Shown here one piece after another: positions 1-64,000 of a stretch of 64,000 nt of DNA. The notes below the pieces were generated by a model. The model saw nothing but the letters and a program-made list of their open reading frames with translations, was not told the origin of the DNA and did no database searches. The position numbers and the translations under genes were made by a program. The DNA is taken from the NCBI GenBank assembly GCA_964187785.1, contig OZ076409.1, positions 61,444,001 to 61,508,000 of the forward strand. Direction: 5' to 3'. The DNA comes from Amphiscolops sp. MND2022. Taxonomy: Eukaryota. Numbering within the stretch: position 1 is the stretch's first letter; every line of letters begins with the position of its first letter.

Positions 1-267
1 GTTTTTACCAGCGGTATATTGCACGTTGACATCGAAATGGCTCAAGCGGTCTAGCCACCGCGTTAATCTTGAGCTGTACTGTTTGTGCGCCCTGTTTCGT
101 TTTAGCAGTGGTTGTAGTGCCTGGTGGTCGGTCAAGAGGTTTACTTTTTTTCCGTAAACGTAGTATCTAAAATATTCGAGGCCCCATAAGACGCCTAGTA
201 ATTCAAGTTCATTTATGGCATATTTTCGTTCACATTCGGTGAGAAATCAGCTGGCAAACGCCACCGG
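1..267 (-). pseudogene. RNase H remainder of the same pol
   Basis: Alternative frame reads PVAFAS*FLTECERKYAINELELLGVLWGLEYFRYYVYGKKVNLLTDHQAL..RLTRWLDRL; frameshift near 270 plus one in-frame stop. Confidence 0.88.
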
Positions 268-2692
268 CTAAAAAAGTTTCGTTTTCTTTCTGCCATAGGG
301 TTGCCCCTAATCCGGTATTACAAGCGTCGGTGGTTATGAATTTATCTTTCTTTGGGTCGAAGTGTGCTAGACATGGTGTTTCGGTTATTTTCTTTTTTAG
401 TTGTTCAAAATCATCGTTTATTTCTTTTGTCCATTCCCATTTTACGTCTTTCTTGAGTAGTTTTCTTATTCTATCGGTCTTTTTAGACAAGTTGTTCAGA
501 AATTTTGATAAATGTTGTATCGAGCCCAGAAATGATTTTAGCTCTTTCGTGTTTGTGGGGGCTTTTAATTTTGTTATAGCCTCGGTTTTATCTTTAATTG
601 GCTTTACCCCTTCTTCGTTTATCAAGTACCCCAACCAGGTTAGCTCTTTTTTGAACAGTTCTGTTTTTCTTTCACTCGCTCGGTAACCGGCTTCTTGCAA
701 TTTTGTTAGAACTTCGCGTAGTTCCCGATCGTGTTCTTCTATTGTTCCGTTTGTGACGCAAATGATGTCATCTAACCATACCGGCGTTTTAAATTCTAGG
801 ACCTTGTCTATATGTTCTTGAAATACCGTTGGTATGTCTGATAGGCCGTAGAATCCCTTCTTGAACCGGTAGTGTCCCATGAAATCGCCGCCAATAATGG
901 AGACCACGCAATGTCTTGATGCTTCTGCGGATAGTTTGGCCTGTCCGTATGCATAATCTAAATCAATCTTGGACATCCAAATTTCGCCGTTATTTTGTGT
1001 ACTTTTTGCATAAATTTGACTGATTAGTTCCTCCATATTTGGCATTGTTGCTTTTCTTTTTTTGCAAGATTCGTTTAGTTTCCGAGAGTCTAGTGCATTT
1101 TTTACTGATTTGTCTTTTTTGATTGTTATAACGGATGGTGAGACAAAGCAGTTTTCAGTTGTTTTATCGGCTTTTTCCAAATGTCCTTTTTCGATTAATT
1201 TATCTAATTCTTTTTTCACAATTTTTTGAAAGTGTATTGGTACTGGTCTCCCCTTTTGTTGTATCGGTTTTGCGTCTTTTTTCAATTGAATGTCTATTGT
1301 TACGTTTTTTATGGTGTGATTGTTTTTTAAAAAGTTCTCGAAATCTTTAAAAATTTTCTCACCTTGTTCGTTTGTGGTTATGCTTCTGATGATGTTTGTT
1401 TCGCGGCTTCCTTGCAAACCGATTTCCAATTTATCTAGCCAATCCAATCCCAGCAGGGGTTGTGTATTCTTTTTCTCAGTTATTAGGATTGGCAACATCA
1501 CTTTTGTTTTCTCTGTTTTGACCTCAACTATTGCCTCGCCTTTGAATTCTATCGGGTTTTTGTTTACGTCCACGAAACACTTTGAAGTCGCTTTGAGTTG
1601 TTTTGGAGTGATAATTGGTGGGATAATCGATACTGGAGAGCCGGTGTCAATTATGAATTCAATTGGTTGTCCATCCACCAATAGGATGGCTTTGTAGAAG
1701 TCTACTCGATTTATGCCGTTGACGGACTGAATGTGGTCAATTTTTGGCCATGATTCCGTGTTGCTACCGGTATCTTCCTCTTGTATCCGGTTTACGGTTC
1801 TTGATCGGCAGACCTTTGCAAAGTGACCGGACTTTTTACAGTTGTTGCATTTCGCCTTCCGTGCTGGGCAGATGTGGTCGGGTGTCCAGCTGGATTTTCC
1901 GCAGAAGTGGCAATTTCGCTCCGTGTTTTTCTTTTTAGCCATGAACGTGGCCTTCTTCTTCGTTGCGGGTTTTGTGTATCCGACCTGTTCCTCGTCTGAT
2001 GTGCTTTCGGATGAATTTTTTCGCTGTCTCTTGGAGGTTGTTTGTTTGTCTCCATATTTCTGGTTATAATTGTCCAGCTCAATGGTCTCCAATATCAGTG
2101 ATAGCTTCAGTGGGCCATTGATGAATTTGTCTCGGGCTTTTTTATCGTTTATGGTTGCTGCGAATTTGTATGTAATGATGTCTTCGGGTGTGATGGTGGT
2201 AAAATCGCACTTTCTTTCAATGTCTACAAGCCTCTTCCAGTACTCGTCTAGGGTTTCGCCATCTTCTTGCTTGATATTAAAGAATTGGGCCCGGCTGTGG
2301 AATACATTTCTGGTTGGTAGGAAGGTCTTTTTGAATAGTTTCAACAACTCTTGGAGACTAATATCTTTAAGTTCCTTTCCCCATTGACCTCTCATGATTT
2401 CGTGCTTTGCTTTTGGGCCCAGTGCCCATATAACGTCACCTTTGATATGGTAGGTTGTATGAGGGTCCATAGAGTCTGTCCCTTGTTCCATCAACTCGTC
2501 CAGTTTCTTTTGGTATGTCAAATCTATGTATTCGGATATTTGTTCCCACCACATTTTGGGATTGGCTTTTGATAGGTCAGTTTCTCTATCCGATAAGATC
2601 GGGATCTTGTACTTGTTTCTTTCAGTCCTTTCGACTGTTGTTTGGTTGACCGCCGTTGGGTCGGTTTCGTTGTTGTTGCTCGTGTTTTCCAT
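230..2692 (-). CDS. Gag-protease-reverse transcriptase polyprotein (single frame; frameshifted at the start of RNase H)
   Basis: Zn knuckles CHFCGK..HICPA..CNNCKKSGHFAKVC; protease FIIDTGS; RT motifs SKIDLDYAY, FYGL, WLDD, LGY; RNase H start TDACNTGLGA. Confidence 0.93.
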   Translation of the reverse strand: MENTSNNNETDPTAVNQTTVERTERNKYKIPILSDRETDLSKANPKMWWEQISEYIDLTYQKKLDELMEQGTDSMDPHTTYHIKGDVIWALGPKAKHEIMRGQWGKELKDISLQELLKLFKKTFLPTRNVFHSRAQFFNIKQEDGETLDEYWKRLVDIERKCDFTTITPEDIITYKFAATINDKKARDKFINGPLKLSLILETIELDNYNQKYGDKQTTSKRQRKNSSESTSDEEQVGYTKPATKKKATFMAKKKNTERNCHFCGKSSWTPDHICPARKAKCNNCKKSGHFAKVCRSRTVNRIQEEDTGSNTESWPKIDHIQSVNGINRVDFYKAILLVDGQPIEFIIDTGSPVSIIPPIITPKQLKATSKCFVDVNKNPIEFKGEAIVEVKTEKTKVMLPILITEKKNTQPLLGLDWLDKLEIGLQGSRETNIIRSITTNEQGEKIFKDFENFLKNNHTIKNVTIDIQLKKDAKPIQQKGRPVPIHFQKIVKKELDKLIEKGHLEKADKTTENCFVSPSVITIKKDKSVKNALDSRKLNESCKKRKATMPNMEELISQIYAKSTQNNGEIWMSKIDLDYAYGQAKLSAEASRHCVVSIIGGDFMGHYRFKKGFYGLSDIPTVFQEHIDKVLEFKTPVWLDDIICVTNGTIEEHDRELREVLTKLQEAGYRASERKTELFKKELTWLGYLINEEGVKPIKDKTEAITKLKAPTNTKELKSFLGSIQHLSKFLNNLSKKTDRIRKLLKKDVKWEWTKEINDDFEQLKKKITETPCLAHFDPKKDKFITTDACNTGLGATLWQKENETFLAGGVCQLISHRM

Positions 2693-2853
2693 CGGTTTTT
2701 CTTTTCTTGTTCGTAGCTGTATTCAACGTAAAGTTAGCATCAACTGAATATAGTCTAGAGAGCACTGTAAGTTCATTGGCAGGTACCTAATTACTGTTGT
2801 CTAGACTATTCTCTCTTCAGAAAGTCAGACATCATTTTCGTTTCCGTATAACA

Positions 2854-3985
2854 TTTGATCTGCTGTGGAGGGAGAAAACTGACTGATATTGAGGTTTCAC
2901 ACAAACGTTTGGTACTGCAAAGCATTGTTTGGATGCAGACATGAATCCTAATTACATATGTGAAGACATGTGGAGAAAGTTCGACCCTGGACCTTATGAC
3001 AATTGAGGCCAAAGCGCTCCGAGCCAGTGAGTTGTAGCATTTGTCAACGGACAGGATGCTCATTTTTTCAACGGACCTGGTACTTCACCAAAGTTTTGGA
3101 AATGGGAGAAGGACCTGTATAAGTATCTCAAAACAATGGGTACTGTTTCGTCAGGGAGATGATACGGAAGTGCTCATCATCGAGAACTACAGGGGCCCAG
3201 GTGTTTTGAGAGAACTTCACACCGACAATTAAAATAACTCGAAACACCATATTCAAAAAGGCTTTTTCACTGAAAGTGCCGTCATCAATTTTCCTATTGG
3301 ATTGGAACGGGAATCACAGACTTTCAAACAAACATATGTCCCGGTAATATGATTGTGTCGAAAATGTGGGTGAAGTCTGGTGGTAATAAGGGGGCGACAA
3401 CCAGCGGAAGTGAATCACACGTTTTTCATAGTTGCGTTGATTAGTTTGTCGTGCCATTACCCCCGTTGGACTTGGACAACGAGGAGAATAAATGGGATTT
3501 CCACCACCTGGTGGGTTGCAAAACGTTTCCCACCGAGAGTGTACAGCGTGAACTGGGAGCATTCTCATTCAAGAATAGACAGGGTTACCTGTGAGCGTAT
3601 TCGGGATTTTCCTGCTCATCCAGTTCTTCCTTTTTCATTTGCGCATCTTGACAATCAAGATAGTCGCCAATCTGAACCGCTCGATTTTCTTTTTGATTCC
3701 TAATAGCTTTAACTGAAACTATGCTCTATAATCATGAAAGGTTTAATAGGCACTCTGAATAGACGAAAGTGTAGCTTTTTGTCTCTTTTCAGAATCATGC
3801 AACTGCAAAACCCAGGGTGTTTCTCTCAAGCGCATCACTGCCGCTTTTCTATCAAACAAAGATTGGGAACGCGTTCGAATGGCGTTCGAAATAATCATAT
3901 CAAGGTTTATTTTTCTCTTGGAGCTGTGAATTGAGCTGAAGATCATGTCAGGCCTAAACAAAGTTTGTCGAGAGCAACTGTGCAT
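2854..3985 (-). pseudogene. Decayed unidentified reading frame, cut by the Gypsy terminus at 2853
   Basis: ORFs 3743..3985 and 3314..3568 share a frame; about 9 stops in ~377 codons by hand count, low for this AT content. Confidence 0.35.
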
Positions 3986-5796
3986 TCACAAAACACTTTG
4001 AAACCATTGAATCCGATATTTGGATGCCGTCCGGGGTCTTTATTTGCAGTCTTTTTCCGTTTTTCCTCGTCGTCTGTACGCTTCAGTAATTGATGTTTTT
4101 CAGTTATTTGGAGCTATCGTTTCGAGACACTCATTTTGGAATCATTTTAAATGCCTAGGGCAATTCCTTTGAGCATGAACAAACTAAAACGCAGACAAAA
4201 AGAACTGAAATCGCAACTCCTTCTTTCAACCGGTGGTTTTACCTCTGATAAGATTTGAACAGTACTTCTGCATGGTATACTAGCGATATAATTTAGAAAA
4301 GAAATCTTTATTCGAATGAAACTCATTTGCAAAAGCATCAATATTTATCGGAATCGAATTAAATTTTATGCACTTGGAACAGAAATGAGCTTAGGAAGCT
4401 TTAGTATCTGTCGTGGACCAATTAATAAGAAGATTGAAAGAAAAATAATCAGAAAAATTCATCTATGCTCTACTACAACATACGCTTCATTGACAGTCTT
4501 TTTGAAGAATTAGGACATTCTTTTGAAAATTGGAGTGCTGACATCGCTGCCTATTGTTCACGTTTTGAGATTTTTCGAGTTGTTCAAACGTTTCACTTTT
4601 TCTGGTCGTCTGAAATTCATATCTTCTCCCAGTTGTAACCAAGTATGACGCTTGCGATCTTCCGTATTAAAGTCCGCTTGTTACATCGGAACAGTTATCA
4701 CCTTCAGTAAGCGATTGGAGTGGAGATTCCATTTTATTTTGTCTGAAATCGTTTCTGACCTGTTTTCTTGAATATGTTTCGAATACGTTGGGGACGTTGT
4801 TAAGTTCAAACATAGCTCCGATACTATCATACCAATTACTAAAAAAGGTCTTGTAGAATTCGACTATTTTACTCGTTTGTTTGAATTATTTTGGCAGCCA
4901 TGGGCTTGTAGAGCATCTAGAGGCGTTGCATGGGATAAGTATCAGGCACTTTATATATCAAGTCACAGACCTTTCTCAATTTCATGAACAAAACAATGTC
5001 CTGAAGTATTTGAATTATATTTAGAGGAACTCTGCAGAACTTTTTTCCATTCTATGTACTTTCCACCATTTTGTTGAACTTTTCAGTTTTTCGTTGCACC
5101 CATTTGGTATCGTTCATTTCATTCACAGTTTTCCCGGATCAATTTTGGAAAAAAGGTACGAACCAAATGAAACAGAGCCGACTGCTAATGGAAACACTTT
5201 GCGATTAATTCTGCACGTGACGTCAAAGAAGACAAAGAATAGCTCAACAATCAAGCTCACGATGAAAATGAAAGTCATGAAGAAGACTATCAGGGCCAGG
5301 AACTGAGTGACATTCACTAATGACATCACTTTGGTCGCATCTGAAACAACAACAAAACTCAACAATGTCTATGCACAATATCTTCTAGCAATAGATGAAC
5401 ATATATTTCAGCGTGAAATAAAAACGAAAACACTTAATAGGCACTTTTTACTTCAATGTTTTTACCTGATTCGATGACAAGTTTAGAAGTAAGAGAGTAG
5501 TAGTTTGAGCAGCCTTCGTATTCCTTAGGACGTATTGTTCTGATCGTGCTGCCACATACAACAAATACCCCCATGCTAGACACGCGAGTTATGTCTGAAA
5601 TGAAAACAATTTTTATTTTCCGCCCATATTTCATATGGGAAAGGAAAATATTTAAATCAAACGGTTTTTTTTTTTTTTACAAAATTTGCCAAGATTTTAT
5701 TTATATTTAAATTTAAGGGTGTTACCCATAGAATTCAACCGACATAAATTTAGCTTCGTGCGATATGTATTTGTAGAGATTTTTGAAGTTTTTTTA

Positions 5797-5878
5797 AAAA
5801 ATGACGAAAATGACGAAAATGACCCCTTAATGACAAAATGACCCCTTAATGACAAAATGACCCCGAAAATGACAAAAA
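5797..5878. repeat. Short AAATGAC-based tandem repeat
   Basis: aaaatgacg x2, then ttaatgacaaaatgacccc x2 and a further aaaatgac. Confidence 0.8.
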
Positions 5879-7784
5879 TTCCCAAATTTCTCATTTTTAA
5901 ACATTTTTATGCAATTTTTGCCATTTTTTGAGACACCGCGAATTAGAAAAATGGACAAGATGAATCGAAGCTTTCTTTTCTTCGAACTTCTCAGCGTTTT
6001 TATAGTGCATTAGTTATTCTTGAGCCTCAAATTTATGTAGTTGTAGAACAGTTCGGGGCGGAAAATATCCCGCTCCTCAGCGGGCGTCTTGTCATAATTT
6101 CAACAGATAGTAGAACTGTTATGCAATATGATTGTTGTGATCAAAAGCTTTATGAAAGGAGATCAATGTGATAGGATGCATTTATATAACCACGCACTTA
6201 TATTATGAATGCTTTGGAGAAAACTTTTCTGATGGGATTACATTCTCCGATAAATTTTGACAGGATTTTCTGAGCGTAACGAATCGTCAAATCAGTAAAT
6301 GACAAACCATGCTGAAAGTTGCATGGTATCTTTAAATGTCTTGGGTGGCGCTTTATGAAGTGAAAATTTCAATCCGAACGAATTGAACAATCAAATGATC
6401 TACAGTACGCTAAAGATCAAAAGCGGGCCAAAATGATTCAAATGGCCCTCCTTTTATTTTGAGATTTTTACTTCACAGAGCTATATATGGGTTTTTTAGA
6501 GATTGTGAGACTTTGCTGAAAAGTTTGTCTGAAAAGTTGGGGCTGATTTAATAACAAAGGGTCTTTCCTTAGATTTTTCTTCGGCAATGTGAGACGGAAA
6601 ACATTTCCAAAAAAGGTTCTTGCCAATTTCAAACGGTTCTCGGCTAGTTCTAGGTTGCCAGACACCGTTATTGAGGCTTTACCAAACTATGCAGGAAATT
6701 TTGAGCATATGCAACCAATTTTACTGGGGTGAAATGATTTTTTCCATGACTTTATGCTATTCTGAACTCTGACATTTTTCAATTCCGAACGCAAGGACGA
6801 CCACTGGTTACCGCTGTGATCGATTCAATTCGTACGGCAAAACTAGAATCGAATAAATCTCAGGAGTTAGCATAGTTCAGATGCTAAATACACTGAACAA
6901 ATAAGGCACATTGCATGGAACGAAGCATTTTGGAACGAAGCATCTGAAATTGGTTGCATCGAAATCTCGGTACTTGGTTCTAGGGAAAATGATCCTTGTT
7001 TACATACTCTATCGTTCCACTAAAGCTATTGACAGTTCATTTGTTTGAATGAACTTCGCATTGTCAACGGCCGAAATTAACAATAGTGCAGGTGAAATAA
7101 CGGCGGGCATAATTTCATTGGGAACAGGTGCAAACATCCGATTACAACGCTATTATTCACAACATCCGGAACATAAAACTTCAGTAGAACGCGAGTCCCC
7201 AAGGAACTAACGCCAATAGCACCATCTCTACTTAATAGTAACAAAAACACATGACAAAGAGATTTTCTTCTCATTGAGATGTGAAAAAGTCTTTTTCTGG
7301 CCTTTCCAGCACTTTTCTTATCATTGTTCACGTTGCCCACACCTCTTTGTACTTTTTCTTTGTATGATCTGTCCGAAAAATTCAATATTTTGTTCGACTT
7401 TATCATCGAACATGACAGAATTTTTGGTCTCAGACAGCATGTGGTTAGATTGTTTGGATTCTACGAAAGTAGATGAATATTTACACGAATTCACGTGAAA
7501 GATATTTGATGTTATTATGACATGGTTTTATAGATTTTACAGTTGCCCAAATACGCTTGGACTTTCTCAAAGAATTATAAGGTTCCGTTTTAGGAACTTT
7601 TAACGAAAGGTTAAGATCATTATGAAAGTCCATCTCAGGTCTGACTTTGTAAACAATGAGTCCTCCAACTAATCTGAGTGGCAAGAAGATTCAAGCCTAA
7701 CTATCATTTTAAGTCGTTGTCATTGAATTGAGGTTCTTCAGTAACAAAAAATTACCGCAACCTAATAAAAGGCGATGAGACAGT

Positions 7785-8033
7785 TGTTGAATATCTCAAG
7801 GAAATCATGCGGCTCAACATGAAATAACTCATTCGAAAATCACAGTTTGTTCATAAATTCATCCAGCATCAATGAAACAGAAATGTTAAGTTCTTCATGT
7901 CGATAACCATTTCAGTTGTTTTCAATTTCCCGCTTTAATCACTTCTACTTTTTTTTCGTTTCTCTCTCTCGACGAAAAAAACCGTTTAATGGAAACAACA
8001 GTTTTTATTAATCAGCTGAAGTAGCATCGTACT
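7785..8033 (+). repeat. BEL 5' LTR
   Basis: TGTTGAATATCTCAAGG...CGTACT; matches 12032-12275 with multiple substitutions. Confidence 0.93.
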
Positions 8034-8113
8034 TTTTGGTGGCCACAGATAGCACGAGAGTCATCAAGAATTACTGGAACCTCTACTACATTTAACAAGC
8101 AGTTTATTCCAAC

Positions 8114-9500
8114 ATGGGGGATGAAACTGAAGCACAGAGATTAGCGAAATTAACAAGAATCAGAGGTGGGACACGAGCTGCTGCAACAAAAAGGATGAAT
8201 CGTTCGGAAGAAATCCTTGCGGATCAAGTGGATCCAGAAACCAAGCTTGAGTTAGCCGCTTTGTGTAACTTTCTCAAGAAGCATAGTCAGACCCTTGATG
8301 AGATGAAATTGGAAATTCAAGGACTTACGAACATTGATGACATTGACGGTGAAATTGCCAGTAGTGAAGACTGCGATGCAAAATCAAGCCAGCAATACAA
8401 CGAGCTGCAACAAAACTAGCAACAGACGTAGGTTCAACCACAATCACCTTAAACAACTCATCCGGAAGTAATCAAGATTCAAGATTGAAATTACCTAAAC
8501 TAGACATTCCAAAGTTTGATCGCTTATATTCTCATTGGACGTTTGTTGATCTGTTCGACGGAGCAGTTGACTCAAACCCAAGTCTTTCAAGCTCGCACAA
8601 ACTGTTCTACCTCAAGGGACTGCTGACGGGCGAAGCCAAACGTCTTCTTTCAGCCATCACAATCACTGATGCGAATTATGGCGAAGCAAGAACGACGTTG
8701 AAAGAGCGCTGCGAAAATCGGAGAGCAACTGTTCGTGAACATATCTCATCAAATTTTAACGCATCAACTGCTACCAAGAAGGCAGGTTCGTTGCGTAATT
8801 TAATGCAGACTGCCGATGAGCACAGACGTGCCCTGGTAGCTCTGGGGTTGAATATGGATGAAATGGACGGGACGTCTACACTGTCTATCACGTTGTTGAA
8901 AAAACGGACGCAGAATCAAGGCGTGAAAAAGAGCTGGAACCATCTGGCACCGATCTCCTGAAGAACGAAGATCTACGCACGTTTCTGATCACAAGATGCC
9001 GTGCATTGGAAGCTGCACATGGCAGTAAGCAATCATCAACCAACAGGGGGGTTGAATTTGGGCAGGCACAAAGTGGTGGTGAGCGGAACCATTCGCTATC
9101 TGCCACTCAAACCAACAAGTGCCCACAGTGAAAACAAGCTTATGGACTATATGCCTGTGATGAATTCAGGACGAAGACAGTTGGCAACAGACGCAATTTG
9201 GTTATAGACGAAGGGTTGTGTTTCAACTGCCTACTTTCAGGTCACGCAGCTAAGGATCGTTCTTCAATGAAGAAATGTAAGTTATGCAATAAATCTCATA
9301 ACACGATGTTGCATATCAATCAAAACAATGTTGCCGCATCAGTGGCCAGCGATGAAACAACCAAAACAAGCGCATGTACTCAAATTGCCACCGCTATGAG
9401 TTCTAGCTATCATGTGTTGCTACAAACAGCCAACATCCAAGTCCTAAACAAGCAAGGATGAGCAATTTTTTGTAGTGGTCTACTTGACAGTGGGTCAACT
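8114..9500 (+). pseudogene. BEL gag (DUF1759-like), Cys/His knuckles and protease remnant
   Basis: KLPKLDIPKFD..W..FVDLF..AVD..KLFYLKGLLTGEA; LCFNCL..GH..CKLC..HNTMLH; LDSGS near 9483; several frameshifts and stops. Confidence 0.88.
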
Positions 9501-9607
9501 TTATCATAAGATCATGATGACTAATGCATGCCGCGCTAAATTGGGACTTGCATTAGAGAACTCTGAATCATCGTTCACAGTGGCTGGTACGCTACGTCAG
9601 CTACGTC

Positions 9608-10904
9608 GTGTCTGGCCCAATCATGGCAAGGAGAAAAGTTTTGCCAATAGTGAATCACATCATGACACAAGATGATTGCCTTCAAAATTTTTGGGAGACA
9701 GAAGAAATACCTTTCTCGCCAAAAAACATATGGACCAAAGAAGAACAAGAATGCTCGAAGCATTACGATGACACTACTACGCATCAAAGCGATGTCCGCT
9801 TTGTAGTAGAAATGCCATTCAAGAAACCAACTCGTACATTTGGTGACTCATTCAAACAAACCAGACAGCGTTTCGAAGCACAGGAAAGGAGATTGCAGAT
9901 AAACCCTTGCGTCAAAGAGCAGTACAAGGCTATTATCAAAGAATTCGAAGACAAGGGTCACTTAGAAGAAGTGCCTCCAGATGAACTTGATATTGGTTGT
10001 GAAAACCATTATTATCTTCCACACCATGCAGTGTTCAAAGAGTCAAGTACCACTACCAAGTTGCGAGTAGTATTTGATGGATCGGCAAGGATCTTCGCCG
10101 GACCATTTCATGTCAAAATGAAAGGAACCTTGAAATCAACAGAGAAAGTGTACATCTCATCATCGCTACAAAGGCCATTCATCTGGAAATTCTTTCCCAT
10201 TTGACTACCGAAGCATGCATTGCCGCATTAAAGCGATTTTTAGCAAAGCGGGGAGTACCGGCTGCAATATTTAGCGATAATGGTACAATTTTGTTCCGTG
10301 CACGGAATGAACTTTTACATCTCAAAATGATCCTAGCGAAAAGGAGAGATTCTGTTTCACAATTTGCTACAAATCTATGATCCCGCCCCGTGCCCCACAC
10401 TTCAGAGAATTATGGGAAGCAGGTGTGAAGGCTGTCAAACTGCATCTCAAAAAGATCATGGGAAATACAATTCTTTCGTATGAAGAGTTCCTAACACTTG
10501 TTATACAAATTGAAGTTATATTGAATTCACGTCCACTATCCCTGGTGAGCTCTGAAACTAACGACTTGGAACCTCTTACGCCAGGGCATTTCCTCATGGG
10601 AACCTGTCCAAATAGTCTACTAGAAGACCCAAGACAATCAAACATCTCGAATGAAAGGCGATATCTTGTCCAGAAAATGAGACAACTGTTCTGGAACAGC
10701 TGGTCTCGAGAATATCCGATTCAAATTCAAAATGAGTCTAAGTGGAAACATATCGGTCGGCAGCCCAAGGTTCATGATTTGGTCCTGATTGCCGAAGACA
10801 ATACAACACCTCTACAATGGCCTATCGCACGGATACTTGAACTTTATCAGGGAATGATGAAATTGCCCGGGTTGCAAAACTCAAGACAAAAATCGCCATA
10901 CTAA
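9608..10904 (+). pseudogene. BEL pol remnant: RT N-terminus joined directly to integrase and DUF5641-like tail
   Basis: YYLPHHAVFKESSTTTKLRVVFDGSA is immediately followed by integrase (D)FAGPF; then FSDNGT, PRAPHF..WEAGVK, LNSRPL, LTPGHFL, QWPIARI. Confidence 0.9.
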
Positions 10905-11081
10905 TTCGTCCTGTGACAAAACTCTGACACCTTCCCACAGAAATCTCCAGTGACCATGCTCGATCTAGTTAATGAAGATACAATGTTCATTGTTATTTTT
11001 CACTTACCCTTTCCATTTTCAATCCCCCAACGGAACATTCAGACAAATCAAGTTCGGACAAAGCAATGAAAATACACTTCC

Positions 11082-11981
11082 TCATTTATCTTTAGTTATG
11101 AAGTTCACGTGGGAATTGACCCATCTCAGCCCCATTTGGTGCGAACTCCAGATCCGATGTTGCAATGATGCCAAGCATATAATCCACTCCAGTTTGTTAT
11201 CCTCAGCGAGCCAACGTATCAAAATGTCAACTCCCAGCAAGGAGGCCAAGGCGTGAATGACGATTCCACACACATTGACACACATTGTGATCAACATTAA
11301 TCTCTGAGGAACGGAGTCGGACACATTCATCAAAGCTCTCCCTATATATTGCTCTCAAGGATGATTTGGCCCTTTCTTCTTCCATGTGTGACAAAACTGC
11401 CTGTCTCAACTTTCCATGATCTTTTCTGTTGGCATAAATGTCATATAAGACTGAGAAGAAAACGCAATTGCCATTTGATAGAATACCTTCAACATTGACA
11501 GGCAATCGGAAGGGAACGGCGAACTCGACTGTTGGAACACCAACATACTGCAGCTCCAACTGAGAACAGATCATCCGTCTTTTGTCTGCGTCGACAAGTA
11601 CGAAATTCGACGCTGTACTCTGAAACCACACAGCCCCAGCTAACATGTGACATTGAAAACATCTTACGCGACACAACTTCTCCAGTTTTGTCAGAAGACC
11701 AACCCAACACAGTGCCAACTCTCCCTCATCCTTTGTTCCACCTTTCTGACGCCATGGTTGTAACTTTGACCAAATCGCCCGTGTGTTTTCTCTGCTTTTG
11801 CCTCCAGGTTGGCCTCTCGGAGCACAAGCAAACCACCACGTTTCAGGACTCCATATAATAGCTCATACAATTTTGCCTCCTGTCTTACATTGGCCTTTCC
11901 TGAACGGTCCCCCTTCAGGCTCACTGGATACGGCATTCCTAGCTTCCTCTCCATGATTTCAGTATATCGCTAGTTGTCCAT
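11082..11981 (-). pseudogene. Antisense cargo gene: H2C2 zinc finger plus OTU-like cysteine protease
   Basis: Three ORF pieces join into one frame when tandem duplications CCAAC (11699-11708) and ACACACATTG (11268-11287) are collapsed; motifs TH..NHG..W..CFQC, GILSNGNCVF..H.KLRQAV..M, IHALASLLGVDI, LRWVNSHV. Confidence 0.78.
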
Positions 11982-12031
11982 TACGATCTGAAATGGGTAC
12001 AAATATTGAAACTAGTTCAACGCGGGGAGAA

Positions 12032-12275
12032 TGTTGAATATCTCAAGGAAATCATGCGGCTCATCATGAAATAACTCATTCAAAAATCATAAATTGTTCA
12101 TAAATTCATTCAGCTTCAATGAAACAGAATTGTTAAGTTCTTCATGTCGATAACCATTTCAGTTGTTTTCAATTTCCCGCTTTAATCAGTTCTACTTTTT
12201 TCGTTTCTCTCTCAACGAATAAACAGTTTAATAGAAACAACAGTTTTTATTAATCATCTGAACTAACACCGTACA
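12032..12275 (+). repeat. BEL 3' LTR
   Basis: TGTTGAATATC...CGTACA, preceded by PPT and followed by TSD. Confidence 0.93.
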
Positions 12276-14079
12276 ACAGTGATAACCATCACCAACAAGT
12301 ATCTAAAATCGGGATGAAAATTCGAATAAAGACACCAACTCGTTTTTTTTTGTAATCAACCTATGCCCCAACGCTTAGCATTGAATCGGGTATAGAACAC
12401 TAATGCGATATTCACCAATACGAAACCTGAAAATGGTATGAGAATTAACTAACCGATGAGACCAAATTTCCAAGACCAAACCACGTCTGGGTCGATAATT
12501 GACCTTCATTGTCAATGAGTCACAATATACGCAATCCATGTATACTAACTTCCACAAATCATTCAATCATTAACACACCTTAAACCTTGGGGGAGGGGTC
12601 ATTGGTGAATGTGCGATTGGGAGGAACATATTGACTACTTACAAGGGGGGTTGTCGAGCACCCTGAAGTGCGCGGCTCCCCCGAAGTGCACACCCAAAGA
12701 GTTTTCACTCGCTGCATACACGAAGTAGACAATATCCATCACACTCAGTACCAGCCCAGTCCAAATGGGGGCACTTCTCGGAAGTCTCAGCAGCAATTTT
12801 TCAAGTCTCTCACTTCTCACTGACGTAATACAATTGAGTTATCCGCTTTCAAATTTTCACGTCATTTTTTAAAAAAGAACGATAAATACGCAGTCCGTAC
12901 TGTACGCTTTTGAAATTGAAGATCGCGATTTCTGTTCACCCAAAACTCCGAAGAGGCTATTTAGCTCTGTCGTGACATTGTCCTCGCTCAGAAAGTTTTT
13001 TTTTAGTTCGCAGAAATTCAATGTGTAAATATGAGTAATACTTATATTTCCTGTCATAAATACAGTGGGTACCTTCCGTATACTGTTCCGGTCTCATGTA
13101 CCATGATATCTTTTTGTCAAAATATGACATAAGTAACGGGACTCGTTCTTGCCTTTTGTAACGGCACCCTGTGATCAGCAAAATTTTCGAATTTGACGAT
13201 TTTCTGAAAAATTCGTTCAAAAGTGACGTGGCCGTCAAACATGAGTTCACGGGGTACAAGTTCCTCAAAATTATAGAGAGAGTGCGCAAGCAGAGACCGC
13301 GAGGCGGAAAAAAGAAGCGGAACGTCGATAAAGTGCGTGAAACGTCACAAAACAGAAAAACCGTAGCCTATGCGCTGATTTCCACGGTGCCCATCGCAGT
13401 TCCCACAGAATCAGTATGTCCGAGTGTTTATAATATCCGGACCCAGGGTTGTGCAGAACCCGAGAACAAGTGCCATGCCAGCTAGACCCAATTCGCCAAA
13501 CTGGATTTTAACTCTTCTTTGATGTGTTTGTTGATTTGTTTGATGAATTCTCAATTCGAGAGCTACCCTTGTTAATGTTGATGTCATTTACGATAGATTC
13601 CCGTCTGGAACTTGGATTTAGATCGTTCTATGCAACTCGACCCCTTTTTTACAGGCTATTTACGAAGTGGATACGAAGACGAAGCGTATTTCATGTGACT
13701 AGTAGCAGTTACAGACCGGAACAGGTCAGAAAGCATCCCTAGAGACAGTTCTCCCTTCTCGGGACCGGCATTCCTTAGGAGGACAAAATGGACAGCAGTT
13801 GTGGTGATTAGTCCCGAATCTTGACCCACAGCTTCGGTTCCTCCATCCCTAGTAGCGAATAAACGCTCAGCGCTTTTCATTATATTTTGTTATTGTCGCA
13901 TTTACCTCTGTCTGTGAATCTCAAATGTCTCAAATAGTGGATTACCACAATCAGATGATAAATTTGCCTTGATAAATTTGTACAACAAAAAACCAAATGG
14001 GAAAGCAAGTAGAAAGGTTTGTGATTCCTGATTTTACTCCTGTTCAATTTGTTTAATATTTTGCAGCAAAATAGATGCT

Positions 14080-14463
14080 AAAAAATCCCAAAGGATCTCC
14101 CCTTCCACATTTTTTGGCACTATGAGACTGTTTCAAAATTCTCATTCTCGTCTGATATTAGGTTTTGTCAATGTATATCCAATAGTTTTTTAAAATTCTA
14201 TCCGAATTTTTGACGTAATATCCGAACTATATTGCGTTTATCAAGCAGGAAGCGGAGGCTCGAAAACAAGTGTTCACATTTGTTCCAGCACGCTATATCC
14301 GACCTTCGAACTTCTGAAGCGTTTTCTGAGCACGAAAGGCACCTTTTCGGTGTTTCAAAACTTTTTTGTGAGTCTTTCATAACGTCCTGGGCATATTTCA
14401 AAATCTTTTTGACCTTTTTGAGCCTTAGTTATAGCGCTGACTTGAGACGTTCCCGTCTTGTTG
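14080..14463 (+). mobile_element. Helentron/HINE-like repeat, partial copy (left boundary approximate)
   Basis: Ends GCGCTGACTTGAGACGTTCCCGTCTTGTT, a reverse-complement variant of the family terminus AACAAGCCGGGAACGGCCCAAGTCGGCGC. Confidence 0.6.
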
Positions 14464-16068
14464 GGTAATGCTATTCGCTTCAAGACTCGACATTTTTAGC
14501 TAGTCAAGCTCCAGTTGAAAAACAGGAAAAATTTTTATGTTATGACAAAATCAGTCGTTAGAATTATTCGATAGATTTTAAAGCTAGAGATTTAGAAGTC
14601 AGTCTCGTGGAAGAAACTTTTTAAATTATTAGAAAATTATGAAATGGTCTCCGAGATTTTTAAACTTTTCTACTTTTCACTCCACTTCTTTACTTGTAAC
14701 GTTACTCCATTTTATTCAAATTTCAGCAGCAATCACTTTCATGACCCTTTAAGATAAAGCCCGAAAAAACTGTTGACTTTCCGCAGGCACTGTATCCTGC
14801 CTAACTTCTTGAGAGCATACCGAAGTTTCATCACTGCCCGAGGAGACTTACTGCTTTGCAGTTTTTCAGAAAAGGTTACCTTGCAACGGATTTGCAAGAA
14901 AAAGGTTGACCTCAAAAGGAAAGCAATTTTCAACGAAATTGATTCCAAATTCAGAAAGCAACAAATTTTTAGAGCTAGTAAACTTTAGTGATTTTGAGTA
15001 ACTCAATGCCTTTTCTCGTCTTTATTTTCTTGCCGGTGACTGGATCAAAGTGGGGTATCTGATCTGTTACGTCAGCTTCATTCTCCTCAGGTATTGCAGA
15101 GCCTATCTTTCGTTTACTCTCTCGCACACTGAAATCTCTAAAAGATAAGAATCGTTATTCTCTTTATGCCATGAAACAGTTCAATTTGAAAAAGATTAAA
15201 ACTATTTCGATCCATTTGGCAATTAGAACTCACGTTCTCTTGCCTCCAAGCCACTAGCACAAGAAATTGGGAGTTGACTGCGAACAACTATATTTATGAG
15301 TTTAGTAGTGTTTGGTGAATGGAAGCCAAGCGTTCAATTACTCCAATCGAGTGCGTTTCAAAAAGCTCTTCTGTCAAGCGCTGACAACGTGAAAAATGCC
15401 CTTTTTGAACTGTTTTCTTCAGTGCTATTCAAGAACAAGACTTCTTAGGGACCCTGTCAAACATTTTAGAGTCAAATTAGGCGAAAAAAGTGTTCAAAAT
15501 GATGGATAATATTGGGTAAAATACTGATAAGGTTAAACGAACTAATGAATAGCGTAACGTATTGGTGTTAGACATTAGTACGTTTGACTTGCATAATACT
15601 GCTAATACTGCCTCCGGGTATTTGGTCAAAATCGATTCCGACAAACACGATTCTGCTCTGACGCTAAATAGAGACGCTATCATCAATGTAGTAGTGCATA
15701 GACTTAGACAGACCGTAGTCCCACGCCATACAGAGTGACAACGCCATCAGACAACCTTGCAACATTGTCTCCTGCAGTAACTCTCAAGCGTATTGTTCAA
15801 GAAAACAATCAATTTCATCTGCAGCTATTCCAGGAAACGTTTTCGCCAGTTATTGTTTTGGCTATAGCTTTATAAAGACTTCGGCACTTTATTCTAGCAA
15901 AATTATCATGAAGAATTTTCTCCATGTTTCTGAGAACGTTTATTAGTTATTCTGCTAGTATATTTTCGTTCAATGGGACATGCATTTTCTAACCTTCTCA
16001 GAGACTGTCGGCTGCTGGCTTTCTGAAACATATGAAGATAATTTTTAAAATCCTAATAAAAATATTAT

Positions 16069-16979
16069 TGTCGTAATCTTGGTCTGAGGTCTGGGAGTCC
16101 GTCGAGATCTCCCAATTCAAACCTCTATGACTGCTGAATTTCTTATCTGTTTTCATGCTGTTTTGTTGGTCTTGAGGGCCTAACTGTCCTCCTGAACTGT
16201 TATGCGGTCTGGTGGACCTGTGGGCCAAAACACCGCTATAACATTTAGAGCCTTTGTCTGGTCCTGGAGACCTGTAGTCCGTTTGACCATATTGTTCTCC
16301 TGAGTTGCTGTTCGGTCTATTGGACTGGTGGTCCGTCTGACTTGAACAAACTCTATGGTCTCTATCTAGTCCCCTGGACCGGTGGGACAAGTGACAAGAT
16401 TGGTCTCTTCGGCCCTTGTTATTTAGTCTATTGGACCAGTGGTCCACACTATTGGAACGTTCTCTAAGGCCCACATTAAGTCTTTGGGACTGGTGGTCCC
16501 TATGGCCAAAGTGATCTTCGGGGCTCCTGTTTAGTCTACCGGACTGTGGGTCCCTAATTGCGTCTGATCCCGAATTTTGAACTCCTAGTACGTTTTGAAT
16601 GCATGGTAATACCTTTTCAGTGATTGCTGAGTTGATAACTTCCAAAATTTGTGTATTCAAATCACTTCTCATTTCATCTAATTTCCTTGTCACCTGGGAC
16701 GTGATTTCATTGTTTATCGGGCCTTGCGGTTTCAATGGTAATTTCGCTATTTTCCCTACTATTGGTATTAATCAGTGACCTGAAGTCTTCACTGATAGGA
16801 TTTGCAGTTTGAAGGCCATTAGACTCAAGGTCTAATTCAGTCTCTCTTTCTCCTAGCTGACTGTCGAACTCATTTCTGGAGTAATTTCCTAACATTATAT
16901 CTACATTCTCTAAGTCGGACATCACGTCCGATTGTCTTGACCTTTTCTCCCTAGCCTTTTGTTCTCTCGTCGAAGGCAT
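16069..16979 (-). pseudogene. LTR-encoded Gag-like leader (~303 codons, one frameshift near 16720)
   Basis: MPSTREQKAREK...DQDYD plus one terminal A; frame stays open to the LTR end; Gag identity inferred from the parallel at 34850. Confidence 0.65.
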
Positions 16980-17908
16980 TTGAAGAATTTATTGCTCGGA
17001 AAAGAGTGTATTGAGCTTTTACCACTTAACTAAACTTAAACTGAGAGAAAATGAATAGAACAGAACAATAACAAGGATTGATCAATGAGCAACAATTTGT
17101 GATTTCTGGTTTGCGTAGCAGTATTCAGAAGTTGTGTCCTTTAGACAAGGAGGATCAGCTATTTATACTAAATGATGCATGACAAGCATAATTTCAATGG
17201 TCATGTTACTAAAAATAGCAACTAAATTTGGTCAAAATGACCCTAGGTCCTGACGTCTACATTGCGTCATTATTAGATCATATCTAAAAATAGCATCGTT
17301 TGGGTTGAGGGTCTGTGAATGGGAGAATGAGATAAGGACTGACAGGCGGCTTGCCTTTCAAGTCACGTTGCGCGTAGCTTGAAAGGTCAGCGCTTGTTTG
17401 CACAGTACGCTTATGTAAATATTACGTCACTGCGGACCGGTGGTCCATCCGTCTAAATATCGTTAGCAACTACCGCACTGCGGACTGGTAGTCCGTTTGA
17501 CTAAATACATGTACTACATGTTGGACAAGCAGATTAAATGAATGATAAATACTAGCACATGATTGGATAATAATCAAAATGGACTGCGCGTCAAACTGAC
17601 CAAAGTGAATTTCACTTTGAACGCGTTTCCTTTATTGCACAGAGCTTAATTACAGTACTTGTTATTGATCCAACAAACATCAATCATCCTTTTCTGGTTT
17701 ACATTAACACTAGTATATATTACATGTTTAATAATAGTAATCTAAGTTAATTTACATACTAAACATACTAAATCAAGTCCAAAGGTTTAAGGCAACGGGA
17801 CCAAAGGTCCAACTAATTACAGTGGTAGGACTCCGGGTATGTAGGACAAATGATTGTCGTTAGGGACCACTTGGTACTTGTTTCCGTCACAGGCGGCAGC
17901 CTGCGACA
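16069..17908 (-). mobile_element. Solo LTR (1840 bp) containing a Gag-like N-terminal ORF
   Basis: TGTCG...CGACA termini; perfect 5-bp TSD ATTAT (16064-16068, 17909-17913); no pol. Confidence 0.88.
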
Positions 17909-17926
17909 ATTATCTTGTGAAAACTA

Positions 17927-18535
17927 CCCGTACTGAGATTCTTCCATTCAATCCCATCGATGGGATTTCAATTATTGGCCAACGCAGTGTGGCCCCTTGG
18001 GAGCCTTTTAGAGATGCAAATTTCTATTTTTAACAAACTGACATTCCCTCTTCAGCATATCCTAAAATTTATTGCGCCTGAAAATACCTAATTTCGAATT
18101 TTTGCCTAGACATTAGTTCTTTGCGATTGGTTGTTGCTCAAATAGTAGCAGTGGTGAAATCCGAAAAAGTTTCCGCTACATAATGCAGTTCCGCCAAAAA
18201 TTTCAATTCAGTTTTGATATCCATCAAATTCAGGGCGAAATGGTATCGAAAACAGAAAATTCCCAGATACATTAATGCCCGATCAGAAGATTTGAGTATT
18301 AAAACTGTTTTTCAACCAAAACTTCAGTTTTCAGGTCTAATTGACGTGAAAACAGCAGTTTTGGTTGAATCTATAGAATCCGCCCAAACTTTAAACATCG
18401 CCGGTTCAAACGAATTTTTGTTATCTTTTCCATCGATGGCCCGTCGATGTGACCATCCTGCACAAAAGCCCATTGGTACCCATCAATGGGCCCATCGATG
18501 GCCATCAATGAACTGCGACGGGATCCCGGTACGGG
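17927..18535. mobile_element. TA-flanked MITE
   Basis: TA|CCCGTAC...GTACGGG|TA with subterminal CCATCGATGG palindromes at both ends. Confidence 0.6.
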
Positions 18536-20261
18536 TATATCAGTCGCGTATCTTGAACTTCAGGAGTAAACCATTGAATAATAAAGTTTTCATTGTATTT
18601 TGATTTTGCAGTAGCCTTTTTGGGGCTCGAGCTTTGCGAGGTGCCCATATGGCGACGTTTTTTTTCGCAGATTTCGTGACATCTGCCAACTTTTCAAACT
18701 TGTGAGGCAAATTTCTCGAAAACGAGAATAGATATGGATACCATGTACCATGTTTTCGCTACAAGTTGCGCAAGTTCCTAGGCTACATTTTCGGCGACAA
18801 AGTTTTCAAAAAAATCGGCTCCATGGTTTTTTTTGAATTTTTTTTTGAAAAAACGCTATTTTTGACTCTTTCTCATATTCGATTCCATATATCTCAGAAC
18901 GGGGACCAAATACAGAGTCCATGGTTTCTCTATTGCACCAACTTTTCATAGGCTACATTTTAGCTTAAAAATGACGTCAAAAATGTTTTTTTTTTCATAC
19001 TCAGTTTTTTGGGCAAAAAAAGATGAAAAAATGTCGATTTGTTTTTCTAATTTGTAGCTCATATTTTTCAAAAGTGATAAAAGATACAGAAACCATTTCT
19101 CCTCAAGAAAAATTACAAGGATGTAGGCTACTTTTTCGACCGTCATCAAAGTTCCCGTCATCAAGTATGACGCTATCGTTTTTCTGGAAAAAATACTTGA
19201 ATTAAAAAAAAAACTTTTCTTAGTTCTTCTATACTTGAGCTCCTATATCTCATTAGCAAGACCAAATACGGGGTTCATGGTTCTGTAAAGTGTAAGAAGG
19301 TTCTGTAGGCCACGTTTTAGGCTAAAAGTGACGTCGAACTTTTTTCGCTCTGGTTTTTTTTGGGCAAATAATGGGGGTGAAAAAAATTGAGAATTTTCCA
19401 TTTTTTTCCAATTTGTAACTGAAAATAGATACGAAAACCCTTCTCCCTCATAAGGGAGGCAAGGATGTAGGCTATTTTTTGTACCATCAAAGTTTCCGTC
19501 ATGAAATATGACGATTTCCGGTTTCAGCCAAAAAAGTTTTCATTTTTCTTTCATTTTAGTTCTTTCATCAAAATTTCCTGATCTAAGACTAGATAAGTTC
19601 ACAAGGTTGTAGACCATAGAATATAAAGAACTGGTAGCACCTTCTGCAGACTATTGAACGTTTCTGCTCGAGACCAAGCGCGACATGCCGTCGCGCCTGT
19701 TTCTAACTGTGAAACATTTGATGCAGTATAAGATAAGTAGACAACTGGCGCAAGTATGACAACCACAATTGAAATTCAGTTAAATAACATAAAAAGAGAC
19801 GAGTGGTGTCAATCTCGTTCCTTCACATTCCCCCTCTACGATTGGTTGAGCATCAAGTAACTCATTTTCACCATCTCGTTTTGTCGAGTCGCCATACATT
19901 TCCTGCAAGAATCTTGCAGAGGTCGACATGTCAGACATAATCTGCAAGAATCTTGGAAGCATCTTACTGTTTAGACAAAACCTGTCATATTCAGGCAGAT
20001 TAGATATTTCTGGAAGATTCAGACATTCTTCGCAAGATTACTGCAGGACCAGAAATTTCTTGCAATATTCTTAAACGGATCTTCCAGGGCAACGTCTGAA
20101 AATTGCAACGAACGCTGCAAGAAATATCTAGAATCTATTGAATATTTTAGAACTACAGCTTTTGGAGGCGCACTTTTGCCACGATGGTGACAGAGTGGTT
20201 GAGCGGCGACCATGATGAAGGAACTACTCAAGTGTCTAGTGAAATGACACATACATACGAC

Positions 20262-21185
20262 AAACAAGCCGGGAACGGCCCAAGTCGGCGCCATATCTAA
20301 GGCTCAAAAATTAAGAAAAGGACTTCAAGTGTCAAGTATTCTCTTCTACAGTACCCGTTTGAGGAAAAATTGAAAACAAGCCGGGAACGGCCCAAGTCGG
20401 CGCCATATCTAAGGCTCAAAAATAACAAAAGGACTTCAAAGTGTCAAGTATTTTCTTCTACAGTACCCGTTTGAGGAAAAATTGAAAAAAAAATTCCGAT
20501 TTTTTTTGAAATTTTTTAAATTTTTTTGGTCTCCCGTAAGTCGCATAGTGCCAAAACATGTAAAATGGGGCCCTTTGGAAGTTTTTTAACATCCATTCTT
20601 TTGCAAAATAGACAAAAAAATGAAGGGTGGACCATTTGGAGATATTTGCGAAAAAAGTCTCACAAAGCCGAAAAAACAAATTTGCACAAAAAAATTTTGG
20701 TCATGGCGGGACTCGAACCCATGTCATTCTGCTCGTCAGACCTCGAAAAAGTCGTAGTAGCCAAGTGGCAGTGAAGTAGCGTGACACAGTTTAGTGTTCG
20801 CGCCGGTTTAGTACCAACTTATAAAATCTGTCAGTTCGTTGGTCTTAAAAAAAAAGAAGTCACTACTATAGTCTGCGTTTTTCTTCGAAAAGCGCCGACT
20901 AAAAAATCCGATTTTTTTGAAATTTTTTTGAAATCCGATTTTTTTTGAAAAATCAGATTTTTTGAAAAAATTTTGGTCATGGCGGGACTCGAACCCATGT
21001 CATTCTGCTTGTCAGACCTCGAAAAAGCCGTAGTGGCCAAGTGGCAGTGAAGTAGTGTGACACAGTTTAGTTAGTGCCGGTTTAGTGCCAACTTATAAAA
21101 TTTATAAAATCTGTCAGTTCGTTGGTCTTAAAAAAAAGTCACTACTATAGTCTGCGTTTTTCTTCGAAAAGCGCCGACTAAAAAA
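20262..21185 (-). mobile_element. Helentron/HINE-like non-autonomous element with duplicated ends
   Basis: Subterminal inverted repeat AGTCGGCGC/GCGCCGACT, hairpin GCCG-GGAA-CGGC, A/T-run flanks; left end at ~20262 and ~20374, right end at ~20905 and ~21185. Confidence 0.75.
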
Positions 21186-22237
21186 TAATCAACAATTTAA
21201 CTTAATTGGAGATTTCTCTATCTTTGTTATATTTTCGGTTGTATTCGATGCAATATCGTATCTTTAATACTGTAAACATGTGTACATTGGTTTTCCTGAT
21301 CCTGTATTAGTCCTTCAATTCAAATGTATCTCACTCTTTCCCTTCCAAGTTACTTCCAAGATTCAGCATTTTCTTCAATGTTACTTACACAATTCAGGCA
21401 TTTACTTGCAAGATGAGGCATTTTCTTTTGAGGTATTCTCAAGATCACCCATTTTCGACTAAGTTATTTTGAAATTCGGGCATTTTCTTCCAAATTAGTG
21501 CTAATATTCAGACATCTCTTGAAAGATCAGACATTTTCTCCAAGGTCTTTCAAGATACCAGCAAGATTAGTGCACTGTCTTCCAACTACTCGGAAGTGAA
21601 ATTTGACAGATTCTTGCAGAAAAAATATGGAAGCTCGACGAGTGTTGACAAACCAAATACCGATATATATCACATAAAAATCGTTTCTAAATATAATTCT
21701 CTTCGAACATTGGGTTTCAGTTCAGTTGCCATGTCACTAGAGAAAAAGTTTTAATTGCAAACACTCGATGCGAATGGTATTTCTGTTCTTTTTCACTTTC
21801 TCAGGTATTTTTACCATTTCTTAGCTTTCAAAAAATTGTAGAAAATATTCAATCAAAAACTGTGAAAATGAAACACTTCAAACAACTGAAAGAGCAGAAT
21901 TTTCATTTTGTTTTGTGTACATGTAAATGTAATAAATACAATAGAAATAAACTAAAAATTATTATAATAATAATAAAATATAGCTTTTCCATGAAAACAA
22001 AGAAACAATCAAAAATCAAGCCAGCAGACACTCGAAGTGCGAGCAACACAACTGGAGCGTTGCCTGAAAATTATCAGCGGAATATTGCGCCTAGAGTTTC
22101 GACTGATAACTAGTCAACGAGATTGCAGCTAGAGACGGCATTATACCTCTCAAAATTTAGTTCACCTCAACAAAATCAGTTTCTTGGTTAACACGTCGGG
22201 CAACTATCAGGCAGGTGGCTCTTCCACAAAAACTTAG

Positions 22238-23522
22238 TGTCGGAACGTGTCTCGTGTCCAATTGAGACAGTGTTTAATTCGTTCCCTTCTCTCTTACTAG
22301 AGGATATGTTTTCAGTTAGTGCTAGGACGAGATTCATTAAGTCGCTAATCGGTTTGTTTTTTTCGGAAAAGCGTAAGTCCACTGTATGCCTATCATTACC
22401 ATTCTGATAGTTTAATAAATCACCATTTTTGAAATCGTTTATTTGATCTCTCATAAGGATCTCCGGTACACTACTATCGTTTTCAGAGTCGCTGTTTCTA
22501 TCCATTCCGCTCACATCTACTAGATTATTTCTTGCTGTCTGAGATCTCGTGTTAACCATAAAGACAATTTTGGAAGTTTTTTAAGTATAATTGAAGTATT
22601 GAAGGATGATTTTTAGGTAGATATTGTAACTGAAGATTATTATAAGGTTGATGTAGTTGGTAACTGCACGTCGTTGCATAGCAATTGTTAATGGCCGTCA
22701 GTTGGTATGATGATGTTGGTCACGTGACTTCATCAACCAATCATATTGCATAAATATAATGGTTTTCATTAGCACCTTGTATTGGTAGCGCAATTTGCGT
22801 CTAAAGGCATGAGTGCAGTGATGGTACGTTGCTATGGTTACATGATTCATTGTTTAAAACATACAAGTACTATATGTAGTATAATTGCACCTATGAAAGT
22901 ATGACGATATTGTATCAATAACTTTGAAGATAATACATGTTACTATATGATGATGTCGTATCACCAACATCGACTAAATGATAGGTTATGGAATGAGTAA
23001 TAACATTGCAAGTACTTTTAGCACATGATTCAACGTAGTCAATACAACTACGTCAAATACTAGAAGCGGGTTTGATGTCTAGATAAAAATGGTTTATTCA
23101 GCACAAATGTTTGGATGATGCATGTATGACGACCACATCACAATGTATTCATGTAAAAATGTTTGAGTTGATTCCTTCAATGTTGTGTTGTAAACTGCGT
23201 TCATTCATTCTCTATTTTCTCCTTTCGTTCCATTCTTCTCTGATCTTGTGACGTTGTCCGTATGGCAGCGTCACTTCATAAATCTTGTTTATGTTGCTGT
23301 TTCTCAATTGTGCTTTCCATTTGGCGGTGCTGTACAGGTAACATCGTCGATTGTTAGTAAACATGTATGTTGCATGACATTTAGTCAACAGCCTGATCAA
23401 CTGTCCCGTTGACTCAACAATTTTCACGCAGTTTCCAAGTATGGGACTTTTTCTGTTACTTGTATAGAGTAAGCGCGGAAATTTTAATTCTCCACCACTA
23501 TCAGCAATGAGTTTCAGTTGCA
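22238..23522 (-). mobile_element. Solo LTR (1285 bp) with Gag-like leader MVNTRS...TRSD (22559-22238)
   Basis: TG...CA termini; TSD CTTAG/ATTAG; 107 codons + 1 nt to the LTR end. Confidence 0.8.
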
Positions 23523-25725
23523 ATTAGAGTTATGAAATACTGTAATTTGATTGGTTGTTACCATTAATTCAATGATAATTTCACTTGACTGCTTAACTGG
23601 AGGGAATTAAATTAATGGATGGGGAATTAACAGAAATGATCCGAAGTATGTAACGCTATTAATCCTAAAAGCGTAATTGTAATTGAGCGTGAAGATCTTA
23701 ATTACGAGTAGCGTCATGAGAGATGAACCATACTGTAATAAATGAATTCGACCCGTGATTGTAAAATTTGTTTTGGACTCGATTTGACGAGACCACATTC
23801 GTCTGAAGGAAACAGTATTATCGAAAACTGTGAAAATAAAAATGTAATAAATCCTAATGTTGATCACAAACGTTTTTGTTAACAAAAACTTAAAAGCATT
23901 GCATTTCACTACTGATTTTGTTCCCAATTTATTTTAGTTCAATTTTCGAATGCCTTGAATGTGGAAAAACCTTCATTTTCAATCGTTCAGACGCTTTTCC
24001 AACAAAAGTGTCTACTTGGATATTTTTCATTGCAAAGAAACCATCTTGAACAGGACATTTCAGAGGAAGAAACCTGAATGTAATGTATTAAGATGGGACA
24101 TAAAATTACTTTTGAAAAAACCCATATAATTATAGTTTTCATCAAGTTTTCTGTAAACAAAACATATTACGTCATTATTGGATGCATTAGTCTTTCTCAA
24201 TAATACAAACTTGCAAAACCAGGCCTGTGAGACGTGTAAACTTGCAAAAAACAAACTTGCAAAAAGTTGCTCCCCGTATTTTCCAACACTTCCTTGAACT
24301 CTTTTTACTGATTTATTTGAGTGCAGTGGTGCAAATACGTACCGCGATGCTAAATAGGGTTAATGGTGCGGTGATCTGACAAACTTATGTTTCCAATGAG
24401 CCTTGTCAACAACGCTTAGCAGTAGTCGGCTCGAAAAACTTTCATTAGGAACATTGTTTTTGCAGTGCACGACGGAAGTTTGCATTTGTGTAAACCCCCA
24501 GGAAAGAGACGAGAGAGAGAGAGGATGTCTACTTGGTGGTTTCGTTGAGCATTTGGAAAGAAAATGTTTTTTTTCCGAGCCCACCAAACTTCTTCTTACA
24601 ATTTGCTTTGATGGTTCTCTCCTTTTTGGCTGAACAGAATGACCGAATCACGGATTGTCGCTCTTGGGGCGTCTCATACCCCTGTATCTCTACAATTACG
24701 TCTCTATAATCTGTGTACTATGATATTTGATGACGCACTGTCAACAATACTGTACTAAATGAATTGGACCTCTGATTGTAAAAATTGCTTAGGAGTCGAT
24801 TAAAAGAGACCAAAATCTTCTGAACGGAGAAGTGTTTCGAAAACTGTAGACTGAAAGTTTAATGAACTTTAATGTTAATTAAATCATTTTTATTTGAAAA
24901 TTTTAATATCAATATAGAAAAACCGATACAACTCAAGCAGTGTGGTCCCGCGTTGAACCAATCCAAGAACTGTGGTCCCTCATTTAGGCTGTGGTCCTTT
25001 AGTTAAAATTCATTTTAGGTCTCCAATTCTATATCTGCCCTTCTTAATCGAACTTTCTAAATTTTTTGCGATGAAGACCGCCACACTTTTTCTCCTCTTT
25101 TCATTTTTACTTCGGACATTTCACGACCACATGTGGAAAATCCGAGGCAGTGTCTTGCCAAAACTTTAAAATATGTTTTTCTTCGAACATTGGGTTTCAG
25201 TTCAGTTGCCATGTCACTAGAGAAAAAATTTTGATTGCAAACACTCGATGCGAATGGTATTTCTGTTCTTTTTCACTTTCTCAGGTATTTTTTACCATTT
25301 ATTAGCTTTCGAAAAACTGTAGAAAAAAATTCAATCAAAAACTGTGAAAATGAAACACTTCAAACAACTGAAAGAGCAGAATTTTCATTTTGTTTTGTGA
25401 ACATGTAAGTGTAATAAATACAATAGAAATAAAACTAATAATAATAATAAAAATAATAATAAAAAATATAGCTTTTCCATGAAAACAAAGAAACAATCAA
25501 AAATCAAACCAGCAGAAACTCGAAGTGCGAGCAACACAACTGGAGCGTTGCCTGAAAATTATCAGCGGAATATTGCGCCTAAAGTTTCGACTGATAACTA
25601 GTCAACGAGATTGCAGCTAGAGACGGCTTTATACCTCTCAAAATTTAGTTCACCTCAACAAAATCAGTCTCTTGGTTAACACGTCGGGCAACTATCAGGC
25701 AGGTGGCTCTTCCACAAAAACTTAG

Positions 25726-26768
25726 TGTCGGAATGTGTTTCGTGTCCAATTGGGACAGTGTTTAATTCGTTCCCTTCTCTATTACTAGAGGATATCTTTT
25801 CAGTTAGTGCTAGGACGAGATTCGTTAAGTCGCTAATCGGTTTATTCTTTTCGGAAAAGCGTAAGTCCACTGTATGCCTATCATTACCATTCTGATAGTT
25901 TAATAAATCACCATCATTGAATTCGTTTATCTGATCTCTCATAAGGATCTCCGGTACACTACTATCGTTTTCAGAGTCGCTGTTTCTATCCATTCCGCTC
26001 ATATCTACTAGAGTATTTCTTGCTGTCTGAGATCTCGTGTTAACCATAAAGACAGATGTGGAAGTTTTTTAAGTATAATTGAATTATTGAAGGATGATTT
26101 TTAGGTAGATATTGTAACTGAAGATTATTATAAGGTTGATGTAGTTGGTAACTGCACGTCGTTGCATAGCAATTGTTAATGGCCGTCAGTTGGTATGATG
26201 ATGTTGGTCACGTGACTTCATCAACCAATCATATTGCATAAATATAATGGTGTTAATTTGCACCTTGTATTTGGTAGCGCAATTTGCGTCTAAAGGTATG
26301 AGTGCAGTGATGGTACGTTGCTATGGTTACATGATTCATTGTTCAAAACATACTAGTACTATATGTAGTATAATTGCACTTGTGAAAGTATGACGATTTT
26401 GTATCACTAACGTTGAGGATAATACATGTTACTATATGATGATGTCGTAGCACCAACATCGACTAATTGATAGAATTTGGAATGAGTAATAACATTGCAA
26501 GTACTTTTAGCACACGATTTAACGTATTCAATACAACTACGTCAAATACTAGAAGCGGTTTGATGTCAGATAAAAATGGTTTATTCTGCACAAATGTATG
26601 GATGATGCATGTATGACGACCACGTCACATTATATTCATGTAAAAATGTTTGAGTTGACTCAACAATTTTCACGCAGTTTCCAAGTATGGGATTTTTCCA
26701 GTTACTTGTATAGAGTAAGCGCGGAAATTTTAATTCTCCTCCACTATCAGCAATGAGTTTCAGTTGCA
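25726..26768 (-). mobile_element. Duplicate solo LTR (1043 bp) with an internal deletion
   Basis: TG...CA termini; perfect TSD CTTAG (25721-25725, 26769-26773); leader ORF 26047-25726. Confidence 0.83.
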
Positions 26769-28002
26769 CTTAGAGTTATGAAATACTGTAATTTGATTGG
26801 TTGTTGTACCATTAATTCAATGATAATTTCACTTGACTGCTTAACTGGAGGGAATTAAATTGATGGAGGGGGAATTAACAGAAAAGATCCGAAGTATGTA
26901 ACGCTATTAATCCTGAAAGCGTAATTGTAATTGAGCGTGAAGATCTTAATTACGAGTAGCGTCATGAGAGATGAACCGTACAATAATAAATGAATTGGAC
27001 CCGTGATTGTAAAATTTGTTTTGGACTCGATTTGACGAGACCACATTCGTCTGAAGGAAACAGTATCATCGAAAACTGTGAAATTAAAAATGTAATAAAT
27101 CTTAATGTTGATCACAAACGTTTTTGTTTGAAAATTCTGCGACCAATATACGAAAACTTAAAAGCACTGCATTTTACTACTGATTTTGTTTCCAATTTTT
27201 TAAGTTCAATTTTCGAATGCCTTGAAAGTAGAAAAACCTTCATTTTCAATCGTTCAGACGCTTTTCCAACAAAAGTGTCTACTGGGATATTTTTCATTGC
27301 AAAGAAACCATCTTGAACAAGACATTTCAGAGGAAGAAACTTGAATGTAATGTATTAAGATGGGGCATAAAATTACTTTTGAAAAAACTTTTAAATAATT
27401 ATAGTTTTCATCAAGTTTTCTGTAAATAAAACATATTATCGTCATTATTGGATGCATTAGTTTTCTCAATAATACAAAATTGGAAAACCAGGCCTGTGAG
27501 ACGTGTAAAATTGCAAAAAGTTGCTCCCCGTTTTTTCCAACACTTCCTTGAACTCTATTTACTGATTTATTTGAGTGCAGTGGTGCAATTACGTACCGCG
27601 ATGCTAAATAGGGTTAATGGTGCGGTGATCTGACAAACTCATGTTTTCAATGAGCCTTGTCAACAACGCTTAGCAGTAGTCTGCTCGAAAAACTTTCATT
27701 AGGAACATTGTTTTTGCAGTGCACGACGGAAGTTTGCATTTGTGTAAACCCCCAGGAAAGAGACGAGAGAGAGAGGATGGTCTACTTGGAGGTTTCGTTG
27801 AGCATTTGGAAAGAAAATGTTTTTTTTTCCGAGCCCACCAAACTTCTTCTGACAATTTGCTTTGATGGTTCTCCCCTTTTGGCTGAACAGAATGACCGAA
27901 TCACGGATTGTCGGTCTTGGGCCGTCTCATACCCCTGTATCTCTACGATTACGTCTCTATAATCTGTGTACTATGATATTTGATGACGCACTGTCAACAA
28001 TA

Positions 28003-29267
28003 CTGTACTAAATGAATTGGACCTCTGATTGTAAAAATTGCTTAGGAGTCGATTAAAGGAGACCAAAATCTTCTGAACGGAGAAGTGTTTTCGAAAACTG
28101 TAGACTGGAAGTTTATTGACTTTTATTTTTGATTACACCATTTTTATTTGAAAATTCTGATATCAATATAGAAAAACCGATACAATTCAGGCAGTGTGGT
28201 CCCGCGTTGAATTTATCCAAGCACTGTGGTCCCTCATTTAGGCTGTGGTCCTTTAGTTAAAATTCATTTTGGGTCTCGAAATCTATATCTGCCCTTCTTA
28301 ATCGAACTTTCTAAATTTTTTGCGATGGACACCGCCACACTTTTTCTCCTCTTTTCATTTTTACTTCGGACATTTCACGACCACATGTGGCAAATCCGAG
28401 GCAGTGTCTTGCCAAAACTTGTTTATCTCTCAAAAATCCAACTGCAGAGGAATAGTTTGCCGTATGCTGGCTCTCAAAAGCAAGATTCATGTTCTCATTA
28501 TTAGTCCAGGCAAACTGGTGAATGGATGATCATGACGCTAATTATGCTCATTGTCAACTATACAAACAAACCATTCATAGAGAATGCAGTTACTAGTGCG
28601 GGGACCACTCTGCTTGAAATGGTTTCGGCTCGGTTGCAGGATAGTCAGAGGCACCGCTTTGCTTGAACTGTGCCCAAAAACTCAGAAGCTATGCGTTTAA
28701 CTACTGATTTCTAACTTAATTCAATTTCCGAAAGCCTTGAGTTGAAAAAATGTCATTTTCAATCTTTCAGGTGGGTTTTTAACAAAAATGTCCACTTTGA
28801 TTTTTTTGTTGGAAGATTTTGACACGAAACCTTCTTGAACATGACATTTCAGAGGAAGAAACTTCAAAGCAATGTTTTAAGATAGGGCTCAAAACTCAGG
28901 TTTCAGAAACCCATATATAACTATAGTTTTTCTTCGGATTTTCTGTAAACAAAACGGGCATTCTATTGTCATTAGTGGATGGATTAGATTGTGTCAATGA
29001 TACAAAATTGCAAAACCGGTCTGCGGGACGTGTAAATTTGCGATACGTTTCTCATTGATCAAGATTTAGTAGTAAATACGTGCTGTTGAAAGTGATTATA
29101 CAAAGCTACAAAATTGTTTGCAAAACTGGTTCTGAAGTGTTTTCACGAATTTATTGATATTTGAACAAGCATTTTTTGATTACCTCCAAAATAAATCGGG
29201 TTTCGAGCTAATTTAATTTTAGTCCAAATCATTTTTTACAATCAGGGGTCCAATTCATTTATTACAG
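28003..29267. mobile_element. TA-flanked non-autonomous TIR element
   Basis: ~38-bp TIRs CTGTA(C/A)TAAATGAATTGGACC.CTGATTGTAAAAA with TA flanks; related left arms near 23732, 24750 and 26980. Confidence 0.75.
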
Positions 29268-32200
29268 TATGGTATACGGTCTATGATTTACTGTGATTTA
29301 TTGTCGATTTGTTGCCCATTTTAAATTCAATAGTCTGAGTCGCCCTTGGCGGATCACCTCGTGGAATAAATTGTTCTGTCGAAATTCAGTAAATTGAAGA
29401 ATGCAAAGTTAGAGATTAACTGATATCCTACGGCTTTTTTGACCAAGATTGTGAATGTCACTATTCAGTGTTGTTTGTTTTATTTGCAGTAAATTTGGTA
29501 TTTCCGTTTTGAATCGTGTACTGGGGCGACATCCCAGCTGCTTTGATTTGGTAATAGCGCCAAGAACATATCCGGCAATTTAAATCATCTCCAGCTCGTC
29601 CCACAAAACTTTTTGAATTTCCTGAACTACTTCACTGGATTTTTTATGAACTAATTTACTCACTTTAGCCGTTTTCTTTTAATACAATCTTCTTGTTATT
29701 TAAATAGTTTTGTTGTTCTTTTTTGATGTAAAATACTTTCTTTTTCCGGCGCCAGTTAGTTAAGTTAATGGAAATCAGTGCCTAATTCGTATCAGCGTCT
29801 CCGAAAAGCCCTTTGACGAAAAGTAAAGGACACAGAATTGAGCTTCAGTCCGAAGTTTGATTATTACTTTTCATTTGAAGTGTGTTGAAACTGAGAGTTT
29901 GATTCACGAGAAAATTTTTCTTTCATTGAAGGACTTCGAAGATATTACCAGTAAGATAGGGCACTGCGTCTCTAAACGTCTGAAAGACACGGAGCTAGGA
30001 AACGTGAAATCCTAAAATTAGAATATTAGAGATTTTATCGCCGAAAGTTGACTCTTTGCAGTTAGTAAGTTAAGGCCCGAGTAGCTCGACCGGAAGGGTA
30101 ACATCCCATTAAAATGTACTATAAGACACCATCATAGGTGTTGATAATTAAACGCAAGACACTAGCCCAGGTAATTACAACACTGGCTGTTTTCTGTTTG
30201 CTCAATCTTCAGAAGTCCTATGTTATCCGGAAAAAAGAATTTCTCAAAAAGTTTACAAAGCACACGAAGATTCCCACAAAGAACAGACACCATAGCATCT
30301 CCAAAAAGCTAACAACGGAAAAGTTAGAGAAGTTTATCCAAGGAATTCCATCCTCGCGTTATATTTAATTACATTTTCTGTGGACTCAAAAGATCTTTTT
30401 TTTTCAACTGAGAATACTGAGAGTTGTTCAAAAAACGTTGAACAGTGCCGCAAAAAATACGTATACATAGGAGTGTGTTCTCCGAATAAGTATGTCAAAA
30501 TTGAAAATAGGAACTTTGGAAACCTTTTTGCACTTCTTTAGACCTTGTGTTGACGTGGAACTCAGTAATTTGAAGTGAAAACACTACGGAGGATAACTGT
30601 AAATTGATGATGAAATGAGAATGTTTGAATGCTGTCTCTTTTTAGATTAGGCTCAAGGCAAATGACGCTCAGCCTAGGCCGAAGCTTAACAATGTTACTG
30701 GTACTTATTTACAAACATGACTGCTTGTTCATTTAATCTCTATCACACCTTGGTATAATGTAAATTTTTGTAGACCTTTTTCGGTCACTTCGATCCTATT
30801 GAGAGAAAAAACAAGATGAAAACCACTTGTTACGGAAGCCTTTGGTACAACGAGTTTCCAGAAAAAGTCGACCAAAAATTCGTTCAAATCTGACGTGGCA
30901 AATTGATCATGTTTTGGCCAAAGTACATGTCAAAAAGCTGTTCAGAAGACGAAGCAAGCCGCCCGCGGAGACGACCGAACGGGAAACCGGCGTGTAGAAG
31001 CCCGAGCGCTTAGAAAACTCATAAATAGACTCTTTTTGAAGTGCTAACTCCGGTATTTACCGATTCTCTGAGTTATGCTACCCAATGTAGCAAGAACCGG
31101 AAAAAAGCGTCTTTTCGCTTAATTATCCTTGTTTGGTGCTTGGAGTCCCTGCGCCCCAGCTTGTAGTTGTGTGGTTTGCCATATTCAATCCTGTTTTGAT
31201 GTATTTTCAATGGTTTTAGCTAGCTCGAGCGCTAGTTTTCGCAGTTTAGATCTTATTCCCCATTTTAGACCCTTTTCCCATGTCACCCTGGAATTTCACC
31301 CTGGAATTGAAAATTTACACTGTTCATCCTTGGCGTTGTTATTAAAGGCTGTCTAGACGGTGGTTGTGAAGAGAAAAAGCATAATGCCCGTTATTCTCAG
31401 CAGTTACAGACTGGAACAGGCCGGAGAGCATCCTTTAAGACGGTTCCCCATCCTCGGGACCGGCTATTCTTAGGAGGACAAAGTGAGCTGATATCATGGT
31501 GGTTTGTCCCGGACCATATCCATGGTACCAGTTCCTCCACTCCAATGTTACGATACAATCGCTTAGCGCTTGCCGTTACAACTAATATGGTTGCATTTTA
31601 TTTCAAGTGCCAACTAAAAACTAGTCAGTGTAACAAAAATATCATTGACTTACCCTGGAGAAGGCTCTGGCTGGTAAGGAGTGGCTTCTTTGGCTTTTCT
31701 GTTTTTGGCTGCTCTGCATTTTCACTGGATGCTTCTGTTAAAGGTTTTCTATGGTCTGACGGGACTGACTGTTAGTGTTGTTGAAACTTTCACAGCTACA
31801 CATTTGAAAGGTTTCTTCTTTGAAAGTTTGCAGAACCATTTCAAAAAATCATCATTGGTCGGTTCCGGGCATTATTAAAAATTTTCTGACTTTTCTTTCA
31901 TTTTCAAAAAAGGAGGTTTAGTTTATTTGGAAAAAATTTGCTCTTACTAAATCCGAATATATACGAGAATTAAAAAACAGAATTGAGTTTAGTTTACTTT
32001 TGGGGCGAAAAGGAAAAAAACTGAAAAAGCAACAGATGAATTTTCGCACATATTCTCAGCATATGTTTTTTCAACCCCTTCTTCAAATGATTCACCTAAC
32101 TCCGGATAAATGAGCCTCTACGCAACTGTTGTAATCCGATCAAGGCATACATTCGGGTAGTTGAATGTTCAATGATCAAACACCACTCTTTGATATGATT

Positions 32201-32781
32201 CATTATTACATAATAAAAACTTTGTGATTATAGCAAAATACACTGTGAAACAAACACGTCAACTTTCGGTGTTCTGAAGATATGATATGAAAAGTATGAA
32301 ACATAACATTTTTCATTCGAAAAAGAAGTCTTCAAAATTCATATTTTTGAAAAAAAAACAATATTGTGAGTTTCATATTCAGAAAATTTTGGTAGCCTTT
32401 AATAAACGCAATTCAGCGTTTGTTGTCTTTTGTACTTTAGTCATGGACATTTGAGTTGCTGTTTTTCTTCCGAGAACACGAATGCCCAACACTAGTTCTT
32501 TTTTGTTCAACTGATTGTGAAGTTTGATTGTGAAGTTTGATTGTGAACTGATTCGAGTGGAAACTGGTGACAAATAAAGAGTTTATACCATTTTGAAGCT
32601 GATGAAATGGGAAAAGTATTCAAAAAAGTTTTGCCACTGTTGGAAATTAGGGCATTTTGGACCGTGATGATTATCTGTCCAACGAATGAATGAATGCAAT
32701 ATGCTCCCTAGTCGAGATTGCTTGAACTTTTTACATGCTGCCTGGAAACATTCAACAACAGAAGCATTCAAATTTATTGAT

Positions 32782-33293
32782 TGTCACATCATACGAAGTT
32801 CTTAGGCCAAAACTGGATCGTAGCTTCAGAAATCTGCAACACTAGACAAGCTTCTGTTTCTCCAAAAAACTAGAACTGCGGCCACGTCTGAACCACTCTA
32901 ACTGCAAGGACGATGAGTGTCATGCCAGCATGATGGAAATGTAATCTACTTAATATCTGTAATGTAAATATTATGTCTTATGTACTTAGATATGGGCAAT
33001 ATGATGTCATATAATAAGGGCCATGGTTGTGAGCAACCCTACGTTACTTGTACTTTAATCCCTTCCCCTTTTGAGTGTGAGTTATATATTTACTTAATAC
33101 TGAGCGCTCTAGTTCCGGTGTCCGCATAAATGATCTTGCCAGAATCGAGCCTTGAAAGTGCTATATTTCATAAATATTGGTTTGTCACGACAAGGGAGAG
33201 AAGTTTTCCGGTCAGACTGGACCGAGGAATATTGGAAGTAATGGAAAATATAACTTCTACTAATTCCCCGCCTCAGAGTATGTAGTTGTGACA
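32782..33293. mobile_element. Possible solo LTR
   Basis: TGTCACA...TGTGACA inverted termini, but no matching TSD. Confidence 0.25.
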
Positions 33294-33299
33294 AATTCT

Positions 33300-34195
33300 A
33301 TTAAATTCATCACAAATTCATCGTCGAATTTGATGACGATTTTGATCTGATCAGAAATTTCACTTGGATCCATCAGCGGGTTCAACGGTGCTTTTAACCA
33401 AAGTTCATCGCAATCCCATCCTTAAAGTTTGCGAGTGAACAAAACATGGGACTTTAAACTGACTTTCATCAGAAATCCATAAGCGGATTTTATGGGACTT
33501 ATTCTAGTAAAACTCATCTTTAATTCATCGTGATTATTTCATTTAGTAATTCCTGAATGTGCTTCTCATTTCTAAAGAACAGTAGTCCATCCTTTATTCA
33601 TCGCGTTCACTAGTACAGAAGAGAAATGAGAAAGTACATCCTTAATTCATCCTAAAAAGAGTGAAAGTGCTGGTTATCTGATTTGTTTAGTAAACCCATC
33701 CTCAATTCATCTTGATTTCGTTTGTGCTGAAAAGTAACCATTTTAGTGGGTGAGTTCATCCTAAACTCATCGCTAAATCGAACTGCTTTAGTATTCGGTG
33801 TTTTAACCGGTGAGTTCATCCCAAACTCATCGTCAATTTGTATTGCTCTGGTATTTGCTGTTTTAACTGACAAGTTCATCCTAAACCCATCGCCAAAAAT
33901 CTCCTGTATTAGAATTAGCGTTTATCGACTGAATTCATCCCTAATTCATCGTCATTTGAATCTGTGCTGGAAATTGACAAATTGTACATGGAGTTCATCC
34001 TTTTGTCATCGTCAGTTTGAATTGTGTTGATTTCCGAGCGAGAAAGACTACCATTCATCGCATTTTCATCCAGAGCTAAACTATACTTAGAAATCAGCAA
34101 ATATTCTTACAAGTTCATCGCATTTCCATCTTCAAGTTTTAAATCATTGATTTTGGTGCTAGAATCAGCGGAAAACATCGTTTCCCCATCCCAAA
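33300..34195. repeat. Degenerate ~60-bp minisatellite (GAGTTCATCCTAAACTCATCG core)
   Basis: Core recurs at 60-bp spacing at ~33752, 33812, 33872, 33931 and 33991, decaying outward. Confidence 0.85.
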
Positions 34196-34276
34196 GTGTG
34201 CTTTACCTTAAGTTTGCTTGAAATTAGTGCGTTATTGAATAATTCGAGCCCATTTTAGTTACTAAAGAAACCATGA

Positions 34277-35159
34277 TGTTATGTGCAGGCAATTGCGACA
34301 CTGTAAATTGATGACTAAACACCATTAACACATGTAGATGTACCATGGTGCGTGGCCACTTTGCGGCAGTTCACAACACCGGTCACGTGACTTACCATTT
34401 TAACACCAGCTTGTAACAGCCAATGAGAGAAGGTTGGTAAGAGATTTAGCGTCTTACCAACCGAAAAGACACGTGAACTGCTGTAATTTGGACCGCCATT
34501 AAATATTACTCAGCCCGAATTGCGACAAGCTACCGACCAGTTGGATATTTTAACATGCAAAAGTCAGAAAACACATCTCTATTTCATCTTCAGAAATTGA
34601 GAAATTTAAACTGAGTAATTTCTTGGTACATCTACGACTGCGATGAACATTGGATGAACTTCTTCTGAATAACTTGCTAGTTTTCTTTTCCTTATATAAC
34701 TGCTTACTTATTTGTACGACTACTTTCTAAAACATCTCAGTTCAAATTAGTGAATTTTGGGATCGAACATTCAGTTAAATCAGCAAGATACATCGAAAAC
34801 ACATCTCAGATAATTCAGTCTTCACTCATAATTCTTTTCTCTCGAATACATGAATCCGGACCAAGGCACTGAACTTAGAAGCGGTAGAGTTATACATTCC
34901 TCGTCAGGAACATCTTCTCCAATAGATCCAGACATGGCTCAATCGTCCGCCAATGACTCTGACAATAACGAACCTTCAGATATCTCGTCCCAATTGTCTG
35001 AAATAAAAGAGAACTATGAGAAGAAGATAAATGAGTTACAAAGCGAATTTAGTCAACTGAAGAACTTATTGATGGCAGTTATTAGTAAAAATGATGAAAA
35101 TAACTTACCTTCAACATCGCAAAGTTCTTCAAAGCCGACGCACAGAGTTGGGCTCGACA
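34277..35159 (+). repeat. 5' LTR (883 bp), including the first 103 Gag codons
   Basis: 34828-35159 is repeated at 44275-44606; ends CA directly before TGG. Confidence 0.85.
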
Positions 35160-36355
35160 TGGTGACAGGAGTTACAGAAACCCGCTCCACCCGCCCGACA
35201 TCCAGCTTCACAAACTTCAGGCGATACCAGGAAGACGACTCGGACGAAGAAGGTGAATCAACTCCTAGAAGCCATGAGGAACGACTACTCAATGCAATCG
35301 AGACGATCCCCCAACGAATCAAAAGCACCACCACCAACACGAAACTACTACAGACACACGTCCCAAATTTCAGAGGCCAAAAAGACAAATTCGTGGAACT
35401 CGAGCACCTTCTCCTCAACCACCTTAGCCCGCTCGCCAACAAAATCACCGAAGAGAACAAACTCCACTTCTTTCAAAGCCTTTTGAGAGATGATGCAATA
35501 GAGTACTGGCAATCCATCCAGATAACGCCACTAACAACGCTGAAAGATGTGCTCGACCTCTTCAGGAAAGAATTCGCGAAAGAGGATCTTAAAGAAGTAG
35601 CTCGATACAAATGGGATCGAGCCCGTTACGATCCCACCACAGAAACATTCAGCGACTTCCTCAAAAACTTGAAAAAGATTGCGAAACAAGCGTTTGGGGA
35701 AGAAGCGGATAAAATCATCAAAATGTTCTTGTTCGGTAAACTCCCAGTCGAAATACAACAAGAACTTACGATGGCCAATAAGGAGGAGAGCTCACCAGAA
35801 GAAATCAAGACATACTTGATGAGAAAGTACCAGTACCAACAGTACGTTGCGCCACCTACGACGATTCAACCATTTAACGCGGTCACCTCCTCGGTCCCAA
35901 CGACCAACACAACGATTAAACCAGCAACAACGACGACAACACAACCGACAGAACGAAAACGATTTGAGGGACAATGCTTCTACTGCGGAAAGACAGGTCA
36001 CCGCAAAACAGAATGCCGCGCCCGACAACGTGACGAAGCAAACGGCATTAAGAAAGAAGATGCAATTCCGATGAAGAAAGCAACCGACACAGACAAACCG
36101 AAGTACAATCCCAAGCTGGTTTGCCAGATTTGTGGATACACCGGCCACTCTGCAAGAGACTGCAGGCGACGCATTCCCAAGGAAAGCAGCTCTGCATATG
36201 GAAAGATTCCATACACAACAAATTCACAGGACGACAACAAGGCTAGACGACAAGATTTAAAACGACAGCAAAAGCCGATGAATCCAATGCAAGCAATTAC
36301 TGAGGACGACGAACAACTAAGCTACTCTGATGAAGACATTAACCAGGGTTTTTGA
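34850..36355 (+). CDS. gag: Gag (501 aa)
   Basis: Intact ORF; capsid-like LHFFQSLLRDDAIEYW; two CCHC knuckles CFYCGKTGHRKTEC and CQICGYTGHSARDC. Confidence 0.93.
   Translation: MNPDQGTELRSGRVIHSSSGTSSPIDPDMAQSSANDSDNNEPSDISSQLSEIKENYEKKINELQSEFSQLKNLLMAVISKNDENNLPSTSQSSSKPTHRVGLDMVTGVTETRSTRPTSSFTNFRRYQEDDSDEEGESTPRSHEERLLNAIETIPQRIKSTTTNTKLLQTHVPNFRGQKDKFVELEHLLLNHLSPLANKITEENKLHFFQSLLRDDAIEYWQSIQITPLTTLKDVLDLFRKEFAKEDLKEVARYKWDRARYDPTTETFSDFLKNLKKIAKQAFGEEADKIIKMFLFGKLPVEIQQELTMANKEESSPEEIKTYLMRKYQYQQYVAPPTTIQPFNAVTSSVPTTNTTIKPATTTTTQPTERKRFEGQCFYCGKTGHRKTECRARQRDEANGIKKEDAIPMKKATDTDKPKYNPKLVCQICGYTGHSARDCRRRIPKESSSAYGKIPYTTNSQDDNKARRQDLKRQQKPMNPMQAITEDDEQLSYSDEDINQGF
35160..35172 (+). promoter_or_regulatory. 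Putative primer-binding site inside the gag ORF
   Basis: TGGTGACAGGAGT immediately after the LTR-terminal CA; cognate tRNA not identified. Confidence 0.7.
36346..36352 (+). promoter_or_regulatory. Candidate -1 ribosomal frameshift heptamer G GGT TTT
   Basis: X XXY YYZ heptamer directly before the gag stop; pol opens in the -1 frame. Confidence 0.7.
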
Positions 36356-39300
36356 TTCAGCCACGATTTCCGCCCGCTAGAAATACAACGCGCGACAAAC
36401 GACTTTCGACTCAACCGACTACACACAACCGTCCAATGAAGAAATGGCAGCCTTCACTGGACAAACGACCAAAAGCTGACGACGTCTATCAGCGAAGACT
36501 TTCCAACGATGAAAAAGCGATGGGAATTGCACGTCAACGCAACGGCAGCCTCTTTTCTCCACTCGCTGAAATCAACGATGAACAAACGATGAACTGGCAA
36601 CAAAACACCATGAGGCAGGTGGAAGATGCCAAAGAGATGGAAACCAACCATCTTGACGACGACTCGACTTCACACTCAACAATCGACAAACGGCTTAGTA
36701 TTAAAAAACATGCAAAACAGAGTAGTATTAACGTTTCAAAAGCTAAAAAACATGCAACTAAAACAGAAATTCACGTTCTCAGTCCCACTTTACACTTAAA
36801 CAAGAAAGATAAAATGCTTTACGTCCCTCTTCAGTTTGACAAATATGAAAACAGCGCACTTTTAGATACAGGCGCAATTCAAAGTGCAATGTCTGAAGCA
36901 GAATTGCGAAAAAAAAACAACGGCTCATCCAGAAGCCATCCTTCAAGAACTCCCCCCTCCGAATTTCAAAATTCAAACAGCAAACGGGAACTTAGTTCCA
37001 GTACGTAAGCAAGTCTTACTTAGATTTTACGTTGCTGGAAAAGTCTTTGAAGAAACGTTCCTAATCCTTCCAACAATGGGCACAATTTTAATTGGAATGT
37101 CATTCTTTGAAAAGTACTCAGTCAATTTAGACATAAAAAACCACCTTGTCCACTTCCCTAATCACATGATGTCCATGCAAGTTAGACAGCAAAAGAACAA
37201 CAGATTCAAAACTGGTTTAACTGATTTGTGTTCCAGTACCAGAACAGTGATCCCTCCTCTCCATCAAGTGATGATACAGGTCCACAGTGACGCGGACATC
37301 TCACTTACAACTGGTACAGTTGAGGGCTCACCTGGATTCATGCGAAAGACGTGTTTGCTTGTTTCTCCAGCTTTGGTTGACCTAGACGAGGGCAAGACGA
37401 CAATCCAGGTCACCAACCCGAACAACCACACGTTCACACTTGATGCCAACACCACTCTGGCACACTTTCGCATACCGACACCACATCAGGCGGCAAACAT
37501 CACATCCATGCCAGTCGAACACTTGAACCTGATCACCAAGTACCCAGATGAGGCGGAAGCAGTGATCAACCAACTGTTCGTGAACCCTGAAATGAAGTCA
37601 ACTAAGTGGTACCCAACTCCCGAGACGTGCAGTGAGCCAGACAAACTCAACGCAATTGAGCGACGAATCTATGATGAGATTCTGGCACTACGAGAGCTCG
37701 AGAAGCTTGACCCGTCCCAATCCGATGAACAACGGATGAACTTCCTGAAGAACTTCAACTGGGACGACTCGCTTCTTACTCCGTCTCAACGGTTACAGGT
37801 AGAGGAGTTGCTGGTAAAGTACAACTCCATTTTTGCTAGACATCGTTTTGATATTGGCATGAACACTGATTTTAAAGTTAAGCTAACACCCCAACATGAA
37901 GAACCTGTTTATTCACAAAGTCTCCCTACTCCGACAAATTTGAAGGACGATTTGCTCGTGGAGTTAGCTTTAATGCAAGAGTACGGGATCATAACTACTT
38001 TGCCTCATAGCAAATACTCATCTCCGATATTTGCTCAACGTAAACCAAATGGTAAATTGAGGATTTTAGTTGACTTGAGAAGAATAAACCACTTGATCAA
38101 AAACGATTACGGTGAACACAACCATCCCGTAACAACAATTGCTGACGCTGCCCAACACATGGCCGGGAAAAAGTATTTCTGTAAACTTGATTGTTCCCAG
38201 GCCTACCATTGCATTCCAATGGCCGATGAGCAGTCTGTCCAACTGTTATCGTTTAATTTTGGTTCTAGAACTTTTGCCTTTTTACGTCTAGCCCAAGGTC
38301 TTAACCGTTCTTTGTCAGCATTCACAAGTGTAGTCCGTGAGTATTTGGACCCCTTGGTCAAAGCGGACCGATGTGCTCAATATGTTGATGACATTGGAAT
38401 TGCAGCACACACCCCTGACGAACTGATTAATAACCTTGAACTTGTTTTTCAGCAGCTGAACAAAGCCGGTCTTAAACTTAGCATGAGTAAATGTGAATTT
38501 GGACAAAAACAAATTGAGTACTTGGGAAAAACCATTTCTAGCACCGGTATTGCTCCCATTGAGAAACGAGTAACTGACTATCTGACCAAATTGAAACCCC
38601 CCAACTCAGTGAAAGCATTGCAACGTTATCTTGGTTTTGTAAACTTTTACAGGTCTTATATTCCCCGACTAGCTGATAAAACTTGTTGTTTACAGGAAAA
38701 CCCATCATTGTTATGACTGACAATAAGGCCTTGACTAGATTTTTTCAGGCGAAGCATATCCCGCCTTCACTTTGGAATTTTTGCGATCAAACCCTTCAGT
38801 TCAGCTTTTTATTAGCACATGTTCCAGGAGTTGAAAATCCCGCAGCGGACTACTTATCTCGGCTTGAGATTAGACCTGAAGACCGTGTACATTTAAAATT
38901 GACTGATACTATTCCAATTCACAGGATCGAGATCGACATCGCCTCCCGTACACCAAAACAGGAGGAAGACGAGCCTGATTACTTTCCCACGAGCGAACCA
39001 CTCAGATGCAAACGCCAGAAGGATGTCAAAGAGATGAAATTGGCAACTGGCACTGACGTGGCTCATGACGATGGGAAAGGGATGAAGTTCACCAACTGTG
39101 AGAGAACAGCGGCCTCAGATGACTTCGCGACTGACAACCATCTGACGTACCGCCTCACAGACGTGGACGAGCCAATTCAACTCTCGCAATTCATCCGTAA
39201 AGTATCATTAGCACACCCGGTAATGAGTCATGTTAGCCCCGCTGAGGGGATCGATCTAATTCAGGTCCAGAAAAATAACTGGGTTATTCAAAAAATGATT

Positions 39301-41106
39301 AGATTTTTAGAAGGTACTGAAATTTTGCAACACCCAGTTAATATGCAAGATCAGTTTTTTCAAAAGTTGCACAAAAATCGAAAACGCCTACAAGTTGTAA
39401 ACGGTGTCTTGTACAGACAGTTTTTTGATCACACGGGACTGGAGTCTCACAAGCAGTTAGTTGTTCCTGAAGACTGTATTTTGAAAATAATTAGGACTCT
39501 ACATAACAGCCCGGTACAAGGACACCCTGGTTTAAAGAAAATGTTGTACGAACTTCGTAAAAGATATTACTCTCCTAACTTAGCCTGTAAAGTTCAAAAA
39601 GTCCTTGACGGATGTGAAAACTGCATGAAATCTAAAAGTGTAAAAGAGACGCAACTACGTCCACCGTTACAAAAAATCTACGACCCGTGCGACGGACCAG
39701 AAGACCTGTTGGAAATAGACATCGTTGGTCCACTCCCGGCGTCGAACGGTTTTACACACATTCTGACGGCTGTTGACGTTTTTTCACGCTACCTGTTCGC
39801 GCTTCCGCTGAAGAGACCTGATACACATTCCGTAGTCAGAGGATTACTGTCGATCTTCACGAAACACGCGTATGTGCCCAAGCACTTTCTGACGGACAAG
39901 GGCACGGCGTTCACGGCTGAACTTCTGTCTGAAATCGCGAAAGCGGCTGATATTCACATCTCCCATGCCACGATAAAGCACGCACAGACAATAGGCATGG
40001 TGGAGAGAACGCACGCGAAACTGAAAAAGATCCTTAAAATTAGTGTAAACGCAGACCGACCACAATGGGACCGCTATGTCGACATAGCAATCATGGCCCA
40101 TAACACAACGTATCATGATTCACTGAAATGTTCCCCAACTGAAATTTTCCACGGAAGAACACCATACAACCCACTAGATCTGCAATTCCGAAACGCAAAC
40201 AAACCGGCTGAAACAAAGTGCAAGGACGTGAACGAAATTCTAGACAAAATGAACTTCATCTTCAGAGACAATCTAGATAACATCATTTCCGCCTATCATA
40301 AGTACAAAACGTACTATGGTAGAAAAGCACGAGCACAGCCACTGAAGGTGAATGAGTTTGTGTTCCTACTAGATCCTAAGTACGACTCTCAGAGAAGCAA
40401 AGAAGAGTTTAAAACTTTCCATTGGAAAGGACCGTACAAGGTGATTAAAGTGCTATCCGATAGCAACTACATCATCCGCAAAGTAGGCACACACCAAACT
40501 CAGTGCGTACATCGCATGCGACTGAGATTGTTCGAACCGGAATTTCCGATTGATGACATCAACGTGTCCAAACATCTCTACCCAGACACTGAAAGGGTTG
40601 AAGACACGGACATTTTCGACTCGAATATTCCGACGACCGACGAGGTAGATCAGAATGAGAATGACAATCTAGATCAAGACTTAGTCGAAGAAGAGCCTTC
40701 AGAAGAAATAATTCCGCAGGTACAAGAACAACACAGTCCACAAGTAATTCCACCAGAAATAACCACGAGAATAGATTATCAGCAAGTAGAAACTGACCAC
40801 AACAACTTTAGACCACCTACAGTTAGATTTGGAACGCAAGAAGAAATTATTCTACCGCCCCCCCGCGATGAAAGTAGGATAAGAGTACCTCTGAGAGACG
40901 AACAACACGAAAATCAGCCACAACAGACAAACACGCAAACTGAAGATGAGGAAAGGATGAGTTCTAGACCTTCTAGAAACAATCAAAGTAGGTACAGGTT
41001 ACGCGAAAACCCTACACTGAAAAAATATCCTGACTTCCTCATTCATGAGATTACATCAGCCAGAAACTCTCTGAGAAAGACCAACAAAGTAAACGTAACG
41101 AGTTAG
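36352..41106 (+). pseudogene. pol: Pol (PR-RT-partial RNase H-integrase), disrupted
   Basis: LLDTGA; LDCSQAY, QGL, YVDD; H2C2 (HNS..GHPG..CENC); IDIVGP/TDKG/VER; WKGPY; frameshift in A9 at ~36910 and deletion with frameshift at ~38690. Confidence 0.93.
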
Positions 41107-43011
41107 CCAAGAAAAACAACATTTCAAAACACACGATGTGTTAAAGATGAACAATTCACAAAAACGAGTCGATTACATGCAATTTCAATTTAAAATGAAC
41201 ATGAAGATGTAAAATGGATGAAAAGTTACTAAAAATTACATGAAAAACGCATAAAAACAAAACACGATGTAAAACGGATGAAAAACGACCAAAAAACCAG
41301 AAAAAAACAACACACAAAAATTTGAGATGAAAAAAGGATGAAATCACATGAAAATTTAGCTCAGACATACGAGAGATGAAAAAGTGATGAACTCAGTCAA
41401 AAATTCGACCAATCAACATGCAATATTTACTAGCGATGCATTTGAGATGAAAAATACCATCAGAATGCGAACGCACTCACGTTCATGCTATCATAAGACT
41501 CTAGCTCGGCTAGAGGATGAAATAGCGATGAACTCGATCCAATTATTCATAAATTACATGAAATCAATTAACGAGATGAATTTGTGATGGACACTACCAT
41601 CAAATCGTGACCGAATTTATCGTTAACCTGACACAATACTCTAGCTTCGCTGGAGGATGTCAAAACGATGAATTTAGTCTAAATGGAAGTTCGAAAATAT
41701 TAAATGACTTACCAAAGGCTTCTTGCGATGGGAAACAACATCAACATAACATCACAATAAATCAGCTAACTCTCAAACAACATGTAACTCCACGAAACGA
41801 TAAAAAACAACCGACTTTATTTCGAATCATGCAAACAGAATTATGCGACACAAAAATGAAATGATCAATACATGTAAAGTTCAAAGACCTGCCAAATCAA
41901 TGACGTCACGAAAGAAATTGAAAATTCCAAACTACATGCAATACAAATGAGTAACACACGGAAATATACATGTACCGTTTAAAAACGAACGAGATAATAT
42001 ATGCAATTCACACCAAAGCCATCCAAACCTAGACGAATAAAAATGAAACAAACAATCGAAAATACATGAAGCCTAATAACTTACATGCAAAAAATAAGAA
42101 CTGACGAAACACCTACAAAACGAATAAAGGAGTGAGCACCCCCCAGCAAACATCAGTTCATAACAAGCAAAACACCCCTATCGAGAAGCCAAAAACATTC
42201 CTTCGTGCTGGCTGGCATTTCTCTGAAAAGAGTGCTGGTTAGTTGAGGCGGGGAGCTCACAACCATATTCGGATGAAGCTTGCTGCGTTGGTTATCCAGC
42301 GGCTAGTGGATTCTCAGTTTTGTAGGGGCTTTGAGACGACAAAGCCCTGTCCAAATTGACGAACAAAATCAAGAAATAACCAACATGCAAATAATGGGGT
42401 AACCCATTAAAAGATTACATTATGAAAATACCACGAACACCAAAACGACATGTAAAATTAAAAAGAGAATGAAAATCATACTGAGACAGTATAAAATGAG
42501 TAAAACATGCACATACCATATGAAAAGTACATTCCCGAAAACGTCAGAGTCACATAGCCACGAAAACGCACAAAATTACAATATTTCAAAATTACGATGA
42601 AAAGAAGATGAACTATACCGCAAAACGAGCAAAAAACTTGCCAAGTCAAACTTGCGATGCAAAAACGATGAATTACACCAAAAAACTAGCAAAAATGCAA
42701 AAATTAAATGGCAAGATGAAAAAACGATGAACTATGTAGAAAAATCACATGTAACAAACATGCAATGAATCGCATATAACAAACGATGTAAAAAAGATGA
42801 GAAATCAGTTTTCGCAACGTCGCTCGGCCGACCGAGGAAAACGTGATGAAAATGAGATGAGAAATCAAAAATGAAACGCTACCGAATCACCTACACTCCC
42901 ACGAGATGTAATAACGATGATTACCGCAAAAAGACTAGCTGAGAATTGTGACAACGCAAAAACGATGTGAAAACGATGCTAATTGAAATTTGGAACTCTG
43001 AATGACGTGAC

Positions 43012-44235
43012 CTAACAGCAGAAACTAATGATCCGCAAACCTAACCTGCCTACGGCCACAATTCCGATGTCGTCCCACAACATACCCTCGTCCAGCTCCG
43101 CCAAATTGACCAATCGTCGATGTGACTCAGTCACTTCCTCTAACAAAGGGCCGCTCACACTGTCATAACTTTGGATATGATTAGCAGACAAATAGGCCAA
43201 AATCACAGCACAAACACAACTCGTGACATCGCTACTCAACTGCCCAAATCCATCGCAGCAAAGACTGCTTCTGCTCTGAACTCCTCCATCTAGGCATAAA
43301 ACACTGCGAAGCAGATTCTGAGCGCCACCACTAGAACAATGGCGAAGAAGATCGATGACAGAACAACCCTCTGTACGTCCTGCTAGTCCCGGGTCACGTC
43401 GGATATTGACAAGGAAATCCAGAAAGCCACGTTCCATCCGACCCTGCTCCGCACGGGTGATCCGACCCAGATCCACAAGCACATCAGTGAAAATCCTGAT
43501 CTCGTCTAATAGGACGTCCTCTGCAACAAAACTCAGACAGGGCATACTGAAAACACTGCGCACAAACGACAGATCGTCTCGCACACCTGGCAGATTAATA
43601 ACAGTCTTCACAACGGTTAGAATGAAAACCGGAACAAGTGACAAATCCTCTTCATATAGAGCGGCATTCGAGTCTTGATCGTCCACACAACGAAATCCGT
43701 CCAGCAACACTTGATGTTTCACTTCTGAGATTTCATAGCTTTCCACATTCAGAAAGAGCCATCCACGAATGTCCAATTCCGATGGTAGCTTTTCTTCCTC
43801 TACTAGCATCATCATCAGTGACTTCACAAAGGCAGCACTCTCAATTGCCCAGTAGCACGCGCGCAACGTCGAAGACCCAAAACTCTTCTCGTAGGAGCTG
43901 ATCACTGAAAAACACGAATCACAATTATCACAAGAAACAACCAGGTTTAACATTACACCCACAACCGTATAGCTTCCAACTCGATCTCAACAAAAAAACC
44001 AAAACCCCCCGTAACTTACAGAACTAAAGTATTACTAACAAGCACGGTACACAAGCCCAAGAACACGGAGTCTAATCGGAATGCCGATCTTAGCACGTAG
44101 TGTCAAGTCTAAGGCATCCAAAGGCCCTTCACCACTAGCAAAGCGTAGCAAGCATAAGATGTCAGACCAGTTCGTCCGTAACTCCTCGCACACATCGGCC
44201 AGGGTCCAAATGTACACCTCGCCGGTAAGAATCGC
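43012..44235 (-). CDS. Antisense accessory gene of unknown function (316-aa core 43012-43962, probably spliced)
   Basis: Long ORF inside the element; upstream open segment 44035-44217; acceptor-like TTTACATTTTAG ending at 44236. Confidence 0.55.
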
Positions 44236-44274
44236 CTAAAATGTAAATAATACCATCCCAATCAATTCGATAAA

Positions 44275-44606
44275 ATAATTCTTTTTTCTCGAATACATGA
44301 ATCCGGACCAAGGCACTGAACTTAGAAGCGGTAGAGTTATACATTCCTCGTCAGGAACATCTTCTCCAATAGATCCAGACATGGCTCAATCGTCCGCCAA
44401 TGACTCTGACAATAACGAACCTTCAGATATCTCGTCCCAATTGTCTGAAATAAAAGAGAACTATGAGAAGAAGATAAATGAGTTACAAAGCGAATTTAGT
44501 CAACTGAAGAACTTATTGATGGCAGTTATTAGTAAAAATGATGAAAATAACTTACCTTCAACATCGCAAAGTTCTTCAAAGCCGACCCACAGAGTTGGGC
44601 TCGACA
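44275..44606 (+). repeat. Truncated 3' LTR (last 332 bp), carrying a copy of Gag residues 1-103
   Basis: About 2 mismatches to 34828-35159; no match upstream and no PPT. Confidence 0.9.
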
Positions 44607-45437
44607 ATGAGACCAGAATTTCGTGGCTGAAAAAAGTTTCAAAAAATTGAAATTTCAACCAATCAAAACCTCTGATTTTAAGAATCCGCTCTCAAAGTAG
44701 TCTCTGAAAAACCCCATAGAACTTCAATGTGAGAATGTTTTAGTTTTTTCAAACCCGAAAAGTGATTATTATTTCGTTTTTCAACAGTTTGCGAGCAAAA
44801 CAAACTTTTTCGAGTTGTACGAATTTGTTTGCCACATTGACATTCGTTGACGATTTGTTTACGTCATATAGCGTCTGTGTGTACATAATTTGAGGTTTTG
44901 CCCCTCGAAAACCTGCAAAATAACGTAGGTGAGGGTGATTTTTCTTTACTTTCCTTGATCTTGCTTTGAACACCCGAAAAGTTGTAGAGAAATCTTGATG
45001 AAAACCTGAACAATTAATGAAGCAGCATCAAACTATTGAGCATGATCTTCTCTAAGAAGCTTCCAAAAACCTATTTAATTTGTCTTGCATCCCGAAAAAC
45101 ATGTAAAATTTTCGAACACTTTAAACTAGAGCTACTTGCTCAATGTTAGTTGATAATTGATGGTTTCAATTCAAAGTACATATAATGACTGTCACAGATT
45201 TGAAAGCCAGTTCTTGTCCCAAAAAGATTCACTTGAAAGACGACGTTTAGAATTTGTCTTTTCAAATAACATCAGTTTCCAGAAGCTTTCTGTTTCCAGT
45301 ACAAAAGACCTTTTCTTTTTTTATTTTTTTTCCACTTCTGTTAGAGAAATATGTTGTAATGCAGGCTTTTCTACTTTATCCAAATTTGACTACACTCAGT
45401 AATTGGCAACATCCTTTTTGAGAAAGCGATAGGTAAC

Positions 45438-46885
45438 TGTTATAGGGTTTCTTTATACTCAGTACCTTGTATTTCTTTTTAGATTACAAAGGAGAGAGCA
45501 GAGCAAGAATCTATTCATTAACTAGACCATGTGGTGACATGGTTCACCGTTTCTTTTGGTGGTCTACGATTTTGCTGGTACTATTGACAATGTTGATAAA
45601 TATATAAATAGACAACAACAGTTTGAATAATTGAACATACTATGATTGACAGTTGTATATATGTTTCAATTAAAGTTTCTTTTAGTCTTTTTTGTCAACC
45701 CTGTCACACTCCTCCTTCTTTGCTCTCTTGGCCATCTCTGTTCGGGTATATGTAAACACAAAAATTTAGGGTTGTAGTTCGTTAGGTGTTGTTTGTAGTT
45801 TTATCGTAGACTGTCCTCGCTTGACGAGATGTTGATGATTTCGGGTTTGTCCATTGTTGTGGGTTTTTCTATATCGCAGATCATTACGGTGTCTCCGTAA
45901 TATTGTGGTGCTCTTCTACTTCTTTGGGATCAGTTATCTGTCAGTTATTTCAGTTTTTATGTTTGGCTTATCTAACGTGCCAAATGATTGTTGTCTCAAT
46001 GTGCCTTCTTCGTACGCAACTGCAAATTGAATTGTTTCAGCCGCTGTTGGCTTTGGTTCTGTGCACAGTTTTTGTTGAACTTCTTGATTTATCATGTTCA
46101 CAGTGAAAACATCTTTCACTAAACTATCTGTTATTGTGCCAAAGTTGCACTTTGCGGCTAATCCTTTTAGTTCGTTCCAGAAGTTCTTCAATGATTCGCC
46201 TTCTTTTTGTTTTCGGGATAGAAATTTGAAACGATCAAGAGTTTCATTTTTCGGCTTCTCGAAGCAGTCTTTGCAGTTCTTTAGCAGATCGGGAAGTGAT
46301 ATGGTTGCTATGTTGGTGGTGGGAAACTTGTCAGCGATTGATTTGCGTCCTGCTGATCCCAGTGCAAGGTAAAGTATACTGATAGCCTTCTTGGTAGCTG
46401 GTATTTCGTCGAGATCTCCCATTAAACTTTTTTCTTTATTTCCCGTTTTGATCAATTCTGCGATTGATATGTTGTTTTTGGCCATTAATGCCACTTCGAA
46501 TAGATCTCGCCATTTTTCCCATTCTAATGTAGGGTTTTTGGGAGGCATCTTGCCAATAAGTTGGAAGTCCTGCTATTGCCTGGGTTTCCGTAGAAAGTTC
46601 GGCTCGCAGCGCCATGTTATAGGGTTTCTTTATACTCAGTAACTTGTATTTCTTTTTAGATTACAAAGGAGAGAGCAGAGCAAGAATCTATTCATTAACT
46701 AGACCATGTGGTGAAATGGTTCACCGTTTCTTTTGGTGGTCTACGATTTTGCTGGTACTATTGACAATGTTGATAAATATATAAATAGACAACAACAGTT
46801 TGAATAATTGAACATACTATGATTGACAGTTGTATACATGTTTCAATTAAAGTTTCTTTTAGTCTTTTTTGTCAACCCTGTCACA
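45438..46885 (-). mobile_element. Miniature internally deleted Gypsy element (1448 bp)
   Basis: 271-bp LTRs (45438-45708, 46615-46885, ~3 mismatches); TSD GTAAC; PBS TGGCGCTGCGAGC from 46614; PPT AAAGAAGGAGGAG at 45709-45721. Confidence 0.96.
45934..46615 (-). pseudogene. Partial gag of the miniature element
   Basis: EWEKWRDLFEVAL..RFKFLSRKQKEGESL..AAKCNFG; 1-nt frameshift near 46545; truncated before the knuckles and joined to a pol-tail-like RSRRAPQYYGD. Confidence 0.85.
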
Positions 46886-46890
46886 GTAAC

Positions 46891-47720
46891 GTTTCCAGAA
46901 TTCTTTTATATTGCATGCTGGCAAAGATTCCGGGGATAAATAAATTGTAGCTGAGGTTTTGTGGTTTCACAATAGTGGAGGAACAGTTTCGATGAAGTCA
47001 AATAGTCTTTCCTCGGTAGGCTAAGGCAAGTAGACTGGGGAACAGCATTCTCAGTGCAATAGATACCTGAAGTTTGCTCAAATTCATTAAGTTTTTCGAT
47101 GAAAACGTTAGTGCAACGTTTTCTATCAAAAAAGAAATGAGAGTCCGTTTTCTCTGTGACATTCAGTTTTGTGTTGAATCCCAAATTTGTAGCATTTATG
47201 TGAAATTGAATTCAGAAATTCGAATTGTGACCTTAGGCTGTTTAGAAGTGTTTCCTTGACATCGTTGAAGGAGGGCTCAGTTTCTGTTAAAGAAGACAGA
47301 CCTTTTTCAAGTAACATTACCAATGGAATAGCTTTATTCATAGTCACCGTGTTATCTCGTTGTAATTCATCAGTAGCGTCATGAAATAAAATCAAAAGAT
47401 TATTCAGTTTCAATGAAAGATGTTTATCAATGGCGTGCACATTATATTCGTGCAACTCTTCGACCACTAATGCCTGGTTGATGTTTTGCAGGTTTTCCAG
47501 GACAGAGTTGGAGTCGTTCAATAGAAAGCAATTGTCGGTTATGAGAAATCTGAGAAATGTAATCTCGTGTTTTCTCAATCCACTGACGGTCGAATTTTTA
47601 GAGAAATGCCATCTCGCGTGCATTGTTTTTCATTCTTGTGACGAGGCGACTATATACGAGAAATGCGATATCGACTGTCCCATCAGGTAAGCGCAAAATC
47701 TATTCTTCGCTTGCGCTGTG
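46891..47720 (-). pseudogene. hAT-like transposase remnant
   Basis: LFHDATDELQRDNTVTMNKAIPLVMLLEKGL..KETLLNSLRSQF resembles the hAT/ZBED core; EFWKRY at the LTR insertion point resembles the start of the hATC domain. Confidence 0.55.
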
Positions 47721-47979
47721 AGTACTTATTCGAATATTACCCCACTTTCGCTTCTTTCGCGTTTTCACTTGAAGCGCCCTAATTTACTTGGTAGCTGTGA
47801 TTTTAACCAAACACGGTTATACCCGCTGGTGATTTTATTCGAATCCACATCCATCAACTTTCATTTCCGCACTACAGGTATTTGTTATATAGAAATTACG
47901 AAATCGAAGCCTCTTTCTCAAGTGTTTTAGCTTATTACGATTGAGATTTCAATTCTATTTGGCTATATTACTATTCGTC

Positions 47980-48715
47980 CTTAATCCTGTTCGGCTGCTT
48001 TAATCCACACCACCGATTCACTATAATCTGATTGAAAAGGCCTAAAATTATTATCCTGTGGAATGAGATCTAAAGTCTTTATATTCAGATGGCAAAAGAC
48101 CTTAAATCACTATCATGAGAGATAAGATCTGAAGCCATTGCTTTGTGTGCCTTTGAATGAGGCCTAAAATTACTGTATTCGTGTGGAAAAAGCATAAAAT
48201 ACTCGTCATTTGGAGTAATGTCTAAAGTCACTGTATTTCGGCAGTGGTACATGGCATGAAATGACTGTTTTCTTATTTAAAAAGACCTGAAATCACGTAT
48301 CCGGATGCATTAGACCTAAAAGTACTGTTTCCTGGTGGAATAAAGCCTAAAATCACTTTCCTGTGGAATAAGATATAAATAAAATCACATTATTTTGGTA
48401 AAACAAGACTGAAAATTGCTATCCTGTGGAAGAAGATTTGAAGCCATTGCATTCTGGTGGATTGCGGTCTCAAAATACTATTTTCTGATTGAATATAGAC
48501 TGAAATATTATATCCGGGTGCCATAAGGCCTGAAAGAACAGTTTTTGGCAGAATAAGGCCTAAAGTCTCTATCTTAGTGTAAGAAGGCCCAAAATTACTA
48601 TCCTGTGGAACAAGAGTTTTAAATACGGTATTTTAGTTGAATAAGGCCTTAAGTTACTGTCCTGGTGAAATACGACTCACAATCCATGTCCTGTGGAATA
48701 AGGTTTAAAGTTGCT
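47980..48715. repeat. Degenerate ~29-30-bp minisatellite (CCTGTGGAATAAGGCCTAAAATCACT-like)
   Basis: Many diverged units; related motifs at 52520-53170 and 55320-55435. Confidence 0.75.
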
Positions 48716-50317
48716 GTACTCTGTTGGCCAGCTGATACTTAGAAAAACTTGATTTTGGGGTGTCTCGGAAGCAAACTGAATGCCGCAATATAGCTTGTGA
48801 TAGATACTTCGAAGTTGCTAGCTATGATTGGTTGAATTCTGCCCCAGTACTCACTAGACAACCCCCAGGATTCCCGGTATTAATAGGGGTTTCTCCAGGG
48901 AAACTGGCCCAGGTCTGTCTAGAAATCCGTTGTTCATTAAAAAATTGAAATTCAACCAGCGTTACATTGGAATTTGTTGGAACTATAAACGTTTTATAAA
49001 CGTTATTTCAAACCATACCTAATATTTCAAACCCTACCAACTTCATCGTTTTGAAAACGTGCGAGGGTGGTTACCGAGCCCTGAAAATCAGTGAAGCTAT
49101 TCAAAAAATATCTCGCTATGATTGAAATGGTTATCATTTCGAGCCATCATTCAAACGTAAAATTACCATAAATGTCCGTCATGTATCTGAGTTTCGAAAT
49201 TTTTAGTTCTGTACCTGCTCTCGAATCCGAATCAATAGGATCAGAAAAATATCCTTTTGGTTGAAGCACCTTGTAGAAAACAGTGCGTTTGAAATGCACC
49301 AACGTAATGTTCTATCTTTCCAAAATTAAATAGAATAATGTTGTTTTGATATAATGTTTAATAGCAAAATTTTTCCTGTGCACTCTATGAAAGTCGAATA
49401 TACCGAGTTCGGGTTTTAATGATCGGTTCTATTTCTCTTTTTTTTTCCAAATAAAGCTAAGAAGTTTTTGAATTGTTTCTTCTATTAGAACTAAACTGAT
49501 TCCTTACTGCGAACTCTCTCTGCTTGTTGGTTTTTTTCATTTTGGAAAAACATCATCGTTTTGCTTCTAATATGAACCAGTCTTTTTGCAGAAAAGTTTG
49601 ATTTCATGGTTTGAAGAATTTCCAACTCCTTAGCGATGATAGAAAATGAATAAAAATGTATTCATATCTTTAAAATCAATTTTTTAGAGAAACTCACTTG
49701 AAGATAGCGTGGATTACTAATCGTTTTGGGTGACTAAACGTTTTTTTTTCACTGAAGATTTCATTTTTCTGTCTGCAGTTGTTATTTGAATTAGAACAAC
49801 ATTCGAAAGTATTTTGACTGTTTCTTTTGGCTCAATTTATGGTATTTCGTTTTTCATTTCGTTGACTTACCCGTTATTTCAATCTCTTCACTGTCCATTT
49901 CAGCTCGAAAATATTGGTTACTTTGCCAACAGTGATAATTGAATTTCATCTCGAATCGCATTTATGCAAAAGTCTAAACGGAGGAAACTCTTGGAACAAC
50001 TTTTGAGCAACAAATAAGTTTAGGACAAAAAACCATTTTTGTTTGGTTTTCGGGAATCGAAGATAATTGAATCAACTCCTTGCAAGTTCGTTAGAGGAAC
50101 GGGTAGCTGACGTCACACAAAATGCATGGCACTAATTGCAGCAATTGTTATGATAGTGAGTGATATCTTTCCTTCCTGCTGGCTGTTTCGCTTCGATCCA
50201 GTGATGAACGATGACTCAGGATCACGAGAGGTTGTAAACACAGTTGGATATTTTGCGTCTGAAAGTCAGTGAAGTTCGATTAAATTACAAGGAAGATTTT
50301 GAGTGCAAGCGTATTTG

Positions 50318-50754
50318 AAACAAGCCGGGAACGGCCAAAGTCGGCGCTTTATCTATAGCTCAAAAAGCGCAAAGTTTTGAAAATTGTAAAAGGGGGCCCT
50401 TTAAGCTTTTTGAAACTCCAGTTTGTTGCAAAATATGAAAACAATTGAAGGGGGGACCCTTTAGAGACATTGAAAAACTTTAGAAAAAAAGGAGCTTGAT
50501 TATTTTGAACAGTGTCACAGCGCCGAAAAAAAATCTAAGTTGAAAACACCAAGATAGGCAAAGTGGCTCCTTAGTATGTTTTCCAGGTTCTGGACGTCGG
50601 TTTTGTTTTGGACGAGGTTCTGACGTATCCCGTATGTTTTGGGCATCCGTAGTTCAAGTTGAACAAATGAACAAAAAAGTGGACCTCACGCGTCGAAAAA
50701 AACTACCCACTGTGGGAGTTGGGCACTTTTCTTCAAAAGCGCCGACTAAAAAAA
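50318..50754 (-). mobile_element. Helentron/HINE-like element
   Basis: AAACAAGCCGGGAACGGCCAAAGTCGGCGC ... AAAAGCGCCGACTAAAA. Confidence 0.75.
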
Positions 50755-51041
50755 GTTGAGCAAATGGCTGGTCATCAATTTCACAGAAAAAAACAATTTC
50801 GAAGCGTTTTTTGTGTGCTCATTTGTCGAGAGGCAATCTTTTATCGATTTTGAAAAAGTTTTTACTTTCAAAGTTTGAAAAATCAAAAAATGTCTTCTGA
50901 AAATTCCAGCAACTGATTGAGCATTCCACTTAAACATTGACAAAATCTTTAATTTTAAGTTTTCCAGAGGCCTTAGCATCAATCCTCTTTTCAGCTATAA
51001 CCATTCTGAGACAGTGCACACTGCTGTGACATGAATGACAG

Positions 51042-51523
51042 ACAAGGCGGGGACGTCTAAAGTCGGCGCCATATCTAAGGCTCAAAAAGCGCAGATTTCA
51101 AATATGCGTAGAACGTTTTCATGAGAAACTCCTGTTTTCGGACCTCCGCCTTCTCCTTACAAAAACGCAAAACTGTTCGGATATAGAGCTTTACTCCGGA
51201 CATTACGAGCGTGGACTCAATAAAATCGATGGGGGACAAATATTTGAAGACAAATAATTTTTTTCGAAAAAAATCTCAGCGCCGAAACAAAATGAAATCG
51301 GGAACACTTTAGTCTCATCCGGTTTTGTTTGTTACGGTAAAAACGTAGAAACTGAAAGGAAATGGGTTCTTTTGTGGTAGCTTGAAAGCGTTTCCCAGGT
51401 ATTCGTGTAGTTGAACAAACTGAATAAAAAATTTGTCGCAAAGAGTCTGTCTTTAAAAAAAAGAGAAAAACGAGTGACTGTAATATTCGGGCTCTTTTAA
51501 TAATAAAAGCGTCGAATAAAAAA
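51042..51523 (-). mobile_element. Helentron/HINE-like element, diverged
   Basis: ACAAGGCGGGGACGTCTAAAGTCGGCGCC ... AAAAGCGTCGAATAAAA. Confidence 0.65.
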
Positions 51524-52519
51524 GACTGATAATCTGAAAAAAATTGTCAAAGACTTTTCTTTAGCAGTAGCAGAAGCAGCAAAAATCGTGATTCTTTGCA
51601 GAACTTCCTGAATACCAGTCAGGAAAACTAGTCAAGGATACGTACGTTGAAAAACCAAAATTACAATCATTGAAAATCATGATCGCTATGATCGATGTTT
51701 TGATGAAGAAAAATCCTAAATGTTACAGTAGCGACATAAGAATCACACATGGGCTTTTGAACATGCTGAGTATTTTCTTATTGGCTTTTGAACAGATGAA
51801 AAATCAATGTGTTCCGTAGTTGAAACTGCTTGAAACTTTTGCATGATTTTATAAGCTGCTAAGTACTTTCAGCATGAGTTTAGGAGTTTCAGAGAAAAAC
51901 ATTAGTGCTAAATAATTTCCCTGACGCAATGATATTTCTTCTGGTTTTCATTAGGATTCCTATACAATTTTGCCGATTTTCAGAGCAGCATCAAGGAAAC
52001 TGAAGAAAAAATACCGCGAAAGTTTCCATGTTTTCGCGGGCAAAACCTCAAATTGACGTAGCTGAGGCTACAATATGGCAAATTTTTTTTACGTATGTCA
52101 GTGTGGCGAATACATTCGTACTTTTGGAAGTTTTTTTCTAACAAATATTTTTTGCCTGAAAACTGTTGAAAAACCGCAATTACTAGATCTTTTTGATTTG
52201 GGCAAAACAAAAAACCGTTATTCAAGAAGTTCCTAGAGATTGTTTTGGGAACTACTTTGACAGCGGAATATCAGAATCAGCTGTTCTGATTGAGTGAGAT
52301 TTCAACCTTTTTCGTTTTTTTATGGTTTCTTTTTGCAAAAAGAAAAATATTGCGTGTTTGATGTCAAAAACGTCAAAAACGTTTTTTCAAAAATTGAATG
52401 AATGAAATTTGTTGAAAAATTTTGGGTTCATTTCCGATTAGTAGAAAAACGTCTAAAATTACTTTATTTTGATTTCATCAATTATTCATCAATTTTTCTT
52501 CAATTTTGGTTGTTATTCG

Positions 52520-53170
52520 AGTGTTAAGGCGTATCTTTGCATGTTCTAGTCTTTATTTCATTGCTTGGACCTTTTTTTCGTTAATTTAGTCCTTATTGCG
52601 GTAAAATCATTAGTAGTGGAATAACGCCTAAGTTCATGATATGTTTGAAAAGAGGGACTAAATGTAGTGTACGCATAAATTTTAGCTGTTATTCCAGTGT
52701 CTAGACGTATCTTCATCAATTCTAGTCGTTATTCTAGTGTTTGGACCTGTTTGTTTGAATAATAGTCCTTATTCTGGTAAAACCACTATAGTTGAGGAAC
52801 CACTAAATCACTCTATTTTAGTGAAATAAAGCCTAGATGTACTGAACGCATTGTTTTTAGCTCTTATTCTAGCGTTTAGACGTGTCTTGATCACTTCTAG
52901 TCGTTATTCCATTGTTTGGACCTTTTTTCTTTATTTCTAGTCCTATTCCGGTAAAATTACAATAGTGGTAGAACAACGCCTAAAAGCCTGTTTATTTAGT
53001 ACAATGAGGCCTAAATAAACTAAACAAATGAATTTTAGCTCTTATTCCAATGTTTGGACGTATTTTCATCAACTTGAAATTGAATTCTTGTTGTAATTCC
53101 GGTGTTTGAACTTTTTTCCTAATTTTATGTCCTTTTTCAGGTAAAATCACAATTATGATGGAGTAACACC
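52520..53170. repeat. Degenerate repeat with ~180-bp higher-order period
   Basis: TTTAGCT.TTATTC at ~52680, 52857 and 53034; GGACC and GGTAAAA blocks recur in register. Confidence 0.65.
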
Positions 53171-54420
53171 AAAATCGATTCTGACTCGGGCATATGAAGC
53201 TAGAAATCCGTCATACAAAATTTCATGTTTAATTGCGAGTCCTTCAAAATATTTCAGGTGAATGATGGGCCATTATGTTCACCACTGCATGTTTCAGAAG
53301 GTTTCGCCAGTGGTACCAGGGAACTTTGCTATCTGGTGTAGTGTCAGTTTTTGACTCGTTGGATCTCCTTTTCTTGGCTTGCAGCCTATCATGTTTTTTT
53401 CAACCTAGGTAATATTCTTCTCCATACACTGCTGCTTTTTAAAAGGGTTTCTTGTTTTTCGCCACTTTGTGTCTTAAAAAAATGTAGCTTTAGGTTTTTC
53501 CAAAATGGTTTTGAGGAAAACACGCATAAAAAAGATTTCCGATGAATTTCAACATGGTTTTTTGGTATCTAGTCTAATAGGTCTCCGTGAATTAAGTGAT
53601 GGTGTAGTCCTAAAGCCCATTTTGCAGTTTTCCGTAGAGATTTCTTCGAGCCATCATTGGTTTCATACATCGGACATAATAAAGTAGAAAACTGTAAAAA
53701 AATGTTCTGTAAAAACTGTAAAAACACTATTTGGGTTTTTGGGTTTGGTTACTGGAGTTTGAAACTTACAAATGTGAGATCAACGCTTGGGTTAAGAAAT
53801 GAAAAAATATGACGCTAAACAGATTGTAAGAAAACTGCGCATAGCTGCCATGAATTAGTTGTCAATATCAGGAAACCTTCGAACAATAGTCTTGTTCTCG
53901 AATCCTCGACATCCAAAAACCATTAGCTGTTTTTATAGCCGTAACTATCATTGCAGAAAGCTGCTTCAATCCGATATAAATTATCAGATATTTAACATTT
54001 TTCAAGAGCATAGAAGCAGCTTCCTGCAATGATTGTTCCAAACATAAAAGCAGCTACCTAGTTGAAAGTGCTCGAAAGTCTTACATGCTTTTATAGGTTG
54101 CAAGGCTGATTTATCAGGTTTTTGAAGCTGCTTAATTAAATGTTCATGCTCAAAAATTTCATGCTGCGTCTCTAATTCTGCGGGTATTTATTAGGACTTC
54201 TTTACAATTTGGCTGGAGTACCATCAAGCAAATTAAACCCAAATTACCTGCGAAATTCTGTAGGTTTTTGAGAGCAATGCCTTGATTTTTGTCAGCACAG
54301 ACGCTACAATATGAGTAGTATGAGTAGCTAAACAAGTAGTATACGAGTTCGTATAACTGGAATTCATTTTGGCGGAAGATTTTTTGCTTGGAAACTGTTG
54401 AAAAACGCAATATTTGGTGA

Positions 54421-54890
54421 GGCAACGATTGAGTCCCAAAACAAATTGAGTCCCAAAACAAATTGAGTCCCAAAACAAATTGAGTCCCAAATGCAAAAAG
54501 CGTCAATTGAGTCCCGCGACAATTGAGTCCCAAACAAATTATTTTGACGAACTTACCAAATGCCGACAGTTGAGTCCCAAATGTAAATAGCGACAATTGA
54601 AAAGGTTGCATATTTGTTGTATGGCTCGGTCGCTTCACTCCCTTCGCCAAGTAGCAACATTGAGGCATGGTCATATGGCACGTCGCTCCGCTTCGCTTCG
54701 CTCTTGCATTTAGGGCACTAGGGGTATGTGAACATATCTGACTACGTTATAATAATATTTCATTTCTGAATTATTTGGGACTCAATTGTCGCGGGACTCA
54801 ATTGTCGACCCCCTAAATTTAATTTATTTTGGGACTCAATTTGTTTTGGGACTCAATTGTCGCTTTTTGCATTTGGGACTCAATCGTCCA
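54421..54890. mobile_element. Foldback MITE with inverted arrays of AATTGAGTCCCAAA; nested Helitron-like end
   Basis: Left arm ATTGAGTCCC repeats, right arm GGGACTCAAT repeats; internal segment ending CTTCGCTTCGCTC..GGGCACTAG at 54721. Confidence 0.75.
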
Positions 54891-55542
54891 TTTCCCCAAT
54901 GTTTATATATGTTTTCAGAATCCGAAAATCAAAAACATTTTCGTATTGGAAGTTGTAAACGGTTTTTAAAAGAAAAGATTTTGACAGTGGAATATCAAAA
55001 TCAGCTGTTTTAATATATTGAAATTTCAAACTTTTTTCAGCCACGAAATCCGTTGAAAAAGTCTGAAATACTGAAAAACAATTAGTATAGGCTTTTGGAT
55101 TTAAATTGCTTGCGAGTCGTTAATTGCTTGCGAGTCATGAAAAACATCAATTTCTTTTAAAATTCGAATTCGGAACAATCAGTTAAGTTTCTAAAGTTCC
55201 TGAGTTCATTTCTGATCGTCATTATAAAACGCAGTCAATACCGCTAAATTTGGAGCCAAATAATTCGTATTTTCGTTTAATTCGTATATTATCTGTCACC
55301 CGATTTAACGGATTTAACCCCGGAATAAGGACAGGACAGGAATAAGATATCAAGGGAATACGATCTGAAATCACTAAATTTTAGATCTTATTCCCCTGTC
55401 TTAAGAATCAGATCCAAATGGAATAAGATCTAAATTTTTACAGCTATTATAATGATTCTTGAATGTTGAGGACTCCAGAACAAAACTATTTTCCTACCTT
55501 CGCATTTACATTCAACAAAATCACAGAAGTGAATTATCTTAC

Positions 55543-55734
55543 CGTAACCGTAAGCATTAACTTCTATTAGCTGCATTTGGCACTCGACTCGTTTCGTGAG
55601 CAGTAGTTCGTTTCCTATGAGCTGGCAGTTAACATAGGACCATTCGCCGGGTGCTGATTGTGGAATTGGGTCGCATTCATCGCAGTAAACTCCGTAGTAA
55701 CATACTTCCAATTTGTAGTAGTCGTTACGCGTAT
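55543..55734 (-). CDS. Putative host exon, C-terminal half of an F5/8C/fucolectin-like module
   Basis: AG/GTAAG boundaries, 192 nt, phase 1-1; CDECDPIP..GEWSYVNC..GNELLLTK..MQLIEVNAYG; paralogous to 61917-62105. Confidence 0.6.
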
Positions 55735-55926
55735 CTTAAATGGTACTTTTCACTCAGACATGAAATCTAAACAGTCTTGATAACTTTATGGTACTTATAG
55801 CTGAAGCACATTTGGAAGATCTTTGACTAGTCTTTGAAATCAGCGAATTTTTTGAATCTATCTTCGATGTTGAGTTTTGCAGCAAGCACGATGCACACTG
55901 AATGTTTTACATAATTTTTTATTGAT

Positions 55927-56080
55927 AAAGACCTGACTATCACTGGTAATAGTGTTGCTCCAGCCTTGCTATGAAATGCATTTTGTATTTTGGTCCATAG
56001 CATATGCTATGGACCAAAATATAAAATGCATTTCATAGCAAGGCTGGAGCAACACTATTACCAGTGATAGTCAGGTCTTT
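55927..56080. repeat. Spacerless palindrome with 77-bp arms
   Basis: Centre CAT|ATG at 56003/56004; one mismatch (55985). Confidence 0.95.
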
Positions 56081-57129
56081 GTATCATATATATGATCATA
56101 TAGGTCTTTGATCATATATATGAATATTCATATATATGATACATAACGAAGGGTCTGGTATTGACTTTCGTATAAATTTGTTCGTATCTATGAAAGACCA
56201 GCGAGTAAATCATTGAGTGAATCATTTTTTTGGGATTTTCAAAAAGTTTTTGAAAATTGTTCTTTGAGACATTTTCAGATGAAGCAAAGCACGTGTCTTT
56301 ATGTTTTATGATGAAAAAAGCCCCTCAGAAGGTGTCAGAAAAAAGACAAGTCAGTAAAATACAAAAGAAGCATTTTATAAGAGACACTATTTTTGTTACT
56401 GTCTGACCGAACGAAATCCATACATTCAACTATAGATAGATACATGATACCAGCATGAAAACTCTAGTAACTAAAAACAGGAGCGACACGAAGCGAAGCA
56501 AAGTGGCATCCCTAGTTGAACACTAGCAGCAATCATGTTATGCATCATGTTATCATATTTGTTATGTAGCTTTCATGCTGTCAAAACGAATGGTGGTTGT
56601 TGTAGCCAACACGTTTTCGTCGTTCTCTTCCCGAGATGACTGGGGTCGAATCTTTAACTAAACTCGCCAGTTCACCATTTTAACGGTTCATATCGTTAAA
56701 TCGTCTTTCGAGACTAACTTTTTCATGTTAACTCTCTTGCAGGTGGAAGTACTTAGTGTCAATATCGTTGTTTCGTCAATCCAGCGAGATGTTAGGAAAA
56801 TTATCCATATCATCGTCGTGGTAATCACTCATTTTATTCTACTTCTGCTTTAGGTGACGGAATTGCTTAGTAGTAACAATGTTGAATTCAGGTGTTAATT
56901 CAGGAAAAACCGTAAATTGGTTCTACAAATATTAGCAATGATGGTAGCAACTTGCAGTCGTGATTGTACAATTTTTTGTTAGTTGGTTTCGTTCCCACAG
57001 GTTTTAACAAAGCTTGGTTTGATTGTGCGTCTCGTCTCGTGACTGCGTCGTTCAAACATATTCTGTTGCTTAATTGGTGCGAAATTTCGCCATTAGTGGA
57101 GCAGACGCTAATCATTATTTACTTTTTGA

Positions 57130-57339
57130 TGGTGACTTTTCAATTTGCAGAACGTTCATCTCTTAGAAAAAATTCAAGATATTTAAAACGTCGAAAGAAT
57201 TCCATATCAGGGATAATTTTCATATTGGTTGTATTACTCGGCCTTCCTTCTTCCGCCGTAGGCTTTCTTCAAAACCAGCAGCTGGTCAAGTAATGGCACG
57301 TCGCAAAACTTCGCTTCGCTCCTGCATTTAGGGAACTAG
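57130..57339 (+). mobile_element. Helitron-like 3' end
   Basis: Ends CTTCGCTTCGCTCCTGCATTTAGGGAACTAG; inverted copy at 57761-57892 plus ~58996-59078. Confidence 0.55.
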
Positions 57340-57892
57340 GGCAAAACGACATTCAAAATTCCGGAACTAATCGGATGAAAGATTAAAATTTCTAAATAGA
57401 CATTCAAAAATCCCAAATCGACATTCAATTTTAGTAACCCCTCAGCAGATCACTGCTCGCATTCCGCTGGTAATTAAGATTGAAAGTTTATGCTGCTATG
57501 CGAACCAACATTTTCAATATTTCTGCCTCGCTAGTAGCCTGATAGTAGCGTATGCTGATTTTGAATGTCAATTTTGTTGAAATAGAATGTCTAATTTTTG
57601 GAATTAGCCATTTGGAATAAGATTGATAAAACAGACTGATTTTAGAAAACAAATAGGAATGTCGTTTTGCGAATTTTCAACGTCCTACAGTGTAGTACAT
57701 GTAAACAAAATATCGTCAATCGAACATTACGATAACGTAGTCAGCTATGGTAACAAACATCTAGTACCCTAAATGCAGGAGCGAAGCGAAGTTGCGCGAC
57801 GTGCCATTACTTGACCAGCTGCTGGTTTTGAAGAAAGCCGACGGTGGAAGAAGGAAGGCCGATTAATACAACCAATATGAAAATTATGCCTG

Positions 57893-58966
57893 CCCTTGTG
57901 GAACATGCTTGAACTTTTTACATGTACTTTAATGTTGCCAACAACTTTTTAAATGATTTTCTAAATATCTTACGGAAACTTTAATGCGTTAATATTTCCC
58001 TGCTGTCACCAACTTTTATCAAGCTACCTTAAAGAATCATCAAAATTTTGGCGACAATTTCAAGCCGTGAAGTTTTGCAAGTTTCAATATGAGTCAGTCA
58101 GTTCTAATTTCAAATGCAGTTGAGACGTCAATAATTTTGCCGCCACTTTAATGCAAATTAACATCATTCACAATGTGAACAGCAAACTAGCGTGATCTTC
58201 AGCGTCTTATTTGAGAAGTGGTGATTAAGTCAGATGAGTATTTGAGAAATCAATGTGTAAATCCAACGTGATCGTGTCCGTAAAAGAATAGGGAAGTACT
58301 TTCAAATTTAATTGCAGTAGTGGAAAATGCAGTTTAATTCTACAAGATTTACCACCGGAACCTCACCAAATTTTCTAGGTTTTATACAAATATTACCCTG
58401 CATGCAGGCCTGCTGCATCCCTTGTTGAACATGCTTGAACTTTTTACATGTACTTTAATGTTGCCAGCAACTTTTGTTATGATAATCTAAATATCTTACG
58501 GAAACTTTAATGCGTTAATATTTTCCTGTTGTCACCAACTTTTATCAAGCTGCTTTAAAGAATCATCAAAGTTTTGGCGGCAATTTCAAGCCGTGAAGTT
58601 CTGCAAATTTCAATATGCATCAGTTCTAATTTTAAATGCAGCTGAGACCTCAACAAATTTGCCGCCATTTTAATGCAAATTAACTTCATTCACAATGTAA
58701 ACAGCAAACTAGCGTCATCTTCAGCGTCCTATTTGAGACGCGGTGATTAAATCAAATGAGTAATTGAGAAATCAATGTGTGAATACAACGTGATCGTGTC
58801 CGTAAAAGAAGGGGGAAATATTTTCAAATTTAATTGCAGTAATGGAAATGCAGTGTAATTCTACACGATTTACCACCGGAACCTTACTGAATTTTCTAGG
58901 TTTTATAAAAAATTACCCTGCATGCAGGCCTGCAGCATGTAAAAAGTTCCAGCAGTCTCAACTAGG
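57893..58966. repeat. ~525-bp tandem duplication (units from 57893 and 58418) of a MITE-like insert
   Basis: Both units start CCCTTGT.GAACATGC; right end TCAACTAGGG is an approximate TIR. Confidence 0.8.
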
Positions 58967-59372
58967 GATGTAAAAAGTGCCAGGAGTCTCAACTAGGCTG
59001 ATATGGAAATTTTTCGACGTTTTAAATGTCTTGAATTTTTTCGACGAGATGAACGTTCTACAAATTGAATAGTCACCAGATTGTAATTAGCTCTCCGCTT
59101 GTGCCGTTTTAATTTTAGTGGAATTGAAATGGCTCATTGAACGAACTTTAGGTCATGTGACTACGACGCGCAGTATCTGTTCCCCCCTTTTTGACATTTG
59201 CAGACTAATTGAACTCTAAAAGTTTCAGCTCTCCAAAGTGTACATGTCAAAAGATAATCACAAATCCGTGGTCTAAAATCTAATCCAGTCTTACTGCTTA
59301 TGTCGGAACTTATTCTGTGCAGATTGTCGATTTTCATCGCACGTATCAAAACACTAAGGACATCTTTGACAG

Positions 59373-59615
59373 GGTGGCAGGACAAAATAACCAAAGTCAA
59401 AATAACCAAGGTCAAAATAGCCAATGCCAAAATATCCAATATGCCAAAATAGACAATGCCAAAATAGCCAAGACCAAAATAGCCAATGCCATATAGACCA
59501 ATACCAAAACAGTCAAAGTGACACTATAACATTGGCTATTTTGTCACGTTGGATATTTTGGCATTGGCTATTATGGCATTGGTTATTATGACTTAGGATA
59601 TTCTGACATGTAACC
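59373..59615. mobile_element. MULE-like foldback MITE
   Basis: 9-bp TSD CTTTGACAG (59364-59372, 59616-59624); inverted arrays CCAAAATAGCCAATG / CATTGGCTATT. Confidence 0.82.
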
Positions 59616-60294
59616 CTTTGACAGGGCAATCAGTAGATAGTAATGACTTGTAAGATAAATAAAAACCTAATCAAATTTGTTTTCAAATGGTGCGCAAACC
59701 AAATAATACATAGAAAATTGTTAAAAGCTATTATCTGCGATAATTGTCAGAGAATTTTTCAAACAAACACGAACGTAAAACAAGCTAAGTATCAAGAATT
59801 GTCCAGCAGAGAATAAATAATTTCAGTGATATGAGCAGAACTATTGAGTGTTCCGAACAATAATATCGATGAGAGGTTTCCTCATTCGTTTACATCCCGG
59901 AATGCCCAGTCATACAACCATTATTAACCCTGAATTGCGAATAAAAATGCGCAATGATTAACTTTGATTATTTTTGTCTCATTCTGTCATGTCGAAGAGA
60001 GTTTAAGCATCGCTGATCAGGTCTTTTATTTGTCCTCTGTGGTATTTTCACCAATCTTTATTTCAAGTCTATGGTAGGTAGTTATTTTCCAATATTTTGA
60101 CGTGTAGCACATGATATAATTTCAAATACTTTGTTTTTTGAGCCTTAGCGGAACACCTCTTTGAGCTTATTTTATTTGTTTGCCTCAAAAAGCACACTTA
60201 TTAAGCGTTTTAGTGTTTTTTGAAATATTAATGTGAGATTAACCTTCAATTAAATCCACCTATCATGTAATGCATATTCAATCGTTTTACTAAC

Positions 60295-60498
60295 GTCCAT
60301 CAGAAGCGGTGAAAATCTTGACGAAGGATACATTCTTTGTGGAGTGCAACTCCAATTGGACCCAACCGTCGGAGCTGTTGGAGCAGTCTGCGTACCCTTC
60401 CGGCTCAAATGTATACGGCGTTTTTCCGTTTTTAATGTTCCGATCTGAGCCAACACATGTCGTCTCGGAAGTAGCTTTGTATATCGGAATCGATGGTG
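60295..60498 (-). CDS. Putative host exon, N-terminal half of an F5/8C/fucolectin-like module
   Basis: TTTTTTCAAG acceptor, GTTAGT donor, 204 nt, phase 1-1; CSNSSDGWVQLELHSTKNVSFVKIF. Confidence 0.55.
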
Positions 60499-60864
60499 CT
60501 TGAAAAAAATAGTAAGTTAGATGTATTGCTGACACTATGCGCAAAATTAGGTTGCAAAATATTTTTCCTATAAAACCATATGGTTTCATTCAAAAACTGC
60601 AAGCCACTTCGAAAAATTCAATGGTACAAAATTTACTCGACCCAATGATTCCATGTTTGTAATCTCTTGTGAATTCAAATCCTGGTGGTGAAGAATCATG
60701 TGGTATGAGAGGTTAGGTGTTCTTCGATTAACCTTCCAACCGATTCCATTACCGTTCTCCAAAAAGGCCGACCTTTGCTTAAAATGGCAAACTTAAAATC
60801 CAGCTGTTTTGAAAAGTGTCACAAAAGTTTATTAGTCAGTAAATATTTCCTAGTTTACAAAAAA

Positions 60865-61482
60865 CGATTACCAGAAAACTCAACACATGAAAACTCAACA
60901 CAAGAAAACTCAACACAAGAAAACTCAACACAGAAAACTCAACATATTCTGAGCATTTGTTAATCGTGATATATATCATGCATCTATATTCCTTGTTCGT
61001 ACTGCTCATAATTTATGCATTTGACAGAATTTTCCTAGAATATTTGTGTTTGCGTTTAAACTTTTTGTATCGTTTTGTTTTATGGTTTGGGCCAATGTAA
61101 ACGTTTCAACGTGAAAAACAGTCGCAATATAGGAAAAAGTCGCAATCATGACTAGGTGTAAAGGAAATTATACGTCTTTATATGTCTTTGAAATGAGTCG
61201 CAACTGTGACTAAGTGTAAAGGGAAATAATCCGCATTTAACAATTAGTTAGATTTCGGAAAATAAGCTCAATTGAGGTGTTAACTAAAATTAATTAAATG
61301 TGTTGAAATGTATTGAGTTTTTGTGTTGAGTTTTCTCGTGTTGAGTTTTCTGTTTTTTACTTTGTGTTGAGTTTTCTGTGTTGAGTTTTCTTGTGTTGAG
61401 TTTTCTGTTTTTTACTTTGTGTTAAGTTTTCTGTGTTGAGTTTTCTTGTGTTGAGTTTTCTTGTGTTGAGTTTTCCGTACCC
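60865..61482. mobile_element. Foldback MITE with inverted AAAACTCAACA arrays
   Basis: Left GAAAACTCAACA repeats, right TGTTGAGTTTTC repeats; imperfect A-rich flanking repeat. Confidence 0.75.
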
Positions 61483-61916
61483 CACAAAAACTCCCAAAAA
61501 TTTCTACGACCCATATTTGGAAAGTTTTTGGAACGTTTTAACTAAATTTCTAAATCAACTAAATCGACTGCAATCGCCAGAGATTAAGGTCGAGATTTGA
61601 TCAACAGTGAGCGTGTCTTTTTGATGTAAGGGCGAACTCAAATACACGGAAAAATTTTCCGGGTCCGTTCTATCCCGTGCTTGTTTTTTGATCCCTTTAT
61701 TTAAAGAAATGTTATAACATGTTTGAACGGTTTCTCAATACTTAATTACCTCCACTGAAACATGAACGACTAGTATATGATGTGGCTAGAATTTTAGTGT
61801 ATCCATTGTGGCAATCTTTCTTGAATCAGCGTGTTTTGTGAGAGTGGTTTACATTTTCCTTACGACTTATATTTTTATATAGGTTACTTACGACATTCAC
61901 ATCCTGAAATACTCAC

Positions 61917-62105
61917 TCAAACCGAAGACATCAACCTCGACAAGTTGGAATTGGGTCGGCAATATTTTGCGAATTGTAATTTGATTGGCGACATTACTGC
62001 AATAAACCAGCGACCATTCTCCAGACGGTGCAAACGGCACTCGGTTGCAAGTTTCGCATTCATCTTTCAAACACGTCTCCAGCGCATACCCATTCACAAC
62101 CATGT
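61917..62105 (-). CDS. Putative host exon, C-terminal half of an F5/8C/fucolectin-like module
   Basis: TTTTTAG acceptor, GTGAGT donor, 189 nt, phase 1-1; DECETCNRVP..GEWSLVYC..ANQITIRK..FQLVEVDVFG. Confidence 0.6.
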
Positions 62106-63080
62106 CTAAAAATCTTTGCTGCAATTTTTTGGACTGCAGCCCTCCTACTAGTCTTTGCAAAAGTCCCTACTTAAGCTCTCAATTCTGATGAACGTATCAT
62201 TTTTTCTACATAATACCCCGTTTTTAGCCGATTCTGTCATCACAAATTGATATTTCATTTCGAGTCAAGATTATTCTTGTATAATGGCTGTTTTGATGAG
62301 ATCTCATTAACAGCACATGACAACTGGCCTATCAGTTCTCAATTTTCCTCATTAGTCGGCGCATTTCGTAAGAAAATGAGCCCGATTGTAACAGTAACTA
62401 GTTTTTAGTCGGTGCTTTTTGTGAAACAAAAATTCCCGACTCTTACAGTAACCTAGTTTTCTTCACACCACATACCTGACACTTTTTACAGAATTTCTAG
62501 AGGCCTTGCTACCTTACTAGAAAGCAATATCGGGGGCCTTCAAAGGGTGCCCTTTGGGTACCATAGTTTTAATTTTTGAAGCTTTTTCTTATAGCAGTTT
62601 CGTATCACTGTTTTTTCCGGCATTACGAGACTTTTTCTCCAAATTGTTTTGTTTTGTCGCCAGAGGGTCCTCTCTTTGGCCATATTGAATTTTTGCACCC
62701 AACTGGATGATAAAAAAGCCCTAAGGTTTTTTGCGCTTTTTGGCACAGTGAGGCGTTCTTCGAAATTTGTTTTGATCCTGTGGCACTGATGATTGTTGAA
62801 AACATCTACGGTTTTTTCGACACTGTGCGACTATTTCTTCAAAACAATTTCCAAAGGCTAACCCCTTTCACCTTGATGAAAGTTTCCGGTCTGAAAAAAG
62901 CGTTTGGCGAGCGTAAAGCTTCCTTTTCGGCACTATGAGACTTTTGTCGGTAAAACATTTTTCGAAACAAGATGTTTTTGATGTTTCAAGTTGAAGAAAA
63001 GCGGTGTTCGAATCTTATGCGTATCTCTTCTGGTAATTTAGGCACTTTAAATTTGATGAACGTTTGTCCCTTGCATATTT

Positions 63081-63463
63081 AAACAAGCCGGGAACGGCCC
63101 AAGTCGGCGCCATATCTAAGGCTCAAAAAGACTCGAAAACCACTTTTTCTACAACTGGAGACAACAAAAGCTCTCAAAAAACTAAAAATTGAGAAAAAAA
63201 ATTCCGAATTCTTTTTTGAAATTTTTTTTGAAGTTTCCGGTAAGTCGCATAGTGCCGAAAAATGTAAAAGGGGGGGACACTTTTTAGCTCATGTTAGACG
63301 CTTTGGATGCGTTGAAAATGAAGTACTAAGTACATATGGTAAAAGTTGGTAAATGTGCATTAATTGGATTAATGCACAAAAAGTGGACGTTACGCGTTGA
63401 ACTGACGAAAAAAAACTAGCCACTGTAAGAGTCGGGATTTTCTTCGAAAACGCCGACTAAAAA
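63081..63463 (-). mobile_element. Helentron/HINE-like element nested in an older opposite-orientation relative (from ~62352)
   Basis: AAACAAGCCGGGAACGGCCCAAGTCGGCGC ... AAAACGCCGACTAAAAA; TTAGTCGG(C/T)GC at ~62352 and ~62405. Confidence 0.75.
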
Positions 63464-64000
63464 CCTTATTCTTTTGCAACACTGAAAATTTTCCACTTTT
63501 CAACAGAGAGAGTTTAACACCGCCACTTTGCTCACACCGCCAGTTTGTTGACACCGCCAGTAATTAGAACGCGCGTTTCCCGAGCAGACGGGAACTAAAT
63601 ATCTCGGAATCTGCCGAGGACTAAATACCTTCTTGCAAACTGTTAACGTGTCGAAGTGTCCCCCTTCCGGGTTTTCTTCGGCACTCTTTGACTTTTGGAA
63701 AAATTTATAATTCACCCAAATGTTCCTCTCCGGTTTTCCTCGTGTTTCAAAACGACGCTTTTCAAGCCTAAAAAGACCATCTTTGAGTTTTTCGACACTG
63801 TGCGACTTTTTTGAGATCTTTTGTGGAATCAATTCAGAGATTTTGTGATTTAAAATAAAACCATTTGTTGAGGCCTTAACATTTAATTTAAAAACTCCAG
63901 AGGCAATTCCTCAACGCTTTTAGAGAATTATGTAGTCGGCCTGACTATCCAAACAGTCAAGACAGAATAATTAGCTACCAAGCAAACTTTCTATCGAAAA

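Follow-up and report, generated by a model that had tools for sequence, protein, structure and literature searches.

In Ty1 of Saccharomyces cerevisiae, the long terminal repeat (LTR) of ~330 bp contains about a dozen gag codons. The excerpt of PMC3522557 places the beginning of Ty1 gag in the 5' LTR, and excerpts of two further papers (PMC8396678; PMC3681743) place the primer site and other cis signals within the first 580 nt of the RNA. Ty1 also makes a short Gag-derived inhibitor, according to the excerpt of PMC4599808. The planarian Burro and plant Ogre elements have long LTRs, total lengths of 15-19 kb and accessory ORFs, as given in part of PMC6431247. A phrase search of the literature, which misses other wording, subscription papers and Repbase, returned no Gypsy gag starting in the LTR and no junction-built start. 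The excerpt of PMC3601003 contains nothing on an LTR-start gag layout.

The element described here resembles Ty1, as far as the excerpted papers describe it, in that gag starts in the 5' LTR and the cis signals lie largely in coding sequence. As in Ty1, the reading frame of gag begins within the LTR and continues across the primer binding site (PBS); the likeness is one of layout and not of family membership. It differs from Ty1 in being a Gypsy element, with reverse transcriptase (RT) before integrase, in being primed by tRNA-Leu, and in the size of the LTR (1.1-2.5 kb) and of its coding part, which amounts to 103-190 codons and includes a predicted helical domain. Long LTRs, giant size and accessory ORFs are shared with Burro and Ogre as excerpted; however, an LTR gag start is not described for them in that part of PMC6431247, and the present element has no giant polyprotein and carries its accessory ORFs antisense after pol. 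The LTR-start layout is known in its short form from Ty1, and is found here in a long form, selected and clade-wide, in Gypsy.

The window, by which we mean the whole stretch of 64,000 nt analysed from Amphiscolops sp. MND2022, was compared with itself, and a repeat at 44275-44606 matches the end of the 5' repeat at 99.4% over 332 bp. The sequence-only reading had placed the first 103 Gag codons within a terminal repeat recopied at 44297-44606, and this match confirms that placement. The Gag ATG does lie inside the LTR (310 nt), but the 332-bp repeat taken for the LTR is only a remnant of one of 2,242 bp. Since the repeat has no TG at its start, other genomic copies were compared. Among loci from the best 40 genomic matches, upstream sequence is shared in 30/30 and extends beyond 1 kb in 29/30. 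Five other copies, with 40 kb compared for each, have LTR pairs of ~2.25 kb that are 98.8-100% alike and lengths of 14.7-18.8 kb, and the repeat was rejected as the whole LTR on these pairs. A DIRS/Ngaro-type short repeat without TG/CA was likewise rejected, since a true TG...CA LTR was found.

The true 5' LTR (32918-35159, +) runs from TGTC to GACA and shares its ends with the five other copies. It is preceded by the target-site duplication (TSD) ATGAG at 32913-32917 (+), which recurs at 44607-44611 (+). A 5-bp TSD flanks the window copy, four of the five other copies (the 3' end of the fifth was unmatched by the search motif) and 7/7 divergent families. The gag ORF (34850-36355, +) encodes 501 aa comprising a leader, a linker, a capsid-like helical domain (~residues 142-333) and two CCHC knuckles. 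The pol region (36343-41106, +) has a protease-like region, RT and integrase, and is broken by a frameshift near 36.9 kb and by a 338-bp deletion at 38697 that takes out RNase H sequence; RNase H families are present in the 98%-identical protein P0121. Three internal deletions affect the window copy. The largest (~6.2 kb) removed the first ~1.9 kb of the 3' LTR and left its last 332 bp at 44275-44606 (+). In this remnant the leader frame continues 14 codons into flanking DNA. The long 3' region contains a piece of an antisense ORF (43012-43986, -) for which no Pfam match was found. In five close copies, every ORF of at least 120 codons that lies after pol and before the 3' LTR is antisense, and antisense ORFs in this position are also seen in related LTR-start families (L111-L130, L237). 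Errantiviruses and other env-bearing Gypsy elements have a sense env ORF in this region.

On these sequence features, the window element is classed as Ty3/Gypsy, with a full form of ~18.6 kb that is internally deleted here. RVT_1 precedes Integrase_H2C2/rve (Pfam) in pol, which is the Ty3/Gypsy order; the Ty1/copia order, integrase before RT, is not seen. The LTRs have TG...CA at both ends, with the exception of a 6-copy sub-lineage ending CT, and a tRNA PBS follows the 5' LTR while a G-rich purine tract precedes the TG of the 3' LTR, in agreement with Metaviridae. None of 120 RT matches among those listed carried a family name, and the RT trees contain no named Gypsy reference. Two other retroelements in the window have no long LTR-coded leader that could be seen: a distant Gypsy gag-pol piece at 230-2692 (-) and, at 7785-12274, the remnant of a BEL/Pao element (DUF5641) whose LTRs are 248 bp long.

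The LTR ends in GACA at 35159 and TGG follows from 35160, so that the A and TG form an in-frame codon 104, as had been proposed. Gag codons 1-103 (34850-35158, +) are inside the LTR, the junction codon Met104 occupies 35159-35161 (+) within a predicted disordered linker, and the 13-nt PBS (35160-35172, +) is read M-V-T-G-V. The PBS, TGGTGACAGGAGT, had been expected to fit a host tRNA, and it is complementary at 13/13 positions to the 3' end of tRNA-Leu plus CCA. The frame, the LTR limits, the TSDs and this PBS match are direct observations. The tRNA-end pattern complementary to TGACAGGA has 977 genome matches, and ARAGORN called tRNA-Leu (CAG/AAG) in 3 of 14 scanned loci. The genome also contains large tandem arrays of hundreds of units with tRNA-Leu-like ends (L067-L080, C8 35.59 Mb) or tRNA-Ser(CGA) genes (L271-L276, C13 15.59 Mb), which are the two primer tRNAs; a few tRNA-Ser array units have a CTA anticodon and are labelled Pyl by ARAGORN.

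U5, the integrase att end and the PBS had all been described as protein-coding. The LTR 3' end, the att end and the PBS do lie in a selected frame in many families, whereas the U5 label is inferred only, because the R/U5 borders are unplaced. An AATAAA at 35002-35007 (+), within the Gag coding sequence, is a possible poly(A) signal; it is not kept in all families, and the borders are unplaced for this reason. The predicted RNA fold of 35100-35330 is nothing special (z -0.39).

Selection on the LTR codons was estimated from 11 disjoint pairs, which comprise 22 of the 42 loci with open leaders, share ancestry and were picked for open frames. The dN/dS is 0.155 over 1,307 LTR codons, 0.21 over the first 30 codons and 0.05 in the capsid. 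Substitutions by codon position number 158/128/401 in the LTR codons versus 160/179/193 in the 300 nt upstream, where indels are mostly not multiples of three. In codons 2-34 of the window family, four pairs give pN of 0.03-0.18 versus pS of 0.20-0.51. The low pS of 0.07 at junction codons 0-9 was left aside as evidence, half of these codons being dictated by the search pattern. The LTR 3' end, the att end and the PBS are, as judged from these substitution patterns, in a frame under protein-level purifying selection across many families. In the 30 closest copies, private stops or frameshifts occur in the LTR part of five and in the next 103 codons of none, with equal substitution counts in the two parts (131 vs 129). 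This excess of broken frames counts weakly against translation of Gag from the LTR ATG. A neutral leader or frequent stops in young copies had been named as signs against the LTR start; the dN/dS speaks for the LTR start and the 5/30 broken frames weakly against it.

The layout is spread widely in the genome. The junction ACATGGTGACAGGAGT, which is ACA followed by TGGTGACAGGAGT, has 3,306 genome sites, of which the first 70 listed on contig 1 were examined; these loci are related and picked for open frames, and the counts are not independent. At least 90 open upstream codons are found in the A-TG phase at 44/70 junctions and in each other phase at 0/70. The same length is open at 28 of the 32 junctions that have a Gag match and at least 250 open downstream codons. 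Whole elements of seven divergent families, with Gags 23-56% identical to that of the window, have LTRs of 1.1-2.5 kb that end at the junction, 106-132 codons inside the LTR and 5-bp TSDs. Related proteins have up to 189 residues ahead of MVTGV. This spread, like the selection, was observed directly.

The same GAC A phase had been noted elsewhere in the window, and it is present at 22281-22559 (-), where the LTR end of a related family has an open leader of ~107 codons without a PBS, and at the duplicate of this LTR end at 25769-26047 (-), again without a PBS. Both are included in a tandem duplication of ~3.3-3.5 kb (21689-25166 and 25169-28420, 93-95%), in which the 107-codon leader extends 16 codons into the flank. 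A decayed leader of an MPE-S type family is found at 29908-30000 (+).

The layout also appears in a metagenome locus, L237, where a purine tract, ~1.8 kb of LTR-like sequence and 129 codons accompany the same junction. Its best match in the host genome is 74% over 160 nt, with 40 of 1,258 candidates scored, and since there is no close match among those 40 it is likely to come from another host. A metagenome search with a Gag alignment confirmed 0 of 592 pattern matches, and one with an RT alignment gave 12 loci, 11 of which are too short for LTR context.

Conventional Gypsy families with a tRNA-Leu PBS in the same genome (L088, L169, L175, L189) have the same PBS, a homologous capsid start and RTs that are 52-53% identical. 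They differ in having LTRs of 351-367 bp (two measured), a non-coding LTR end and a gag that starts 190-770 nt after the PBS. Where conventional families have the same junction, the frame stops after 17-22 codons and gag starts downstream at the capsid. In L189 (1500-1700, oriented to the PBS) no stop separates the junction from the capsid start, which lies beyond a 62-codon leader; this is either chance or an intermediate state. The LTRs of L175 have TG...CT ends.

The sequence ahead of the LTR ATG suggests where the transcript may begin. A TATA-like box at 34693-34699 (+), 157 nt ahead of the Gag ATG, is a predicted promoter, and the ATG-free stretch at 34740-34849 (+) is a likely 5' UTR. 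The 110 nt before the LTR ATG contain no ATG in 41/42 loci, versus a mean of 10 and a maximum of 22 in shuffles, and windows farther upstream are ATG-free in 4, 9 and 7 of 42 loci. TATA-like matches among the 42 loci number 28 at -200 to -100, whereas each of the other 50-nt bins has 0-5; several families lack TATA and AATAAA. We infer a capped leader of ~110-130 nt that would start near 34720-34740, behind the TATA box, and be scanned to the LTR ATG at 34850, which ribosomes would reach first. R plus U5 would then be ~420-440 nt, mostly coding, and ribosomes would traverse the primer site, as they do in Ty1. In the window family the first ATG is in a weak context (T at -3), while a purine at -3 and a G at +4 flank both Met35 and Met104; therefore, leaky starts are possible, including a candidate one at Met104.

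A structure of Gag was predicted with AlphaFold2 on a 52-row alignment (mean pLDDT 64, pTM 0.27). The leader contains a predicted long, coiled-coil-like helix at residues 43-84 (34976-35101, +; pLDDT 72-94 over residues 41-80), followed by predicted disorder at residues 85-139 around the junction and then by the helical capsid-like domain. Since the att end and the PBS fall in the disordered linker, the DNA/RNA signals and the protein are likely able to share sequence; constraint on the protein is at its lowest in this linker. Pfam matches of the leader are all below the cutoff, several of them to coiled-coil families, and an M-x-T-R-S-type start recurs in the leaders of several families. Mammalian Arc has an N-terminal coiled coil ahead of its capsid. 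The best Foldseek rows for the capsid part are dArc/Arc and retroviral capsids, all of them weak (E at least 0.015, all >0.01); the likeness is limited to the capsid fold, and no homology of the leader is claimed.

A distant group in the window is primed by tRNA-Ser. Its small element (45438-46885, -) has 271-bp LTRs, the TSD GTTAC and a tRNA-Ser(CGA) PBS, and its A-TG junction (46615-46613, -) is the first ATG of a gag-like frame. The tRNA-Ser end pattern has 234 genome matches and the junction type occurs 841 times; frame statistics refer to the first 30 of these junctions (L241-L270), with the LTR end verified for the window's member only. An in-frame upstream ATG is absent in 29/30, and the 80 nt before the junction are ATG-free in 27/30 (mean of 12 in shuffles). 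At least 150 codons are open from the junction in the A-TG phase in 16/30 and in other phases in 0/30. A conserved G-[LIV]-x-x-[FY] motif follows in frame 12-25 codons on in 24/30, 21 of them without an intervening Met. On these features, gag-pol translation in this group likely begins at the junction ATG.

The junction ATG in the window family is not beyond chance since any LTR ending in CA that abuts a PBS beginning with TGG spells ATG. A base other than A before TGG is found at only 111 PBS matches (control 23). The window family has 360 GACA-TGG junctions and 7 GACT-TGG junctions; six of the seven are a sub-lineage, 99% alike, on six contigs. In five of these six, both LTRs end in CT and the 5-bp TSDs are perfect; in the sixth (L227) only the 5' LTR ends in CT, and the 3' LTR ends in CA. 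Loci of the CT-ended sub-lineage are L221, L223, L224, L226 and L228 with L277-L288. The sub-lineage, with TTG at the junction, has integrated at least five times; therefore, Met104 is not needed in cis. These copies could have been mobilised by Gag from other copies. In the LTR-start group Met104 is likely an internal codon and a by-product of CA plus TGG.

Since the conserved frame runs from the LTR straight through the primer site, Gag likely starts in the LTR. We consider it highly probable, from these sequence comparisons, that translation from the LTR ATG yields a single Gag of 501 residues with a coiled-coil helix predicted near its N terminus, that the junction Met is internal, and that the layout is derived within one clade. 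The LTR frame might instead be an untranslated relic or a chance open frame, with Gag starting at or after the junction. The broken LTR parts of 5/30 close copies fit this; however, the dN/dS, the third-position excess, the phase bias of 44 versus 0 and 0 and the ATG-free leader make it very improbable. A long Gag isoform starting at the LTR ATG and a short one starting at the junction had also been proposed in the sequence-only reading. It is unlikely that such a pair is selected, with the short form possibly a regulator like Ty1 p22, and the proposal is not supported in the window family, where the ATG is forced and the TTG copies spread. At 65/70 loci an A or G stands at -3 of the junction ATG, with G at +4, MVTGV is invariant in a 15-row alignment, the first ATG of the window family is weak, Ty1 offers a precedent in its short inhibitor (PMC4599808), and the tRNA-Ser-primed group likely starts at its junction. 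However, the ATG, its context and MVTGV are dictated by the LTR end and tRNA complementarity, and the search pattern itself favoured sites that have them. In conventional families the frame opened by this ATG extends for only 17-22 codons, copies with TTG have transposed, and Met35 and Met79 upstream of Met104 would be the first to catch leaky scanning.

The remaining alternative differs in history only. The LTR-start layout is likely the derived state of one clade: RT trees, which omit HSPs of <230 or <200 residues, place the conventional Leu-PBS families outside the group formed by the LTR-start families, with an SH-aLRT of 86 in a quick tree and a FastTree support of 99, in a FastTree clade that includes five metagenome rows of unknown layout and with few outgroups. 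The tree support for a single clade is moderate. A capsid-first gag would have been extended backward through the old leader into the LTR, which is the simpler reading since conventional Gags begin at the capsid. The N-terminal domain might instead belong to the ancestral Gag, with the LTR boundary and the PBS having moved inward into a gag linker and annexed the 5' end of the gene. The well-formed helix and the recurrent M-x-T-R-S-type start do resemble an old protein segment, but three conventional Leu-PBS examples start right at the capsid without such a domain, 60-260 codons' worth after the same PBS, and the ~68 codons from junction to capsid here equal one conventional leader (~200 nt). 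An inward shift is thus the doubtful option of the two, and backward extension is preferred.

The finding means that selection acts inside the LTR, in thousands of Gypsy insertions, on a protein segment of 100-190 residues and not on a few codons. If the LTR and the internal region are annotated separately, such Gags will be truncated at MVTGV, and 11 of 148 newly listed proteins do begin there. The TTG sub-lineage demonstrates that elements with a CT end can integrate. More tentatively, one genome may use the junction in three ways, as non-coding sequence, as a start codon and as an internal codon. The AUG of gag-pol in the tRNA-Ser group would consist of the att end plus the first two PBS bases, and an annealed primer would mask this codon, diverting the RNA from translation to reverse transcription; this group offers a direct test of primer binding as a gate on translation. 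In the Leu clade, Gag may have been lengthened at its N terminus by 170-250 residues, a coiled coil among them, through overprinting of the leader, the PBS, U5 and R. Solo and 3' LTRs have an open leader that reads into host DNA and are a possible source of chimeric genes; on the same tentative view, each solo LTR would deliver a promoter, a start codon and a coiled-coil cassette into host DNA.
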